From Desulfovibrionaceae bacterium (lineage in GTDB: Bacteria > Desulfobacterota > Desulfovibrionia > Desulfovibrionales > Desulfovibrionaceae): a stretch of DNA of 64,000 nt. Every line of letters begins with the position of its first letter. The first letter of the stretch is position 1. Positions 1 through 64,000 of this stretch are shown in pieces. Both the position numbers and the translations under genes were made by a program. A model generated the notes under the pieces. That model did not search any database, was not told the DNA's origin, and saw nothing but the letters and a program-made list of their open reading frames with translations. The stretch spans positions 1,189,909 to 1,253,908 of the forward strand of contig OY762289.1 of the NCBI GenBank assembly GCA_963665495.1, in the 5' to 3' direction.

Positions 1-2923
1 GGAAGAAATCAAACTGCTGAAATCCACTTCCAGAGCATCCATCTCCGTCATCATTATTGAATTGCGAGACACGGTCCGCAACCCCAAGGCTGTCTGGGCA
101 CGCGTACGGGACCGCTTGGGCAATGTAGAAACCGATTTGCCCTCGGGTGCGGAACAGCCCGAACTCAATGAAGAAGACAGCAAAGTCGACGCGTATTCGC
201 TCATTGCGGGCTTGTCCTGGGAGCAGGATACGCCGGTTTCTTACGCGATACTCAGACGGCTTGGCGAAGAACTGGAAGACAGGCTGCGTTCCGTGCCGGG
301 CACCGGAGACAGCAAGTTGTTTGGCGAGCCCGATGAAGAGATAGTGGTCAGCGTGGACGGCGCCAGACTGGCTGATTACGGTCTCAGCGCCAAAGCACTT
401 TCCGAGCGTATCGCTGCGGCTGATTCCAAATATCCGGCTGGTGAAATGCACGGATCGGCCAATTCCATGTTTTTGGAAATATCCGGGGAACTGGATTCCC
501 TGGACCGCATTCGCGAACTGCCTGTTCTTGAAGGGCAGGACGGAAAGGTGGTCCGCGTCGCGGATCTGGCTTCCGTACGCAAGGGAATCAAAGAGCCCCC
601 CAGCGAGCTGGCCTTTATCAACGGCAAGCCGGGCATAACCGTGGCGGTACGCATGCTGGAGGGCCAGCGCATTGATTCCTGGAGTGCAAACGCCCGGGAA
701 ACAGTGCAGCGGTTTTTCGCCGGGCTTCCGCGCGGCGTAAAAGGTACGGTCCTTTATGATCAGAGTGTGTACACCAGCGAACGCCTTGACGGGTTGGAGC
801 GTAATCTGATCCAGGGAACTTTGTTCGTGCTGTTGATTACCATGCTGATGATGGGAGTGCGCTCGGCCTTGCTGGTCGGTCTGGCTCTGCCTTTGTCTGT
901 TTTGATGGTACTTGCCGGACTCGGATTTCTCGGCATCCCTTTGCATCAGATTTCCGTAACCGGTTTGATAGTGGCGTTAGGGCTGCTTATTGATACGGCC
1001 ATCATTACGGTGCATGAGGTACAGACGCGTGCCAGTGTATCGGGATCCGGCCGCAAGGCCGTGGCCGAAAGCCTCGCACATCTTGCGGTACCGCTTCTGG
1101 GGTCGACATTCACCACTATTCTGGCGTTCATGCCGCTGATACTGATGCCCGGCCCTACGGGGGAATTCGTCGGCTCCATTTCGGTCAGCGTAATTTTGGC
1201 CCTGTGCAGTTCGCTTTTTGTTTCTCTGGCCATCATCGCTCCTTTGTCTGGTTTGCTGTACGCGCATCAGGTCGGCAAGGACTCCTGGTTATTGTGGTCC
1301 CGCGGCATCAGTCATTCGCGTCTGGGGGCCTGGTACGGGCGGACGCTGCGGCTGCTGTTCCGGCGACCGGTATTGGGCATAGTGTTGGCGTTGATTTTTC
1401 CGATTATGGGATTTTGGGGGGGCGCGCAGCTGCCGGAACTGTTTTTTCCTCCCAGCGAGCGTGACCAGCTGCAAATAAAGGTGACGCTTCCCTCGCAGGC
1501 TCCTTTGGAGGAAACCCGGCGTACCGTGCTGGAGATGCGTGAGCGTCTGCTGCAAGACGCCGACGTACGGCGGGTTACCTGGTTTGTGGGAGGCACCTTT
1601 CCAAAATTTTATTATAATGTGTTGGGAGGGCAGAATAATTCGCCTTTCATGGGACAAGCCATGGTGCAGCTGGCCAAGGGAACGAAACCCCAACCCGTGG
1701 CTCTGCGCCTGCAGCGGAAACTGGACGAGGAGTTTCCCGAGGCCCAGTGTATCGTCAAACAACTGGAGCAGGGGCCGCCTTATGATGCGCCCGTGGAATT
1801 TCATATCTTTGGTCCGGATCTGGAAACCTTGCGCGGACTTGGAGAGCAGCTGCGCGGAGTGATGGCCCGTACGCCGGACGTCATCCATACGTCGGTCAGC
1901 ATCAAAAAAGACCGGCCCACGATTCATTTTGCTCTCAACGAAGAAGACGCCCGTATGGCTGGGTTAAGTAATACGGATATTGCCGGGCAGCTGCGCAATG
2001 AGCTGGATGGAACGGAAGGCGGGTCCTTATTGGAGGATACCGAGGAACTACCGGTGCGGGTGCGGCTTGCCGATGATTTGCGCGGACAGCTGGATACGGT
2101 CGCTTCGCTGGATTTGCTGGCAAGCGGCACGGACGGCAGCGTACGCAGCGTGCCTTTGGAAGCGGTGGGAACAGTGGGCATAGCACCGGATTTCGCCAGC
2201 ATCACCCATCGTGACGGACAACGCTGCATGACCGTGCAATCCTACATTACGGCTGGGGTTCTGCCGGCCAAAGTTCTTCATGCGGTTCAGAAGGAGCTGC
2301 AGCGTACGGGATTTACACTGCCTGCGGGGTACCGGATGAAAGTGGGCGGCGAGTCGGAAAAAAGAGACGAGTCCGTCAACAAACTGGTGGGATCCATGGG
2401 ACTGCTTGTACTGCTGCTGTTGGCGACTTTAGTCCTTTCCTTCAACTCTTTCAGGTCCGCGGCGATCATCACGCTGGTCGGGGCGCTGTCCGTGGGACTC
2501 GGACAACTTTCGCTGTTTCTTTTTGGCTATCCCTTCGGGTTTATGGCTATAATCGGAATTATGGGGCTGGTCGGAGTGGCGGTTAATGATTCCATAGTGG
2601 TCCTTGCGGCCCTGCGGGAAAATCAGCAGGTACGCGCGGGCGACAGAGAAGCCGTGGTCCAGGTGGTCACGCATTGCACCCGGCATGTGATCTCCACTTC
2701 CCTGACCACGGTGGCCGGATTTCTCCCCTTGATTCTGGCCGGTGGGTCGTTCTGGCCACCGCTGGCCGTGTCCATCGCGGGAGGCGTTCTGGGATCAACC
2801 CTGCTGGGGCTCTATTTTACGCCCTGTGCCTACCTGCTGCTGTGTGGAAAACGGCTTAGGAATACAAAACGCGTCGGTGTTGCCGCGTCGAATGCCCTGG
2901 AACAGCAGCTTTCTGCACCCTGA
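1..2923 (+). CDS. RND efflux transporter permease subunit (AcrB/HAE1-like), 5'-partial; the reading frame is open to the window edge
   Basis: 953-aa ORF plus an open frame back to nt 1. Multi-TM protein with AcrB-type TM-bundle signatures (…GLLIDTAIITVHEV…, …VAVNDSIVVLAAL…). About 60-70 N-terminal residues lie outside the window. Confidence 0.85.
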   Translation, partial: EEIKLLKSTSRASISVIIIELRDTVRNPKAVWARVRDRLGNVETDLPSGAEQPELNEEDSKVDAYSLIAGLSWEQDTPVSYAILRRLGEELEDRLRSVPGTGDSKLFGEPDEEIVVSVDGARLADYGLSAKALSERIAAADSKYPAGEMHGSANSMFLEISGELDSLDRIRELPVLEGQDGKVVRVADLASVRKGIKEPPSELAFINGKPGITVAVRMLEGQRIDSWSANARETVQRFFAGLPRGVKGTVLYDQSVYTSERLDGLERNLIQGTLFVLLITMLMMGVRSALLVGLALPLSVLMVLAGLGFLGIPLHQISVTGLIVALGLLIDTAIITVHEVQTRASVSGSGRKAVAESLAHLAVPLLGSTFTTILAFMPLILMPGPTGEFVGSISVSVILALCSSLFVSLAIIAPLSGLLYAHQVGKDSWLLWSRGISHSRLGAWYGRTLRLLFRRPVLGIVLALIFPIMGFWGGAQLPELFFPPSERDQLQIKVTLPSQAPLEETRRTVLEMRERLLQDADVRRVTWFVGGTFPKFYYNVLGGQNNSPFMGQAMVQLAKGTKPQPVALRLQRKLDEEFPEAQCIVKQLEQGPPYDAPVEFHIFGPDLETLRGLGEQLRGVMARTPDVIHTSVSIKKDRPTIHFALNEEDARMAGLSNTDIAGQLRNELDGTEGGSLLEDTEELPVRVRLADDLRGQLDTVASLDLLASGTDGSVRSVPLEAVGTVGIAPDFASITHRDGQRCMTVQSYITAGVLPAKVLHAVQKELQRTGFTLPAGYRMKVGGESEKRDESVNKLVGSMGLLVLLLLATLVLSFNSFRSAAIITLVGALSVGLGQLSLFLFGYPFGFMAIIGIMGLVGVAVNDSIVVLAALRENQQVRAGDREAVVQVVTHCTRHVISTSLTTVAGFLPLILAGGSFWPPLAVSIAGGVLGSTLLGLYFTPCAYLLLCGKRLRNTKRVGVAASNALEQQLSAP

Positions 2924-2924
2924 T

Positions 2925-2958
2925 GCGTTTGGACGCCGGAGATTTTTTTTCTTTTTGT
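2925..2958 (+). terminator. Possible weak rho-independent terminator after the RND gene
   Basis: Short GC stem GCGT…ACGC followed by a T-run (gattttttttctttttg) immediately after the stop codon. The stem is only 4 bp. Confidence 0.3.
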
Positions 2959-3043
2959 TGTTCGTGCTTGCCTCTGATGCTAAATCGTGTATGTTGCTCG
3001 CCTCCAGTCAACAATTGAGCAACAACCACTTGGGGAGCGTAGC

Positions 3044-4519
3044 ATGAACACCGATACGCTGTGCGAGTACAGCGAGAAGAACAACACGGAAGCACAGCAG
3101 CCCGAGCCGGGTAATACGCGCTGGAGCCGCCCCAATGGCTATCGGGATGTGCTCTCCATCAGCATGCCCCTGGTGCTGTCCATGATGTCAAACACGGTGA
3201 TGGCCTTTACGGATCGCCTTTTTCTGGGCTGGTATTCCATTTCGGCGCTTTCAGCGGCAACTCCCGCTTTTCTGGCCGTTTTTGTTTTTCAGTCGTTTTT
3301 CATGGGCGTGGGTGAATATCTCAACGTATTTGTCGCCCAATACACGGGGGCCGGACAATCGCGGAAAGTGGGAGCCATTATCTGGCAGGGCATTTATTTT
3401 GCTCTGGCGGCGTGGGTTCTGATGTCGGGGTTGTATGTTGCCGCTCCTTCCATCTTTTCACTGGCCGGTCATCCGCCGGCAGTGCGGGAGCTGGAGATTA
3501 TTTACTTCCGGATTCTGACTTTGGGCAGTGGATTCGTGCTGCTGGCCGTATCCCTGTCCGGATTTTATTCCGGCCGCGGGTTGACACGGGTGTTGATGTT
3601 CGTGCATCTGGCCGGGGCGCTGATCAATATTCCGCTGGATTATGTCCTTATCAACGGTGTCCGTTATGGGGACAAAGTGCTGGTGCCTGAGATGGGTATC
3701 GCAGGGGCGGCCATTGCCACGGTATTCGGAGGCATGTTCATCGCCGGAATTCTCTGTGTGCTGGTGTTTCGTAAAAAAAACGAGCAGTGTTTTGCCATCC
3801 GCAGCGCCTGGCCCCTGCGGCCCGGACTGTTCGTGCGTTTTTTCAAATACGGTCTGCCCAGCGGCCTGCAGTTTTGTCTGGATATTCTGGCTGTGGCCTG
3901 TTTTTCCTTTATGGTCGGACGATTGGGAGAACTGGAGCTGGCAGCAACGAATATTGTTTTTTCACTGCATTCGGTAATTTTTTTGCCCATGGTAGGCATG
4001 CATATCGGCGTCAGTGTCCTCACCGGGCAGGCCATAGGCCGCGAGCGGCCCGCTGAGGCGCGCCAGGTGGCTCGCAGTGCGCTGGAACTTACCCTGTGTT
4101 ATGTCGTATTCATCGGCATCTTTTTTCTGCTTTTTCCGGAAACACTGGTGGGCTGGTTCAAAACCAATGCTGTTTCCGACAAGGATTTTGCCCCGATTCT
4201 TACCATGGGCGTGGTCCTGCTGCGTTTTCTGGTCTTTTTCACGCTTTTCGATGCGCTGACCATGATCTATGCGGGGGTGCTCAAAGGCGCGGGAGATATT
4301 TATTATGTGATGCGCGTCATCGGGGTATGCGCGATTTTTGTGCTGGGGCTGCCGTCCTGGATCGGGGTCACCTATCTGGGCTTTGGCATCTATGCGGCCT
4401 GGACGGTTATCACCGTGTACGCCTGTTCCCTGGGGATCTGGTTCTATCTGCGTTTCCGCCAGGACGGCTGGATGAGTAAAAGCGTTATCCGCGAGGTTCC
4501 TGGTCAAAGTGCTGATTGA
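3044..4519 (+). CDS. MATE family efflux transporter
   Basis: 12-TM-like hydrophobic profile with MATE-type N-terminal motif (…SMMSNTVMAFTDRLFLGWYS…). RBS GGGGAG lies 5 nt before ATG 3044. The longer track ORF from 2987 has no RBS. Confidence 0.8.
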   Translation: MNTDTLCEYSEKNNTEAQQPEPGNTRWSRPNGYRDVLSISMPLVLSMMSNTVMAFTDRLFLGWYSISALSAATPAFLAVFVFQSFFMGVGEYLNVFVAQYTGAGQSRKVGAIIWQGIYFALAAWVLMSGLYVAAPSIFSLAGHPPAVRELEIIYFRILTLGSGFVLLAVSLSGFYSGRGLTRVLMFVHLAGALINIPLDYVLINGVRYGDKVLVPEMGIAGAAIATVFGGMFIAGILCVLVFRKKNEQCFAIRSAWPLRPGLFVRFFKYGLPSGLQFCLDILAVACFSFMVGRLGELELAATNIVFSLHSVIFLPMVGMHIGVSVLTGQAIGRERPAEARQVARSALELTLCYVVFIGIFFLLFPETLVGWFKTNAVSDKDFAPILTMGVVLLRFLVFFTLFDALTMIYAGVLKGAGDIYYVMRVIGVCAIFVLGLPSWIGVTYLGFGIYAAWTVITVYACSLGIWFYLRFRQDGWMSKSVIREVPGQSAD

Positions 4520-7079
4520 TTTTAATCAGCGAAAAATACAGGGGATCCAGGTCCGGAACAATGGCTTTGAGCATGGCCAGAGGGTTGAGATAGATTTCGC
4601 TCCAGTCCAGACGAAGTCGGAGGCAATTGTCCGATACCTGGAGCAATTCGGTGAAAAGCGGGCGGATGTCGCGGTTGCGCAAGCCCTTTTTCGTCATTCT
4701 GGTCCAGACGAAGCTCTCCTGCTCCATGAATTTTTCAAGCGCCCGGACGATGGTCCGGCATTGTTCACCGTCGTCAGCCAGCCGCAGTTCGTATGTTTCC
4801 GCTACGGATTGCGGCTGTTTTTTCTTCATTTCCAGCGGTTCGACGCGCAGCAGCTCGACTCCTTTGGGTAATTGCGGATTCAGGGCTTCCAGGATCTGCT
4901 CCGGAGACAGCGCCCGGCGTAGAAAAATGTCGACATGTTCTTCCAGGCTTTCCACGCCCACGGGCAGCGCTCTGGCAAAAGAGAGCAGAGGGAGCGGATG
5001 GAATCCCTGAGAAAAGCTCATGGGCATTTTGGCGCGGCGCATGGCGCGTTCGAGTATGGCCTGCAGTTCGAGCTGGCTTATAAAGGCTGCCACGTCGGTT
5101 TTGGAATACCAGAGCCGGTAATGGGCGGCTTTGATGCCGAGTTTTTCCGCGGCCTGGTCGGTTTCCTCCGCAGGGCTGGCCTCGGCGCGTTGGGCCTGGT
5201 TCAAACGCGGGCGGATTTCCAGGGTTTCGGCCTGTGCGGCCAGGCGCGAGCGTTTGCCGTCATGGTTGCAGATGCCGCAGCCTGCGCAGTTTTCAAAGCG
5301 GCAATCCGGCGTAAGTTCGCCCTCCAGGGCGCGCCGGCGTTCCAGCTTGAGGAAGGCTTTGCTGACGCCTGTCTCCAGGTGGTCCCAAGGCAGCGGAAGG
5401 TCAGGATCACGCGGACCGATGAGCGCCAGGTAGTCAGCTTCACTCCAGCCGCATTCCGCGAAGGCTTCGAACCAGGGGGCCAGATCGAGCTGGTCGTTCC
5501 ACGAACAGAACAGCGCGCCTTTGCGATATGCGCTTTCCACCACCTTTGCCAGGCGACGGTCAGCCCGTGAAAATAGCCCTTCCAGAAAACTCATTTCCGG
5601 CAGATGCCAGCGGAGTTTCAGACGTTTGAAGGGCCGGAAAATTTCCCTCAGATAGGCAACGCGGTTGCTGATTTCTTCCAGAGTGATCTGCGGTTCCCAT
5701 TGAAATGGCGTATGGGGTTTGGGCACAAAGGGCGAGATGGCCGCTGTGACCTGCAGCCGCCGTGGTCCTTTTTCGCCGGGAGTAAAGGCCGCGCGTTCGA
5801 CTTTGCGGCAGAGATCGAGAATGGCGTCCAGGTCTTCCTGCTGTTCCGTGGGCAGGCCGATCATGAAATAGAGTTTGACCGAGTTCCAGCCGTTTTCAAA
5901 CAGCCGGCCCACATGCTCCATGAGCTGTTCCTCGGTGATGCCTTTGTTGATGACGTCCCGCATACGCTGGCTTCCCGCTTCCGGGGCCAGGGTTGCGCCC
6001 GTACGGCGGATGCCTGCGATCTGGCGCATGATGTTTTCATCCACGGAACCGACACGAAGCGAGGGCAGCGAAATGGATACGAGTTCCTGGCGGCAGTGGT
6101 TGACGCTTTGGGCGAACAATCCTTCGAGGTTGGAAAAATCACCGGTGCTCAGGGATAAAAAGGAAACTTCCTCGTAGCCTGTGGACTCCAGGCCTTTGTA
6201 GAGGATGTCCTTGAGCACGGGCAGGCTGCGTTCGCGTACGGGCCGGTAAACCATGCCCGCATGGCAGAAGCGGCAGCCGCGCGTGCAGCCTCGGGCTATT
6301 TCAATAGTGTATCGGTCGTGTACGGCGCCGATGGCCTGGGGCTGTATAAAAGGATAGGGGGCCGCGTCCAGGTCAGGCAGCACGCATTTTTCCACACGTT
6401 CGTATCCCGGCAGCAGCGGTTCCAGAGCTGTGCCCGGACCGTGGTCTTTGAAAAGGGCCGGAACATAAATTCCAGGAAGCCTGGTCAGGTCGACCAGGAT
6501 TTCGCGCCGGGTCAGGCCTTGTTCCTTGGCCTCGGCGATTCGTTCGAGGATTTGCGGCAGGATGCTTTCGCCGTCCCCCAGAACCATAAAATCCATGAAA
6601 GGCGCTAAGGCTTCTGAGTTGAAAGTGCAGCCGCCGCCGGCCAGAATCAGCGGTGGAGCGGACGGATCCGCAAGGCTGCGGTCCAGGTCCCTGTCCGCGG
6701 CATGCAGCGGAATGGCTGCCAGATCCAGCATGTACAGAACGTTGGTATAACAAAGCTCGTGGGTGATGTGAAAGCCGACGGCATCCAGATCATAAAGAGG
6801 GGTATCTGATTCGAGCGTGGCGAGACGGCAGCCGCGTTCGCGCATCAGCTCCGCGGCTTCCCGAGTGGGGGCATAAGCCCGTTCGGCCCAGAACTGCGGG
6901 ATCTGGTTGACCGCATGGTACAGCAAGGCCTGGCCCGTATAGGACATGCCGACTTCATAGAGATCAGGAAAGGCCAGGGCCAGACGCGCCCGGACAGTGC
7001 CCGGTTCTTTACGCACGCAGCCATGTTCGCAGCCGGTGTAGTGGCTGGGACGTTGTATCAGGGGAAGCAATTCACGCAT
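4485..7079 (-). CDS. Fused radical SAM protein: TIGR03960-like B12-binding/radical SAM core plus a C-terminal DUF2344 (TIGR03936-like) domain
   Basis: 864 aa. N-terminus …LPLIQRPSHYTGCEHG… and a CxxxCxxC cluster motif (ARGCTRGCRFCHAG) match the rSAM_fuse_unch family. The C-terminal ~250 aa resemble the partner domain that is encoded separately in many genomes. Confidence 0.75.
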   Translation of the reverse strand: MRELLPLIQRPSHYTGCEHGCVRKEPGTVRARLALAFPDLYEVGMSYTGQALLYHAVNQIPQFWAERAYAPTREAAELMRERGCRLATLESDTPLYDLDAVGFHITHELCYTNVLYMLDLAAIPLHAADRDLDRSLADPSAPPLILAGGGCTFNSEALAPFMDFMVLGDGESILPQILERIAEAKEQGLTRREILVDLTRLPGIYVPALFKDHGPGTALEPLLPGYERVEKCVLPDLDAAPYPFIQPQAIGAVHDRYTIEIARGCTRGCRFCHAGMVYRPVRERSLPVLKDILYKGLESTGYEEVSFLSLSTGDFSNLEGLFAQSVNHCRQELVSISLPSLRVGSVDENIMRQIAGIRRTGATLAPEAGSQRMRDVINKGITEEQLMEHVGRLFENGWNSVKLYFMIGLPTEQQEDLDAILDLCRKVERAAFTPGEKGPRRLQVTAAISPFVPKPHTPFQWEPQITLEEISNRVAYLREIFRPFKRLKLRWHLPEMSFLEGLFSRADRRLAKVVESAYRKGALFCSWNDQLDLAPWFEAFAECGWSEADYLALIGPRDPDLPLPWDHLETGVSKAFLKLERRRALEGELTPDCRFENCAGCGICNHDGKRSRLAAQAETLEIRPRLNQAQRAEASPAEETDQAAEKLGIKAAHYRLWYSKTDVAAFISQLELQAILERAMRRAKMPMSFSQGFHPLPLLSFARALPVGVESLEEHVDIFLRRALSPEQILEALNPQLPKGVELLRVEPLEMKKKQPQSVAETYELRLADDGEQCRTIVRALEKFMEQESFVWTRMTKKGLRNRDIRPLFTELLQVSDNCLRLRLDWSEIYLNPLAMLKAIVPDLDPLYFSLIKINQHFDQEPRG

Positions 7080-7103
7080 TGGAGGATTCCTGGCTAGTGG
7101 CGC

Positions 7104-7136
7104 AAAAAAAGAAAAAGGAGCGTCAGGCGACGCCCC
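7104..7136 (-). terminator. Rho-independent terminator of the 7165-7512 gene
   Basis: On the minus strand: GGGGCGTCGCCTGACGCTCC hairpin followed by TTTTTCTTTTTTT, 28 nt after the stop. Confidence 0.6.
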
Positions 7137-7164
7137 TCGTTTACTGCGTCAGAAAGGTGCTGCA

Positions 7165-7512
7165 CTATTTTTTGAAAAGATTCGAGATATTACCGCCGCC
7201 ACCGCCGGTCAGGTCCAGGTTTTTGAGACTGCCCGAGGTGGAAAGAGTCAGATTGCTGGTAGCTTCGAGGTACTTGGTCTTGAGTTCTTCAGGGCAGTTT
7301 TTGTACTGGTAGAGCACGTGCTTCATGGCAATTTCACCATCGACTTCCGTATCGAACGGATACCCGAAAGGCAGAATCATCATTTGCGCGCCCTGCTGCG
7401 TGGGAACGGTCTGGAGCAGCGCTACATCTTTGAGCATATCCGTCTCAGCATCGAATTTGCCCAGAACCATTTCACCGTTGATGAGCTTCACCAGTTTGAT
7501 ATCGTATGCCAT
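7165..7512 (-). CDS. Hypothetical protein (115 aa)
   Basis: ORF with RBS AAGGAGA 9 nt before ATG 7512 and its own terminator. C-terminal Gly-run (TGGGGGN). No family recognised. Confidence 0.5.
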   Translation of the reverse strand: MAYDIKLVKLINGEMVLGKFDAETDMLKDVALLQTVPTQQGAQMMILPFGYPFDTEVDGEIAMKHVLYQYKNCPEELKTKYLEATSNLTLSTSGSLKNLDLTGGGGGNISNLFKK

Positions 7513-7683
7513 TTTGGGAGTCTCCTTTGTTTCTGGCAGGTTTTGGCCCGCCTCTGTCGCCGGACCCGGAATAGAACTAGAGTCTGAACCGTCAGCTGTC
7601 AAGGGAAGGATACAAGAGATTTACAGAAAGGCAAGAAGTTGAGCGGGACAGCTGCACAGGTTGCAAGGTATTTGGAATTAGAA

Positions 7684-8889
7684 TTATTTATTTCTTTTAG
7701 AAGGCCGCACCCGGCGGGCAAGAGATGCTCTTGAGCGAAGGGCTTTGACAGGCCGCGTTGCAGAAGGAGAAACGTATTCCTCTCCGTTATCTTTGGTATC
7801 GAGTATCTGGCTGAATTCTTCTTCGTAAATGGAGAGCATGATCATGGCGAACGCGATACTGAGGGGGCCGTAGAGCAGGCCTGCGAAACCGAAAATCTGT
7901 ACGCCGCCGAGGATGGCCAGCAGTACCCAGAAGACGGACATGCCTGATCCGCCCTGAACAAACAGCGGACGAATCAGATTGTCGGTCAGTGAAGCGAGAA
8001 CGGCATTCCAGATGAAGACGAACAAAGCGGCTTCCCAGCGGCCTTGCAGGCCGAGATAGGCCGCCGCCGGGATGTAAATGACCGTGACGCCGACGATGGG
8101 GATCAAAGAGGCAAAAGCCATCATCGTTCCCCAGAATATGCCCGGCAGCCCGACCATGGAAAGGCTGAATCCACCCACAAGCCCCTGGACAATACCGGTC
8201 AGGATGGTGCCCATGAACACCGAACGGGCGACACTGCGGATTTTATGCAACAGCCGGTTTTCCTGATGCTCCCGCAACGGAGAGAGATGTTTGATAACGC
8301 GGACAAACTGTTCGCCGTCGCGCAGTAGAAAAAACAGGATAAAAATCATTATGATGAAGTAAGCCAGAATGACGGCAATATTTCCAATGATCCCGGCGCC
8401 ATGAGTGATAAAGAATTCGCTGATGGTACGAGCAGCGTTGAGAATGTTGGATTGCAGGTCAAAGGTGTTGGCATTGAAGAAGGGAATGTGCTCGTGCAGA
8501 AACGCTTTGACGACTTCAATGTTTTCATTACTGAGCCAGTCCTGCAGCGTACCGCTTTTTATCCAGACTATCACTGAGTTCGTGAATTGGATGCCTTGCT
8601 GCACCATGGCCAGTGTGACGAAGAAAAGGGGCAGTACAATTAAAATGGAGATGATCATCACGTTGATCAACGCGCTGAGATTTTTATTCTGGATGGTGGC
8701 TTCCAGTTTTTTTTGCAAAGGGAAAAAAAGACCTGCAAAGACAACGGCCAGAATAATGGCATTGATCAGAGGCAGAAGAATGCGAAAAGCGAGAATCAGA
8801 GAAAAAATCAGAAGCAGCAACAAAAAGGATCTGACGGCAAAACGTCCCGATTTGTCTTGTATGGTAAGGTTGTTCGACTTATCCGGCAT
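7684..8889 (-). CDS. AI-2E family transporter (PerM/UPF0118-type permease)
   Basis: 401 aa, 7-8 TM. Conserved …GLVGGFSLSMVGLPGIFWGTMMAFASLIPIVG… block typical of the AI-2E family. Confidence 0.8.
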   Translation of the reverse strand: MPDKSNNLTIQDKSGRFAVRSFLLLLLIFSLILAFRILLPLINAIILAVVFAGLFFPLQKKLEATIQNKNLSALINVMIISILIVLPLFFVTLAMVQQGIQFTNSVIVWIKSGTLQDWLSNENIEVVKAFLHEHIPFFNANTFDLQSNILNAARTISEFFITHGAGIIGNIAVILAYFIIMIFILFFLLRDGEQFVRVIKHLSPLREHQENRLLHKIRSVARSVFMGTILTGIVQGLVGGFSLSMVGLPGIFWGTMMAFASLIPIVGVTVIYIPAAAYLGLQGRWEAALFVFIWNAVLASLTDNLIRPLFVQGGSGMSVFWVLLAILGGVQIFGFAGLLYGPLSIAFAMIMLSIYEEEFSQILDTKDNGEEYVSPSATRPVKALRSRASLARRVRPSKRNK

Positions 8890-9100
8890 GTTTTATTAGT
8901 ATTGAGGAAATTAAAATGTTCCGGCGTTTTGACAGCCATTTACAATGTCGTAACATGTATTACGCTTACACTTAGTATGGAGTTGCCCCGGAAGGCAACT
9001 TTTTTTCTTGTGTTTTCTGGTGGAAGCGAACTCTCGTCGACACAAGAGTATAAATCCGACAGTGTGTTGTCGATCAGCAGGCAGCAGATAAGGAGAAGAT

Positions 9101-9301
9101 ATGTCCGGAAAGCGGAAGGTCACGTTTGACCTGGGTGATTGCAATCGTTGCCAGGGGTGTCTGGAGATGGCGAAAGACTATGTGGAGTGGGAGGATTCTC
9201 TGGATATGCCCGTCCTCAGGGAGGAGATGATCCCTGAGGACGTGGCGCAGGAATTGATTGCAATGTGCCCGAATGATTGTTTTTCCTACGATGATGAGTA
9301 G
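9101..9301 (+). CDS. Small single-cluster [4Fe-4S] ferredoxin-like protein
   Basis: 66 aa. CxxCxxC…CP spacing (CNRCQGC … MCPNDC) as in Desulfovibrio-type ferredoxins. RBS AAGGAGAAG directly upstream. Confidence 0.55.
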   Translation: MSGKRKVTFDLGDCNRCQGCLEMAKDYVEWEDSLDMPVLREEMIPEDVAQELIAMCPNDCFSYDDE

Positions 9302-9337
9302 GTAGTGCGCTCCAGGCTTAAGGCGTCGGCGGATTGA

Positions 9338-10669
9338 TTATTCGATCCAGGCGCCTTTTGCATAGCGAAAAATCTCCGTCACATTGGTGCTTTTCTGGAC
9401 GCGATAAGAACCGTTGACGGCAGCCTCTGGGGAATCTCCCAGAGATTCATAGATTTTTTCCGAATACTTCATAAAGCCGACAAAGGGCGTATGCTCGTAT
9501 TTTGACTGCTTGATTTTCAGGTCAACGGAAACCTTGTCGAGCTGGGTATATCTGGCTTTGTATTTGCCATTCTCCTTAACTATTTCAGGATTTCCAGGAG
9601 TATGGAGATAGCTTCGATTGATCTTTGCGATGAAGTCCGAAGCGAAATTTTTAAATTTTTCTTTGGCCTCGTTCAGCTTGGCCATATTCGGGCCTTCCGC
9701 TGTAGTCGGCAGAAATTCCACGTTTTTTGCATGAATATCAGCGGTACGTGCGAACAATTTCTTTTTCGGCGCCTGTGCCGCGAGCTTTGCTTTTTCTCTG
9801 GCTTCTTCGCGTTTGCGCGCTTCTTCCCGCGCATTTTCCAGTTTGGCTCTTTCAGCGGCTTTGTTCGCTTCTTCAGCGGCTTTTTTGGCCTCTTCGGCAG
9901 CCTGCTGTGCCTCTTTGGCAGCCTGCTTGGCGGCGGCATCCTCTTCTACCTGCTCAGGAGCCGGCTCCGGCGTTGCGATGCCGAAGGAGGAACTCAATTT
10001 TACAGGCTTTTTTTCTTCCGCTGCTTTCTGTTTTGAGGCTTCGGGAGTTTTTTTAGCCACGTGCAACTGTTCAACACCAAATGAACTCTGAACACTGGCT
10101 TCTGTTTCAGGAACCTGGGGGGTTGCCGGATAATTGGGAGACTTGGCGGTGTCGGCTGTCAGGGTTTCCGGAAGGGAATAACCGGGGGTAGCCTCGAGCT
10201 TTGGTGGTTCAGGAGTTTCTATTTTTTCTTCAACAACCACGGTTTCTTCAACAGTGGAAGTCGCGTTGCCTTCAGAAGTGGTAGTGGTAACTGTGGCGGT
10301 TTCTGTAATCTCTGCAGCTTCAGTTGCTTTCTCAGACTCAGCAACAGGTTGTTCCGGAGGTGTCTGTTCTTGCGAGGGAGATTCAGTGATGATTTCCTCT
10401 TCTGCTGCGACGGGTGCGGCGGCCTGGCTGTCCTGCTCAGGAGATGCCTGCTCTGTGGTAGCCTTTTCCTGCGCCGGCTCCTCGGAAGGGGGAGCGGCTT
10501 CTTCCTGCGGAGATGATTGCTCCGATGCGGCTGCAGGGGCCTGTTCCTGTGCCGGTTGTTCGGTTTGAACTGCAGGTTCCGAACTTTTTTGTTCGGAATC
10601 ATCGTTCGAAGAGCACCCGGCAAGGGGGCTGATAACGGCCAGCAAGAGTAAGAGCAGAAGAATTCTCAT
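9338..10669 (-). CDS. Lipoprotein with a long disordered E/P/A/Q-rich region, a KA/E-rich coiled-coil and a C-terminal globular domain
   Basis: Signal peptide MRILLLLLLLAVISPLAGC (lipobox LAGC). About 250 aa of low-complexity acidic/proline-rich sequence, then a TolA-domain-II-like AAKQAAKEAQQAAEEAKKAAEE stretch, then ~110 aa C-terminal domain. Confidence 0.65.
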   Translation of the reverse strand: MRILLLLLLLAVISPLAGCSSNDDSEQKSSEPAVQTEQPAQEQAPAAASEQSSPQEEAAPPSEEPAQEKATTEQASPEQDSQAAAPVAAEEEIITESPSQEQTPPEQPVAESEKATEAAEITETATVTTTTSEGNATSTVEETVVVEEKIETPEPPKLEATPGYSLPETLTADTAKSPNYPATPQVPETEASVQSSFGVEQLHVAKKTPEASKQKAAEEKKPVKLSSSFGIATPEPAPEQVEEDAAAKQAAKEAQQAAEEAKKAAEEANKAAERAKLENAREEARKREEAREKAKLAAQAPKKKLFARTADIHAKNVEFLPTTAEGPNMAKLNEAKEKFKNFASDFIAKINRSYLHTPGNPEIVKENGKYKARYTQLDKVSVDLKIKQSKYEHTPFVGFMKYSEKIYESLGDSPEAAVNGSYRVQKSTNVTEIFRYAKGAWIE

Positions 10670-10855
10670 GGCGTGTTCCCGAGCTTCCAAACTTTGGAGG
10701 GTCTTGACCTTGAACAGGGGTCCAGGTCCGTATGCTTTTGTTGAGATACGCTGATCTCATTGCAATTCTTCGTTATATGAAAATGCCTCAAATGAAAATC
10801 CCGGCGGCGCCGGAAGCGCCGCCGGGAAGGAATGGCTAGTTATCCGCAGGTGAAA

Positions 10856-11890
10856 TTAGTCACCCTGTACGCGGATTTCAACGCGACGGTTGAGGGCACG
10901 GCCTTCAGCAGTGGCGTTGTCGGCAACGGGGCGGAGCTTGCCGTAACCGATGGTGTTCAGCTTACAGGCGCTGGCGGCACCGTTCTTGAGCAGGTAGTCG
11001 TAGACGGACTGCGCACGGCGTTCGGACAGCTTCTGGTTGTACTTGATGGAGCCAATGGCGTCAGTGTGACCTTCGATGAGGTAGCAGCATTCGTTTTCGT
11101 TGATGATGCCAACAGCTTCGTCCAGCAGAGGCTTCATGTCGTCACGGATGTTGTACTTGTTGAAGTCGAAATGAATGGTGCGGAAACGGATCATTTCAGC
11201 TTCACAGGCAGGCACGAGGTCGTAAGCAACACACTTGATGAAATCATCAATGGTGGTGCCGTTTTCGAGCATCAGGGTACCGTCAACCAGCGGGCAGGAG
11301 CAGTTGCTCAGCGCAGCGATGGCATCCAGAACGGACTTGCCGTAAGCGTTGTCAGCAAAGGAGATGATGTGAAAGCAAACATTGGGGTAGCTGGCGTAGA
11401 TGGCTTTGGCCTGCTCTACGGGGTCGATACCCTGGTTCTGCTTGCCGTCAGACAGCATGATGATAGCGGTTTTGCCGGACAGGGTGTCCAGAACGGGCCG
11501 CAGATCCATGATGCCGTAACCCATGGGGGTCTTGCGCTGGAAGATACCGTAAGAGGTCTTAACCTGACCGATACCGGCAGCAACAGCAGCCTGGTCGTAA
11601 GGAGCAACAGCAGCCAGCTCAGCGAAAGGAGCGAAGGTGTAAACACCAACGTTGTAGCTCAGAGCAGGCAGTTTTTCATTCAGGGCGTACATCAGGTTTT
11701 TGGACATGGCGATTTTCTTGGAAGCATACGTAGCATGCCCCATAGCCATGGAACCGGAATAGTCCTGGAAGAAAATGATGTTATCAACCTTGGGGACCAT
11801 CTTCATCTTCTTGGCCTGGGCAGGAATAGCCATGACCAGAACCATGAGGACGAGAACCGTCAACACAGTAAGTTTTTTTCCAAATCTCAT
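10856..11890 (-). CDS. vWA domain-containing OmpA family protein
   Basis: Signal peptide. vWA domain with MIDAS DxSxS (FFQDYSGSM). C-terminal OmpA_C domain (…GHTDAIGSIKYNQKLSERRAQSV…). RBS GGAGGTG 8 nt before ATG 11890. Confidence 0.8.
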   Translation of the reverse strand: MRFGKKLTVLTVLVLMVLVMAIPAQAKKMKMVPKVDNIIFFQDYSGSMAMGHATYASKKIAMSKNLMYALNEKLPALSYNVGVYTFAPFAELAAVAPYDQAAVAAGIGQVKTSYGIFQRKTPMGYGIMDLRPVLDTLSGKTAIIMLSDGKQNQGIDPVEQAKAIYASYPNVCFHIISFADNAYGKSVLDAIAALSNCSCPLVDGTLMLENGTTIDDFIKCVAYDLVPACEAEMIRFRTIHFDFNKYNIRDDMKPLLDEAVGIINENECCYLIEGHTDAIGSIKYNQKLSERRAQSVYDYLLKNGAASACKLNTIGYGKLRPVADNATAEGRALNRRVEIRVQGD

Positions 11891-12151
11891 ACCAATACAC
11901 CTCCACTCTTTTGTTACCGGATAAGCACTCCGACCTGGACCACCCACTGTGATCCAAAGGCCTCTCCACATGCCCGAAACAAAGATTGTTTCCGAAGGTT
12001 AGTCCTGCTTCAGGAGATTCCTTGCAGGTGGTTAATAATACAAATTATAACCAAAACCCCAGCCTAATGGGAATTTTATAATCCCTTTTAAGAATGGACG
12101 CAAGGAAAAATTAAAAAAAATTCATCTTTTCTTTGCAGGTCGCCGGACGGC

Positions 12152-13534
12152 CTAAGGAGTCGTATTTTGAGCCAGCAAAGCTTCGCAAAGAGCCTCATCC
12201 AGCGTCGGGTGGGCAAACATGATTTCTTCCACCGCACTGCGTGTCGGCGCAAAGGAAATCAGCAGCGAAGCCTGCATCACCAGGCTTGTGACTCCATGCC
12301 CCGCAGCGCAGACGCCACGCAGCGTGTTTTCTGACCAGATCGCTTTTACGAAGCCCATGGACGAACCATGGGACTGGGTTATGGCATTGGCGGCAAGAGG
12401 CGCCTGGCTGACGCTTATGCTCTGACCGGCGGCTGCGAGTTCCTCTGCTGTCGGTCCCACGCGCATGGCTTCGCATGAACCATACATGCAAAGCGGAATG
12501 GGCCCCGGATCATAGCTGTCATGCCGGGTTCCGGCCGCATGGTCTGCCGCATATTTTGCCTGATGGGTAGCCGTATGGGCCAGAAGCACCTGTCCATTGC
12601 AGTCTCCCACAGCGTAAATATCCGGGGCTGCGCGGAGTGATTCATCGGTAATGATCCAGCCCGGCCCCTTGGTACGGATGCCAGTCTGTTCCAGGTGCAT
12701 ACCAGAAATACGCGGACTGCGGCCTACGGCAACCAGAGCTTTATCCGCCTCTAGTGACGTGCCGTCGACAAAAGTAAGAAGAGCGCGGCCGTCAGCGGTG
12801 GCAAGTGTTGCGACTTTGGCTCCAGTGAGAACGCTCCACTTGGAGCGTTTGAAGTGGCTGGCCAGTGTCTTGCCGATTTCGGGGTCCTCTCTGGGAGCGA
12901 GACGGTCCATGGCTTCAACCAGGATTATTTTGGAGCCCATTCGGGACCAGAACTCGCCGAGTTCGAGTCCTATGGCTCCACTGCCGATGACGATGAGGCT
13001 TTCCGGCACTGTTTTCAAGTCCAGCAAAGACGTGGAATCGTGGATTGCCTGACCATCGGGGCGCAACCCGGGCAGAACGGTATTCTGCGACCCCACAGCC
13101 AGAATAAGCTTTTCGAATCCGAGGGTCCGACTCCCGGTTTCACCTGTAATTTCGATGGTGTTTTGTCCTGACAGGCAACCGCGGCCGGCAAGTTTCGCCA
13201 CACCGGATTTTTCCAAAGTGGCGGCGATGGCCTTGCGGTTGCCGGCAAGCACGCGTTCTTTGCGCGTCTGCAGCGCGGCAAGATCCAATTGCGGCGGGGT
13301 GTAGTCCTGGGGCAGCAGCTTCAGCCGCGCCTGGGCTTCCAGCTCGGGAATGGCCGCTGTGGCACCGAGAAAAAGTTTGGTCGGGATACAACCACGGTTA
13401 AGGCAGGTACCGCCTAAGAGTTCTTCTTCGATGAGGACGGTTTTTTTTCCAAGGGCGGCGGCCCTGAGGGCGGCTGTATAGCCGGCCGGGCCGCCGCCCA
13501 AAACGGCGATTTCAGCAGTGTCGTTACATGTCAT
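12152..13534 (-). CDS. lpd: Dihydrolipoyl dehydrogenase (L-protein of the glycine cleavage system)
   Basis: FAD-binding GGGPAGY and redox-active GGTCLNRGCIPTK. Last gene of the gcvH-PA-PB operon. Start at MTCNDT (ATG 13534) gives an N-terminus typical of the family. Confidence 0.85.
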   Translation of the reverse strand: MTCNDTAEIAVLGGGPAGYTAALRAAALGKKTVLIEEELLGGTCLNRGCIPTKLFLGATAAIPELEAQARLKLLPQDYTPPQLDLAALQTRKERVLAGNRKAIAATLEKSGVAKLAGRGCLSGQNTIEITGETGSRTLGFEKLILAVGSQNTVLPGLRPDGQAIHDSTSLLDLKTVPESLIVIGSGAIGLELGEFWSRMGSKIILVEAMDRLAPREDPEIGKTLASHFKRSKWSVLTGAKVATLATADGRALLTFVDGTSLEADKALVAVGRSPRISGMHLEQTGIRTKGPGWIITDESLRAAPDIYAVGDCNGQVLLAHTATHQAKYAADHAAGTRHDSYDPGPIPLCMYGSCEAMRVGPTAEELAAAGQSISVSQAPLAANAITQSHGSSMGFVKAIWSENTLRGVCAAGHGVTSLVMQASLLISFAPTRSAVEEIMFAHPTLDEALCEALLAQNTTP

Positions 13535-14972
13535 CGGTAAGCACCATACAGCGTGCGGCTTTGGTTTCATCCAGTCTGCGTACCGGGGTGGTGACAGGAG
13601 CCGCATGTACGGCGGACGGATTTTTAACCGCCTCATCCAGAATGGCGCGCAGGTCTTCTACAAACACATCAAGCATTTCCACACTTTCGGTTTCGGTGGG
13701 TTCAACCATCAGACATTCTTTGACAATCAAGGGGAAGTAGATGGTAGGTGCGTGATGGCCCTTGTCCAGCAGAGCTTTGGCGATGTCCAGAGCCCGGATG
13801 CCAGATTTCTCTGCAAGGTCTTCAGCCGAGGCCACGAATTCGTGCATGCAGGTGCGGTTGAAGGGAATTTCCAGGATGTCCTCAAGCCGCTTGCGCAGGT
13901 AATTGGCATTCAATACGGCGTTTTCAGAGACCCGGATCAGGCCTTCGCGTCCAAGGCGCAGAATGTAGGCATAGGCCTTCAGGACCACGCCGAAATTCCC
14001 GTAAAACGGCGCCATGTAGCCGATGGACTTGGGGAAGTTGTAATCAAGGAAAAAACGACCATCTTCCAGCCTGGCGACGCGGGATATCGGCAGGAAAGGG
14101 TTGAGCTTTTCGCTGACGCCAACCGGTCCGGCACCGGGTCCGCCGCCGCCATGGGGCGTAGCGAAGGTTTTGTGCAGATTGAGATGCACCACGTCGAAGC
14201 CCACATCGCCAACACGAAGTTTGCCAAGAATGGCGTTGAGGTTGGCGCCGTCATAATACAGCAGGGCGTCTTTTTTGTGGACCATTTCGACAATGGCCTC
14301 GAGGTTGTTCTCAAAAAGTCCCAGAGTGTTGGGGCAGGTCATCATCAAAGCCGCAGTCTCGTCGTCCAGGGCTTTTTCCAGCGCAACGGGGTCGATGACG
14401 CCGTTGCAGGAATCAATGTTAACGACATCGAAACCGGCCAGGGTGGCAGAAGCCGGGTTGGTGCCATGCGCCGAGTCCGGGCAGATGATTTTGGTTTTTT
14501 TGTTGCCTTTATCCTTATGATAGGCCGCGATGAGCATGGCGCCCGTCAGCTCGCCATGCGCGCCCGCCATGGGATGCAGGGTAAAGGCGCTCATTCCGGT
14601 TATTTCACTGAGCAATTGCTCGGTTTCGTAGATGACTTCCAATGCTCCCTGAGTGTAATGGCCGGCGCCCTTGAGCTGGGCCATGAGCGGGTGCAGGTTG
14701 GTGAATCCGGGGATGGCGGCCACTGCTTCCATGAATTTCGGATTATATTTCATGGTGCAGGAACCCAATGGATAAAAATTTCCGTCCACGCCGAAGTTGA
14801 GCCGGGAGAGTTCCGTGAAGTGGCGAACAACATCCAGTTCGCTCAGTTCCGGAAGCTTGGGTTTGTTGGCCCGCAGCAGTTCCTGGGGCAGCAAGACGTC
14901 CGCCCGTGTGCCGGGCTTGGATGGTAACGCTCCCGTACGGTTGGAAACGGATTTTTTAAATACGGTTTTCAT
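13524..14972 (-). CDS. gcvPB: Glycine dehydrogenase (aminomethyl-transferring) subunit 2
   Basis: 482 aa. PLP-dependent fold with NLHKTF…H lysine motif (VVHLNLHKTFATPHGGGGPG). The start overlaps the gcvPA stop (ATGA). Confidence 0.9.
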   Translation of the reverse strand: MKTVFKKSVSNRTGALPSKPGTRADVLLPQELLRANKPKLPELSELDVVRHFTELSRLNFGVDGNFYPLGSCTMKYNPKFMEAVAAIPGFTNLHPLMAQLKGAGHYTQGALEVIYETEQLLSEITGMSAFTLHPMAGAHGELTGAMLIAAYHKDKGNKKTKIICPDSAHGTNPASATLAGFDVVNIDSCNGVIDPVALEKALDDETAALMMTCPNTLGLFENNLEAIVEMVHKKDALLYYDGANLNAILGKLRVGDVGFDVVHLNLHKTFATPHGGGGPGAGPVGVSEKLNPFLPISRVARLEDGRFFLDYNFPKSIGYMAPFYGNFGVVLKAYAYILRLGREGLIRVSENAVLNANYLRKRLEDILEIPFNRTCMHEFVASAEDLAEKSGIRALDIAKALLDKGHHAPTIYFPLIVKECLMVEPTETESVEMLDVFVEDLRAILDEAVKNPSAVHAAPVTTPVRRLDETKAARCMVLTDDM

Positions 14973-16366
14973 AGCATGCCCCCTAACATTTCGGCCATGA
15001 TGCCGATGTCTTCGAAGCTGTGTTTTTCGGTGCAGGCCACGAGCAAGGCGTTTTCCATGCTCTTGTAGTAACGTCCCAGAGGGAATCCGGGGACAACGCC
15101 GCGTGATGTCAGCCGGTCGATGACGTCGTAGGCGTTCATGGGTAAACGGACGGCGAACTCATTGCCGAAAGGCGTATCGTTCAGACGCTCGACTCCCGGC
15201 AGTGCGCACAGTCTGTCCGCGGCGTAATGCGCCCGCTCAATGCTTAGTTCCGCCGTACGGATAAGTCCTTCCGGTCCGAGCAGACAAAGGCAGGTCAGCG
15301 CCCGCAAGGCGCAGAGCGCCTGGTTGGAGCAGATGTTGGATGTTGCCTTGGCCCGGCGGATGTGCTGTTCGCGAGCCTGGAGCGTAAGGACATATCCTTC
15401 CTTAAGTTCGCTCTGCGCGGGGCAGATATTGTCGCCTTGTTTTGCCTGGTCCGCATGTCCGTAGCTTTCGGGGGGCAGTTCGGTGGTTCGTCCGGCTATT
15501 CTGCCGGGAAGCTGGCGGACAAGGGCTTTTGTGCAAGTCATGATGCCGAGATAGGGGCCGCCGAAACTCAGCGGCAGGCCAAGGCTCTGTCCTTCGGCCA
15601 CGGCAATGTCAGCACCCATTTCGCCAGGTGTTTTCAACACGGACTGCAGCACAGGATAGACTGATATGACACCCAGGGCACCTTGCTTATGGGCATATTC
15701 AAACAAGTCGCTGAAATCGCCTATTGTGCCAAAAAAGTTGGGGCTTTGTACTACAACCGCAGCGCATTCCGAATCAATGGCCTTAATGAGTGCTTCCTGG
15801 TCGCTAACGCCGTTTTTGTGCGGAACCGTGACGAGATCGAGATGCAGGTTGGATGTGTACGAATTGAGCATGACCCGATGGATGGGGTTCACTGCCTCGC
15901 TGATGACCAGCTTTTTTCGTTTGGTCTTGCGTATCGCCATCATCATTGCTTCGAAAATGGCGGATCCTCCGTCATAAACGGAGGCGTTGGCGCAATCCAT
16001 TTCAAAAAGACGGCAGACAGCGGTCTGATATTCAAAAATGGCCTGCAGCGTACCTTGCGAGGCTTCCGGCTGGTACGGAGTATATGCTGTGTAAAATTCT
16101 CCGCGGTTCAGCAACCCGTCTATGGCTTTAGGAATGTGGTGGTCATAGAAGCCGGCTCCCAGAAAACTGATCAGATCCGTTTTATTTTTTGCAGCCAGTG
16201 ATTCAATGTGGCGGCAGACTTCCATTTCGCTCAATCCCGGTGGCAGATCAAAGCTTTTTGGACGCATGCTCTCTGGAATGTCTGCAAACAGAGCTTCCAT
16301 GGAAGGTACGTCGACGGCGTCAAGCATGGACCGAATTTGTTCATCGGTATTTGGGACGAATGGCAT
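14969..16366 (-). CDS. gcvPA: Glycine dehydrogenase (aminomethyl-transferring) subunit 1
   Basis: About 465 aa. N-terminus MPFVPNTDEQIRSMLDAV… typical of GcvPA. Operon context between gcvH and gcvPB. Confidence 0.9.
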   Translation of the reverse strand: MPFVPNTDEQIRSMLDAVDVPSMEALFADIPESMRPKSFDLPPGLSEMEVCRHIESLAAKNKTDLISFLGAGFYDHHIPKAIDGLLNRGEFYTAYTPYQPEASQGTLQAIFEYQTAVCRLFEMDCANASVYDGGSAIFEAMMMAIRKTKRKKLVISEAVNPIHRVMLNSYTSNLHLDLVTVPHKNGVSDQEALIKAIDSECAAVVVQSPNFFGTIGDFSDLFEYAHKQGALGVISVYPVLQSVLKTPGEMGADIAVAEGQSLGLPLSFGGPYLGIMTCTKALVRQLPGRIAGRTTELPPESYGHADQAKQGDNICPAQSELKEGYVLTLQAREQHIRRAKATSNICSNQALCALRALTCLCLLGPEGLIRTAELSIERAHYAADRLCALPGVERLNDTPFGNEFAVRLPMNAYDVIDRLTSRGVVPGFPLGRYYKSMENALLVACTEKHSFEDIGIMAEMLGGML

Positions 16367-16479
16367 TTTCGCAACCTTTTTTAATGATAACAAACTTGAA
16401 GCGTTTCACGCTTATTCTGGAAAATACACACCTGGCCAGCCAGCCAGCCAGCCAGACAGTGGAAAAAAGCAATGCAGTG

Positions 16480-16860
16480 TCAATGCGCTTCGGATTCGGT
16501 CAATTTTTTATACTCTTCGGCATTGAGCAGTCCTTCAGGGTCGTTGCTCAGTGTGACCTTGATCATCCAGCCTTTCTCGTAGGGTTCATCATTTACCAAT
16601 TCCGGGCTGTCTTCGAGTTCTTCGTTGATTTCGAGGACTTCACCGGTCACGGGTGAATAAATTTCACTAGCGGCTTTAACTGATTCAACTGTGCCCATTT
16701 CCTGGCCTGCTTCGACCAGATTCCCCGGAGAGGGGAGTTCGATAAATGTCAGGTCGCCGAGTTGTTCCTGTGCATAAAATGTGATGCCGATAATGGCGAT
16801 GTTATCCTCAATACGGACCCATTCGTGAGATTCAGTGTACAGCAGCTCTTCCGGAATCAT
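16480..16860 (-). CDS. gcvH: Glycine cleavage system H protein
   Basis: 126 aa. Lipoyl-lysine motif region …[20 protein letters not shown]… RBS GGGAGG directly upstream. Confidence 0.9.
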
Positions 16861-17154
16861 TAACTTTCAGCCTCCCGTTCGATACCATTTATACGATGAT
16901 AAAAACAAATACTGTCTCATCAATACGGCCCAAAGGCATGCTTGTCAAAAGGCAGAGTGGTTGCGGAGAGAAAAAAGTTGGTCTGAAAAGGGCAGTAAGT
17001 TTGCCGGCAAGGGCAGAAGTATGATTGCCGGAGGGGAAGTTGCCAGGGGGGGCTGGCTGCGGATTATTGGTGGTTTTTTGCGTATAGAATAGAAAAGCGC
17101 CAGTGTTGGCGATAAACATGTTGGTGCAGGGGGTGTTGGTAATGCGCAGTCAGC
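16861..17154 (-). promoter_or_regulatory. ~290-nt leader/promoter region upstream of gcvH; possible structured RNA (glycine-riboswitch-like motifs, unresolved)
   Basis: Unusually long non-coding gap before gcvH. Contains GGAGAG, GCCGGAGGGGAAG, TCTGAAAAGGGCAG and duplicated CTGCCCTT / GCCGGCAA blocks resembling pieces of the gcvT-motif consensus. The order and strand are not canonical. Confidence 0.25.
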
Positions 17155-17553
17155 TTATATGTCGAGTCCCAGTGAGCGAATTTCTTCGATTAAAATTTGT
17201 TTGCGAATGGGTTTGACAATATATGAAGTGGCATCCCCCAGGAAAAAGGCGTCATGAACCTCCTGAGAATCGTCAAGACCGGTAATCATGACGACTTTTA
17301 CCACTTTGTCATTGGCTACGCCCAGTTCTTTTTCAATTTCTCTGATTTCCCGCAGGCATTGTTGCCCGTCCATATTGGGCATAAGGATGTCCATGGAAAT
17401 TAGATCATAGGGATCATTTTCCTTGAGTGCGGCTTTAAAGGCTTCCACGCCTTCTTCGCCATCAACGGCAACGTCACATTCGCCATAAGGCCGGAGAATT
17501 TTTTGTAACAGTTTTCGACTGTCAAAGTCGTCGTCAACAATAAGAAATTTCAT
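17155..17553 (-). CDS. Single-domain response regulator (CheY-like receiver)
   Basis: 132 aa. MKFLIVDDD…D54-equivalent …LISMDILMPNMDG… …KPI… receiver signature. RBS GGAGGA 8 nt upstream. Confidence 0.85.
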   Translation of the reverse strand: MKFLIVDDDFDSRKLLQKILRPYGECDVAVDGEEGVEAFKAALKENDPYDLISMDILMPNMDGQQCLREIREIEKELGVANDKVVKVVMITGLDDSQEVHDAFFLGDATSYIVKPIRKQILIEEIRSLGLDI

Positions 17554-17868
17554 TCAGATAATCCTCCACGTACCCAATTTTCAATGAAATGCCCAAGCAA
17601 TTATAACCTGAGCCGCAGGTGTAAGCTCTGCTGAATAAGGATGTTAATATAGCTTGTGCGGTTTTGCTGACAAGCATTATTTTCTTAGTAATCCATTCTC
17701 ATAAAAAATGCAAAGGGGGACGGCTTGCATGTCTCCGGTCCTGGGGCTAAGAAGTGACAAAAAAAGAGTGGCCCCGGCTGCCTTTTCGAAAGGATTTTGT
17801 AAGTGATTTTAAATTTATTTGTATCCGCCTTGTGGAATGGAAATTTGCCTTCTGCCAGAGGGCAATGG

Positions 17869-18129
17869 ATGGCCTGGCCGTTTACTGATTACGGCTGGAC
17901 AGCCGGCTTCTGGCCGATAGTCACGAAAATACTGTTTATGGGAGTGCTGTTCGCAGCCATTGCCCTGGTGCTGCGTTTGCTTTTCGGACCCAAAGGGCCT
18001 TTACGCGGGACTGATTGGGAGACAATGCAGGAAGCACGTGAACGGGAAGAGCGCGAAAACAATGGTGGAGCTGGACCCATGACCCCTGAACAGGAAGAAA
18101 TGCGGAAGAACAACAATGTGCAAAAATGA
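17869..18129 (+). CDS. Hypothetical small membrane protein
   Basis: One or two TM segments (…ILFMGVLFAAIALVLRLLF…), charged C-terminal tail. RBS AGAGGG 6 nt before ATG 17869. Overlaps the next gene's start by 14 nt. Confidence 0.35.
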   Translation: MAWPFTDYGWTAGFWPIVTKILFMGVLFAAIALVLRLLFGPKGPLRGTDWETMQEAREREERENNGGAGPMTPEQEEMRKNNNVQK

Positions 18130-18895
18130 GTTGGAAGAAAGCAAGCAGTTATTTATCGCTTTTTCCGACAGCCATTTGAATGGCAATTCGGATGATGCGT
18201 ATCATATAAAATTGAAAAAGCAGCATTCGCTGGACGTGCTGGAAAATGCCAATGAAATCGTCAACAGCCTTGATATGTCTTTCCAGGACCAGCGGTTGAC
18301 TTTGTTTGCGGCGTTGTTTCACGACGTCGGCCGTTTTCCGCAGTATGTTCGCTATAAGACCTTTCTTGACCGTGAATCCAAAGACCATGGCATATTGGGA
18401 TCTATTGTGCTCGGGAAGGAGAACCTGTTGCCATCCTTGACACAAGACGAATTTCGTCTGGTACGGGCTGCTGTTGTGATACACAATCGCAAGAAAGTGC
18501 CGGAAGGGATAAGCAGTCGGTTACGACAAATTGTCGACGTGGTCCGTGACGCCGATAAACTCGATATCTATCGTGTTATGGTGGCACACTTTACTCGTGC
18601 TCCCGGTGATTTTCCCGTTGTCACTTTGCACGCGAAGGACAACCCGGATGCCTATACACGGGGGGTGTTTGACGACGCACTCAATGGAGTCCAGGGGGAT
18701 TATAAAAAAATAGTTTACGTTAATGATTTCAAATTGCTACTCTGCGGATGGGTCAATGATTTTAATTTCATGGTTAGCAGACGAATCGCTCACAAGCGAG
18801 GTCTGGTGCAGGATCTCCTGAATACGCTTCCGGACTACCCGGAAATGCGGGAATTGGGTGGGGTCGTATACAAGCGATTAATTCAGGATCTTTGA
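18116..18895 (+). CDS. HD domain-containing phosphohydrolase
   Basis: 259 aa with HD motif (…FAALFHDVGRF… …DADKLD…). Confidence 0.7.
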   Translation: MCKNELEESKQLFIAFSDSHLNGNSDDAYHIKLKKQHSLDVLENANEIVNSLDMSFQDQRLTLFAALFHDVGRFPQYVRYKTFLDRESKDHGILGSIVLGKENLLPSLTQDEFRLVRAAVVIHNRKKVPEGISSRLRQIVDVVRDADKLDIYRVMVAHFTRAPGDFPVVTLHAKDNPDAYTRGVFDDALNGVQGDYKKIVYVNDFKLLLCGWVNDFNFMVSRRIAHKRGLVQDLLNTLPDYPEMRELGGVVYKRLIQDL

Positions 18896-18979
18896 TAGTC
18901 CACAGAGAATGTTGATAAGTGCCGGACTGTTCTTTTACAATGGGAGCAGACCCGTTTTTCGAAAATGAGGAGATAATGA

Positions 18980-20125
18980 GTGGAAACCAGTAAAACAGCC
19001 GCAATCAAACCATTTTACGCCATGGATGTGTTGGAGCGCGCCGAAGCCATGGAGCGCGAGGGCGTACACATCATCCATATGGAAGTGGGGCAGCCGGATT
19101 TTGAAACCCCGCACCCCATCAAAGATGCCTGCGTCAAGGCTCTTGAAAAAGGGCATACGTCCTATACGCACAGCCTTGGAATTATTGAGCTGCGTGAGGC
19201 TATTTGCGCCCATTACTACGACAAGTACGGCGTCATTGTACATCCGGACCAGATTGCCGTGACCAACGGGACATCACCGGCCATGCATCTGGTGTTTTCC
19301 GCCTTGCTGGAAAACAATGACGAGGTGATTATTTCGGACCCGCATTACGCCTGCTACCCCAACTTCGTACGTATCGGCTGCGGCGAGCCGGTTGCTGTTC
19401 GGGTGGAAGAAGCCGACGCTTTCCAGTTTCGCATAGACGCTGTCCGGGCTGCCATGACAGAATGGACCAAAGGAATTTTTATTAATTCTCCTGCCAACCC
19501 CACAGGCACGGTAATGAGCGGCGAACGTATGGCGCAACTGGCGGAGTTGGATGTGCCGATTATTTCAGACGAGATTTACCACGGGCTGGTATATGAGGGA
19601 GAGGAACACACGATTCTCGAATATACGGACAATGCCTTTGTGTTGAATGGTTTTTCTAAGGCATACGCCATGACGGGCCTCAGGCTCGGATATCTGATCG
19701 CACCTAAGGCGTATATGAAGGCCATCCGGAAGCTCACACAGACGCTGTATATTTCGACTAATTCCATCACACAATGGGCCGGAGTCGCGGCGTTGACCCA
19801 ATGCCAGGACGACGTACGCCGGATGCGGGAAATCTTCAACAAGCGCCGCCGGTTCATCATAGATCGGGTCAAGGAACTTGGCCTGGGCCTGCTGACGGAA
19901 CCCACGGGCGCTTTTTATGTGTTGGCCAACTGCAAACACATAAATGAGGATTCCTACAAACTGGCTTTTGAAATCCTGGAGAAAGCGCACGTAGGCGTTA
20001 CGCCCGGCATAGATTTCGGACCCGGCGCAGAAGGCTATATTCGTTTTTCCTACGCCAACTCCCTGGAAAATATCGCCGAAGCAATGAACCGGCTGGAGAC
20101 CTTTCTGAAACAGCGTGAAGCTTAA
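18980..20125 (+). CDS. Pyridoxal-phosphate-dependent aminotransferase, class I/II (aspartate-aminotransferase-like)
   Basis: 381 aa. …LNGFSKAYAMTGLRLGYLI… PLP-lysine region. GTG start 6 nt after GAGGAGA. Confidence 0.8.
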   Translation: METSKTAAIKPFYAMDVLERAEAMEREGVHIIHMEVGQPDFETPHPIKDACVKALEKGHTSYTHSLGIIELREAICAHYYDKYGVIVHPDQIAVTNGTSPAMHLVFSALLENNDEVIISDPHYACYPNFVRIGCGEPVAVRVEEADAFQFRIDAVRAAMTEWTKGIFINSPANPTGTVMSGERMAQLAELDVPIISDEIYHGLVYEGEEHTILEYTDNAFVLNGFSKAYAMTGLRLGYLIAPKAYMKAIRKLTQTLYISTNSITQWAGVAALTQCQDDVRRMREIFNKRRRFIIDRVKELGLGLLTEPTGAFYVLANCKHINEDSYKLAFEILEKAHVGVTPGIDFGPGAEGYIRFSYANSLENIAEAMNRLETFLKQREA

Positions 20126-20502
20126 TCAGACTTGACGGCCACACATTCGATTTCCACCAGGGCATCGAGCGGTAATTTATTGACGGCAATGGTGGTGCGC
20201 GCCGGTTTGTGTTCTCCGAAAAAGCTGGCGTACACCTTGTTCATGCCCTGGAAATCGTCCATGTCTTTGAGGTAGACCGTGGTTTTGACCACGGCGTCAG
20301 GAGTCATGCCCATTCCCTGGAGCACGATGGCGATGTTTTTCAAAACACGACGCGTCTGTTCCTGAATTTCCGTACCTTCCAGTTGCATCGTCTCCGGATT
20401 CAAAGGGGTCTGGCCTGAGCAGAAGATGAGTTTGCCGATACTGACGGCATGGCTGTAAGGACCGATGGCTTCGGGGGCTCCGTCTACGTTGTGCGTACGC
20501 AT
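20122..20502 (-). CDS. ridA: RidA family protein (YjgF/TdcF reactive-intermediate deaminase)
   Basis: 126 aa. …APEAIGPYSHAV… …ARTTIAVNKLPLDALVEIECVA… family signature. Its 3' end overlaps the aminotransferase 3' end (convergent). Confidence 0.85.
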   Translation of the reverse strand: MRTHNVDGAPEAIGPYSHAVSIGKLIFCSGQTPLNPETMQLEGTEIQEQTRRVLKNIAIVLQGMGMTPDAVVKTTVYLKDMDDFQGMNKVYASFFGEHKPARTTIAVNKLPLDALVEIECVAVKSD

Positions 20503-20677
20503 GGTAGTCTCCTTTTGGGTTCGAGTGTCGCCTGGCTGGGTACGTTCAAATCGACCAGGGCTGTTTCCATCGTCCTGGTACTGCGAAAACGATTAAAACA
20601 GCTGCAATTTGGCCATTTAACGCAAAAAAACACTCTTTGCCAAGGAAAATTGCCGCGTATCTGCGGGAAAAACGACG

Positions 20678-21832
20678 CTAAACCGTGTTGTTCTGGGTGA
20701 GACGTCTGTATTTTCTTGAGTAGAGCAGAGCGCCGATTATGGCTGTAAACGGAGCCACTGTGACCAGTCCGAAGCTTCCAACCAGGGTTTTGAGTACTTC
20801 CGCGGCCACGTAGATCAGGTTGAAGGTGTTGATCAGCGGGACTCCCTGAGCCATGAAGGCCATCAACAGAGTAATATAGCCGCCCGAATAAGCCAGCAGC
20901 AGGGTGGTGGTCATGGTGCCGACCACGGCGCGTCCGACGCTGAGGCCCGAACGCAGCGCTTCCCAGAAATTCATGTCGGGTTTTTTATCAAAAACTTCCT
21001 TCATGCTGGCGGCAACATCCATGGCCAGGTCCATGACCGCTCCGGAAGCGGCCAGGAAAACCGCTGCCATATATATTCGCGTAATATTCAGATGTGCGAA
21101 TCCCGAATACAACAGGGTTTCTGAAAAGGGCATCACCGCGCCATGTACGTGCAGCAGGCTGGTGAAGAGGATTGAAAGCAGGCAACTGGTCATGACTCCG
21201 AGAAATGCTCCCAGAAAAGCGACGACGCCCAAGAGCGTCGGACCGGCCACCAGAAAAATGATTGCAAAGCAGAGCAAGGCCACCAGACCTATCCCCAGCC
21301 AGATGGGATCGTAGCCGTCCAGCATCATGGGGACGGCGATACGCCACAACAGCATTCCTGTAAAAAGAAATGAAACAAGGGCCTTGAGTCCGGTCCAGCC
21401 GCCGAAAGCCAGCAGCAGCACAATGAACATTCCCAGCAGGACAAGCTCCCAACCTATCCGGTAGTGGGCCTGCGGGTTGGTGTAGAGCAGCTCGCCCTTG
21501 GGGCTCACCGTAAGAACCACGAGCGCGGTGTCGCCTGGGGAAAAGACCTTGTCCTTGTCCATCATGCCCAGCAGCGAGTTGGTGCCTTCAAGTTTGCGGC
21601 CTTTATACGGGCCGTCCAGAATTTCGAGAGAAACGGTTTGTTCGCCTTGTTTAACAATGCCGAACTGCTGAATCTCACTGTTGTCGACGGACAGCACTTT
21701 GCCGCGGCATTGCACTGCCATTGAGTCGACGCGGTCTTCGTAACCGGTGGGAACAAAATATACAGCTATGGTCAGAAGGAGAAAAATCAGCGTGAACAGA
21801 GCGTCACGTCTGGAAGGCCGGGGTGCGTACAT
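20678..21832 (-). CDS. YibE/F family membrane protein
   Basis: 384 aa, N-terminal TM + soluble loop + ~6 TM C-terminal bundle. Overall architecture and motifs consistent with YibE/F (assignment from pattern recall). Confidence 0.5.
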   Translation of the reverse strand: MYAPRPSRRDALFTLIFLLLTIAVYFVPTGYEDRVDSMAVQCRGKVLSVDNSEIQQFGIVKQGEQTVSLEILDGPYKGRKLEGTNSLLGMMDKDKVFSPGDTALVVLTVSPKGELLYTNPQAHYRIGWELVLLGMFIVLLLAFGGWTGLKALVSFLFTGMLLWRIAVPMMLDGYDPIWLGIGLVALLCFAIIFLVAGPTLLGVVAFLGAFLGVMTSCLLSILFTSLLHVHGAVMPFSETLLYSGFAHLNITRIYMAAVFLAASGAVMDLAMDVAASMKEVFDKKPDMNFWEALRSGLSVGRAVVGTMTTTLLLAYSGGYITLLMAFMAQGVPLINTFNLIYVAAEVLKTLVGSFGLVTVAPFTAIIGALLYSRKYRRLTQNNTV

Positions 21833-21910
21833 GGTGTTTTCCTTGGAAAAAGCGACCCGGCCGTAAAGGCCGGGTCGTTTGAAACGTATTGAGGATAAAC
21901 GGAAGACGAC

Positions 21911-23431
21911 TTAGTTGGAAGCGACTTTGTCCATGGTAAAGGGGTAGACTTTGGGGTCGACGCCCATGACGGCCATGATTTTCTTGGCGATGTCGGTGTT
22001 GTCATAGAAACCGTTGAAGGTTTCCTGACCAACGCCCATGGCGGAAGTGCCGACGGGGACACCGGTGTGTTTGTAAGAGGTCCAGGCCATTCCTGCATTG
22101 TTGTTCAAAGCATGGGTGATCTCAACAGTCAAGGGGTCGTATTCGCCGTAGAGCAGGGCGGTCATGGGATCTTCGGACTTGACCTTGTCGCCCAGCATGG
22201 ACTGCTCGAAACCCTTTTTCAGCGCTGCGATCTGGTAAGGTCTCAGCACCGACTGGTCGGCTTTGGGATCGCCCTCGAACTTGAGACCGAAGTATTCGGT
22301 GATAATGGGCTTGATGTCTTCGAAAGTGGCTTTGTCGCCGTGAGTTTTTTTGAAATCAGCCATGACTACGTCCGTGAACTTCTGGAAGGAGATCTTCTGA
22401 CCGTCGAGGATGGTGAAGTAGGTGTCGTAGTTAGTGCCGGCAAAACCCATGGTCAAACCACCACACTCGTGGTCGCCGGTTACGACGATCAGAGTTTCAT
22501 TGGGGTGTTTTTCGGCGAAATCCAGAGCGACCTGGATGGACTCGTCAAAAGAAATAGTGTTTCCAATGGAAGTAACGGCGTCGTTGGCGTGGCAGGCCCA
22601 GTCAATTTTACCGCCTTCGAGCATGATGAAAAAGCCTTTGTCGTTGTCCAGCAGTTCGATGCCCTTGCTGAGGAATTCGTCCAGGCGGATATCTTCAGGA
22701 GTCATGTCGATGACGTAAGGAAGCGCCTTGCCGTCGGGGAGGTTTTTATTCCAGGCCAGAACTTTACCGCTGTCTTTGTTCAGCTTTTCGAAGTCAGTCT
22801 TGTTGTCGACAACAGTGAAACCGTTCTTTTTGGCGACGTCGATGACATTGCCTTTGGGTGCTTTGGATTTTTTGCCGTCCGGATCCTTGATGCCGCCGCC
22901 GGCGAAGTAGTCGAAGTCGCTGTTGGCCAGCTGCAGGGCGATTTCATAGTACATTTTGCGGGTGGGAACATGGGAGTAGAAAGCGGCCGGGGTGGCGTGG
23001 TCAATGGACACGCTGGAGATGATGCCTACTTTTTTACCCTGCTCTTTGGCCAGTTCGGCAACGCTCTTGATGGGCGTGTTATCGGGGAGCATGCCGATAA
23101 AGTTGATGTTGGTCTTTTGTCCGCAACCGATAGCCGTTGCGGATGCAGCCGAACCCGTGATGAAGCGGTTGGCGGCGGAAGTCGTTGTAACACCCTGGGC
23201 CGGCAGTTTATCCATGGCCATGATGTTGAATTTTCCGGACTTCATTTCAGCGGCCATTTTCTGGGGAAAGCCCATGCCGTCGCCGATGAACAGAAAGACG
23301 TATTTGGCGGGATTGCCTTTGTACAAACTGGACCCCTGGGTCTCGGCAGCGAACAGCTGGCTGCCGGACAGCACCATCAATAACAAGAGCGCAAGGACAA
23401 GCGCCAATTGTTTGCGTGAACAACGGATCAT
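21911..23431 (-). CDS. Alkaline phosphatase family protein (PhoA-like), secreted
   Basis: Signal peptide. Nucleophile-loop …FITGSAASATAIG… (canonical D-S-A-A-S-A-T with G in place of D). Metal-ligand blocks …EGGKIDWACHAND… and …VVTGDHECGG… RBS GAGGAGG upstream. Confidence 0.8.
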   Translation of the reverse strand: MIRCSRKQLALVLALLLLMVLSGSQLFAAETQGSSLYKGNPAKYVFLFIGDGMGFPQKMAAEMKSGKFNIMAMDKLPAQGVTTTSAANRFITGSAASATAIGCGQKTNINFIGMLPDNTPIKSVAELAKEQGKKVGIISSVSIDHATPAAFYSHVPTRKMYYEIALQLANSDFDYFAGGGIKDPDGKKSKAPKGNVIDVAKKNGFTVVDNKTDFEKLNKDSGKVLAWNKNLPDGKALPYVIDMTPEDIRLDEFLSKGIELLDNDKGFFIMLEGGKIDWACHANDAVTSIGNTISFDESIQVALDFAEKHPNETLIVVTGDHECGGLTMGFAGTNYDTYFTILDGQKISFQKFTDVVMADFKKTHGDKATFEDIKPIITEYFGLKFEGDPKADQSVLRPYQIAALKKGFEQSMLGDKVKSEDPMTALLYGEYDPLTVEITHALNNNAGMAWTSYKHTGVPVGTSAMGVGQETFNGFYDNTDIAKKIMAVMGVDPKVYPFTMDKVASN

Positions 23432-23707
23432 CGTTTTTCCTCCTCATAGGAAAGTTTTTGGTTCCCCAGTTAATGCATGTTGTTATGTTACATTTTAGAG
23501 ACGAAGATGTGAAAGATATGATTCGACAGGGAGTTAACACAGACGCTTTGTTCGTTGACTTGTACTTGAGATTAGCACATTTTTTTCACCAATTTCGTAC
23601 GCTTCCGGCTGTCGCCTGCTTGCCTTGTTTATCCTGGCCGCGCGTGGCATAGTGGGGAAGCAAAATAACCTTCCTTTATGGGAAGAAAAACAGCAAGGAA
23701 TTACGTT

Positions 23708-24070
23708 ATGGATATCTCCGCTGCCATTGCAGCAATGAAAAAAGAACCTGGTTTTGCCGAAAAAGTCGGCATGGTATTGGTGCACAATGGCGTGGCAAGG
23801 GCAACTTCCCGAGCGGGTGCCCCTGTGGCTTCATTGGATGTAACGGTGGACCAGAAACGAGTTGAGGATTTGCGTGAGGAATACGAACAGCATCCCGGAA
23901 TCTTTAAAATCGTCATTGAGGCCAGATCAGGCCATGTGGAGCCCACAGACGACCTGCTTTTTATCATAGTGGCGGGAGATCTGCGGGAGAACGTCAAGGC
24001 GGTGCTGGCCGAGCTGCTCGACCGGGTCAAATCCGAGGCCATTTCCAAAAAAGAATACGCTCCGGAGTAG
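23708..24070 (+). CDS. MoaE-like protein (molybdopterin synthase catalytic-subunit fold)
   Basis: About 120 aa. Collinear similarity to MoaE blocks (GMVLVHNGVAR ~ GAVVTFTGKVR; …FKIVIEARSGHVEPTDDLLFIIVAGDLRENV… ~ …IHRIGELWPGDEIVFVGVTSAHR…). Confidence 0.45.
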   Translation: MDISAAIAAMKKEPGFAEKVGMVLVHNGVARATSRAGAPVASLDVTVDQKRVEDLREEYEQHPGIFKIVIEARSGHVEPTDDLLFIIVAGDLRENVKAVLAELLDRVKSEAISKKEYAPE

Positions 24071-24144
24071 GTAATAAAAAAGCCGGATTGTTTTTCAGTC
24101 CGGCTTTCATTCCAGGGCTCCCGCCGGGAGCCCGCAGGCTAGCC

Positions 24145-24354
24145 TCAGGAAAAACTGCTGGAACCGCAACTACTGGCGGAGGGCATTGTTCCTGAGAATG
24201 CGGTGCTTGAAGAGCGTAGGCTTGGGGCGCTTATGCATCGCTCCACCTCGTCGCTTCCGCAGGACGGGCATTTGGGAGCTTCGGGATCGGATCCCATGAT
24301 GAGTTCCTCAAACTTCTGACCGCAGTGTTTGCAGACATACTCGAATAACGGCAT
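24145..24354 (-). CDS. FmdB family zinc-ribbon protein
   Basis: 69 aa. MPLFEYVCKHCGQKFE … CPSCGS (two CxxC knuckles; canonical FmdB N-terminus MPxYEYxC). Low-complexity Ser-rich tail. Confidence 0.75.
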   Translation of the reverse strand: MPLFEYVCKHCGQKFEELIMGSDPEAPKCPSCGSDEVERCISAPSLRSSSTAFSGTMPSASSCGSSSFS

Positions 24355-24748
24355 TGTCTTCTCCTGGGTTTAGTGGACACGCGTTATTTGGGGCTGTCAT
24401 CGTTGTCTTCTTCCTTTTCCGGCTCCTTGGGCTGCCAACTGCAGCTTTTTGCCGCGCCTCAGCCAATGCCCAGCTTAGGAAAGACAAAACGCACCAGCGC
24501 AATATAGACGACTACCAGGGCGATGATCGCTAGGGTATCATGCATTCAGTTACCTCCACATTCGCCGAATTCCTTGGAACAGAACTGTTCGTCGGGAAAA
24601 TAAAGGTAAGATCTATATATAGGTCTGGCAAGTGCCAGATTTTTCTATAGTAAGGATTGGCTCTGCGACAATTGACAGACTTGTTGCGCCAATCTAATTA
24701 TTGCTCCATACGTATGAAAATGGAATTGAATCAGTACAGGAGATGGAG

Positions 24749-25240
24749 ATGAGCACGGAAACAACTATTCCTGAACAGGGACAGTCCGCTCCGGAGTTTT
24801 GCCTGCCGGACACTTTTGGAGAGCAGTTTTGTCTCAAGGATCTGACCGGGAAGTGGGTGGTCCTGTATTTCTACCCCAAAGACAACACTTCCGGTTGTAC
24901 TACGGAAGCACTTGAATTCACGGCGTTGAAGGGGGAATTCGATGCTTTGAACGCGGTGGTCCTGGGCGTGAGCAAGGATTCGGAAGCATCGCACCGGAAA
25001 TTCATGGAAACGCACGGCCTGACCATCAGACTACTTGCAGACCCGGAAAAAACAGTTCTGCAACAGTACGGCGCCTGGCGGATGAAGAAAATGTACGGCA
25101 AGGAAAGTATGGGCGTGGTGCGCTCCACTTTTCTGATCGGTCCGGATCAACAGATCCGCAAGGCTTGGCCTAGAGTGGCCAAGGCAGCCGGCCACGCGTC
25201 AAAAGTGCTTGAAACCTTGCGCGAACTGGCCGGTGCGTAA
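24749..25240 (+). CDS. bcp: Peroxiredoxin Bcp (thioredoxin-dependent thiol peroxidase)
   Basis: …WVVLYFYPKDNTSGCTTEA… peroxidatic-Cys motif of the AhpC/TSA-Bcp family. RBS CAGGAG 7 nt before ATG 24749. Confidence 0.85.
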   Translation: MSTETTIPEQGQSAPEFCLPDTFGEQFCLKDLTGKWVVLYFYPKDNTSGCTTEALEFTALKGEFDALNAVVLGVSKDSEASHRKFMETHGLTIRLLADPEKTVLQQYGAWRMKKMYGKESMGVVRSTFLIGPDQQIRKAWPRVAKAAGHASKVLETLRELAGA

Positions 25241-25263
25241 AAAACGCTGAAACTGAAAACGTG

Positions 25264-26385
25264 TCATGTATCCTGATGCGTACGTAAAAGTAGTTCTCCA
25301 TCAAAATCAAAGACAAAAATCTCCAGTTCGGGCCCTGATCCGAGAAAAGCGCGGGCCTGCCGCAGGGCCTGGTTGATGGCCAGCGACCAGACACGGGCTG
25401 ACAGAGGGCCTTTTCCCAAAAGATCCGCGACCCGCCGTACCGTGATGGCCGTACGGACTTCGTGAATCAAGGCGCTATCCGCGCCTGCGCTTTCGCACCA
25501 GGAGGCCAGCAGTTCGCCGTCCACAGGACCGCTTTTGGCGTGCGTATAGGGAAGTCCCTGGGCCATTTTGACGAGTTTGCCCGGATAGCAGCCCCAGACC
25601 ACCCGTGAGAATTTCCGGGCGGCGGCCTGCTGCAGGCTGAAGGCAAAAAAATCCGCAATCTGGATGAAGCACCGTTCCGAAAGTTCGGGGAAGCAGGCCT
25701 GCAACAAGCGTTCGCTCCTGCGGCCTGTTGAAAAACAAACCGTGGGCAGTTCGAGCGCCTGGGCCACGTCCAGGGCTTCGGCTATGGACGCCTGCCAGGC
25801 TTCGTGGCTGAAGGGACGGACAATGCCGCTGGTGCCGAGAATGGAAATGCCGCCTACAATGCCCAAGCGCGGATTCATGGTCCGCTCGGCGATTTTTTCG
25901 CCGTTTTCAACACTGACGAGCACGTCCGCGCCGCCAGGGTAGCCTGCCAGGGCGAATGCTTCAGCAACCGCGTCCTGAATTTGTTTGAGGGGAGCCGGAT
26001 TGATGGCAGCCTCTCCCGGCTGGCGCGGTAGTCCGGGCAGCGTGACGCGGCCCACCCCCGGGCCGCCCTCCACTTCAATGGTTCCCGGCTTGCGGGGAAA
26101 GAGCCGGACCTCTGCCCAGAGCCTGGCGCCGTGGGTTGCATCGGGATCATCTCCGCCGTCTTTGATAACGGCCGCGCGTACGGCTGTTCCCAGAATCTGC
26201 AACTGCTCGATGAAAATCTCGAGTCGTCCCCCCATGGGCAACGGCACGTGACAACGATCGCAACGGGCGGCGCCCAGCAGAATCAGAGCGGCGGCTTTGG
26301 CCGCTGCCGCAACTGCAGAGCCCGTGGTAAACCCCTCGCGGAGTGCTGGCTTAGTGCTCGGTGCCCGAGTGGCTGCTGGTGACAT
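25264..26385 (-). CDS. cbiD: Cobalt-precorrin-5B (C1)-methyltransferase
   Basis: 373 aa. N-terminal …LREGFTTGSAVAAAAKAAALIL… is the CbiD hallmark. Confidence 0.85.
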   Translation of the reverse strand: MSPAATRAPSTKPALREGFTTGSAVAAAAKAAALILLGAARCDRCHVPLPMGGRLEIFIEQLQILGTAVRAAVIKDGGDDPDATHGARLWAEVRLFPRKPGTIEVEGGPGVGRVTLPGLPRQPGEAAINPAPLKQIQDAVAEAFALAGYPGGADVLVSVENGEKIAERTMNPRLGIVGGISILGTSGIVRPFSHEAWQASIAEALDVAQALELPTVCFSTGRRSERLLQACFPELSERCFIQIADFFAFSLQQAAARKFSRVVWGCYPGKLVKMAQGLPYTHAKSGPVDGELLASWCESAGADSALIHEVRTAITVRRVADLLGKGPLSARVWSLAINQALRQARAFLGSGPELEIFVFDFDGELLLRTHQDT

Positions 26386-26776
26386 TATCCACCAGATCTT
26401 CTTTTAAGGCCTTCTTTAAGGCTTCAGCGTATTTTTCCACGTCTTTGGCTTGCATACCTTTCACAAGATCCTCGGCGGAGGTGATATCAGCGAATTTTTG
26501 TTGTATCGCGCACAGCAGAAACACCCCGACAGGTTTTCCTCCCAACACGATGGCAGCCATGATGTTGCTGTCCCGCAAACGTTTGCGAAAGGATTCTGGC
26601 ATGCCCGGGGCGCCGTCCACCATGTGTTTTGGATAAAAGGAATAGGTGATTGTCATATTGGCGGTGGCCAGGGGTTGGTTGCTGAAACCGTCGTCAAGGT
26701 CGAGTTTGGCGCTCAACGCGGACTGAATGACATTGAACAGGTCTCCGGCAAGGGAAATCGCGTAACTATCGTCCAT
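26351..26776 (-). CDS. Hypothetical protein (141 aa), upstream of and overlapping cbiD
   Basis: ORF with coding-like composition, 35-nt overlap with the cbiD start. No family recognised. Confidence 0.45.
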   Translation of the reverse strand: MDDSYAISLAGDLFNVIQSALSAKLDLDDGFSNQPLATANMTITYSFYPKHMVDGAPGMPESFRKRLRDSNIMAAIVLGGKPVGVFLLCAIQQKFADITSAEDLVKGMQAKDVEKYAEALKKALKEDLVDNVTSSHSGTEH

Positions 26777-27465
26777 AACTAGTATCTGCCTCGCAAAAAA
26801 ATGTCCGCCATCCGGGCGGCGAAGTAAAGGTTATCCCAGGAAAATGCCGAGGGCAAATGCCCACCGAAGTCCCTGGGGAGAGCCGCTAAATGCGCCACGA
26901 GACTGCCGGGTGATTCCCAAAGCAATACGCCGATAGTTTGTTCATTGGCCTGTTGCTTGAAAATACAGGTTGTTCTACAGAGCAGTCGTGGGGAGCTGAT
27001 AAGCCTGTAATGCGGCGTATCGACCTCATCTGCTTCTTTCTCTTAAGCGGCTTGGTGCGCTTTTTGATTATTTTTCGATTTATATCAAGGAATTTTTCGT
27101 ATCAAGACTCTGCCCGCCTGAAACCGGCTGGTTTATCAAAATGAGTGCGTATAAAAAAGAGTGGCTGTGTACTATGGGAGTAAAATTTTACGATTTGATA
27201 AATAACTGGTTCAGGTATCGGTACAGCTTTTTAAAATATAATGGTATAAGGAAACACAGGCGGGTAGTCTTCGAATACCCGCTTTGATGCGCAGGAGTGA
27301 TTTTTCGGCGATTTTCGAATAAAGTGGTCGGAATAAGCCATAGTCCCCGGACTGTCTTAGGAAAGCGTAGAGTACCATTGACTGTTTACGTTGATTGATA
27401 TTCAAATTTTTATTTTGTTGTGATAGAAAGTAAAGATACTTCTACTGTATATCCCAGGAAACCTT

Positions 27466-30222
27466 ATGCCAAATTATGCTGTTATGACAAAAGAAGCGCT
27501 TGTTGCTGCATTACAGCAAGCCGAAGAAAAAACATCACGACTCCAATATCGCTTCAATGAACTTGAGTCCTTTGGCAATACAGGTATTTTTGATTTTGAC
27601 TTGGTAAATATGGTGAATTTCTGGAGCGATGGAATGTATCGGCTCTGGGGCTACATTCCTGGTGAAATTACGCCGGAGTTTTCCTTCATACTAACTCATG
27701 CGCATGACGCGGACAGAGAATCAGTCGAGCAACAAATCGCATCTTTATATGAGGGTAATGATTCAATTGAACTTCAGTTTCGACGCATTTTGAAGAACGG
27801 AGATACGGCTCATGGATTGTGCAAAATAAAAATGGAACGAGGCCCTTTGGGCCAGCCTCTGCGAATATCAGGCGTTTTATTGGATAGTTCCGAGCGGCAG
27901 GCTCTGGAAGAAGAGCGATTGCGCGATAAAAATCTCCTGAATGAAACACAAATGCTCAGCGGTACCAGTGGCTGGGAATTAAATCTTGAAACGGGCGTAT
28001 GCCACTGGACTGATAACCTTGCACGGATGTTTGGCTACGAACTCAAGGAACTCCCTGACGATAAGAACCTTTTTTTTCTTGAGAGCGTTTTGCACCCTGA
28101 CGATCAGGAGCTTTTTAAGCAAACCATGCAGCGGGTTGCGGAAGAAAATATTTTTCAATCCATTGAATTCAGAGCCAAATGTAAAAACGGCGACATAAAA
28201 TATCTGCATAGTCTCATCAAACCCGGTAAAAATATGGACGGTATTGTGTCCAGGATTCTGGGCGCCAATCTCGACGTCACATCAAGAAAACTCTTTATTG
28301 ATTCGCTCAGGCGGAGTGAAGAAAAATTCCGCATTATTTTTGAGCGCGCCCCCATTGGTATTGTGTTGTTTAATGAAAAGGGTGAAGTTCTCGAATGCAA
28401 TCCGCATTTTTTGAAAATTTTTGATGTAGTCTCTGCGGAAGCGTATGCCGGTTTCAACTTTTTCACCGCTGGCGTAGACGCTGCGCTGTTAAAGTCTTTT
28501 TCAGATGCCATAACTAAGGGAAAAGGCGAGTTCGAAGGGTATTATACATCGGTAATATCACAGAAAACCGTATACTTGCAGACTGTTAATGTTGAAGTTG
28601 CCTCAAATTTGTTTTTGAGCGTCATGGCGGACCTCTCCGAGCGTAAACATGCCGAAGAAGCTTTGATTGAAAGTGAAGAGCGCTACTCCCTGGTTGTCCA
28701 GGGAAGCAGGGACGGCATTTGGGACGTGGATCTGCGTACGAGTGAATTTTACCATTCCCCCAGGTTCCTGCAAATGCTCGGATATCAGGCGGATGAGTTC
28801 GCTAAAATTTCCCGTGACTGGAGGGAAAGGGTGCATCCGGAAGACCGGAAGCGCATATTTGAAGTGGTGCAGCAATGCCTTTGCGGTCAAAAGGATACTT
28901 TTTCAGAGGAATACCGGATCCGGAAAAAAGATGGTTCGTATTTATGGGTTCACGCCCAGGGAATGTGCGCAAAAGGCACGGATGGTATGGTACACCGGCT
29001 TGCGGGCGCCTATTCGGATATTTCCAAACGAAAGAAAGCGGAAGCGGAATTGATCAAAGCCAAAGAGGTCGCTGAAAACGCCAGTAAGGCCAAAAATGCT
29101 TTTCTGGCTAATATGAGCCATGAAATACGGACCCCTTTAAACGGCATCATTGGTCTTGTGCAGCTTCTGCGCGACTCCAGGTTGAACAAGGAGCAGAAGG
29201 CTCTGGTCGCCATGATCCATGATACCGGCACAAATTTGCTTCAGATTTTAAACGACATCCTGGATCTTTCCCGTATCGAAGCCGGGCATCTGGATATTCT
29301 TCCCGAACCGTTTTTTATGGATTCCGTGGTCCGTTCGATTTTCGGAGCCTTTGCCAACGAAGCCAAAGCTAAAGGACTCGGCTTCGACTGTGAGGTCGCA
29401 CCGGATGTTCCTCCGGCCCTTGTCGGGGACGTCACCCGTATTAGGCAGGTTTTGTACAATCTAGTCGGCAACTCCGTGAAATATACGGAAAATGGCTTTG
29501 TTAGGCTGGAAATTTATTCTCTGCCTAAAGCCGGAGTTGAAGATAAGATACTGCTGCATTTTGCCGTAATCGATACGGGCATTGGAATATCAGATGATAC
29601 GCTGGAGAGCGTATTTGAAACATTTACCCAGGTAAAAAACATTTATACCAAACAATACGGGGGATCCGGCCTTGGGTTGTCCATTGTCAAAAACTTGATT
29701 CAGCGGATGGGGGGGAATCTCGCCATATCCAGTGAGCTTGGCAACGGCACGGAAGTTCATGTTTCCCTTGAGCTGTCTCTGGCTGAAGAGCGGGAAGAGC
29801 CGGCACCGCAGGTTGTGGCTCCCAGCGAAACGGCTTACCATGAGTGCTCGGTGCTCCTGGTCGAGGATGATCCGGTCAATCGCGTAATGGCAGGCCGGTT
29901 GCTTCAAAAGATGGGGTGCCACGTAACCATCGCCACCAACGGTAAAGAAGCGCTCGAGATGCTCCCGAGAGTGTCTGTTGATTGTATTTTGATGGATATT
30001 CAGATGCCTGTGATGGATGGGGTGGAAGCAACCCGACGCATCCGGTCTGACAAAACCGGTGCGTTCGACCCTGACATCCCCATTGTGGCCATTACCGCCT
30101 ATGCCATGGAGGGGGACAAACAGAAATTCCTTGATGCGGGCATGAGCGCATACCTTTCAAAGCCAGTGGATGTTCAAGCCCTGAAGAATGTGCTAAAACA
30201 AATATTGGGGACACCCCCTTGA
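27466..30222 (+). CDS. Hybrid sensor histidine kinase/response regulator with multiple PAS domains
   Basis: 918 aa. Several PAS/PAC blocks. HisKA H-box (…[13 protein letters not shown]…). HATPase_c N/G1/G2 boxes (…[10 protein letters not shown]… …DTGIGI… …[10 protein letters not shown]…). C-terminal receiver (…[11 protein letters not shown]… …[12 protein letters not shown]… …SKP…). Confidence 0.9.
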
Positions 30223-30418
30223 TAGCCGAACCTGACCGGTTCCCATCCGGAATTGCAGGTTTATTTTGTTATGGTTTCTGTCTGGAAAAGCAGCTGCCGC
30301 AACAGATGACCAGATTGCGGCAGTCGCCCGAGTGGTGGCCACGTATTCTGCGTAACGATCAGGTCCTGATCTTCGAGCAAGCTGGGTATCTTAGGACGTT
30401 TATTTCGCAGGAGGTAAC

Positions 30419-31108
30419 ATGGCTCTTTTCTCTTCCGTACTCGCCTATCTGGAGATTCTGGGACCAGGCTCCGGATATTTGATATTGCTACTTGCATCAG
30501 GATTTGTCTTCATCTGCATGGGGGTGCTTTCCTTTGTCGGTGGCGATACGCATGGCGGTCCCGACAGCATTTCGGATGGTGATCTGAGTGACTCGGGGCC
30601 TCCTGAACAGCTAGATGACGCTACAGGGCACGAGGATGTTTCTTCTGCAGCCACGATTGATTCTGATCAGGGTATCGATTTTTTCAAATATCTCAGCTTC
30701 AGAAATTGTATCAATTATTTGCTGGGATTCAGTTTTTGCGGTTTTCTGGCCGCCCAGAGCGGACTGCATCCTTTTTTAAGTGCGCTGCTGGCGCTATCTG
30801 GCGGTTTCATCAGTGCGCTTATCATGTATAAACTGATGTCGGCGCTGTATGCGCTTTCGGATGTACAGCCTTTATTGAAACAGGAGGCGTTCGGCTCTAT
30901 CGCAAAAGTCTATATTCAAATCGGAGCAAAACGTTCGGGCCGGGGAAAAATCATGCTCAGGGTCAAAGGGGCGCAGCGGGAGTTCTGCGCTGTTACCGAC
31001 TGTCTGGTGAGCTTGCGCGCCGGCACAGTCGTACGTGTGACCGGCATGGTGGATGAATGCTATCTGGTGGAACCCGCGGCAGGGGAGGCTGTGCAACCAG
31101 TGGCTTGA
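30419..31108 (+). CDS. NfeD family membrane protein (flotillin/stomatin-operon partner)
   Basis: 229 aa. N-terminal TM segments, acidic linker, C-terminal OB-fold-like segment (…GKIMLRVKGAQREFCAVTD…GTVVRVTGMVDECYLVEP…). Directly upstream of a flotillin gene. RBS GCAGGAGG. Confidence 0.7.
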   Translation: MALFSSVLAYLEILGPGSGYLILLLASGFVFICMGVLSFVGGDTHGGPDSISDGDLSDSGPPEQLDDATGHEDVSSAATIDSDQGIDFFKYLSFRNCINYLLGFSFCGFLAAQSGLHPFLSALLALSGGFISALIMYKLMSALYALSDVQPLLKQEAFGSIAKVYIQIGAKRSGRGKIMLRVKGAQREFCAVTDCLVSLRAGTVVRVTGMVDECYLVEPAAGEAVQPVA

Positions 31109-31174
31109 AAAAAGAACTAGGAACTCGGCTGTTCAGGGGCTGAAAACAGTCTTACACCAAGGGGAGAGAAGCGA

Positions 31175-32827
31175 ATGTTCAACCTGGCGGATATTTTTAC
31201 GGGAATATCTTTTTTTGTGGCAATGCTGGTGGTTATTGGATTTTTCACCTTCATTGCGGTGGTTCGCTACTACCGGCGTTGTCCTCCGGACAAGATTCTC
31301 GTGGTTTTCGGTAAGATCGGCAAAGATAAAGCAGGAGAAGCCAGGAGCGCCAAATGCGTTCATGGCGGTGCAACCTTTGTCATTCCGGTATTCCAGGATT
31401 TCAAATATCTGGATTTGACGCCTCTGACCATAGACATTGATTTGAAAAGCGCGCTGTCCAAAGAAAACATCCGCGTCAACGCGCCGTCCACCTTTACGGT
31501 TGGGATTTCGTCCGATCCGGACATCATGCTCAACGCGGCGGAACGTTTGCTTGGGCTGTCCATGTCCCAGATAGAGCAGACGGCCTCGGATATTATCTTC
31601 GGACAGTTCCGCGCCACCATAGCCACCATGCAGATTGAAGAGATTAACGCGGACAGAGAAAAATTCCAGCAGACTGTCATGGTTAATGTTGAAGACGAAC
31701 TTGCCAAAATCGGTCTGCGTCTGATCAACGTCAACATCAAGGACGTAACGGACGAAAGCGATTACCTGCAGGCGCTGGGCAAACGGGCAGCTGCGGAAGC
31801 GACCAACAAGGCGAAGATCGACGTGGCCGAACAGGAACGCAACGGCGCTGTGGGTGAAGCGAACGCTCATAAAGAGCGTGATATCAGCGTGGCCGAGGCG
31901 GATCGCGATACGCGCGTGGCCAGAGCCCATGCCGACGCGGAAGCCATTCGGGGCGAACGCAAAGCCCAGGAAATCGAGGCGCAGGCTGACTCCGAACTGC
32001 GTATCAGGCAGGCTGAAGTCAGTGCCCAGGCCGTAAGTGGAGAGAAAAAAGCCAAGGAAGTGGAAGCCGAAGCAGAAAGCCGGCTGCGTATCAAGCAAGC
32101 AGATGTCAACGCCAAGGCCGTTGAGGCGGAACGTACGCGCAATGCTTCGGCCGAAACCGCCTCGCTGCAGGCTGAAAAAATTACCGAAGAAGCCCGTAAG
32201 GAGCGTGAAATAGCCGCTCATCTGGCCAGCATTGTGCCCGGAGCCGAAGCCGACAAGCGCAAACGGATTATCGATGCGGAAGCCGAGCGGGAGAAGGTGA
32301 TTATTGCGGCGGAAGGTGAGAAAGAGGCTGCGCAGAGACGCGGTGAAGGGCAGGGATTGGAGATCAAGGCGCGGATGACTAATGAAGCCCAGGGCCTGAA
32401 AGCGTTGCTTGAGGCTCAGGCCGAAGGTTTGAATAAAATTGTCGCCGCGGCAGGTGGTGATCCTGGTCAGGCCTTTGTACTGATGATGGCCGACAAGATG
32501 ACCGAACTTTTCAAAATGCAGACCGAAGCTTTGCAGAATCTCAAAATAGATAAGGTCCTGGTCATGGATGGCGGGGATGGCGAGGGCGTGCCGCAATTCA
32601 TCCGTGGTTTTGCCAAAAGCCTGCCTTTTGCGCATGAACTGGCCGAGCTTGGCGGGGTGAAGCTCCCCGGCCTGTTTATGGGAGAAAAGGAGCCGGAGAC
32701 GATGGGAAATGAGAAAGCCGCTGATGGCACATCTGCGGCAGCTCAGGACGGACGGGAAGAAACCGGAAAATCCGCACAAGCGGCGAAAGATGCGCAGAAT
32801 GAGTTCGAATTTGGTGAAGACGCCTGA
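31175..32827 (+). CDS. Flotillin family (SPFH/band-7) protein
   Basis: 550 aa. N-terminal TM, SPFH domain, long EA-rich coiled-coil (…EAEAIRGERKAQEIEAQADSELRIRQAEVSAQ…). RBS GGGGAGAGAAG. Confidence 0.85.
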   Translation: MFNLADIFTGISFFVAMLVVIGFFTFIAVVRYYRRCPPDKILVVFGKIGKDKAGEARSAKCVHGGATFVIPVFQDFKYLDLTPLTIDIDLKSALSKENIRVNAPSTFTVGISSDPDIMLNAAERLLGLSMSQIEQTASDIIFGQFRATIATMQIEEINADREKFQQTVMVNVEDELAKIGLRLINVNIKDVTDESDYLQALGKRAAAEATNKAKIDVAEQERNGAVGEANAHKERDISVAEADRDTRVARAHADAEAIRGERKAQEIEAQADSELRIRQAEVSAQAVSGEKKAKEVEAEAESRLRIKQADVNAKAVEAERTRNASAETASLQAEKITEEARKEREIAAHLASIVPGAEADKRKRIIDAEAEREKVIIAAEGEKEAAQRRGEGQGLEIKARMTNEAQGLKALLEAQAEGLNKIVAAAGGDPGQAFVLMMADKMTELFKMQTEALQNLKIDKVLVMDGGDGEGVPQFIRGFAKSLPFAHELAELGGVKLPGLFMGEKEPETMGNEKAADGTSAAAQDGREETGKSAQAAKDAQNEFEFGEDA

Positions 32828-32850
32828 CGCGTTTTCACGTGAAAAGCAAC

Positions 32851-32883
32851 AAAAAAAGCGCCCTGAAAAAGGCGCTTTTTTTG
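32851..32883. terminator. Bidirectional rho-independent terminator between flotillin (+) and the IscA-like gene (-)
   Basis: AAAAAAAGCGCC-CTGAAAAA-GGCGCTTTTTTT: a 7-bp GC stem flanked by an A-run and a T-run. Confidence 0.75.
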
Positions 32884-32902
32884 TTTGTGTGGACTGAATA
32901 TG

Positions 32903-33223
32903 TTAACAGCTGCAGCTGCCGCAACAGGAAGAACAGCCACCACTGTCGGACTCGCCGAGTTCAAGACTGGATTGGATGGAAAAGCCCATGCCGCCCAGGT
33001 CGATGACCAGGGGTTTGGCGTCCTCAAATAATTTTTTTTCGATGATGAATTCAAAGTTGCCGACGGTGTGAACATCGTCGGTTTCATTGGCATCGTCCAG
33101 GGCCAGGGCCAGGCGAGGGCCGGAACAGCCGCCGGGGGCAAGAAATATGCGAATTTGGGAAACTTCTTTATCCGCAAAATAAGCCTCGAATTCCTTCATC
33201 GCTCTGTCTGTAACTTCAAGCAT
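32903..33223 (-). CDS. HesB/IscA-like iron-sulfur cluster insertion family protein with a Cys-rich C-terminal tail
   Basis: About 106 aa. …IRIFLAPGGCSGPRLALALDD… and …VIDLGGMGFSIQSS… parallel IscA blocks. Unusual C-terminus GGCSSCCGSCSC. RBS GAGAGGAGG 7 nt before ATG 33223. Confidence 0.5.
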   Translation of the reverse strand: MLEVTDRAMKEFEAYFADKEVSQIRIFLAPGGCSGPRLALALDDANETDDVHTVGNFEFIIEKKLFEDAKPLVIDLGGMGFSIQSSLELGESDSGGCSSCCGSCSC

Positions 33224-33348
33224 TATCATGCCTCCTCTCAAGTTGTCATAACGGATATAAAACGCCGATTGTGAAAGTCAAATATTTCCTGTCAATATAT
33301 GAGGAAATTTTTTTGTGTAAAAAATAATAGAAGAATTATTTTAGGTTG

Positions 33349-33855
33349 TTAAAATTCAATTCCCCGTTGCGCTTTGATGCCTTTTTCAAAAGGATGTTTG
33401 ATCAAACGCATTTCAGTGACCAGATCGGCGCGATCTTGCAGCCAGTCCGGTATGCCGCGGCCGGTGAGAACCAGATGCGTGTCGGTTGCCCGTGCAAGAT
33501 CAATCACCTGCAATACGCTTTGTTTATTCAGGAGTTTTGCACCGATGGCGTAGAGAATTTCATCCAGAACGAGCAGGTCCAGGCCTTGCTCCAGTTGTTC
33601 CACAGCCCAGCCGAGCACCTTGGCTGCAGCCAGTTCATGGGTTTCACGCGCGGACTCTTGTCTGAAAAAACCTTCGCCTCCGGCAAGGAAGTTATCCCCG
33701 AGCAGCTGTGACAGCAGTTTTTGTTCCCCTGCCTGCCCGTCCCGTTTCATGAATTGGGCAAACCCCACTTTCAATCCCGAGCCGAGAGCACGAATGCATT
33801 GGCCTGTGGCAGCGGTGGTCTTGCCTTTGCCGTCCCCGGTGTAAATAATAAGCAT
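33349..33855 (-). CDS. cobO: Cob(I)yrinic acid a,c-diamide adenosyltransferase (CobO/BtuR/CobA type)
   Basis: …MLIIYTGDGKGKTTAATGQ… P-loop and …LLVLDEILYAI… of the CobA family. RBS AAGGAGA. 9 nt after the preceding radical SAM gene's stop. Confidence 0.85.
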   Translation of the reverse strand: MLIIYTGDGKGKTTAATGQCIRALGSGLKVGFAQFMKRDGQAGEQKLLSQLLGDNFLAGGEGFFRQESARETHELAAAKVLGWAVEQLEQGLDLLVLDEILYAIGAKLLNKQSVLQVIDLARATDTHLVLTGRGIPDWLQDRADLVTEMRLIKHPFEKGIKAQRGIEF

Positions 33856-33863
33856 GGATCTCC

Positions 33864-34901
33864 TTAAGTCAGAGAAAAGCCGATGTCCACTCCGGCAAGA
33901 GTATGCCCGCATTCCGGACAGGCCGTCCGGACCGCGTCGATCATGAAACCGTGGCGGGAAATGAGCACAGCACCGCACTGCGGGCAGTAGGTATTGTTTT
34001 TCGCGTGTCCGGGCACATTCCCGATATAAACGTAGTGCAGCCCGGCAGCATGAGCGATTTTCCAGGCGCGTTCCAGAGTCTGCACATGTGTGGGCTTGCG
34101 GTCAAGCATCCGGTAATCGGGATGGAACCGGCTGAGGTGCCAGGGGGTTTCCGGTCCGAGTTTTTCTGCGATGAACCTGGCCATTTCTGCCAGCTCCTCG
34201 GGAGAGTCGTTCAGACCCGGAATCAGCAGAGTGGTCACTTCGAGCCACCAGCCCAGCTTTTTGATGCGGATCAGGTTTTCTTTTACCGGTTCGAGCCGGG
34301 CTCCGCATTCGCGGTAAAAGGCTTCGGTGTAGGCTTTGAGGTCGATATTGGCCGCATCGACAAAGGGAGCGAGTTCTTCCAGGCACTCGGGGCTCATAAA
34401 ACCGTTGGACACTATGATATTTTTCAGACTGCGGGTCCGGGCAAGCCTTGCGGTTTCGTAAAGCAATTCAAAAAAAACCGTAGGTTCGGAATACGTATAG
34501 GCAATGCTCTGCGACTTGTATAATATTGCCTGGTCAACCAGAACATCCGGTGTAATGCGCTTGCCTTCAACCGGTTCGCCCAGAGCCGGGGGTTGGGACA
34601 GGCTGTAATTCTGGCAGAACGAACATTGCAGATTGCAGCCCATGGTTCCAACGGAAAAAGTTTTACTGCCCGGTTGGAAGTGATATAAGGGTTTTTTTTC
34701 CACAGGATCCACATTGATGGCAGCGACCTTATCCGCCACCAGCGAGTAGAGTTTGCCTCCCTTATTGACGCGTACGCCGCAGCGTCCGCCTGCTCCGGGA
34801 GCAATGCGGCAGAAATGGCAGCAGAGCCTGCATTGTACGGAATTTTCTATCTCGGCGTTGTCTTGCGTCGTCAGCGACTTCCAGAGCTTTGCCGGTTGCA
34901 T
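33864..34901 (-). CDS. AmmeMemoRadiSam system radical SAM enzyme (PflA-like activase fold)
   Basis: Radical SAM motif CNLQCSFCQN. N-terminal CxxC/CHFC cluster and overall block order typical of TIGR04337. RBS AGGAGG 7 nt before ATG 34901. Confidence 0.7.
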   Translation of the reverse strand: MQPAKLWKSLTTQDNAEIENSVQCRLCCHFCRIAPGAGGRCGVRVNKGGKLYSLVADKVAAINVDPVEKKPLYHFQPGSKTFSVGTMGCNLQCSFCQNYSLSQPPALGEPVEGKRITPDVLVDQAILYKSQSIAYTYSEPTVFFELLYETARLARTRSLKNIIVSNGFMSPECLEELAPFVDAANIDLKAYTEAFYRECGARLEPVKENLIRIKKLGWWLEVTTLLIPGLNDSPEELAEMARFIAEKLGPETPWHLSRFHPDYRMLDRKPTHVQTLERAWKIAHAAGLHYVYIGNVPGHAKNNTYCPQCGAVLISRHGFMIDAVRTACPECGHTLAGVDIGFSLT

Positions 34902-34928
34902 GTCAATTCCTCCTGACAAAGTTGACAG

Positions 34929-35294
34929 TTATTTCGAGTTGATTTTGATCTCCGGGCTAATAACATAGGTATTGTCGGAGTTGGAATTTTTTTCTTTTTC
35001 AGGAGGCGGAGTGACCTGAATGATTCTTGTTCCGGTCTGCGGATCGGTTTCCATCACAATACCCTCATGAAAGGTTCCGTAGTAATTATCCTGCCGAGGC
35101 TCCTGGTTTTGTGGTTGCTGCTGGCTGCCGTTTGTCGGTGCGCCGGATGCGGGTTGCTGCATGCTGGAAGGGCTATTGTCTGTTCCTGAGGTTTGCGTCT
35201 GAGCATCGAGCCGGCTTTCGTTGCAAAGAATACAGAAGAAGAGTAGTGCAGGCAGGCACATAAACAGAAATACCTTTGTCCATTTTTTATTCAT
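34929..35294 (-). CDS. Hypothetical secreted protein with a Q/P/S-rich low-complexity region
   Basis: Signal peptide MNKKWTKVFLFMCLPALLFFCILC. About 120 aa. No family recognised. Confidence 0.45.
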   Translation of the reverse strand: MNKKWTKVFLFMCLPALLFFCILCNESRLDAQTQTSGTDNSPSSMQQPASGAPTNGSQQQPQNQEPRQDNYYGTFHEGIVMETDPQTGTRIIQVTPPPEKEKNSNSDNTYVISPEIKINSK

Positions 35295-35375
35295 TATACT
35301 CCCCTTGCGCAATATTTGTTAAAAGTCTAAATTTCACCGTTACGAAATCTCCGCTTTCGAAAAGGAGCAAAACAC

Positions 35376-36452
35376 ATGCCGGATCGCAGGAAGGCTTACT
35401 CCGATGCAGGAGTTAATCTGGATGCAGCAGATCAAGTTGTATCGCGAATCAAAAAAATCGCCAATACCGCCCTTACCAGAAATGTGCTGTCGCACATCGG
35501 GAGTTTCGGCGGACTGTTCAAACTTGATCTTGAAAATATGAAAGAGCCGCTTTTGGTGGCCGCCACCGATGGCGTTGGGACAAAAATCAAGCTCGCCGTC
35601 GCTTTCAACAAGCACGATGGCATCGGTATCGACCTGGTGGCCATGAGCGTCAATGATATTCTGGTTCAGGGAGCCACTCCGCTTTTCTTTCTGGATTATT
35701 TTGCCTCGGGCAAAATGGATGTGGATCAGGTGGAAGCCGTGGTTGACAGTGTGGCCAGAGGCTGCGTGGAATCCAAGTGCGCTCTGCTTGGGGGAGAAAC
35801 CGCCGAGATGCCCGGCATGTACGGAGAAGGTGAATACGATCTGGCAGGATTCTGCGTGGGAATGGTGGACCGGAGCAAAGTCGTTGACGGGTCGGGCATG
35901 CGCGACGGAGACGCCATCATCGGCCTTGCCTCCAGTGGTTTTCATTCCAACGGGTATTCCCTGGTCCGCAAAGTCGTCACAGAGTCGGGGATTGATCCTG
36001 ACAAGCCCTTGCCCTTTCCGGAAAACTTCGAGCCCATGTCCCCAGGTATCCCTGCCAGGGACCTCTTGCTTGAACCGACCATCATCTATACGAAACCCGT
36101 GCTGAATTTGCTGCGTGATTTCGAAATCAAAGGCATGGCCCACATAACGGGCGGTGGATTCTACGACAATATTCCGCGTATTCTTCCCAATGGCGTACGC
36201 GCCAATATTAACTTCGGAGCCTGGAAAGTGCCGGATGTTTTTCATTGGCTGAAAAATACTGCAGGGTTGGATTGGCCGGAGATGCTTCAGGTTTTTAACT
36301 GTGGAATCGGATATGTTCTCATTGTGGATAAAAAAGTCGCCGGGGAGATCATCGAACGATTAAACCGGGCTTTCCAACTGCGGGCCTGGCGTATCGGAGA
36401 AATGGCCAAGGCTGCCGCTGGCGCGGACCCCGTGGTGGAAATTATTTTTTAA
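35376..36452 (+). CDS. purM: Phosphoribosylformylglycinamidine cyclo-ligase (AIR synthetase)
   Basis: 358 aa. …YSDAGVNLDAADQ… … …GGLFKLD… …AATDGVGTK… PurM signatures. RBS AAGGAG. Confidence 0.9.
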   Translation: MPDRRKAYSDAGVNLDAADQVVSRIKKIANTALTRNVLSHIGSFGGLFKLDLENMKEPLLVAATDGVGTKIKLAVAFNKHDGIGIDLVAMSVNDILVQGATPLFFLDYFASGKMDVDQVEAVVDSVARGCVESKCALLGGETAEMPGMYGEGEYDLAGFCVGMVDRSKVVDGSGMRDGDAIIGLASSGFHSNGYSLVRKVVTESGIDPDKPLPFPENFEPMSPGIPARDLLLEPTIIYTKPVLNLLRDFEIKGMAHITGGGFYDNIPRILPNGVRANINFGAWKVPDVFHWLKNTAGLDWPEMLQVFNCGIGYVLIVDKKVAGEIIERLNRAFQLRAWRIGEMAKAAAGADPVVEIIF

Positions 36453-36530
36453 TACGCAGCCATTTCAATTCATAGCACTTATTCGGCGCATGGTTTTTTC
36501 CACGCGGCGAGTTCGGAAATACCCTATCGT

Positions 36531-37898
36531 ATGCCAGAGGTGTCCAGACAAGCTGAATTGCGGCCATGGCTCATCGCCACTGTGATATTGAGTATTGCGG
36601 CGAGCTATTATTTTCTGCACATTACGTACGTTCCGACTAATTCGGATGATGCCTGGACCACATCGTTCACCTATAATTATTTTTATCGGGGAGAACTTCA
36701 GGACACGGTCTTCGGACGTCCCGCCGGAACACTTATCTCTTTTGGTTACAGCTATGCGGTACTTCAAAAGTTGGTGTTGGATACTTTTGGCTGGACCCGT
36801 TCGAATTCGATTATACTTTCTACCTGCCTCTTTTTTTTATCGCTGCCGTTCTGGTGGCGTATCAGTCGATCTTTCGGGTGTTCGCAATCTGCTTCGCTAC
36901 TGTATGTTCTGCTTTTGCCGTTATGGGAACCGCTATTTCGTATTGCCAACACTGCCAGACCGGATTCCTGTTGTCTGTTATTTGTAAGCATTGCTCTTTT
37001 CCTTGCGCAACAGAGACGGTATGTTTTAGCGGGCGTGGCGTCCGGAATAGCCTTCGAAACGCATCAAATGGGAATTCTGGCATTTTTTCTTGTTGGTATT
37101 CATGCGTTATTTGAAATCTATTCAGACTATAAGATAAAAAAATCTTTTTATATTCTTGTAGTTAAATGGATTAGCGGTATTGGTTTAGCGGTTTGCTATT
37201 ATTTGATTTTACATCTTCATTATCTACTTGCAACACTGCATTCGGTTTCAGCAATGCACAGCTGGAACGGAAATTTTATTTTGGACTTTTTTTTCCTTAC
37301 GCGTACCTATCGTCAGATTCCCATACTTGTTTTTATCTGTCTGCTGATCGTGGCATCTGTTAAGCGGAGGTTGGTAACAGAGTTTGGGGAGCTGTATGCT
37401 ATTACCTTTGCCATCTTGCTCTTCAGCTTTGTTTTTCCTCGTCCTAACGTATATTATTCGGCCTATTTTTTTGTATTTATCGCTTTAATCACTTCGGTTG
37501 TTGTTGTTAAATATAAAAAAGCTAATCTTTTTATTGTTATTTTTCTATTGTTTGTATTGCTTCAGTATTGTTATATCTATAATAAAAATAGTTATTTTGA
37601 TATGAATAGGTTTACGATGTCCATGGAACAGGAGGTCCCCAATAGTTGTAGTACGCTTGTCGGTCCGTTCAACGCCTGGTTTGCCTTTAAGGATCGACAA
37701 TTTCTTGGATCTTTGCCAGATATGTTCCCTGCAGTTCGTAATATTCTTAAAAAACGTCCTATCTGCTACCTTCAACGTTTGGATAGCGATGATACCCGTG
37801 ATTTAATAAAAAATAACTTTGCGATGAGCCCTTTAGTTAAAGAGTTTGATGCCGGAGGGCAGCGATACGGTCTTTATTACCTGCGTGCAGATCCTTAA
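36531..37898 (+). CDS. Polytopic membrane protein (possible glycosyltransferase/ligase-like); its 3' half lies in AT-rich DNA
   Basis: 455 aa, >10 predicted TM. The first ~190 codons have typical genomic GC, while the remaining ~265 codons are strongly AT-rich. Followed by a strong terminator. Confidence 0.5.
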   Translation: MPEVSRQAELRPWLIATVILSIAASYYFLHITYVPTNSDDAWTTSFTYNYFYRGELQDTVFGRPAGTLISFGYSYAVLQKLVLDTFGWTRSNSIILSTCLFFLSLPFWWRISRSFGCSQSASLLYVLLLPLWEPLFRIANTARPDSCCLLFVSIALFLAQQRRYVLAGVASGIAFETHQMGILAFFLVGIHALFEIYSDYKIKKSFYILVVKWISGIGLAVCYYLILHLHYLLATLHSVSAMHSWNGNFILDFFFLTRTYRQIPILVFICLLIVASVKRRLVTEFGELYAITFAILLFSFVFPRPNVYYSAYFFVFIALITSVVVVKYKKANLFIVIFLLFVLLQYCYIYNKNSYFDMNRFTMSMEQEVPNSCSTLVGPFNAWFAFKDRQFLGSLPDMFPAVRNILKKRPICYLQRLDSDDTRDLIKNNFAMSPLVKEFDAGGQRYGLYYLRADP

Positions 37899-37950
37899 GA
37901 AGTCTTAGAATAAGTAAATTTTACCCAAAATATAAATTTAGTGAAGTGAA

Positions 37951-37991
37951 ATCCCAAATGCAACGTGTGTTGCATTTGGGATTTTTATTTT
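37951..37991 (+). terminator. Rho-independent terminator
   Basis: Perfect 13-bp inverted repeat TCCCAAATGCAAC-gtgt-GTTGCATTTGGGA followed by TTTTTATTTT. Confidence 0.8.
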
Positions 37992-38427
37992 GCAACTGAA
38001 ATATTGGGATAGTTATATTAAAAAATAACTTCGTAACTTCATAAGAAGATAGTGTTTAACTGTTAATTTAGAAGAGTATTTAAACTATTTGAAGAATATT
38101 TGTATTTTATAGTGAAAATACTATCATTTTTATAAATCTAAAAAAACAAATTTTTAGCGCTGGAGATGATTATTTGTTCTAGAGAAAATGTATAAAAAGA
38201 GAATTAACGTTGCCAGAATGATTTAGATCGTGTAGGATATTATTGAATTATTAAAAAATATAATTATATCAGTATTTTATGTGTAAAAATGCTTATTAGT
38301 GAATGTAGTGGCTACTTTTTTAGATATAATATTTTTTGCTTGAGATTAAAATATATCAATTAAAATCTTAACTATCCTGTAAAATTAGATTATTTTTATT
38401 CTATATTTTTTAGGTAGTAATCATAAT

Positions 38428-38634
38428 ATGGGTATTGCAGTCAAAATTAATTTTCATACCGTTTTAGGAATGGAAAATAAGAATATGCATCATTTTGGTG
38501 CGTTGAGTGTGGAGTATGCATTCTGTATGATTTTAGCGGCTATATTTCTGGAAGGGGTACTTGCATTGTTTACGGATATGTCGACAGACATACTTGGGGA
38601 GTTTATGGAGTGGATTTCAAGTCCATACCCATAA
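38428..38634 (+). CDS. Flp family type IVb prepilin (divergent); true start may be the internal ATG 38470 or 38485
   Basis: Processing-site-like motif …HHFG/ALSVEYAFCMILAAIF… (G/A-x-x-V-E-Y plus a hydrophobic helix) as in Flp/Fap pilins. AT-rich gene in the island. Confidence 0.55.
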   Translation: MGIAVKINFHTVLGMENKNMHHFGALSVEYAFCMILAAIFLEGVLALFTDMSTDILGEFMEWISSPYP

Positions 38635-38652
38635 AAAAATTGGGAGTTTGCC

Positions 38653-38910
38653 ATGAAAGAGTTTTTTCGTTCGCTTTGCGCCAGGATCTATAGTGAAATC
38701 GACTCACTGCATCAGAAGTATTATGTCAACAAACTTGGCAGCCAATCGGGCGCAACTACAGTTGAATACGCGCTTCTTATCGCCGTCATAGTTACCATGG
38801 TGATCGCAGCCGCCACCTTTATGTATGAGGATTTGAAAACATTTTTTACTAAGGTAGTTGAAAAAATAACCAACATGGCCACGGACAAAAAAGCTGATAC
38901 TGCTTTTTAA
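38653..38910 (+). CDS. Flp family type IVb prepilin
   Basis: …LGSQSG/ATTVEYALLIAVIVTMVIAAATF… is the classical Flp motif. RBS TGGGAG 6 nt upstream. Followed by a terminator hairpin. Confidence 0.75.
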   Translation: MKEFFRSLCARIYSEIDSLHQKYYVNKLGSQSGATTVEYALLIAVIVTMVIAAATFMYEDLKTFFTKVVEKITNMATDKKADTAF

Positions 38911-38931
38911 AGGCTATGCTTTTTTTACAAT

Positions 38932-38969
38932 GGAGCCTGTGTTGATACACAGGCTCTGTCAATTTTTTT
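38932..38969 (+). terminator. Rho-independent terminator/attenuator after the pilin genes
   Basis: GGAGCCTGTG-ttgata-CACAGGCTC stem-loop followed by gtcaaTTTTTTT. Sits between flp and the downstream pseudopilin genes. Confidence 0.65.
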
Positions 38970-39084
38970 GTTGTAGTAGAAAAATTAACAATATTCTGTT
39001 TGTAATTACTATTATTTATATGTGAAATAAAAATAAATTTTTACGATGATTACAAAAAATTTTACCGCCTATTTTAGTTAGATA

Positions 39085-39477
39085 ATGAGTAATAAAAGAC
39101 AAAATTCTAAATATGAATCAGGCGCAACAACTGTTGAATTTGCCTTTGCCATGATTTGGGTTTTTTTCTTTTTCATAGCCTACTATCAGATTATTGAGAT
39201 TTTTTTAGTGCACGAACGCGTCTCGTACGCGACTTTTATCGCTTCCCGAGCACATCAGGTGCATGGTGATGCATCCACGGCTGCTGGTGCCGTATTGAAC
39301 GAATATGAAATTAAAACCCGTAAAAAATCCGTTACAATAAGCAAAACCATTCGCGTTCCTATTGATTTCAAAAATCCATTTGACGGTAATGATTTCAGAA
39401 CCGGCGGCGCCAGATTCGAGGTGGCGGAAACGGTTCCCACGTTTTCCGAACCGGGCGAAGGGTCTGGAGATAACTGA
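39085..39477 (+). CDS. TadE-like pseudopilin
   Basis: N-terminus …KYESG/ATTVEFAFAMIWVFFFF… matches the TadE/TadF-type prepilin-like N-terminal domain. Confidence 0.65.
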   Translation: MSNKRQNSKYESGATTVEFAFAMIWVFFFFIAYYQIIEIFLVHERVSYATFIASRAHQVHGDASTAAGAVLNEYEIKTRKKSVTISKTIRVPIDFKNPFDGNDFRTGGARFEVAETVPTFSEPGEGSGDN

Positions 39478-39478
39478 A

Positions 39479-40390
39479 ATGATTCCGCGGGACACGACCA
39501 CAGAGCGTCAGAACGCACAATGCGGATCCGTCACCGTTCTGGTGGTTTTTCTGCTGCCGGTTATGTGCATCATGCTGATGCTGATGGTGAACATCGGCCA
39601 GGCTGTTTTTGAAAAAATTCGTCTGCAGCAGACCGTGGATATGTGTGCGTTGTCCGCAGCGAATGTTCAGGCCATGGGGCTGAATGAGATAGCGGACCTG
39701 AACTTCGAGGCTGAATTTCAATATTGGTCAATGGCCCTGCAGCATGCGATTCCATTCTGGGCGTCGTTTTCGGATGGCAAAAATTGTACGGATTTTTTTA
39801 AAGATGTTTTTAAGGAAATTCTGGAAAAACAGGACGATGCCAATAGTGATTATGCTGAGGCGGCTTTGGACATTGCGGAGTACGTAAAAATGATCAATTT
39901 GCCAATGACCACTCTTGAGTCGGTAAATCCGGAAGATTCCAAGCTGATGAAATATAAAAAGGTAAGTCGTTTCTATTTCTTTTTATTTCTCTCCGAGTGT
40001 TCCTGTAAGTATTGCCCAAGCTTAACGTCCTTTACCTGGAATGGTAACATGGCTGGAAAAGCAGAAAAGTGGGGACTACATTTTGGTAAACAATCTGAAG
40101 GAACTAAGTGTTCAGTTTCAATCCCCATGTTTGGCAGCATAGACTATAAAATCAAGAAAAAGAAAAATCCGACAACATATTCTGCATTCAAAATAACCCA
40201 GCGCCCTAAACGATTTATTCTTGCTTCAGGTATTTTTGGAAAGCTCGATGAACTTGTGGCCTATGCTGCAGCCAAGCCTGTTGGTGGTTCCATCTACAAC
40301 GGAAAACCACAATATAAGGGTGTTCTGTGGCGGCTCAATGATCTTGAGCCAGCGCCAGATGTCGATGACCTCAGCGAGTTTGAGCATTAA
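39479..40390 (+). CDS. TadG-like protein (putative Flp pilus-assembly TadE/G-like N-terminal domain)
   Basis: …ERQNAQCGSVTVLVVFLLPVMCIMLMLMVNIGQAVFEKIRLQQTVDMCALSAA… fits the TadE/G-like N-terminal pattern (…ALxLPxLL…VD…R…LQxAAD…AA). The start 39479 abuts the previous stop. The 3' half is AT-rich. Confidence 0.6.
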   Translation: MIPRDTTTERQNAQCGSVTVLVVFLLPVMCIMLMLMVNIGQAVFEKIRLQQTVDMCALSAANVQAMGLNEIADLNFEAEFQYWSMALQHAIPFWASFSDGKNCTDFFKDVFKEILEKQDDANSDYAEAALDIAEYVKMINLPMTTLESVNPEDSKLMKYKKVSRFYFFLFLSECSCKYCPSLTSFTWNGNMAGKAEKWGLHFGKQSEGTKCSVSIPMFGSIDYKIKKKKNPTTYSAFKITQRPKRFILASGIFGKLDELVAYAAAKPVGGSIYNGKPQYKGVLWRLNDLEPAPDVDDLSEFEH

Positions 40391-40391
40391 C

Positions 40392-40805
40392 ATGTTGCAG
40401 TGCAAAACGATGGATAAATTTGTTTCCAAAAGAGTGGAACGATCAAAAAGCAGTGAAAGCGGCCAGATGATGATAGAGTTTGGTTTTATGCTCTTCATGA
40501 TGCTCGCGCCTATGCTGGTTACTCTTCTTGTTTTCTATGAGGTTATCAATGAACTCATTACCGTTCAGGAGCAGATTTATTACGACCTGCGTGAAAAAAT
40601 TGACGACAGGGCTGCCGGCCCCTTTTTTCCGGTTTACAAAAAAGAGACCGCACGGGTGGAACTGCCAGTCAAAATGCATGGATTTATCGGCGTTGACAAA
40701 GTGGAGGTTGATTTGGAGCTCAGAGCCTTTGCCGGTTGTTGGCAAGGGAACAATTTGAATAGCTATAAATTGGGAAGACGGTTGCGAACAACAGGGATGG
40801 AGTGA
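40392..40805 (+). CDS. TadE-like pseudopilin (second copy)
   Basis: …KSSESG/QMMIEFGFMLFMMLAPMLVTLLVFY… prepilin-like N-terminus. The start (40392 or 40410) is ambiguous. Confidence 0.55.
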   Translation: MLQCKTMDKFVSKRVERSKSSESGQMMIEFGFMLFMMLAPMLVTLLVFYEVINELITVQEQIYYDLREKIDDRAAGPFFPVYKKETARVELPVKMHGFIGVDKVEVDLELRAFAGCWQGNNLNSYKLGRRLRTTGME

Positions 40806-40807
40806 AT

Positions 40808-41671
40808 ATGAAGGGGAGCAGAGTACTGGTCATTTCGCTGGTGGGAGCGCTAATCGCCCTGATGCTGGTCTACGGCTACATCTCCAGCAGGGAAAAAGCC
40901 CTGATGCGCGGAGAGACTCCCATCAAGGTTGTGGTGGCGTTGCGGGACATCCCGGAAGATACGCGTCTGGACGACACCATGGTGGAAGTGCGCGAAGTGC
41001 CCAAGGCCTTTGTGCAGCCTGGCGCGGTGTCCGACGTCACGGACGTCTACGACCGGGTGCTGCAGATAGGAGTGATGTCCGGAGCGCAGATTCTTGAAGA
41101 CATGGTTCGTCCCAGTGAAGGCGAAACCCTTGCTAAGAAGATTCCCAGCGGCATGCGCGCCGTGAGCATTTCCGCCAACGAAGTGACGGCGGTTGCCGGT
41201 TTGATTCAGCCGGGGAACTTTGTGGACGTGCTGCTGACCGTGGAAACCGGCGTTTATGACGAGCGAGGTGTCATGCAGCCCGAGCAGACCATCACAAAAA
41301 CCGTGCTGCAGAATATTCTGGTGCTCGCCGCCAATCAATTTTCATCCAAACGGGATTATCAACGCTCGAAATTCAAAAATACGCAGAAAGTTCCGGGGAC
41401 GTACTATTCCGTACCTTCCGCCAAAGGGGAGGGCGGCAATCAGCTGCGGACATTGACTCTGGCACTGAGTCCTGAAGATGCGCAAAAGATCACTCTGGCG
41501 CAGGAAGTGGGGTCCGTGACCGTGGCGCTACGCAGTTCGTGGTCCGAAGATAAAAGCGTGTCCTTGCCGTTTTTATCCGCAAATCAGCTTATGGGCGTGG
41601 ACAAAAAGATCATGCGCAGATCAATGCCCTCCTGGGTGGAAATTCGCGGATCGCAGATGGTCAACCCCTGA
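40808..41671 (+). CDS. cpaB: Flp pilus assembly protein CpaB/RcpC
   Basis: N-terminal TM, SAF-like domain then RcpC region (…IKVVVALRDIPEDTRLDDTMVEVREVPKAFVQPGAVSD… …GNFVDVLLT…). Confidence 0.8.
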   Translation: MKGSRVLVISLVGALIALMLVYGYISSREKALMRGETPIKVVVALRDIPEDTRLDDTMVEVREVPKAFVQPGAVSDVTDVYDRVLQIGVMSGAQILEDMVRPSEGETLAKKIPSGMRAVSISANEVTAVAGLIQPGNFVDVLLTVETGVYDERGVMQPEQTITKTVLQNILVLAANQFSSKRDYQRSKFKNTQKVPGTYYSVPSAKGEGGNQLRTLTLALSPEDAQKITLAQEVGSVTVALRSSWSEDKSVSLPFLSANQLMGVDKKIMRRSMPSWVEIRGSQMVNP

Positions 41672-41797
41672 GGCCGAACGACAGATATTTTTCACACTGG
41701 ATCGGAAATTCAGGCTTCAAGCCGAAGCCATCGGTACAAGCGGCGGAGCGAGCCGGTTCGGCGGATTCGCTCCAGTAATTCATAAGGGAGACAGGTG

Positions 41798-43300
41798 ATG
41801 CATCGTTCCAAGGGTAGTGGTGTGGCAAGGGTTCTCGCCGTACTTATGCTGGTTCTTTTACTGCCGGTGGCGGCATTCACGCAGAAACCGCCGGACGATG
41901 TCGTCAAAGTCATGGCAGGCAACAGCGTGGTTTATGCCGTGGACTTCAAGATCGAAAAGGTGGCCACCGGCGATCCCAAAGTCTTCGGCGTTGTGCAGAC
42001 CGGCGACAATGAAATGATCATCAATGCTGTTGCCGAGGGTGCGAGCAATCTGATTATTTTCGGCCCTAACGACGAACGCAGGGAAGTGTTCATCAACGTG
42101 CTGACTCCCGAGTTGATGCTCAAAGCCGAAGAACTCCGGGGCATGCTTTCGGATATCGAAGGCGTTGAAGTCAAGATCATCGGCAAGAAAATCATTGTCG
42201 ACGGCCTGGTTTTCAAGAGCAAGGATTTCGGCAAGATCAATCAGCTTCTTGCCAGTATGCCTGAGGTGGTCAACCTCGTACGCATGAGCCCGTTCATGAA
42301 AAAGATCGTGGCCCAGGAGATCGAACGCAGCATCGGGCGTCCGGGCATCACCGTTCGCGTCGCCAAAAACGCCTTTTTGATTGAAGGCGTGGTCCCCAAC
42401 GAAGAAGAAGGACAGCGCGCGGAAAAGATCGCCCTGGCCTACAGCCCCAACGTGGTCAACGCGCTGCTCAGCACCGCCTCGCAGGAACGGCCCGCACCCT
42501 ATTCCAAGCCGAATATCATCGAAGTCAATTTGACTATCATGGAAGTGACCAAGACCGCGTTGAAACAGTTCGGCATCTATTGGAACCCAACCATCTCGAC
42601 CACTGGCAACGCCGGATTCGACCATGAAAGCAACTTCGAGTGGTTCCCTTTCAGCACGTCCATGGCGGAAAATCTGGTCTACAGCCTCTCCGGTACCATT
42701 TCCTCCTTTTTCCCCACCATGCAGCGAATCAATGAAACCGGCAACGGGCGTTCGTTGATGCAGCAGACTCTGATTACCAAGGAGGGCGGGGCGGCCAAAT
42801 TCTTTGCAGGATCCGAAGAGCCCATCCCCGTGGCTCAGGACGGCGGGACCATGTCCGTGGAGTACAAGAAAGTGGGTATGACGCTTAATGTGACGCCCAA
42901 CCTGGACGAACTTGGGAATATCGACTCCATGCTGGAGATGGAGTCCAGCACAGTGACGGGCACCAGCAGCGGTGCGCCCATCGTGAATACCAACAGCGTC
43001 ACCACCGCCATCAATGTGGCTCAGGGCACCACCATCGTCATCGGCGGTCTGGCAGGGCAGCGCGAGCTGAAAAATCTGGCCAACAGCAACCCCAACGACG
43101 AGGGTACCGGAAGCCTGTTTGAAGCCAACTACGACAAAGCGCGCCAGAAAAGCCAGACCGAAGTCGTGGTCTTCATCACGCCGCGTATTGTGGAAGACGC
43201 TAAAGATGCCGGCAAAGACATGAAAGTCAACACCAAGCGCTCGATCAAAAAAGTGGAACTCGACAACCTGCGCGAAGTGTTTGACGGCTATTACAAATAA
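41798..43300 (+). CDS. cpaC: Tad/Cpa secretin CpaC/RcpA (type II/III secretion-system secretin family)
   Basis: Signal peptide. N-terminal β-domains and C-terminal secretin domain (…GTTIVIGGLAGQRELKNLAN… …VVVFITPRIVED…). RBS AAGGGAG 7 nt before ATG 41798. Confidence 0.85.
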   Translation: MHRSKGSGVARVLAVLMLVLLLPVAAFTQKPPDDVVKVMAGNSVVYAVDFKIEKVATGDPKVFGVVQTGDNEMIINAVAEGASNLIIFGPNDERREVFINVLTPELMLKAEELRGMLSDIEGVEVKIIGKKIIVDGLVFKSKDFGKINQLLASMPEVVNLVRMSPFMKKIVAQEIERSIGRPGITVRVAKNAFLIEGVVPNEEEGQRAEKIALAYSPNVVNALLSTASQERPAPYSKPNIIEVNLTIMEVTKTALKQFGIYWNPTISTTGNAGFDHESNFEWFPFSTSMAENLVYSLSGTISSFFPTMQRINETGNGRSLMQQTLITKEGGAAKFFAGSEEPIPVAQDGGTMSVEYKKVGMTLNVTPNLDELGNIDSMLEMESSTVTGTSSGAPIVNTNSVTTAINVAQGTTIVIGGLAGQRELKNLANSNPNDEGTGSLFEANYDKARQKSQTEVVVFITPRIVEDAKDAGKDMKVNTKRSIKKVELDNLREVFDGYYK

Positions 43301-43323
43301 CAGGTCGCGCCGGGGATTGCTTT

Positions 43324-45399
43324 ATGGGGAGAATGCTTAGCGTCTATGCCACCAAGGGTGGCGTCGGCAAAAGCTTTTTGGCAGTGAACCTGGCGGTAAA
43401 CCTGCATTTGGAAACCAGGGAAAATGTGCTGCTCGTTGATTTCGGCCAGCCTTTTTCCATTGATGTGGCAACGTATCTGGAACTCAAAAAGGTCAATACA
43501 CTGGACAAGATGCTCCCGACTGCCATGAAGCTGAATCCGGCAATACTGAAAAGTTTTGTCACCCGCCACGATTCGGGCGTGGATGTCCTGAGCCTGAGCC
43601 AGAGTCTTGCCCCGCTGGGGCCGGAAGTCCTTTCCGCCGGGAATCTGGAGGCCGTGCTCGGCAAGCTCATGCCTTCCTACGGCTGGCTCGTGGCAGATGT
43701 GGGCATGGCCTATGGTCCGGCCGTGGATACGTTGCTTGAGGTCTCGGACCTGGTGATGCTTGTCTGCGAACCCTCAATTCTCGGACTGAAGCATACGTTT
43801 CAGGATCTGGCGTTTCTGCAGGCCCAGAATTTTCCTCAGGAAAAGATCAAGCTGGTCCTGAACAGAGACGGCCTGAATGAAAGCATTTCTGCTGAACTGG
43901 TGCAACAGCGGACCAACAAGGAGGTTTTTGGTTCTCTGCCCAACGATCCGCAGGCCGAACAGAAGCTGGCCGACGGAAAGCTCTATGCCAGGGATTTTCA
44001 CCGTCATGAAGTCACCAAGGCGCTGGACGCCCTGACCGCGCAGGTCGTCCGGAGCGCAGGCGCAATGCAGAACCGCTTGAGCGTGCCCTCTGTCGGGTCC
44101 GAGGAGCAGACCGCCGAACCGGATATCGACGTACTGAAGATGGGCATCCATCAGCGGTTGCTGGAAACTTTTGATATGAAGTACGCGGATTTTGAGGTGG
44201 AAAACGATCCGGAGAAATACAGGGAGCTGGAAGAAGACGTCACCCGCCGGATCGTTGAATTGCTGGATGCGGAATCCCGCATCGCTTCCCGTCAGCGCCG
44301 GGCTGAAATCGTGAAGGAAATCAAGCAGGATGTGCTGGGACTCGGGCCGTTGGAGGACATGCTGGATGATGCGGATGTCAGCGAGATCATGATCAACCGC
44401 TGGGATCAGATTTATGTGGAGCAGAAAGGGCGTCTGAGCGTGAGCCCCAAGAAATTTCACAACGAGCAACACCTGATGCGGGTCATCGAGCGTATCGTGG
44501 CACCGCTGGGCAGGAAAATCGACACCAGTACGCCCATGGTCGACGCCCGGCTCAAGGACGGTTCGCGCGTCAATGCCATCATCCCTCCGCTGGCAATCAA
44601 CGGCGCGGCCATGACCATCCGCAAGTTTCCCAAACACCGGCTGGGTGTGGATGATCTCATCAAATACAATACGCTGAACCGGCAGATAGCTGAATTCATT
44701 CAGGCTGCTGTCAAAGCCCGTTTGAACGTGCTTGTTTCCGGCGGTACGGGTTCGGGAAAAACGACTCTGCTGAATATTCTTTCCGCTTTTATTCCTTCGG
44801 ACGAACGGATCATCACGGTGGAGGATTCGGCCGAGCTGAAGCTGCAGCAGCCCCATGTGGTCACACTGGAATCCAGGCCGCCCAATATCGAGGGCACGGG
44901 CGAGGTTTCCATCAGGGATCTGGTCAAGAATACGCTGCGTATGCGGCCCGACAGAATAGTGGTGGGCGAATGTCGCGGAGCGGAAGCCCTGGATATGCTT
45001 CAGGCCATGAATACGGGGCACGACGGCTCTTTGACCACGGTGCATGCCAATACGTCCCGCGAAGCCATTGCGCGGCTGGAAACGCTGGTCATGTTCGCGG
45101 GGTTCGATCTTTCCCCCAAGGCGATCAAAGAGCAGATCGTGGGCGCGGTGGATCTGATCATCCAGATCAAACGCTTCAAGGATGGAAGCAGACACATCGT
45201 TCAGGTTTCCGAGATTACCGGCATGGAAGGCGATGTGGTCACCATGGGGGATGTTTTCGAGTTCAAGGTATCCGGTACGGATGCCCAGGGGATCGTGCAG
45301 GGGACTTTTGTCTCCACCGGCTACGTGCCCCATTGCCTGAAGGCTTTTGAGGAAAAAGGCATTTCCATACCGAGGGAAATTTTCTGGACGGCGGATTAA
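43324..45399 (+). CDS. Fused TadZ/CpaE-like (ParA/MinD-type) ATPase plus TadA/CpaF secretion ATPase
   Basis: Residues 1-~260: deviant Walker A SVYATKGGVGKSFLAVNLA (MinD/ParA class), no N-terminal receiver-like domain. Residues ~280-691: CpaF-type ATPase (Walker A GGTGSGKTTLLN, …RIVVGECRGAEALDMLQAMNTGHDGSLTTVHANT…). Single uninterrupted ORF. Confidence 0.85.
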   Translation: MGRMLSVYATKGGVGKSFLAVNLAVNLHLETRENVLLVDFGQPFSIDVATYLELKKVNTLDKMLPTAMKLNPAILKSFVTRHDSGVDVLSLSQSLAPLGPEVLSAGNLEAVLGKLMPSYGWLVADVGMAYGPAVDTLLEVSDLVMLVCEPSILGLKHTFQDLAFLQAQNFPQEKIKLVLNRDGLNESISAELVQQRTNKEVFGSLPNDPQAEQKLADGKLYARDFHRHEVTKALDALTAQVVRSAGAMQNRLSVPSVGSEEQTAEPDIDVLKMGIHQRLLETFDMKYADFEVENDPEKYRELEEDVTRRIVELLDAESRIASRQRRAEIVKEIKQDVLGLGPLEDMLDDADVSEIMINRWDQIYVEQKGRLSVSPKKFHNEQHLMRVIERIVAPLGRKIDTSTPMVDARLKDGSRVNAIIPPLAINGAAMTIRKFPKHRLGVDDLIKYNTLNRQIAEFIQAAVKARLNVLVSGGTGSGKTTLLNILSAFIPSDERIITVEDSAELKLQQPHVVTLESRPPNIEGTGEVSIRDLVKNTLRMRPDRIVVGECRGAEALDMLQAMNTGHDGSLTTVHANTSREAIARLETLVMFAGFDLSPKAIKEQIVGAVDLIIQIKRFKDGSRHIVQVSEITGMEGDVVTMGDVFEFKVSGTDAQGIVQGTFVSTGYVPHCLKAFEEKGISIPREIFWTAD

Positions 45400-45427
45400 G
45401 CTGAGGAAGGAAGCGCTTGTGGATAAC

Positions 45428-46663
45428 ATGATGGTATACCTGCTGACGGCCTGTTTTTTGCCGCCGTTCTGGGGCATCTGCTACTGGCTGGCGCAGCTAG
45501 TGCTGGGAGACCGCAAAAAGGACGGGCATGGCAGCTCGTTCGGGCGGTATGTCTCCTGGATCAGTAATACGCTGGACCAGATGTTCTACCAGGTGCCTGA
45601 AAAGAAAATCCGCACTTTTCTGCTGGCGTCCATGCTTGTGGCTGGACTTGCCGGGTTCCTGTTGCCGTCTTCTTTGTCCGGCATCAGCAAGAATTCTCTG
45701 CATACGGCCATGGAGCTGAACCGTAAGGGGCACTACAAGGAAGCGCGGAACGCTTTGCTTGGCTACGAATCGTCGAAATCGCCTCTGATTCTGAACGAAC
45801 TGGGTGTCGCCTTTCTGGGTATGGGAGATTACGACGAGGCCATGGACTATTTCCGGGCGGCGCTCTCCATGCAGCCTTACTACGGCGTGGCCCATGCCAA
45901 TCTGGCAACGGCCTACCTGCACAAGGAAAATCTCGAACGCTGGCGTTTCGAGCGGGCCCGTTCCATAGAAGTGGGCAAATATCCTCTTTCCACCTCCGAA
46001 ATATATAACCTGGAAACATCCATCGTCAGCCAGCTGTTACTGCGTCTGTTCGTGGCCGCGATATTCATGCTGGCCGTCTACAACCTGCCCCGGCTGATCA
46101 TCCGGGTTTTGCGTTCACGCAGGATCAAACGCTACGAAGAACAGATGCCCGACGCTTTGTTGATGGCGTCCAACGGGTTGAAGGCCGGATTCAGTCTGAT
46201 GCAGGCCCTGGAGGTGGTGGCCTCGGAAATGACGCCTCCTTTGAGCCAGGAGTTCCGTCTGGTGCTCAAGGAGCATCAGCTTGGCTCGGAATTGGATGAA
46301 GCTCTCGAACATCTGGCCCAGCGAATGCCTACTTTAGATACGCGTATTTTTGTCAATTCACTCGCCATATTGCGTGAAACCGGCGGTAATCTGACGGAAA
46401 TATTCGACACCATGGCCGAGACCATCAAAGAGCGTAAACGCGTTCTGCAGAAAATCAAAACCATGACAGCCGAAGGAGAAACGCAGGCGTATATTCTTTC
46501 GGCCCTGCCCCTGGTCCTGGGGTTGATCATGTACAAACTCAATCCGGAAAATATGGAGCTGATGTTCGGCACGCCCCTGGGATGGATGATCGTGCTGCTG
46601 GTCGTTTTGCTGGAAGCCGTGGGGATTTTCTGGATGTTGAAAATGGTCAAAGTAAAAGTATAG
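45428..46663 (+). CDS. TadB-like platform protein (T2SSF domain) with an N-terminal TM plus TPR-repeat extension
   Basis: TPR-like repeats (…NELGVAFLGMGDYDEAMDYFRAALSMQPYYGVAHANLATAYLH…) precede a T2SSF domain (…MPDALLMASNGLKAGFSLMQALEVVA… …ETQAYILSALPLVLGL…). An alternative GTG start at 45419 is possible. Confidence 0.75.
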   Translation: MMVYLLTACFLPPFWGICYWLAQLVLGDRKKDGHGSSFGRYVSWISNTLDQMFYQVPEKKIRTFLLASMLVAGLAGFLLPSSLSGISKNSLHTAMELNRKGHYKEARNALLGYESSKSPLILNELGVAFLGMGDYDEAMDYFRAALSMQPYYGVAHANLATAYLHKENLERWRFERARSIEVGKYPLSTSEIYNLETSIVSQLLLRLFVAAIFMLAVYNLPRLIIRVLRSRRIKRYEEQMPDALLMASNGLKAGFSLMQALEVVASEMTPPLSQEFRLVLKEHQLGSELDEALEHLAQRMPTLDTRIFVNSLAILRETGGNLTEIFDTMAETIKERKRVLQKIKTMTAEGETQAYILSALPLVLGLIMYKLNPENMELMFGTPLGWMIVLLVVLLEAVGIFWMLKMVKVKV

Positions 46664-46731
46664 CGGTCGAATTCGCGGACTGCTTTGAGGAAAACTGGAA
46701 AAACGTTTGCCGTGTTGAAAAGGAGATTATT

Positions 46732-47280
46732 ATGGGCTTGCGCGCGCGTCTTGTACTACTGCTTTTTCTTTTTGCCTTGCCGTTGACCACATCATGTTCG
46801 ATGCGCCCCAAAGTGGAAGGGGTGCTTCCCAAAGGCATCGTTCAGGTGGACAAGAACAATTACAACGCCATGGTCTTACGAAGCAAAGGCCCCTGCATGG
46901 TGTTGTTCTATGACGAAGGCATCGAATCCACCGCGTTGCACCGCCTTTACATCGCGTATGCCGACCGCTACGGCAAACACGCCAAATTCTGCCGCTACCA
47001 GTGGGACGGTACCGATAACCCCGGCGATTACCGCCTCGAGGTCCGGCCCACCATCATTTTGTACCGCGACGGCATTGAAGTGGACCGTCTGCGCGGCATT
47101 CCCCCGCGTACGCCCGATTATGTGGACTGGAACGAGGACGTGGAACTCTGGATCCTGCGTACCGCCATTCAGGTAAAAAGCGACAAATACACGGCCACCT
47201 TCAATTGTTTCTTTAACAACACCTATGACCTGGAGTTCACCAATCTGGGCATGGACGATAAACGGGATGTCGAGGATTAG
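46732..47280 (+). CDS. Lipoprotein with a thioredoxin-like fold lacking the CxxC active site
   Basis: Signal peptide + lipobox (LPLTTSC). …CMVLFYDEGIEST… …RPTIILYRDGIEVDRLRG… has thioredoxin-fold topology without redox cysteines. RBS AAGGAG. Confidence 0.55.
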   Translation: MGLRARLVLLLFLFALPLTTSCSMRPKVEGVLPKGIVQVDKNNYNAMVLRSKGPCMVLFYDEGIESTALHRLYIAYADRYGKHAKFCRYQWDGTDNPGDYRLEVRPTIILYRDGIEVDRLRGIPPRTPDYVDWNEDVELWILRTAIQVKSDKYTATFNCFFNNTYDLEFTNLGMDDKRDVED

Positions 47281-47487
47281 ATACTGAGAAGGTATGCTTC
47301 AGGCTGTGTAAGCCCCTGTGTTGTAAAAGAGGACTGAGAATCTCTAACGACTTTAAAGCGTTAGTGAAGACAACAGCTATACAGAGCAATTTGAGCGCGT
47401 CCAGGGCCGCTGCCCTGGCGAGGGGTGTGGGGACGAGGAGCCCCCGCGGTGTTTTCTAATTTTTCAGCTGATCGGGGGAGTCCTGCA

Positions 47488-49209
47488 ATGAACGACGCAC
47501 TTGCCGCCATGAATCAGAAGCTGTTGCGCGCGTTCGAGCTGCGCGGGCTTGTGCCTGCGGGCATGCCGCCGCCAAAGGATCAGCTGCTGTCTGACCTGCT
47601 GGTCAAGACCGGACGCGTCAGCCCGTCCGACGTCAACCAGGTGCTGGAAGAGGTCACGGGGTGTCAGTCCGTGGATCCGACCATGGTTTCCTTCACGCCC
47701 GAATATCTGACTCATGCGCAGGCGCTGATCCCCAAGGCCATCGCTGTAGAAGAAGCCGTATTCCCCATCCGGCACGAACAGAATTTCGTCCACCTGGTTA
47801 TGAGCCGCCCGGAAGATACGCGCTGCCTCAAACGTATGGAATTCCTCACCGGATCGCGGATCAAGCCCTACGCCTGCCACACGGGCCGGATTCTTGAAGC
47901 GCTGGAAACACACTACAGCCCGGATGAAAACTGGCCGGACCCTGAGGCACACAACGAGCAGGCTCTGCTGGACCGCGCGACCAAGGCCGTGAATCTGCTC
48001 AAGGCCAACCTCGCTCCATTGGACGATGTGATCATCAACGTCCATGTCATCAAATTGCTGCGCTATGTTCTCAACGAACTGGTGGACCGTGGATCCAGCG
48101 ATCTGCATTTCGAGCCTCTGGAAGACTGCTACCGTATCCGCTACCGCAAGGACGGCGTGATGGTCACGGCCTGGCGTTTTCCCAATCTGATCAAGGAGGC
48201 GCTGACCGCGCGGTTGAAATTGCTGTCCGGTCTGAAGCTGGACATCACCAGGGCGCCCCAGGACGGCAGCATTGCTTACCACATCATTGAAAACCGCGAG
48301 ATAGACGTACGCGTCAGCACCTTGCCGTCATTGTACGGTGAAAAAATAGTCTTGCGCGTTTTGGATAAAAGCGCCGACCGTCTGAAACTTTCCGACCTGG
48401 GGCTGGAGAAGTGCGACGAAGATCTGTTGTTCGCTTCCATTCGCCGACCCAACGGGTTGTTGCTGGTCACCGGTCCGACAGGCAGCGGAAAGTCCACCAC
48501 GCTGTACGCGGCGTTGACCGAAATGAACAGCGACGAGGTGAATATCGTCACCGCCGAAGATCCGGTGGAGTACAAACTCAACGGTTTGACGCAGGTAAAC
48601 TGTTCGGCCGAGGAGGGCACCAGCTTCAATGCCGTGATCCGTTCTTTCTTACGCCAGGATCCGGACATCATCATGGTGGGCGAAATACGCGACGCCGAGA
48701 CAGCCGATTTTGCGGTAAAGGCCGCCATGACCGGCCACCTCGTGCTTTCCACTTTGCATACCAATGATGCGCCCAGCGCCATCAACCGTCTGGTGAATAT
48801 GGGCCTGCCGCCGTTTCTGGTGGCCTCCGCGCAGATTACCGTAGTGGCGCAGCGCCTTGTCCGCAGGATCTGCGGTAACTGTAAAAGCGCGTATACGCCC
48901 TCGGAAGAAGATCTGCTGCGCGTGCCCGAACTGGCGTCGGAAGCCGCCGACGGGTCTTTGACATTTTTTCGGGGAGACGGTTGCGAACATTGCGCCGGCA
49001 CCGGATATTCCGGACGCGTGGGGGTGTATGAAATTATGCTGGTTACCGACCGGCTGGAAGAAATGATTTTGAATCAGGAATCCTCAGGCGCGCTCAAAAA
49101 CGCCGCGGTGGAGGGAGGAATGCGCCCGCTGCGGCAGGCCGCTTACGATAAACTGCGCCAGGGCGTAACCACCCTGGATGAGGTGTTGCGCGTCACTTTG
49201 GACGCCTGA
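47488..49209 (+). CDS. GspE/PilB-type secretion ATPase with a T2SS-E N-terminal (MshEN-like) domain
   Basis: N-terminal ~190 aa GspE_N-like. Walker A LVTGPTGSGKSTTL, Asp box, Walker B DPDIIMVGEIRD, His box TGHLVLSTLHTNDA. Tetracysteine CGNC…CEHC. RBS GGGGAG 5 nt before ATG 47488. Confidence 0.85.
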   Translation: MNDALAAMNQKLLRAFELRGLVPAGMPPPKDQLLSDLLVKTGRVSPSDVNQVLEEVTGCQSVDPTMVSFTPEYLTHAQALIPKAIAVEEAVFPIRHEQNFVHLVMSRPEDTRCLKRMEFLTGSRIKPYACHTGRILEALETHYSPDENWPDPEAHNEQALLDRATKAVNLLKANLAPLDDVIINVHVIKLLRYVLNELVDRGSSDLHFEPLEDCYRIRYRKDGVMVTAWRFPNLIKEALTARLKLLSGLKLDITRAPQDGSIAYHIIENREIDVRVSTLPSLYGEKIVLRVLDKSADRLKLSDLGLEKCDEDLLFASIRRPNGLLLVTGPTGSGKSTTLYAALTEMNSDEVNIVTAEDPVEYKLNGLTQVNCSAEEGTSFNAVIRSFLRQDPDIIMVGEIRDAETADFAVKAAMTGHLVLSTLHTNDAPSAINRLVNMGLPPFLVASAQITVVAQRLVRRICGNCKSAYTPSEEDLLRVPELASEAADGSLTFFRGDGCEHCAGTGYSGRVGVYEIMLVTDRLEEMILNQESSGALKNAAVEGGMRPLRQAAYDKLRQGVTTLDEVLRVTLDA

Positions 49210-49252
49210 GTAGGGATCTCGCAAAACTGTGTTGCTCTACAAGGAGCGGGGT

Positions 49253-50131
49253 ATGGACCTAGCATTGAAAGCAGGCGGATTGTTGTTGCTGTTTCTCAGC
49301 ATATTCGCGTTTTTGTACGCGCTGTTGCCTGGAGAAAAAGAACAGAAGGCCCGCAAGCAATTTGAAGAAGAGGCTGCGCCTGGCGAATCCACGGGCTTCA
49401 TCAATTTGTTTCGCCCGTTCTTCACTTTTTTTAAACCATTGGCCGTGCGGCTGGCCTGGCCAGGCTATCAACGGCGGATTCAGAAAATGCTGGTCAATGC
49501 GGGGCTGGACCGCGAGCTGAATGTCAGTGATTTTGTCGCCTTTCAATTCCTGTTGCTGGTGCTTTTCGTGCTGATGGGCCTGGTGTTGTGGTATAGCCTT
49601 GGGGCCGCGATTTTCGTGGGGATGCTCGGGCTTGGCTATCCGTATTTCTGGTTGTGGGACAAGAAACGCAATCGTCAGCGGGACATTGCTTTGTCCATGC
49701 CCGACGTGGTGGATATGCTTTCGCTCTCGGTGGAAGCCGGCCTGGATCTGCTGGCGGGCATCAAGCGGATTTGCGATGTGAATGCCACTGCCAGGGATCC
49801 GTTTATTCAGGAACTCGGCTACATGTACCACAACATCAAACTGGGCATGAGCACGGAAGAGGCTTTGAACTCCATGGCCGAGCGGGTGGATGTTCAGGAT
49901 GTCTATTCGTTCACGTCCATTTTGATTCAGGCCCAGAAAATGGGCTCCAGCATCTCGCAGGTACTGAAATCCCAGGCCGTACGAATGCGGCAGCAGCGCT
50001 TCATGAAAGCGGAGCGTGTCGGCGCCGTGGCTTCGCAAAAGCTGCTGATTCCAATGATGCTCTGTATTTTTCCCGTGTTGTTTATTGTGATTTTTGCCCC
50101 GTATTTACTCAAATATATCTATGGCCAATAG
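49253..50131 (+). CDS. tadC: TadC-like platform protein (T2SSF domain)
   Basis: …LSMPDVVDMLSLSVEAGLDLLAGIKRI… …SFTSILIQAQKMGSSISQVLKSQA… T2SSF signatures. RBS AAGGAG 6 nt before ATG 49253. Confidence 0.8.
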   Translation: MDLALKAGGLLLLFLSIFAFLYALLPGEKEQKARKQFEEEAAPGESTGFINLFRPFFTFFKPLAVRLAWPGYQRRIQKMLVNAGLDRELNVSDFVAFQFLLLVLFVLMGLVLWYSLGAAIFVGMLGLGYPYFWLWDKKRNRQRDIALSMPDVVDMLSLSVEAGLDLLAGIKRICDVNATARDPFIQELGYMYHNIKLGMSTEEALNSMAERVDVQDVYSFTSILIQAQKMGSSISQVLKSQAVRMRQQRFMKAERVGAVASQKLLIPMMLCIFPVLFIVIFAPYLLKYIYGQ

Positions 50132-50140
50132 GTGCGGCGC

Positions 50141-51784
50141 ATGAAATGCAGCCTCGAGATACGCAAAGGTGCGGAAACCGTGCTTTCCCGTGAGCTTGTT
50201 CCCGGAGAGTACGCCGTTGGTAGAAAAGACGGAAATGACATTGTGCTTGCCGACAAAAGTATTTCCGGAAAACACGCGGTAATTACTGTCAGCAAGAAAA
50301 AAGTCGTTATTACCGATCCCGGAAGCCGTAACGGCGTTTTGCTTCAGGGGAAACGGATCAAAAAACAGTCCTTTGCCAAGGATTTTTCCGTGCAGCTCGG
50401 ACCTTTTTTGCTGCACTTTGCTCTGGGAGCTGCGGATGCCGGACAACAAACCAGTAAAACCAAAGAGGCCAAAAAGGCCGTACAGGCCTCGAAAAGCCTG
50501 TTCGCCTCGCTTAATCCACGGGTTCTGGTCTGCTGCGTTGTGTTTTGTTTCGCGCTGTTCATGGCAGTGGTTTATTACGCGCCCCTCAAGGCTGCTTTGG
50601 AATCCGGGCGCGAACGCGAGGCTTTGGCGCGCGGCTTTCTCCTGGCCCGCTATCTGGGCGCCGTGAATCAGCTTCCGTTGGAAGAAAAACGCATGGATGT
50701 TCTGCGTACGGATCCGAGCAACACGGAAGAGGGCGTACGCTATGCCTACGTCGTTGACCCCTACGGAAAGGTCCTGGCCCCTGCCCAGGAAATGGGCAAG
50801 TTTCTGAAGCTGCGCAAGATCGACAAGGCTCTGGCGGATCCGAAGTTGCGCGCCTGGGACGGCGATGACGGCGAGCAGATCATTTTTTACCCCATCAAGG
50901 AATTCGACAAGCTGCTGGGTGCGGCCATCATCGGCTATGACCTGGAACGCGCCGTTGCCGTGCAGGGGAGCGGATACGGAGGCACAGCGGCGATGCTGTT
51001 TCTTGTTTCTCTGTTCGTCGCCGGACTGTGCTGTTTCGTGCTGCTACGCGGACTTCTTTCCCCCTTGCGGGCGCTGGCGGAAGATGCGGGCGTCAGCCTG
51101 AAGCAGCGGCAGGACCATGTGGGGTTCAAGGCAGCGTACGCCGAATTGCAGGCTCTGGTGGAAGCCATAAACAGAATGCTTTTGCTGATTGCCAAAACAG
51201 CGGACGCTGTGCCGCCAGTCAGACACGAGGAGACAGCTCCCCCCGCTACTCCTTCGGAAGAACAACCCCCTCCGGATGAAGCTGAATCTCCGCTTGATAT
51301 GGATGCCACAATTATCTCCGACAAAGCACCTGAAAGCTCTGCGCCGCGCGAGTCTGCGGCACCAGAGTTTGTACAAAGTCTGTCGGAGGCTGCGGATATT
51401 GCAGATGCCGGCCCGGCCGGCGATTCCATTGATTTGAGCAGGGAACCGGCCCCTGAAACAGGTGGGGCCGCGAACGTGGGTACGGACATCGGTTCCGTGG
51501 AACTGCCCGCCTGCCACATTGATCTGCAGCTGTATACCATCGTGTCGTTCAATACGGCATTTTGCAGCTTTTTTCCTGTCGGCGAGAAAAAGGAAGGCAT
51601 GCATATGCTCGAGGCGTTTCCTGATCCCGAATTGATCAGCGCTATTTCCACGTTGATTGATGATGCGCAGCTCGAGGCGGAGTCCGTGGTCAGGGGCGAA
51701 CGCGTAATGTGCGTACGCAAGGAAGTCTTGCCGGGGGGCGCATGGACCGCCTTGTTTACTTTTAAGGAGACTGCAGATGGCTGA
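50141..51784 (+). CDS. FHA domain membrane protein: FHA - TM - Cache-like periplasmic domain - TM - HAMP-like region - acidic/Pro-rich linker - C-terminal domain
   Basis: N-terminal FHA (…GRKDGNDIVLADKSISGKHAVI… …GSRNGVLLQG…). TM about aa 130-150. Periplasmic segment with Cache-like …YAYVVDPYGKVLA… …GAAIIGYD… TM about aa 285-310. Begins 1-10 nt after the tadC stop. Confidence 0.75.
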   Translation: MKCSLEIRKGAETVLSRELVPGEYAVGRKDGNDIVLADKSISGKHAVITVSKKKVVITDPGSRNGVLLQGKRIKKQSFAKDFSVQLGPFLLHFALGAADAGQQTSKTKEAKKAVQASKSLFASLNPRVLVCCVVFCFALFMAVVYYAPLKAALESGREREALARGFLLARYLGAVNQLPLEEKRMDVLRTDPSNTEEGVRYAYVVDPYGKVLAPAQEMGKFLKLRKIDKALADPKLRAWDGDDGEQIIFYPIKEFDKLLGAAIIGYDLERAVAVQGSGYGGTAAMLFLVSLFVAGLCCFVLLRGLLSPLRALAEDAGVSLKQRQDHVGFKAAYAELQALVEAINRMLLLIAKTADAVPPVRHEETAPPATPSEEQPPPDEAESPLDMDATIISDKAPESSAPRESAAPEFVQSLSEAADIADAGPAGDSIDLSREPAPETGGAANVGTDIGSVELPACHIDLQLYTIVSFNTAFCSFFPVGEKKEGMHMLEAFPDPELISAISTLIDDAQLEAESVVRGERVMCVRKEVLPGGAWTALFTFKETADG

Positions 51785-52796
51785 TGCCTTTTCCGAAACC
51801 GTCGTCGAGGAAACACCGGGAACGATGACTCTGAAGGTGATTCAAGGCAAAGGCGAAGGGAAAAAATACGCGTTGGCAGAGGGTCGGGGCATGGTCATCG
51901 GCCGGATGCAGGATAGCGATATTCACATTGACCCCGCTGACAAGCTGGCGTCTCGCCACCACGCCCGGATAACGCGTCAGGGAGATGCGGCCCTGCTGGA
52001 AGACCTGGGGAGTGGCAACGGCACTTTTGTGGGGGATGAAAAAATTTCGCAACAGTCATTGCAGCCGGGGGCAGTATTCCGAATCGGCGGCACGACCTTT
52101 GTGCTCGAACTCCAGAGTCCGCAGGAAGCGACCAATGTCACCATGTATCTGGACTCCGAAAAACCAGTCAAAAAAGGCGGCAGCAAAGTCAGGGTGATTT
52201 TGCTGGGGGCGCTGCTGGTCTGCATGCTGGGCGTGCTTTTCATCCTGTTTTCCGGAGACAAGGATCCGGAAAAGGCCGAACAGCAGGTGGAACCGCCGTT
52301 GAAGCAGACGGAGCAGGCCGTACCGGCTGCGGTTCCGACTCCGGCAGCCCAGCCCGCCGGACCAGAACCCGCCGGACCAGAGCCTGCGGCTGCAAAGCAA
52401 GTTGAAACAGAGGCTCCCCAAGAAGCGTCGCCGGACAAGGCTGGCTCTGACGTTTCTGAAATCAGCGGCACGCAAAAAAAAGAGTCGCAGGATCATTTTC
52501 GCCAGGGGAGATTTTTTTATAACACGGGCAATCTGGAAAAGGCCGTGGACGAATGGGATCAGGCCTACAAATTGGATCCGGACAATCAGGCGGCCAAAAA
52601 ATGGCTGCTGCGAGCGGAACAGGAACTGGACGAGCAGATAGACACCCATTACCGGCTCGGATTGAAAGCGAAAAAGTATATGCGCTATACCGACGCGTGC
52701 AATGAATTCAAACTGGTCGTGAAGTGGAGTCGTGACAAAGAGGACGAGCGTTATCTGGACGCGTTGAAGCAACTAGAAGAGTTGAAGGATAAATGA
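51777..52796 (+). CDS. FHA domain membrane protein with a Pro/Ala-rich linker and TPR-like C-terminus
   Basis: FHA (…GRMQDSDIHIDPADKLASRHHARI… …GSGNGTFV…). TM (…VILLGALLVCMLGVLFILF…). RBS AAGGAGA 6 nt before ATG. The start overlaps the upstream stop (ATGGCTGA). Confidence 0.8.
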   Translation: MADAFSETVVEETPGTMTLKVIQGKGEGKKYALAEGRGMVIGRMQDSDIHIDPADKLASRHHARITRQGDAALLEDLGSGNGTFVGDEKISQQSLQPGAVFRIGGTTFVLELQSPQEATNVTMYLDSEKPVKKGGSKVRVILLGALLVCMLGVLFILFSGDKDPEKAEQQVEPPLKQTEQAVPAAVPTPAAQPAGPEPAGPEPAAAKQVETEAPQEASPDKAGSDVSEISGTQKKESQDHFRQGRFFYNTGNLEKAVDEWDQAYKLDPDNQAAKKWLLRAEQELDEQIDTHYRLGLKAKKYMRYTDACNEFKLVVKWSRDKEDERYLDALKQLEELKDK

Positions 52797-52798
52797 TC

Positions 52799-54265
52799 AT
52801 GCCTGAAGAAGAACGAACGCAGCTGCAGCAGACCGGCGAATGGGCCGATTCCACAATGGATTACACCCAGCACGGCTTTCAGGTCGAACAGCAGAATACA
52901 CTGGTTGTCATTGAAGGACCGTCCAGTGGATTGAGCAGATCATTCGGCGACGGCATTCTGGTCGGCCGGCAACCCAATTGCGATTTGCAACTTGATGACA
53001 GCAGCGTATCCCGCGAGCATCTGCGTATTGAGCGTAAGGGTAAAAAGTTGATTGCCAACAACCTGAACAGTAAGAATTTTACGTTGGTAAACGGCAAAAA
53101 AGTTACTACCGCCACACTGCGCGACGGTGATGTCCTGAGCCTGGGCAATTCCAAGCTGCGTCTGAGTCTGAAGGGAGCAGGCGGTGGGAGTGCCGGTTCT
53201 CCTCAAAAGAGCAGCCGCGTACGTATTCTGTTGTTGCTTCTGTTGCTGCTGCTCATGCTGATAGTGCTGTTCGTCGCCCTGGGGTCCAAGGACGATGGAT
53301 CCCGGAAAACTGAGACGTCCGTGCTGGAACAGGAACGCGAAAAAGAGGCCGCAGTCGAGGATGCCAGCGTCAAGCGGGCCATAGCCGTTCATTTGAATAA
53401 CGGAAAGCGCTTCATGGAAGAAGGAAACTACCCGCAGGCGCTGGAGCGATTTGAAGCCGTGCTGCAGCTTGTCGCAAAGCATCCGCAAGCAGAAAAACTG
53501 GCCGCAGAGTGCAGGGAGCGCATTCAGAAAAAACAGCAGGCCGAGGCGAAGAGAGAGCAGGAAGTACTGGAAAGAAAACAAAAAGTGGCGCCAATGCTCA
53601 CGGAGGCCAACGTACTGTACAGTACGAAGGATTACGCAGGTGCGATTTCCGTCTTGAAACAGGCTCTGGAAATATCACCCCACGACCAGGATCTGCAGGA
53701 GTTGCAGGTCAAGGTGCAGGAGGCCTATCAGCTCGAGCAGGATACCCTGAACAAGCAGCAAAAGCGGACTGAGCGAGTTTTGAAGCGTATCCAGAGCAGC
53801 AAGGCCAAGGCCGAGGAATATGAGGCCAAAGGGCAGCATTACCGCGCTCTCAAGGAGTACGAGTTTATTCTGAGCATGAACGCCAAAGGGCCGGAGATTG
53901 AGGCCATAAAAGGCAAGGCTAGCGAACAGCGAAAAATCCTTGAAGAACAGACCCGAAGTGATTTGGAGGCCGGACAACAACTGGCCGAACAGGAAAAATA
54001 TGAAGAAGCCATGCTGGAATGGCGCAAGGTGCTGGAGGTTTATCCGGATCATCCGGGCGCGTTGAGCGCGATGCAGCAACTTCTGCCCACGCTGGAAAAA
54101 AAGGCCAAGGAATTGTATCAGCAGGGGCTGGTTTACGAAGATCTGGGCCAGACCGCCAAGGCGGTGGAAAGTTATGAGCAGGCCATGGAAGTTTTAGAAA
54201 TCAATCCCAAACACGAGTATTATCTCAAATCAAAGAAAAAGTTGAAAGAGCACGGGGCATTGTAG
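52799..54265 (+). CDS. FHA domain membrane protein with a coiled-coil/TPR-rich C-terminal region
   Basis: FHA (…GRQPNCDLQLDDSSVSREHLRI… …NSKNFTLVNG…). Leu-rich TM (…RILLLLLLLLMLIVLFVAL…). Long helical repeat region. The start overlaps the upstream stop. Confidence 0.8.
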   Translation: MPEEERTQLQQTGEWADSTMDYTQHGFQVEQQNTLVVIEGPSSGLSRSFGDGILVGRQPNCDLQLDDSSVSREHLRIERKGKKLIANNLNSKNFTLVNGKKVTTATLRDGDVLSLGNSKLRLSLKGAGGGSAGSPQKSSRVRILLLLLLLLLMLIVLFVALGSKDDGSRKTETSVLEQEREKEAAVEDASVKRAIAVHLNNGKRFMEEGNYPQALERFEAVLQLVAKHPQAEKLAAECRERIQKKQQAEAKREQEVLERKQKVAPMLTEANVLYSTKDYAGAISVLKQALEISPHDQDLQELQVKVQEAYQLEQDTLNKQQKRTERVLKRIQSSKAKAEEYEAKGQHYRALKEYEFILSMNAKGPEIEAIKGKASEQRKILEEQTRSDLEAGQQLAEQEKYEEAMLEWRKVLEVYPDHPGALSAMQQLLPTLEKKAKELYQQGLVYEDLGQTAKAVESYEQAMEVLEINPKHEYYLKSKKKLKEHGAL

Positions 54266-54378
54266 TCCTGAAGGCTTTTGAAGCCGGAAAGCAAATTTTT
54301 CGGAAGATGCAATACTGGAGCCTCTGCGCCGCGAGCGTACGGGCTCTTTGCTTTTTCCGGGGAGGCGGCGGAAAGAGC

Positions 54379-56061
54379 TTAGCGCCGCCAGTTGTCCATC
54401 GTACGCCTGCTGTTCAGAAAGGTTATGACCGTGGAACAGCCGTCGCAGAGATTGTTCACTTTGAGCAGAGGAAAACTGTATTCTTTGCTCTGTGCATTCC
54501 AGGACAGGGCGATTTGTTCTTTTGCTGTGACAGGCGTGATGTTTCGTGCGCTTTTCCGCAAGATTTTTCGTAAAATATAGCGGTTGATTATTTCGAATTT
54601 TTTATTTCCATAATTAACTGTAGTATGCAGTAGGCTGTATTTTCTTTCCAGTTCCGTATTGCGCGTGTTGCTGGCCATGAAGTAGATGGAAACTGTTTCT
54701 TTAGGACCGAGAACATAGGGTGTCGTACGGGATGGCAGCACGTATGTCCGGCCTTTAGTAACCGGATTATTCAAATTTTCAGCTTTTGTTAAAAAACCGG
54801 ATGATGGGAAAAGCTGGTTCACATAAAGTTCATTGACAATGGTAAAAATATACACATAACAGTCCTGGTCCGGAGTAAAACATATTTTATAGGTGTCCCT
54901 TGGATTCAATTCCTCATTGTTGCGTAATTTTCTGATGCTTTCGGAGCCATCCGGCTGAAAAAAGTAGTTGAGCTGAAATGAAAGGTTGGCAGGTGTAGCA
55001 TTTTGGGGCTGTCCGGTGGCTGCCGGTTTATCCTGCTGGGAGACGGGGGGCTGGCCGGGGGAGGGACCATAACGCAGCAGAGCCAGGCCGCCGAAGACTG
55101 CCAGTAGAACAAGCGCTGCCGTGAGCGCGGATTTACGAATCATCGAACTGCGACGGGCGTTTTGGGATCTGACGGAGCTGCCCAGCTGCAATTCGCGCAG
55201 GGCGGTGATGATCTCCTGGCAGTTCTGAAAACGGTGCTCAGGAGTTTTATTCATGCAGTTTTCAATGATCTCGTCGAGTTGCACCGGCAGAAGGGGATTG
55301 ATTTTTGAGGGGGGCGCCGGGGCCGAATGCGTAATTTTATAGGCGACGGATGAAAACGTTTCTCCTGAAAAGGCTTTTTCTCCAGTCAGGAAGAGGTAAA
55401 ACACCGCCCCGAGGGAGAAAATATCTGATTGGAGCGTTCCCCGGATACCACCGACCTGTTCGGGAGACATATAGCTCGGCGTACCGATGATCTGTTCCGT
55501 ACGCGTCAATTCGGAATCCTGCGTATGTACGGTGCCGAAATCCATGATCTTGATCACGCCCTGGTGCGTCACCATGATGTTGGTCGGCTTGATGTCTCTG
55601 TGAACGAGTCCGGATTCGTGAATCACATCCAGTCCTTCGCACATCTGAATCATGTATTGCAGTTTTGTCTGCAGCGGAAGTTCCACCGGGGATTTGCACA
55701 GTTCCATGAGCGTCTGGCCTTCCACATACTCCATGGCAATGTACAAGGTGTTTTCATGGCGCCCGATGGCGTATACTTTGATGATGTTGTTGTGGTTTAT
55801 TTTCGCAAGTGATTTGGCTTCTCTGAGAAAACGCTGCACCAGTTGCCTGCGGTTTTCATGGGACATGGATGGCGGCGGCGCATGCAGGGTTTTGATTGCT
55901 GCCAGACGGTCCAGCATGGGGTCCTTGCCCAGATACACAGTCCCCATGCCGCCTTTTCCCAACATGCGGATGATGGTGAATTTACCAATTCTGGGCGGCA
56001 GATCTTGCGTATCGCAGTCGTCTACAAGGACTAGGGTCAGATCATCCTGGCTATCCGGCAC
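54379..56061 (-). CDS. Transmembrane Ser/Thr protein kinase (Hanks-type) with a ~230-aa extracytoplasmic C-terminal domain
   Basis: GxGxxG (LGKGGMGTV), VAIK (LAAIKTL), catalytic loop HRDIKPTNIMV, DFG, SPE. TM at about aa 305-325. RBS GAAGGAGG 6 nt before a GTG start. Confidence 0.85.
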   Translation of the reverse strand: MPDSQDDLTLVLVDDCDTQDLPPRIGKFTIIRMLGKGGMGTVYLGKDPMLDRLAAIKTLHAPPPSMSHENRRQLVQRFLREAKSLAKINHNNIIKVYAIGRHENTLYIAMEYVEGQTLMELCKSPVELPLQTKLQYMIQMCEGLDVIHESGLVHRDIKPTNIMVTHQGVIKIMDFGTVHTQDSELTRTEQIIGTPSYMSPEQVGGIRGTLQSDIFSLGAVFYLFLTGEKAFSGETFSSVAYKITHSAPAPPSKINPLLPVQLDEIIENCMNKTPEHRFQNCQEIITALRELQLGSSVRSQNARRSSMIRKSALTAALVLLAVFGGLALLRYGPSPGQPPVSQQDKPAATGQPQNATPANLSFQLNYFFQPDGSESIRKLRNNEELNPRDTYKICFTPDQDCYVYIFTIVNELYVNQLFPSSGFLTKAENLNNPVTKGRTYVLPSRTTPYVLGPKETVSIYFMASNTRNTELERKYSLLHTTVNYGNKKFEIINRYILRKILRKSARNITPVTAKEQIALSWNAQSKEYSFPLLKVNNLCDGCSTVITFLNSRRTMDNWRR

Positions 56062-56285
56062 AATTGCCTCCTTCGGCTGATTGAAAATAACAGCTTAAAG
56101 GAACATGGAAAAAAGACGGGGCATACCGCTTTTCCCCTGTGACCATCCCGTATCTTCATAAGAGATAATAGGGCCGTACGCAAACAATTTGCATCGTGCT
56201 GGATCATGAACCATTTGGTTGAGCAGCGGACAACTGTCTGCGGCATCTGTCAGGACAGGTTGTTGCGGGGGGCCGGCCTTTTCCG

Positions 56286-57443
56286 TCAGTCTGTGGGCGG
56301 CGCGATGGTTTCGTAAATTTCGTCGGAGGCCATCATGATGTCCACAGGCGGATCGTAGCCGATGATTTCCGCCACTTTGAGGTTCATGGCGATTTTTTGG
56401 GGAGCCTGCCAGCATTGGTTGATGTCGCGCGGTTTTGCTCCGTTGAGGATTTTGGCCAGGACTTCCGCATTGAATTTCCCCTCGTGTTCGTAATTGGCCT
56501 GGGCAATGCTCATCAGTACGCCGTGTCTGACCTGTTTTGAGCCCAGCATGGAGAATGTCGGCAAGTGATGCGCGTAGAGCGGGGCAAGCAGATTGGGGAG
56601 GTTTTTGACCGTTACGCCCCGGTGTTCCGTAATGTATACGGCATCGACCTTAGGGGCTATTTCCTCATAGCATTTAGCGACGAGAGTTTCAGCTTCCTGC
56701 AACGAAACGTTGTTGAAGGGCGCATTGCAACTGATAACCTTGAAGCCGCGCTCTTTGGCGATGGCGTTGATGGCGTCCAGTGCGGCAAAGGTGGCTCCTT
56801 CAGCGGAGTTCTCGTATACGATCCCCAAACGTTTGAACCCCACAATATTGTGGAAAAGACGGAGCTGTCTTTCATACCGTTCGGGTTCAACCAATGCGTG
56901 GATGTTGTCCCGGCCGGAATCTTCCATGCTTTTTACAATACCCGAACCGATGGGATCGCTGCAGGAGGCCACCATTGTGGGTATCGTATTGGCGTCAACG
57001 GCCAGGTCTTGCCCTGCCCAGGTGCCCAAAGCGAGAATGAGATCAAGGTCTTTTTGTGAATTGGCGCGTTTGAGAAAAGTTGCCTGCGTATTGTGCCTCA
57101 GGTCGGCATCAAAATCGCCAGGCGAGTAGAACGCATCAGCAACAAACTCCAGGTAGTCGCTTTGCGCATTGGCGGAGAGCCATTGCCAGAATTTCTGATC
57201 GTGCATTTTCCCCGGGGGAAAATTTACTTTGAGCCAGCCCAGGTCCTGCAAGCCGAGAAGCGTGTTTCGCAAAATAATCTGGTAATTGGGATATTGTCCG
57301 CCTTCGTAAAAACCAATACGCCATTTTTTTCCATGGTTTGTCACCGGTGAAGTCGGAAAAGCGTCTCCGGGTTTAGCGAATCCGGGGACGGCGAATCCCA
57401 TGGCCAGAACGCAGGTAAGAACGAAAAAGGCGAGCTTCCGCAT
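56286..57443 (-). CDS. Periplasmic substrate-binding protein of the uncharacterised 'ABC transporter substrate-binding' family commonly paired with signalling proteins
   Basis: Signal peptide. 385 aa periplasmic binding-protein fold. Placed between the phosphatase and kinase genes on the same strand. RBS GGGGAG. Confidence 0.55.
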   Translation of the reverse strand: MRKLAFFVLTCVLAMGFAVPGFAKPGDAFPTSPVTNHGKKWRIGFYEGGQYPNYQIILRNTLLGLQDLGWLKVNFPPGKMHDQKFWQWLSANAQSDYLEFVADAFYSPGDFDADLRHNTQATFLKRANSQKDLDLILALGTWAGQDLAVDANTIPTMVASCSDPIGSGIVKSMEDSGRDNIHALVEPERYERQLRLFHNIVGFKRLGIVYENSAEGATFAALDAINAIAKERGFKVISCNAPFNNVSLQEAETLVAKCYEEIAPKVDAVYITEHRGVTVKNLPNLLAPLYAHHLPTFSMLGSKQVRHGVLMSIAQANYEHEGKFNAEVLAKILNGAKPRDINQCWQAPQKIAMNLKVAEIIGYDPPVDIMMASDEIYETIAPPTD

Positions 57444-57593
57444 TTACTACTCCCCTGAGCTTAAGAAAGATAGAATCCTCTAGATATCACAGCTTCTGAT
57501 AGCTGATCAAGAAAGTTTGCAAATCGGGTCAAAAGCTTCCGTTTCGAAAAATGGGTCCGGATAGCTGTATCGATGTTGTAACTACAAGTTGTT

Positions 57594-59633
57594 TCAATCG
57601 TCAGTTGGACCGTTGTATTTGATGCACAGCATGGTGATGTCATCCCATTGCATAAACCCAGCAGCATGTTCGTTGATAGCATCCATGACGCCGCTGATGA
57701 CATCCTTGGGGGTTTTGGTGTTCAGCTTGTCGGTTACCTGCAGTAACCGTTCGTCCGAGAAAAGTTCACGTTCGCAGTTTGCGGCTTCCGTAACGCCGTC
57801 CGTGTACAAAAAGAGGGTTTCGCCCGGCTTGAGCTCCGTATACAGGGTAACATAGGGCATATCCTCCATGGCTCCGGCGATGGGGCCGCTGATGCCTTCG
57901 ACAAATGCGGACTTCCTGGTGGGGCTGAAAATAACGGGAAGATTATGGCCGGCATTGCAATAGCGTATGGCTCCCGTCTGCATGTCCAGCATACCGATGA
58001 TCATGGTGACGAACATGGAGTTCGGATTGTCCGTGCTGAGCGCGTTGTTCACTTTAGACATGATCTCGGCCGGATCGTCATAGGTTTCGGCCATGAGCTT
58101 AACCAGTGTTTTGGTGATGGCCATGAACAGGGCAGCGGGAACGCCTTTGTCCGAGACATCGCCTACGGAAAAAAAGAGCTGTTTTTCATTGATGAAAAAG
58201 AAATCGTACAAATCGCCGCCGACCTGTTTGGCAGGTTCGAGAAAAGCGTACAGCTGTACTTCTTTCAATTCGTCCGAAGGAGGCGGAGGAAATACCTTGG
58301 GCAACAAGCCCATCTGAATACTGCGGGCGATGTGCAGTTCATGCTCGATACGCTGTTTGGAAGCGGTGACGTCCATGAGTTCGCGAATTTTGGTCCGCAG
58401 GGAGGTTTCCATGGACATGAAGGTTTCCGCCAGATGACCCACCTCGTCCTTGTACAATTCCGGCAGGTCTTGGATGGGCGGCGCTTCTTTTCGTTCTTCT
58501 GTGAGATCTGCCTCGGAAAGGCTTTTCGCGTATGCGGAAAGGCGAACGAGCGGCCGGGAAATTTTGTTGGCGAACAACAGTCCGATTATCAGGCTCAGGG
58601 CCAGGGCTGCGGATGTGATCATGCTTTGGCGCGTCAGAAGCTCGCGGGCGGGTTTGTGAACTTCCTCTGTGGAAACATTGGTGCAGATATACCATTTCAG
58701 CGGCTTGAAATAGGTGACATAGGATTCCATCTCTTCGGAACCAGGGACGTTACTTTGATGATAAACAGGTCGGTTTTCGCCGGCATGCGCCGCGTCTATC
58801 AGATCATCCAACAGGTTCTTGTTGTCGAGAACGTTGACGGAAGTTGCGAGCTGCTCTTTGTCTTTTTCAGGAGCAAGGAGAATTTTTTTATTTGCATTGA
58901 AAATAAAGACATAGCCCGTGTCGGCAAAATGAACGTTGGCGATGGTCTCTTTTAGTGTGGCGAAATGCTCCTCGAGCTTGCGTTGCATTTCGATTTCCAC
59001 GTCTCCCACGTAATTGGAAGCGCCGACGGTCCAGCCCCATTTAGGGAAATATCGGAAATGGGCGAACTTTTTAATCGGATCCTCACTTCCGTTCACATCC
59101 CAGATAAATGTGCTGAAGGCGTGTCCTTTTTTTCTGGCCTCTTCTCTGGCAGCGTCAAACAGCGGGCGCCCTTTGATATCCCGTAAATGGGACATATTGC
59201 GTCCGATGAGTTCTTTTTCCGGGTAATAGAGAATGGCGTTGTCTTCGCCGTATATGATGCCGTGTTGCTGATCTTCACCATCCATACGGGCAATCCATTT
59301 CAACGCCATGTTTTTAGCCACATCTTGATCCAGAACGCCTTGATCCGTGAGATTGGCATATTCCTCTATGCCAGCAAGAAAGACATCCGAAAGGGCCTTC
59401 GTATCTCCCTTACGGCGTTTGATGGTTGCCATTTTATCCCAAATCAGATTTTCATAGCTGGCGTCAATGTTCAGGGTTACCAGTTGCAGCACATTCTGGG
59501 CGGAACGTTCTTCTGCAGCGAGCATGGCATTTTCAACGTTGCGTTTACTGAAAATCATGAAAGTGAACGCGACCAGGGAAAGAATGCAGATGACGAGAAA
59601 TAATATTTTTTGTTTCAGGGAGCGCAGTTTCAC
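57594..59633 (-). CDS. Sensor PP2C-family Ser/Thr phosphatase (N-terminal TM - extracytoplasmic Cache-like sensor - TM - HAMP - SpoIIE/PP2C domain)
   Basis: C-terminal PP2C/SpoIIE motifs (…GGDLYDFF… …FSVGDVSDKGVPAALFMAI… …LFLYTDGVTEA…). HAMP-like …LVRLSAYAKSLSEADLTE… RBS AAGGAG 6 nt before GTG 59633. Confidence 0.8.
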   Translation of the reverse strand: MKLRSLKQKILFLVICILSLVAFTFMIFSKRNVENAMLAAEERSAQNVLQLVTLNIDASYENLIWDKMATIKRRKGDTKALSDVFLAGIEEYANLTDQGVLDQDVAKNMALKWIARMDGEDQQHGIIYGEDNAILYYPEKELIGRNMSHLRDIKGRPLFDAAREEARKKGHAFSTFIWDVNGSEDPIKKFAHFRYFPKWGWTVGASNYVGDVEIEMQRKLEEHFATLKETIANVHFADTGYVFIFNANKKILLAPEKDKEQLATSVNVLDNKNLLDDLIDAAHAGENRPVYHQSNVPGSEEMESYVTYFKPLKWYICTNVSTEEVHKPARELLTRQSMITSAALALSLIIGLLFANKISRPLVRLSAYAKSLSEADLTEERKEAPPIQDLPELYKDEVGHLAETFMSMETSLRTKIRELMDVTASKQRIEHELHIARSIQMGLLPKVFPPPPSDELKEVQLYAFLEPAKQVGGDLYDFFFINEKQLFFSVGDVSDKGVPAALFMAITKTLVKLMAETYDDPAEIMSKVNNALSTDNPNSMFVTMIIGMLDMQTGAIRYCNAGHNLPVIFSPTRKSAFVEGISGPIAGAMEDMPYVTLYTELKPGETLFLYTDGVTEAANCERELFSDERLLQVTDKLNTKTPKDVISGVMDAINEHAAGFMQWDDITMLCIKYNGPTDD

Positions 59634-59976
59634 AGGGACTCCTTGTTTTAGGGATGCGCCGGCTGGTTGGATTTTTATTGAATCGAAGCGAAAGGTACCA
59701 GATCGGCTGTTAAAAAACCAGAGCGGGAACATGTCGTTACTGCTGTCCGGCCGGCGAATTCAGTTTAGCAAAATGGCAGGAGAGGAGGATACATTAATGG
59801 GAATTTATTACCAGTGATCTTGTGAAACCCAGGCGATCAGTATAATTCTAACCTGGGTCCTTCTTCTTGTGTTTTGGAGCGTGAGAACGGAAAACCGTGC
59901 GGGATGCAAGGACCCATTTTGACGATTCTGTGACTTTTTGGATTGGCCGGACGAATCGCGCTTGGATGGTGCTTTT

Positions 59977-60663
59977 TTAAAAATATCCCATGCTGCGAAG
60001 CTGTTCGAGGGCCTGTTCTTTGCGCTGTGAGCGTCCCTCGCGTTCTGCTGCTTGCTTATGAGTGGTCAATGCCGGGTTGTTGGTGCAGGGTTCGCAGCCC
60101 AGCGAGCGGTAGCCCCGCGTATAGAGTTCGCAATAGGGCAGGTTGCGACTGGTGATGTAAGCCCAGATATCCATTTCCGTAAATTCAAGCACCGGATGCA
60201 CAAAGCGGTGGACCGGATCGCTACGCTCCTCCAGCCAGGGCCTTTGAGCCCGGTCCGGGTGCTCGTCACGTCTCAGGCCGCTGAGCAACAGTGTGATGCC
60301 AAGTTTTTTCAAGCCCTTCTTGAGTGGCAGGATTTTGCGTACGTTGCAGCAGGCCACAGGATCCTCGGCAACGGGTACGGATTCCGCTTCAGGCCCCGGA
60401 CGCAGAATCTGAAGATCAAGATCCCACGTACGTGCCAGATCGTCTCTGAAACGGCAGATTTCGGCGAACTTCAATCCCGTGTCCAGATTGACTGCAAGAA
60501 CGCGTCCCTCGTGTCCGTGCTGCCGCAAATAGTTGCGCCAGATGTCCAGGGCTACCGTGGAATCCTTACCGCCTGTCCAGGCTACGGCCGCAGGTTTCGC
60601 GGCGGCTGCCTGAATCGTATCCAGACGTTCGTAAGCTTGTTTAATTTTTTCATCCAGAGTCAT
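59977..60663 (-). CDS. Phosphoadenosine phosphosulfate (PAPS) reductase family protein
   Basis: …AVAWTGGKDSTVALDIW… PP-loop-like SGGKDS motif and C-terminal Cys pair (…GCEPCT…) of the PAPS_reduct family. Confidence 0.6.
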   Translation of the reverse strand: MTLDEKIKQAYERLDTIQAAAAKPAAVAWTGGKDSTVALDIWRNYLRQHGHEGRVLAVNLDTGLKFAEICRFRDDLARTWDLDLQILRPGPEAESVPVAEDPVACCNVRKILPLKKGLKKLGITLLLSGLRRDEHPDRAQRPWLEERSDPVHRFVHPVLEFTEMDIWAYITSRNLPYCELYTRGYRSLGCEPCTNNPALTTHKQAAEREGRSQRKEQALEQLRSMGYF

Positions 60664-60752
60664 GACGGTCAGAAAGAGTGGAGGATATGCAGGAAGAGAT
60701 ACGGCAAGCACCGTATCTCTTCCTGTTTGTTGTTTTTTGGAAGCAGATTGCG

Positions 60753-62636
60753 CTATTCGATCGAGCGCAGGTCTTCAAACTTGACGTTGGAGGTTTCATA
60801 CAAGTTTTTAATGTATGCCTCGAACAACTGGTCTCGTTTGTTGTCTTCAATAATGGCGATGAAGTCTTCTTTGCCGGATTCCCATTCCTCGGCGGGGGGA
60901 GCGATGACATCCGAGACTTTGGCCAGCACATAGCTTGAACCAATTTCGTACGGACGTTTCAGCCAGCTGCCTTTTTTGGCTTCATACGCGGCCTGAGACA
61001 GTTCCGGCTCATAGCCGAGTTCCTGAATCAACCCCTGGCGATTGAACTTGGTGGAAGTTTTTACAGTATATCCATCGGGAGTTTCGCCTTTTTCCAGTTT
61101 AGCCAGCAGTGTTTCAGCCGCTTTTTTGGCGTCTTCCATGCTTTTCTGGTGGCGAAGTTTGCTTTCGATCCGTTCCCGGACTGTGTCCAGGGGCTGGTAG
61201 TCGGCCGGCTTTTTTTCCAGGACTTTGGCAAGAACATAGCCGTCCTTGATCTGCAGAGGATCGTCGGTAACGTCGCCCACTTCCATGCCAAAAAGCGTTT
61301 CGGAAGCTTCAGGCGTCAGTCCGAGAACTGCGGCAGCCTCTTTCTGAGCAAAGAACTCGCTGTCTTTCATGGGGATGTTCATGTCCTTTGCGACGATATC
61401 CAGCGTGGAGCCGGTGACAACTTTTTCCAGAGCCTGGTCCACGTTGTCGTGCAGAATGTCCGCGGCATTTTCTTCAGCCGCTTTTTGGCGCACTTCGTCT
61501 TTGACCTGATCCAGAGGGATCACTCCGGCTTCCTTGCGGTCTTCGGCCAGAATCAGATGCCAGCCGAACTGCGTACGGACCGGTTCGCTGATTTCGCCTT
61601 TTTTCAGGGCGAACAAGGCGGTTTCGAAAGGTTTGACCATGGTGCCGATTTTTACCCAGCCCAGGTCGCCGCCGTTGGGGCCTGTGGGCCCTTCGGAGTA
61701 TTCCTTGGCCAGCTCGGCGAAGTCGCCTCCGGATTTGAGTTTGGCCGCCACTTCGTCAATTTTGGATTTGGCCTCTGCGACCTTGTCGTCAGGAGCGTCC
61801 TTATCAACACGGACCAGGATGTGCCGGGCTTTGACTTCTTCCTGGCGGGTATAGTCGGTTTTCAGTTTGCGCTTGTAATAACTCTCAATGTCCGAATCCG
61901 TTACCGTGGTTTTGTCAGCCAGGGTTTCGGGGGAGAACAGCATATAGGCTATCTTGACCTGCGGATCGATTTTGAATTCTTCTTTGTTGTCTTTATAGTA
62001 AGCGTCGATTTCAGCCGGGGTTACGCTAACGCTTTTTGTGAAGTTGCCGGCTTCAATGGTGATGTAGTCTATTTTGCGCTCTTCATTGACGAATTCGTAG
62101 AGATCTTTGGCTTCAGGTTCGCTGACAAAAGCCGGCAGCGTTGCGTATTCCTTCATTTTCTGACGCATCAGGGTATTGCGAATGTCGTTTTCGAACGCTC
62201 CGGCAGAAATCTGCTGGCTGCTCAGGATGCGCTGGTACAGAGTTTTATCAAATTTGCCATCCGCGCCCTTGAAGGCGGGCACCTTTTTAATTTCGTTGAT
62301 GATTTCGTATTGCGAAGGGATGACGTTGAGTTTTGAGGCTTCTTTTTCGAGCAGCATGGATTCGATCATCTGGGTCAGATATTGTTTTTTCAGTCCCATC
62401 TGATTGATCTGCTCCCAGGTCAAATCAGGACGGCTCATACGGACGTTGTGGATATACCGCTCGAAAGCCATCATGAAGTCCTTTTCCATGATCGGTTCGT
62501 CATCCACATAGGCGATTACTGCCGCTTTGTTTCCGGTCATGGAGCCCACACCCCAGAAAGCGAAAACGATGATGATCAGGCCGAAGAGGATTTTAACGCC
62601 CCAGGATTCGGCGCTTCTGCGTATCATCTCTAACAT
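60753..62636 (-). CDS. ppiD: Periplasmic chaperone/peptidyl-prolyl isomerase PpiD (SurA-like, membrane-anchored)
   Basis: N-terminal TM (…WGVKILFGLIIIVFAFWGV…). SurA-like chaperone regions and parvulin domain (…GGDLGWVKIGTMVKPFETALFALKKGEISEPVRTQFGWHLIL…). RBS AGGAGA 5 nt before ATG 62636. Confidence 0.8.
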   Translation of the reverse strand: MLEMIRRSAESWGVKILFGLIIIVFAFWGVGSMTGNKAAVIAYVDDEPIMEKDFMMAFERYIHNVRMSRPDLTWEQINQMGLKKQYLTQMIESMLLEKEASKLNVIPSQYEIINEIKKVPAFKGADGKFDKTLYQRILSSQQISAGAFENDIRNTLMRQKMKEYATLPAFVSEPEAKDLYEFVNEERKIDYITIEAGNFTKSVSVTPAEIDAYYKDNKEEFKIDPQVKIAYMLFSPETLADKTTVTDSDIESYYKRKLKTDYTRQEEVKARHILVRVDKDAPDDKVAEAKSKIDEVAAKLKSGGDFAELAKEYSEGPTGPNGGDLGWVKIGTMVKPFETALFALKKGEISEPVRTQFGWHLILAEDRKEAGVIPLDQVKDEVRQKAAEENAADILHDNVDQALEKVVTGSTLDIVAKDMNIPMKDSEFFAQKEAAAVLGLTPEASETLFGMEVGDVTDDPLQIKDGYVLAKVLEKKPADYQPLDTVRERIESKLRHQKSMEDAKKAAETLLAKLEKGETPDGYTVKTSTKFNRQGLIQELGYEPELSQAAYEAKKGSWLKRPYEIGSSYVLAKVSDVIAPPAEEWESGKEDFIAIIEDNKRDQLFEAYIKNLYETSNVKFEDLRSIE

Positions 62637-62716
62637 AATTTCTCCTGGCAATCGGCCGGAGGGCTGCCCCTCCGGCCTTCAGTTTTGTGTTCGAATTTCG
62701 AAGCCCTGGTACAGAC

Positions 62717-64000
62717 TCAGGCTTTTTTGGATTCGCGTACGTAGTTGAGCAGACCGCCGGCACGAATGATGGCCAACTCGTTTTCAGTCAGGTCGTTGGA
62801 AACGGCAATGCTTTTCCCGTTGTTCAGCTTGAGCTGTACCACGCCGCCGGCCGTGATTTCCGAAGCCGGGATTTCCAGGCCCTGTCCCTGGTCGATGGCA
62901 TCGTAGTCGCTTTTATCTACAAGAAGAAGCGGGAGGATGCCGAAGTTGACAAGATTGGCGCGGTGAATGCGGGCCAGGGATTTGGCGATAACCGCCTTGA
63001 CGCCGAGATGGCGAGGTCCCAGGGCGGCATGTTCGCGGCTGGAGCCCTGTCCGTAGTTTTCGCCGCCAAGAATCACGCCGTGTCCCGCCTGTTTGATCCG
63101 GGGAACAAAGCCTTCATCCACACGGCTGAATATGTATTCGCTGATGGCCGGTACATTGGACCGCAGTGCGGTGATTTGCGCACCGGCGGGCAGGATATGG
63201 TCCGTGGTGATGTCGTCGCCCACTTTAAGCTGCACGCTGGTGTTAATGGTCACGGGCATCGCGTCGAACCGTTCCAGGGGAACGATGTTCGGTCCGCGGA
63301 TGATGCCCAGGCCCTCAGCGTCGTCCGACCCGGGTGTGGGCGGATAGATGAACAGGTGGCCGATGGTGGGCACGTTGCGCGGCAGAAAGGGTTTTACCAG
63401 CAAGGGTTCGCCCCATTCGGCCGGATCAACGAAAGCACCCATTTTGGCAGCCTGCGCCGCGGTCAGCGGGCTGACCAGGTATACCTGTCCGTCCTGGGTG
63501 CCGCTGCGTCCTTCAAAGTTGCGATTGAAGGTACGGGCGCTGACGCCTTTGGAGACGGGCGAACCGCCCATGCCGATGCACGGGCCACAGGCGCACTCCA
63601 GCAGGCGTGCGCCGGAATCGATCAGGCATTCGAGCAGTTCGTCCTGGGCCAGGAGTTTGAGCACCTGTTTGGAGCCAGGAGCGATCAGGACATCCGTATC
63701 TTCATGTACAGTGTGCTTTTTGAACAATTCGGCTACGGAAGCCAGGTCGGTGTACGAGGAGTTGGTGCAGGAGCCGATGCAGACCTGGTCAACCGGAAGG
63801 CCGTGCAGTTCGGCAACAGGAACGACCTTGTCCGGCATATGCGGTTGTGCGGCAAGGGGAACCAACGTGGACAGATCGATTTTGAATTCCTCGTCGTAGC
63901 TTGCATCAGGATCGGCTTCCAGCGCTTCGAAATCCGCCGGGCGCTCCATGGTACGCAGAAATTCCTTGGTCTGCTGGTCGCTGGGAAAAATCGACGTTGT
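62717..64000 (-). CDS. Aconitate hydratase family protein, N-terminus beyond the window edge
   Basis: Aconitase C-terminal catalytic and swivel-domain blocks (…CIGSCTNSSY…, …CGPCIGMGG…, …ILGGENYGQGSSREHAALGPRHLGVKAVIAKSLARIHRANL…). The ORF is open to nt 64000. Confidence 0.8.
   Translation of the reverse strand, partial: TTSIFPSDQQTKEFLRTMERPADFEALEADPDASYDEEFKIDLSTLVPLAAQPHMPDKVVPVAELHGLPVDQVCIGSCTNSSYTDLASVAELFKKHTVHEDTDVLIAPGSKQVLKLLAQDELLECLIDSGARLLECACGPCIGMGGSPVSKGVSARTFNRNFEGRSGTQDGQVYLVSPLTAAQAAKMGAFVDPAEWGEPLLVKPFLPRNVPTIGHLFIYPPTPGSDDAEGLGIIRGPNIVPLERFDAMPVTINTSVQLKVGDDITTDHILPAGAQITALRSNVPAISEYIFSRVDEGFVPRIKQAGHGVILGGENYGQGSSREHAALGPRHLGVKAVIAKSLARIHRANLVNFGILPLLLVDKSDYDAIDQGQGLEIPASEITAGGVVQLKLNNGKSIAVSNDLTENELAIIRAGGLLNYVRESKKA

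Follow-up and report, generated by a model that had tools for sequence, protein, structure and literature searches.

Synteny and conserved FHA pockets suggest phosphorylation control of a Tad pilus machine in a Desulfovibrionaceae bacterium, with an adjacent Hanks-type kinase as candidate writer

Three minus-strand genes, for a kinase, a periplasmic binding protein (PBP) and a sensor phosphatase, face the end of a plus-strand Tad-like operon whose last three genes encode FHA proteins. This arrangement raises the question of whether the locus holds a threonine-phosphorylation circuit acting on the pilus machine. The window analyzed here is a stretch of 64,000 nucleotides (64 kb). An initial annotation had placed the three genes at 54379-59633, facing the FHA genes; these coordinates were exact, and its domain calls (Pkinase, SpoIIE/PP2C, HAMP, Cache, PF04392, a single TM) were all correct by Pfam and hydropathy. 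The genes are real and not chance ORFs, as homologues and ribosome-binding sites are present. The interpretation as a whole was partly supported.

54379..56061, minus strand: transmembrane Hanks-type Ser/Thr kinase, 560 aa (Pfam, PDB, catalytic residues, TM)
56062..56192, minus strand: conserved region 5' of the kinase gene (sequence identity with related loci L002 and L003)
56286..57443, minus strand: orphan periplasmic solute-binding protein, 385 aa (PF04392, signal peptide)
57594..59633, minus strand: membrane sensor phosphatase, 679 aa (TM, periplasmic dCache_2, TM, HAMP, SpoIIE-type PPM (PP2C))

The kinase gene starts with GTG, preceded by the Shine-Dalgarno sequence GAAGGAGG, and its stop codon lies at 54379. 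The product matched Pkinase (Pfam, 9e-51), and its closest PDB match was PknB (4e-49). A PknB-like RD kinase domain (residues 27-295) is followed by a single TM (311-329) and 231 aa outside, as judged by hydropathy. The extracytoplasmic part contains a DUF4384-type module of ~195 aa with conserved Cys401, Cys539 and Cys542 (Pfam DUF4384, 26.7 bits, slightly below the 27-bit cut-off), and AF2 modeled the ectodomain as an Ig-like sandwich plus a helical hairpin (pLDDT 84). The family of this module comprises 1257 representative clusters, and the module was C-terminal throughout among the matches listed. Across 10 orthologues there was no change in K57, E81, HRD154-156, N161, DFG174-176 or SPE, and the activation-loop Thr/Ser residues were likewise invariant. 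Hanks kinases are rare in the sequence space examined: a kinase HMM run over the window and L001-L020 found only one further kinase, a weak and partial match, and the window contains one kinase and one SpoIIE domain and no others.

The facing operon encodes Tad-like (type IVc) machinery, identified from Pfam, ORF translations, NCBIfam and gene order in relatives, followed by the FHA genes. The operon is of the Desulfovibrionaceae type, and the host is a relative of sulfate reducers.

38428..50131, plus strand: Tad-like (type IVc) machinery, made up of the next nine entries
38428-38634 and 38653-38910, plus strand: two Flp-like pilins
39085-40805, plus strand: TadE/TadG-like minor pilins
40802-41671, plus strand: RcpC
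41795-43300, plus strand: secretin
43324-45399, plus strand: TadZ-TadA fusion ATPase without receiver domain, beginning directly with the ParA/MinD P-loop
45347-46663, plus strand: TPR-TadB-like T2SSF
46582-47280, plus strand: thioredoxin-like lipoprotein
47425-49209, plus strand: PilB/GspE-like ATPase with MshEN
49229-50131, plus strand: TadC-like T2SSF
50132..51784, plus strand: FHA protein 1, 550 aa (Pfam, alignment, TMs)
51777..52796, plus strand: FHA protein 2, 339 aa; FHA, TM 140-158, periplasmic TPR (Pfam, TM)
52793..54265, plus strand: FHA protein 3, 490 aa; cytoplasmic FHA, TM 145-163, periplasmic coiled-coil/TPR (Pfam, TM)
54317..54356, no strand assigned: GC-rich hairpin then T-run; the FHA and kinase genes converge here, 113 bp apart

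FHA protein 1 consists of an FHA domain, a TM (131-149), a periplasmic loop of ~137 aa, a second TM (287-305), a helical linker, a disordered region and a C-terminal alpha/beta domain; its AF2 model was confident for the FHA and C-terminal domains and poor elsewhere. The canonical pThr-binding residues (GR, SxxH, N) were kept in all three FHA domains in 12 loci, down to ~30% identity: G30, R31, S45, H48, S65, N67 and G68 were invariant in protein 1, GR/SRxH/NG were kept in protein 2 and GR/SREH/N in protein 3. This is consistent with the proposed role of these proteins as phosphothreonine readers. All three also matched PF16697 (Yop-YscD_cpl), with weak SctD and GltG matches in NCBIfam, and they are membrane-anchored and encoded by genes that belong to the conserved core of the operon wherever a related locus spans them, which favors a purely structural role as ring or adaptor parts, like SctD/YscD of the T3SS, with no phospho-circuit. 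The invariance of the pocket argues against such a phospho-independent role, which would also leave unexplained why one lineage has a PP2C within the operon and two others have a Hanks kinase next to it (both described below). We consider it very improbable.

The minus-strand genes had been described as an operon, a description that did not hold. The gaps between them are 150 and 224 bp, and the binding protein and kinase genes are separated by a methyltransferase gene in L002 and by an acetyltransferase gene plus an opposite-strand MFS gene in L003. Ahead of the kinase start, ~130 bp are conserved irrespective of the next gene upstream: stretches of 126-153 bp match L002 and L003 at 67-69% identity, the preceding gene differing in each. 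This region is probably the kinase's own promoter and 5' UTR, and a promoter scan did not find a sigma-70 consensus in it. Because of the intervening genes in relatives, one on the opposite strand, and of this upstream region, we read kinase, PBP and phosphatase as not forming an obligatory or conserved operon. The hairpin at 54317..54356 (fold −45 kcal/mol, z = −2.0), which was read from the sequence and was absent from the output of a consensus scan, probably terminates the tad/FHA operon. The locus is best explained as two or three separate transcription units side by side: the conserved Desulfovibrionaceae Tad/FHA operon for a pilus or secretion machine, whose FHA proteins sit in the inner membrane, a convergent and independently transcribed kinase, and the dCache-HAMP-SpoIIE phosphatase with its partner PBP.

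Wherever related loci cover parts of the tad block and its three FHA genes, those parts follow the gene order of the window. In the window, L002, L003 and the distant L022, the last FHA gene and a kinase orthologue converge; in L022 the kinase is 43% identical, the tad proteins are 61-65% identical, and the kinase/FHA gap measures 70 bp. In another lineage, comprising six more distant Desulfovibrionaceae loci and taking in Desulfovibrio sp. DV and a Solidesulfovibrio MAG, a classical PP2C_2 (PF13672), coupled in frame, lies immediately 3' of the last FHA gene (6/6). It carries the motifs RxxNED, DGMGG, DG and DN and has a 4-bp start/stop overlap with that FHA gene in L015 and L020; none was found outside this lineage, the window included. 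This operon-end PP2C is separate evidence linking the three FHA proteins to Ser/Thr phosphorylation. Conservation of the neighborhood, as raised in the initial annotation, was mixed: it held for the tad/FHA block and for the kinase adjacency in L022, but not for two sublineages of the kinase, B and C (L005, L021, L004), with no tad/FHA genes within 10 kb, nor for two tad/FHA lineages (L006-L009 and L011), with no kinase or PP2C downstream.

Elsewhere the most constant neighbor of the kinase is not tad but an 800-aa MFS and GCS2 pair. The MFS gene is its divergent neighbor in six loci (L003, L004, L005, L021, L022, L023), with GCS2 beyond in four; in L027 the PP2C homologue is separated from its PBP by the two halves of this MFS, and L004 retains PP2C, PBP, GCS2, MFS and kinase but no tad. 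Most tad/FHA lineages, moreover, are without this kinase nearby. These patterns would fit an autonomous envelope- or metabolite-sensing supermodule of these five components, unrelated to Tad, of which the kinase, SpoIIE phosphatase and PBP are a remnant; the tad adjacency would be ancestral synteny retained without function, and the FHA trio would be served by kinases and phosphatases elsewhere. Since the window lineage and L022 have the divergent MFS in common, their kinase-tad adjacency may be a single retained ancestral arrangement and not two independent events. However, the convergent junction persists at 43% kinase identity in L022, though co-transcription cannot hold it, and the PP2C at the same junction in another lineage makes chance placement of a Ser/Thr-signaling gene there unlikely. 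The window has also lost the MFS/GCS2 genes, yet its kinase remains intact beside tad. A functionless remnant appears somewhat unlikely to us.

The component with the least certain role is the phosphatase. Its gene starts with GTG at 59633 after an AAGGAG Shine-Dalgarno sequence, the same start as in database orthologues (679 aa). Pfam gave dCache_2 (8e-43), HAMP (2e-5) and SpoIIE (6e-49) and no match to PP2C or PP2C_2. TMs at 10-28 and 337-355 lie on either side of the Cache domain (hydropathy), and the metal-binding Asp motifs GGDLYD, GDVSDKG, TDGV and DDIT were read from the translation. The nearest PDB structures were RssB(Pa), Rv1364c, SiaA, SpoIIE and RsbX, and the NCBIfam SiaA model scored 85.7 bits, below its cut-off of 700. 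On these matches we assign the enzyme to the SpoIIE/RsbU/SiaA partner-switching class and not to PstP/PppA, the usual opponents of Hanks kinases. RsbU, SpoIIE, P. aeruginosa SiaA and Chlamydia RsbU similarly place a SpoIIE-type PPM behind a membrane sensor and HAMP.

The binding protein has an N-terminal signal peptide (hydropathy) and matched PF04392 ABC_sub_bind (3e-19), PDB entries 6hni/3lft/3lkv and, with a score under the cut-off, a TrpX-like NCBIfam model. No ABC permease or ATPase gene was found among its neighbors by Pfam. A PF04392 gene lies 1-4 genes from the PP2C homologue in L002, L003, L004, L026 and L027, and the binding protein is likely a co-sensor of the Cache phosphatase.

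A role of this phosphatase as eraser is unproven, because of its partner-switching class and because a 42% identical homologue in L026 brackets STAS and RsbW-like genes (order PP2C, STAS, HATPase_c_2, PBP). The kinase alone may instead serve FHA/Tad, with phosphatase and PBP forming an RsbU/SiaA-type input on an unlinked STAS-type protein, so that the SpoIIE phosphatase would not be the Hanks kinase's antagonist. The nearest structures and NCBIfam models, all partner-switching, the L026 gene order, the classical type of the other lineage's dedicated operon phosphatase, and the kinase's own upstream region and separability by an opposite-strand gene all agree with this division. Unlike partner-switching systems, however, the window and L002-L004 contain no STAS or RsbW-like gene, and the only nearby kinase is of the Hanks type. 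In L004, without tad, the kinase and the SpoIIE-PP2C/PBP pair still lie within 10 kb at 43-61% identity, which argues that they belong together, and the two STAS genes that flank the lineage B kinase could be a shared rather than a separating substrate. We judge this division of roles unlikely. The threonine-phosphorylation circuit first proposed gained from the recurrent kinase/FHA adjacency (L022) and the six PP2C_2 loci, and was weakened by the class of its phosphatase.

No Tad system with a described kinase/phosphatase/FHA circuit was found in the literature searched, in line with the novelty originally suggested, although FHA-rich Tad-like systems and the idea of a T6SS-like cascade were already published. 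In the T6SS of P. aeruginosa (H1-T6SS) and A. tumefaciens, with PpkA, PppA and Fha1 or TssL, assembly is gated after translation by the docking of FHA on pThr (PMC3953482, PMC5995506, PMC6082577, PMC7817224). As here, the genes of an envelope-spanning nanomachine are accompanied there by those for FHA reader(s), a PPM phosphatase and a TM Hanks kinase whose sensor domain is periplasmic. The window differs in its machine (Tad/type IVc), its three membrane-anchored FHA proteins with periplasmic TPR tails (one soluble Fha in T6SS), its DUF4384-type kinase ectodomain (vWA in T6SS) and its membrane dCache-HAMP-SpoIIE sensor phosphatase (cytosolic PppA-type PP2C in T6SS); a PppA-like PP2C_2 was seen in the sister lineage only, and the window's kinase and phosphatase sit outside the Tad operon, unlike those of the T6SS pathway.

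The Kil apparatus of Myxococcus xanthus is a Tad-like killing system in a former deltaproteobacterium, with over-represented FHA proteins, for which a T6SS-like upstream phosphorylation cascade was proposed (PMC8460266, PMC12428579). Compared by gene content, Kil has FHA on its single ATPase, KilF, and no kinase or phosphatase named, whereas the window has a TadZ-TadA fusion, a second, PilB/GspE-like ATPase, three membrane proteins that carry the FHA domains, and candidates for kinase and phosphatase next to the operon. The TadZA of Bdellovibrio bacteriovorus is likewise a hybrid ATPase without the TadZ receiver (ARD) domain, adjoined by TPR and FHA regulatory genes (bioRxiv 10.64898/2026.07.08.737194), a likeness of architecture; its Tad loci are dispersed and, unlike the window, have no Ser/Thr kinase or PP2C reported beside them. 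In betaproteobacterial Tad, class III CpaF (FHA-CpaF) has the pThr reader fused to the ATPase (PMC12019362), in contrast to three separate bitopic/polytopic membrane proteins here, and that study did not link a kinase to the system. The Sulfolobus archaellum, a type IV filament machine, is under FHA-dependent Ser/Thr phosphorylation through ArnA (FHA)/ArnB and the ArnC/D kinases (PMC6509490), but this archaeal system targets archaellum gene expression, not the machine, and uses soluble FHA/vWA proteins in an unrelated gene organization.

From the T6SS threonine-phosphorylation pathway we infer, by analogy, every enzyme-substrate link of the following model. An envelope cue would act on the DUF4384 ectodomain of the kinase, which would autophosphorylate its conserved activation-loop threonines and phosphorylate threonines either in a Tad component or in the linkers of the FHA proteins themselves. 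By docking on the resulting pThr sites, the FHA domains would control whether the platform with its two ATPases assembles or is active. Dephosphorylation would reset the switch, in the sister lineage by the small cytosolic PP2C encoded last in the operon; in the window lineage, without an operon PP2C, the ligand-regulated SpoIIE-type phosphatase with its PBP may be the eraser, the weakest step. We put this pThr/FHA switch, with the neighboring kinase as writer, at a tentative probability of roughly 0.45. Given the synteny patterns and the conserved pThr-binding residues, threonine-phosphorylation control of Tad is supported, and these features suggest that in this bacterium phosphorylation switches the Tad pilus machine, with the adjacent kinase as prime candidate writer.

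Three genes on the minus strand between 54379 and 59633 were confirmed as real. The initial annotation had described them as a membrane PP2C phosphatase, a binding protein (PBP) and a transmembrane Ser/Thr kinase, and this description was correct to the base. What it observed was thus confirmed, and its interpretation held in part.

57594-59633, minus strand: sensor phosphatase with a transmembrane (TM) helix, dCache_2 (Pfam, 8e-43), a second TM helix, HAMP (2e-5), and SpoIIE (PF07228, 6e-49)
56286-57443, minus strand: PF04392 solute-binding protein (Pfam) with a signal peptide
54379-56061, minus strand: PknB-like Hanks kinase (Pfam Pkinase, PF00069, 9e-51; PknB, 4e-49)

The phosphatase begins at a GTG codon after AAGGAG, the same site at which its database orthologues (679 aa) begin, and its TM helices lie at 10-28 and 337-355. 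Pkinase HMM and SpoIIE searches of the 64-kb window returned only this kinase and phosphatase, and the same searches of related loci L001-L020 returned nothing further except one weak, partial kinase match in L005. The three genes had also been called one operon, and this part of the annotation was not upheld. Their intergenic gaps are 150 and 224 bp, and in the two close kinase/tad relatives of the window other genes separate the PBP from the kinase (a methyltransferase in L002; an acetyltransferase and an opposite-strand 806-aa MFS gene in L003). Approximately 130 bp upstream of the kinase start were kept in both relatives (67-69%) whichever gene precedes, which fits the kinase having its own promoter. 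The set is therefore probably not one operon as a whole. A consensus promoter and terminator scan of 53900-60100 was uninformative about operon structure, with fewer promoter-like sites than in shuffled sequences and no terminator excess. A second assembly of the window locus (L001; ENA ERZ21862665 ctg5987l; ~97-100% protein identity) carries PpiD, the phosphatase, the PBP, two FHA genes, the TadC-like gene, and both secretion ATPases in pieces, most likely as a result of assembly frameshift errors and not of biology.

The kinase showed the features of a Hanks-type Ser/Thr kinase. In an alignment of 10 kinase orthologues, K57, E81, H154-R155-D156, N161, D174-F175-G176, and S199-P200-E201 were invariant, as were Thr/Ser residues of the activation loop. 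Its topology is that of a receptor kinase (PknB/PpkA-like), with a single hydrophobic segment (311-329) followed by a 231-aa outside domain. An AF2 model (pLDDT 84) of this C-terminal region showed an Ig-like sandwich and a helical hairpin and gave only generic structural matches. The ectodomain is a DUF4384 family module and is neither PASTA nor vWA. Its profile matched 1257 representative clusters, with the module C-terminal in all matches listed. Ten matches were scanned, and four of them had an identifiable N-terminal domain (caspase in one, CsgG/FlgO/LpoB-like in two, TIR in one); a PASTA domain was also present in one of the matches scanned. The ectodomain is thus an extended DUF4384 envelope module. 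The kinase family itself is small: its ten full-length clusters fall into four sublineages, which share 43-47% identity with each other. A metagenome scan with the ectodomain alignment recovered only three short loci, which were uninformative on tad or PP2C adjacency, although one of them (L023) supplied one more MFS-kinase pair.

The kinase gene converges on a Tad-like cluster that occupies the plus strand from ~38.4 to 54.3 kb, and the 113-bp gap between the kinase and FHA genes contains a GC-rich hairpin and a T-run. The cluster has the hallmarks of a Tad/Flp (type IVc) system, including matches to Flp_Fap (1e-9), Tad/TadE, RcpC, Secretin with T2SS-T3SS_pil_N, a CbiA and T2SSE fusion, and two T2SSF proteins. 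Its front part encodes two Flp-like pilins, TadE/TadG-like proteins, RcpC, and a secretin. Further along are a TPR-TadB-like protein, a thioredoxin-like lipoprotein, a TadC-like protein, three FHA proteins, and two secretion ATPases, both of which were present in every related locus covering these genes.

43324-45399, plus strand: TadZ-TadA fusion ATPase lacking the TadZ receiver domain and opening directly with the ParA/MinD P-loop
47425-49209, plus strand: PilB/GspE-like ATPase with an MshEN domain

The MshEN c-di-GMP motif of the second ATPase looks degenerate by eye (LLSDLLVKTGRV..., without Arg and Gln). The thioredoxin-like small lipoprotein (46582-47280; faint match, E 0.007) lies between the TadB-like and PilB-like ATPase genes and was kept in every related locus covering it (35-91% identity). 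No Peptidase_A24 match (prepilin peptidase TadV/CpaA) was found among the cluster ORFs scanned, a scan that covered part of the window's small ORFs. Bdellovibrio is without TadV and uses PilD instead (bioRxiv 10.64898/2026.07.08.737194). The region 36000-40400, which includes the pilin genes, is low in GC (0.36-0.43 vs. about 0.53) and also contains a gene (36531-37898) for a polytopic membrane protein of 455 aa that matches no Pfam family. Some 8 kb upstream of the cluster, 27466-30222 encodes a hybrid histidine kinase that combines several PAS domains with a receiver domain.

The operon ends with three membrane FHA proteins (FHA550, FHA339, and FHA490), each with a cytoplasmic FHA domain, then a TM helix (two in FHA550), and a tail of periplasmic TPR or coiled-coil regions. 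Residues G30, R31, S45, H48, N67, and G68 of FHA550 were invariant, and the corresponding pockets read GR/SRxH/NG in FHA339 and GR/SREH/N in FHA490. The phosphothreonine (pThr) pockets of all three persisted across the 12 compared loci, even at ~30% identity, and all three domains are predicted to be competent for pThr binding. For full-length FHA550, AF2 gave a poor model (pLDDT 56), which places its periplasmic loop and linker beyond interpretation. The FHA550 orthologue of locus L022 (7679-10867) is 1062 aa long, with a several-hundred-residue Pro/Ala/Thr/Glu-rich insertion that separates the FHA domain from the first TM helix.

A genome-collection scan placed the locus in the Desulfovibrionaceae. 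Its close relatives are two MAGs, and remoter tad/FHA loci occur in a Solidesulfovibrio MAG, Desulfovibrio sp. DV, and other MAGs; FHA550 homologues are few. The retrieved loci all kept the gene order from TadG to the third FHA gene over whatever stretch each one covered. What follows the last FHA gene varied. Six loci carry a classical PP2C_2 (~260 aa; motifs RxxNED, DGMGG, DG, and DN) on the same strand directly after it, and in L015 and L020 the PP2C_2 start overlaps the stop of the FHA gene by 4 bp.

Operon-end PP2C_2: L014 14234-15001; L015 13805-14581; L016 13805-14581; L018 13808-14605; L019 8036-8779; L020 13769-14569

This PP2C_2 lineage takes in Solidesulfovibrio and Desulfovibrio sp. 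DV, an isolate-labelled genome, and tblastn gave no match to the operon PP2C_2 in the window. Neither a kinase nor a PP2C follows the last FHA gene in L006-L008 (Vut_1, MgtE, and NadCAB) or in L011 (a cupin and an S8 peptidase). Overall, the junction after the third FHA gene was held by a Ser/Thr-signalling enzyme, of one kind or the other, in three of five sublineages. A Ser/Thr enzyme at this junction, together with the conserved pThr pockets, suggests that the three FHA proteins act by way of reversible Ser/Thr phosphorylation, for which the comparative evidence is good, and the adjacent kinase is the prime candidate for the writer in the window's genome. A competing explanation makes the FHA proteins phospho-independent structural parts; the conserved pocket residues point instead to phosphorylation-dependent readers.

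The four kinase sublineages differ in their gene neighbourhoods.

Neighbourhoods of the kinase sublineages
Sublineage A (window, L002, L003): convergent tad/FHA; PP2C and PBP within 10 kb
Sublineage D (L022): convergent tad/FHA with a 70-bp gap; tad proteins 61-65% identical
Sublineage C (L004): PP2C, methyltransferase, PBP, GCS2, MFS, kinase; no tad
Sublineage B (L005, L021): GCS2, MFS, STAS, 357-aa protein, kinase, cNMP-binding protein, STAS; no tad or PP2C

The L022 contig stops 3.2 kb upstream, which puts any PP2C or PBP there outside the visible range. The most constant neighbour of the kinase was a divergent ~800-aa MFS gene, present in six loci, with GCS2 beyond it in four of them.

MFS genes: L003 7480-9900; L004 7045-9525; L005 5690-8197; L021 5432-7882; L022 463-2910; L023 48-1781

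A rival to the proposed pThr circuit is that the signalling genes form an autonomous module linked to MFS and GCS2. MFS and GCS2 have been lost from the window and L002, where the kinase still faces the tad/FHA genes. The MFS protein is unusually long, with a 400-aa N-terminal extension, and GCS2, a carboxylate-amine ligase, usually stands behind it. In L027, a more distant phosphatase locus, the two MFS halves are separate genes between the PP2C homologue and the PBP and adjoin alanine racemase and D-Ala-D-Ala ligase. In sublineage B (L005 8301-12627; L021 8216-12791), two STAS genes, a cNMP-binding protein, and the 357-aa protein flank the Hanks kinase, an arrangement that hints at cross-talk with partner-switching proteins. 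The 357-aa protein has no Pfam match and shows class III cyclase-like motifs by eye (GDGF..., GDxxxxAxR).

The phosphatase domain of the window covers positions 2-191 of 192 of the SpoIIE/RsbU PPM profile and carries the metal-binding Asp motifs GGDLYD, GDVSDKG, TDGV, and DDIT, as read in translation; the domain also aligns to 3eq2. SpoIIE was its sole Pfam match at E ≤ 0.01, with no PstP/PppA/Stp1-type match (PF13672/PF00481), and the protein was therefore rejected as an analogue of the T6SS-type PppA. Among solved structures, it comes closest to P. aeruginosa RssB, Rv1364c, SiaA, SpoIIE, and RsbX, and its best NCBIfam model was the SiaA equivalog (85.7 bits vs. a cut-off of 700). By these profiles, the enzyme is assigned to the partner-switching class and not to the PstP/PppA class. 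No partner-switching module (STAS and HATPase_c_2 beside the phosphatase) was present in the window or close relatives, where neighbours were typed by Pfam and phmmer at E ≤ 10 gave no STAS match. The queries were the L005 STAS genes, which found none outside L005 in a set that did not include L021 and L026 (both of which carry STAS), and this search neither proves nor excludes a distant partner.

The phosphatase homologue came with a PF04392 gene in each of the five loci examined, even at an identity of 36%. The PBP scored 73.9 bits against the TrpX equivalog (cut-off 390), and the PF04392 proteins of solved structure have L-Trp, L-Tyr, or L-Phe as ligands (PMC10443332). The neighbouring genes in the window, L002, L003, L004, L026, and L027 include no ABC permease or ATPase, and a role in an ABC importer was rejected on this ground. 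With the Cache phosphatase as its constant partner and no ABC genes, the PBP most likely acts as a co-sensor for the Cache domain. Two remoter loci placed the family beside other machines. In L026 (Desulfobacterales MAG; 42% identity), STAS and an RsbW-like HATPase_c_2 gene separate the PP2C from the PBP. The phosphatase homologue of L027 (36% identity) follows T6SS genes (VgrG, PAAR-like, and VipA/B).

L026 2179-6289: dCache-SpoIIE phosphatase, STAS, RsbW-like kinase, PF04392 PBP, in this order
L026 8920-14242: T2SS cluster (GspE with MshEN, GspD, GspC), convergent with the phosphatase/PBP module

Of the five distinct arrangements examined, three thus place the phosphatase/PBP family next to a secretion machine of the envelope. 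These data also bear on the alternative that only the kinase is tied to Tad and the phosphatase serves partner switching, as its class and the L026 gene order would suggest. Because kinase and phosphatase stay linked in L004, it is plausible that the window's phosphatase opposes the Hanks kinase, although its enzyme class argues for caution.

The best-supported model for the locus is a switch like the T6SS threonine-phosphorylation pathway (PMC3953482, PMC5995506, PMC7817224), in which we infer each enzyme-substrate step. A cue from outside the cell would activate the kinase, which would create pThr sites either on Tad components or within the FHA trio itself. The FHA domains would then dock on these sites and gate the platform and two ATPases, and a PPM phosphatase would reset the switch. 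We tentatively propose, with a probability of roughly 0.35, that the Tad-like machine is switched post-translationally by a DUF4384 Hanks kinase as writer, three membrane FHA-TPR readers bridging the cytoplasmic ATPases to parts in the periplasm, and a lineage-variable eraser (the in-operon PP2C_2 of one lineage, the ligand-gated dCache/PBP SpoIIE phosphatase of another). The evidence tying the kinase to Tad is gene neighbourhood and synteny, mostly in uncultured MAG lineages, and the proposal may best serve as a hypothesis generator.

The likeness to the T6SS pathway is functional only. The machine here is Tad-like, and the ORFs scanned in the window include no T6SS genes, which speaks against membership in that pathway. 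FHA-rich Tad-like systems are known from Kil (PMC8460266) and FHA-CpaF (PMC12019362), and for Kil a cascade resembling that of the T6SS has been put forward (PMC8460266; reviewed in PMC12428579). Bdellovibrio TadZA has FHA/TPR neighbours (bioRxiv 10.64898/2026.07.08.737194) and, like the window's fusion, is missing the TadZ receiver domain. Compared by architecture, Kil of Myxococcus has a single ATPase, KilF, with an N-terminal FHA domain, whereas the window has TadA fused to ParA/MinD (TadZ) and not to FHA, as well as a second, PilB/GspE-like ATPase. In Sulfolobus, a type IV filament is under FHA-dependent control (PMC6509490). Our literature search found no Hanks kinase or PP2C linked to a Tad system and nothing specific on Desulfovibrio Flp/FHA, which suggests a known regulatory logic with new, lineage-variable wiring.

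FHA-rich Tad-like systems enable Myxococcus to kill prey on contact and Bdellovibrio to invade its prey, and their authors have asked about the upstream FHA signalling (PMC8460266, PMC12428579). If true, the proposal would supply the first identified kinase and phosphatase for this class, including Myxococcus Kil and Bdellovibrio Tad, and a case of a partner-switching-type phosphatase recruited against a Hanks kinase. The operon-end kinase, or the in-operon PP2C of the sister lineage to which Desulfovibrio sp. DV belongs, offers a concrete, testable candidate writer/eraser pair. It would carry the logic of T6SS threonine phosphorylation over to the bacterial type IV filament superfamily. In sulfate reducers, adhesion or secretion may accordingly be regulated by envelope or amino-acid cues.
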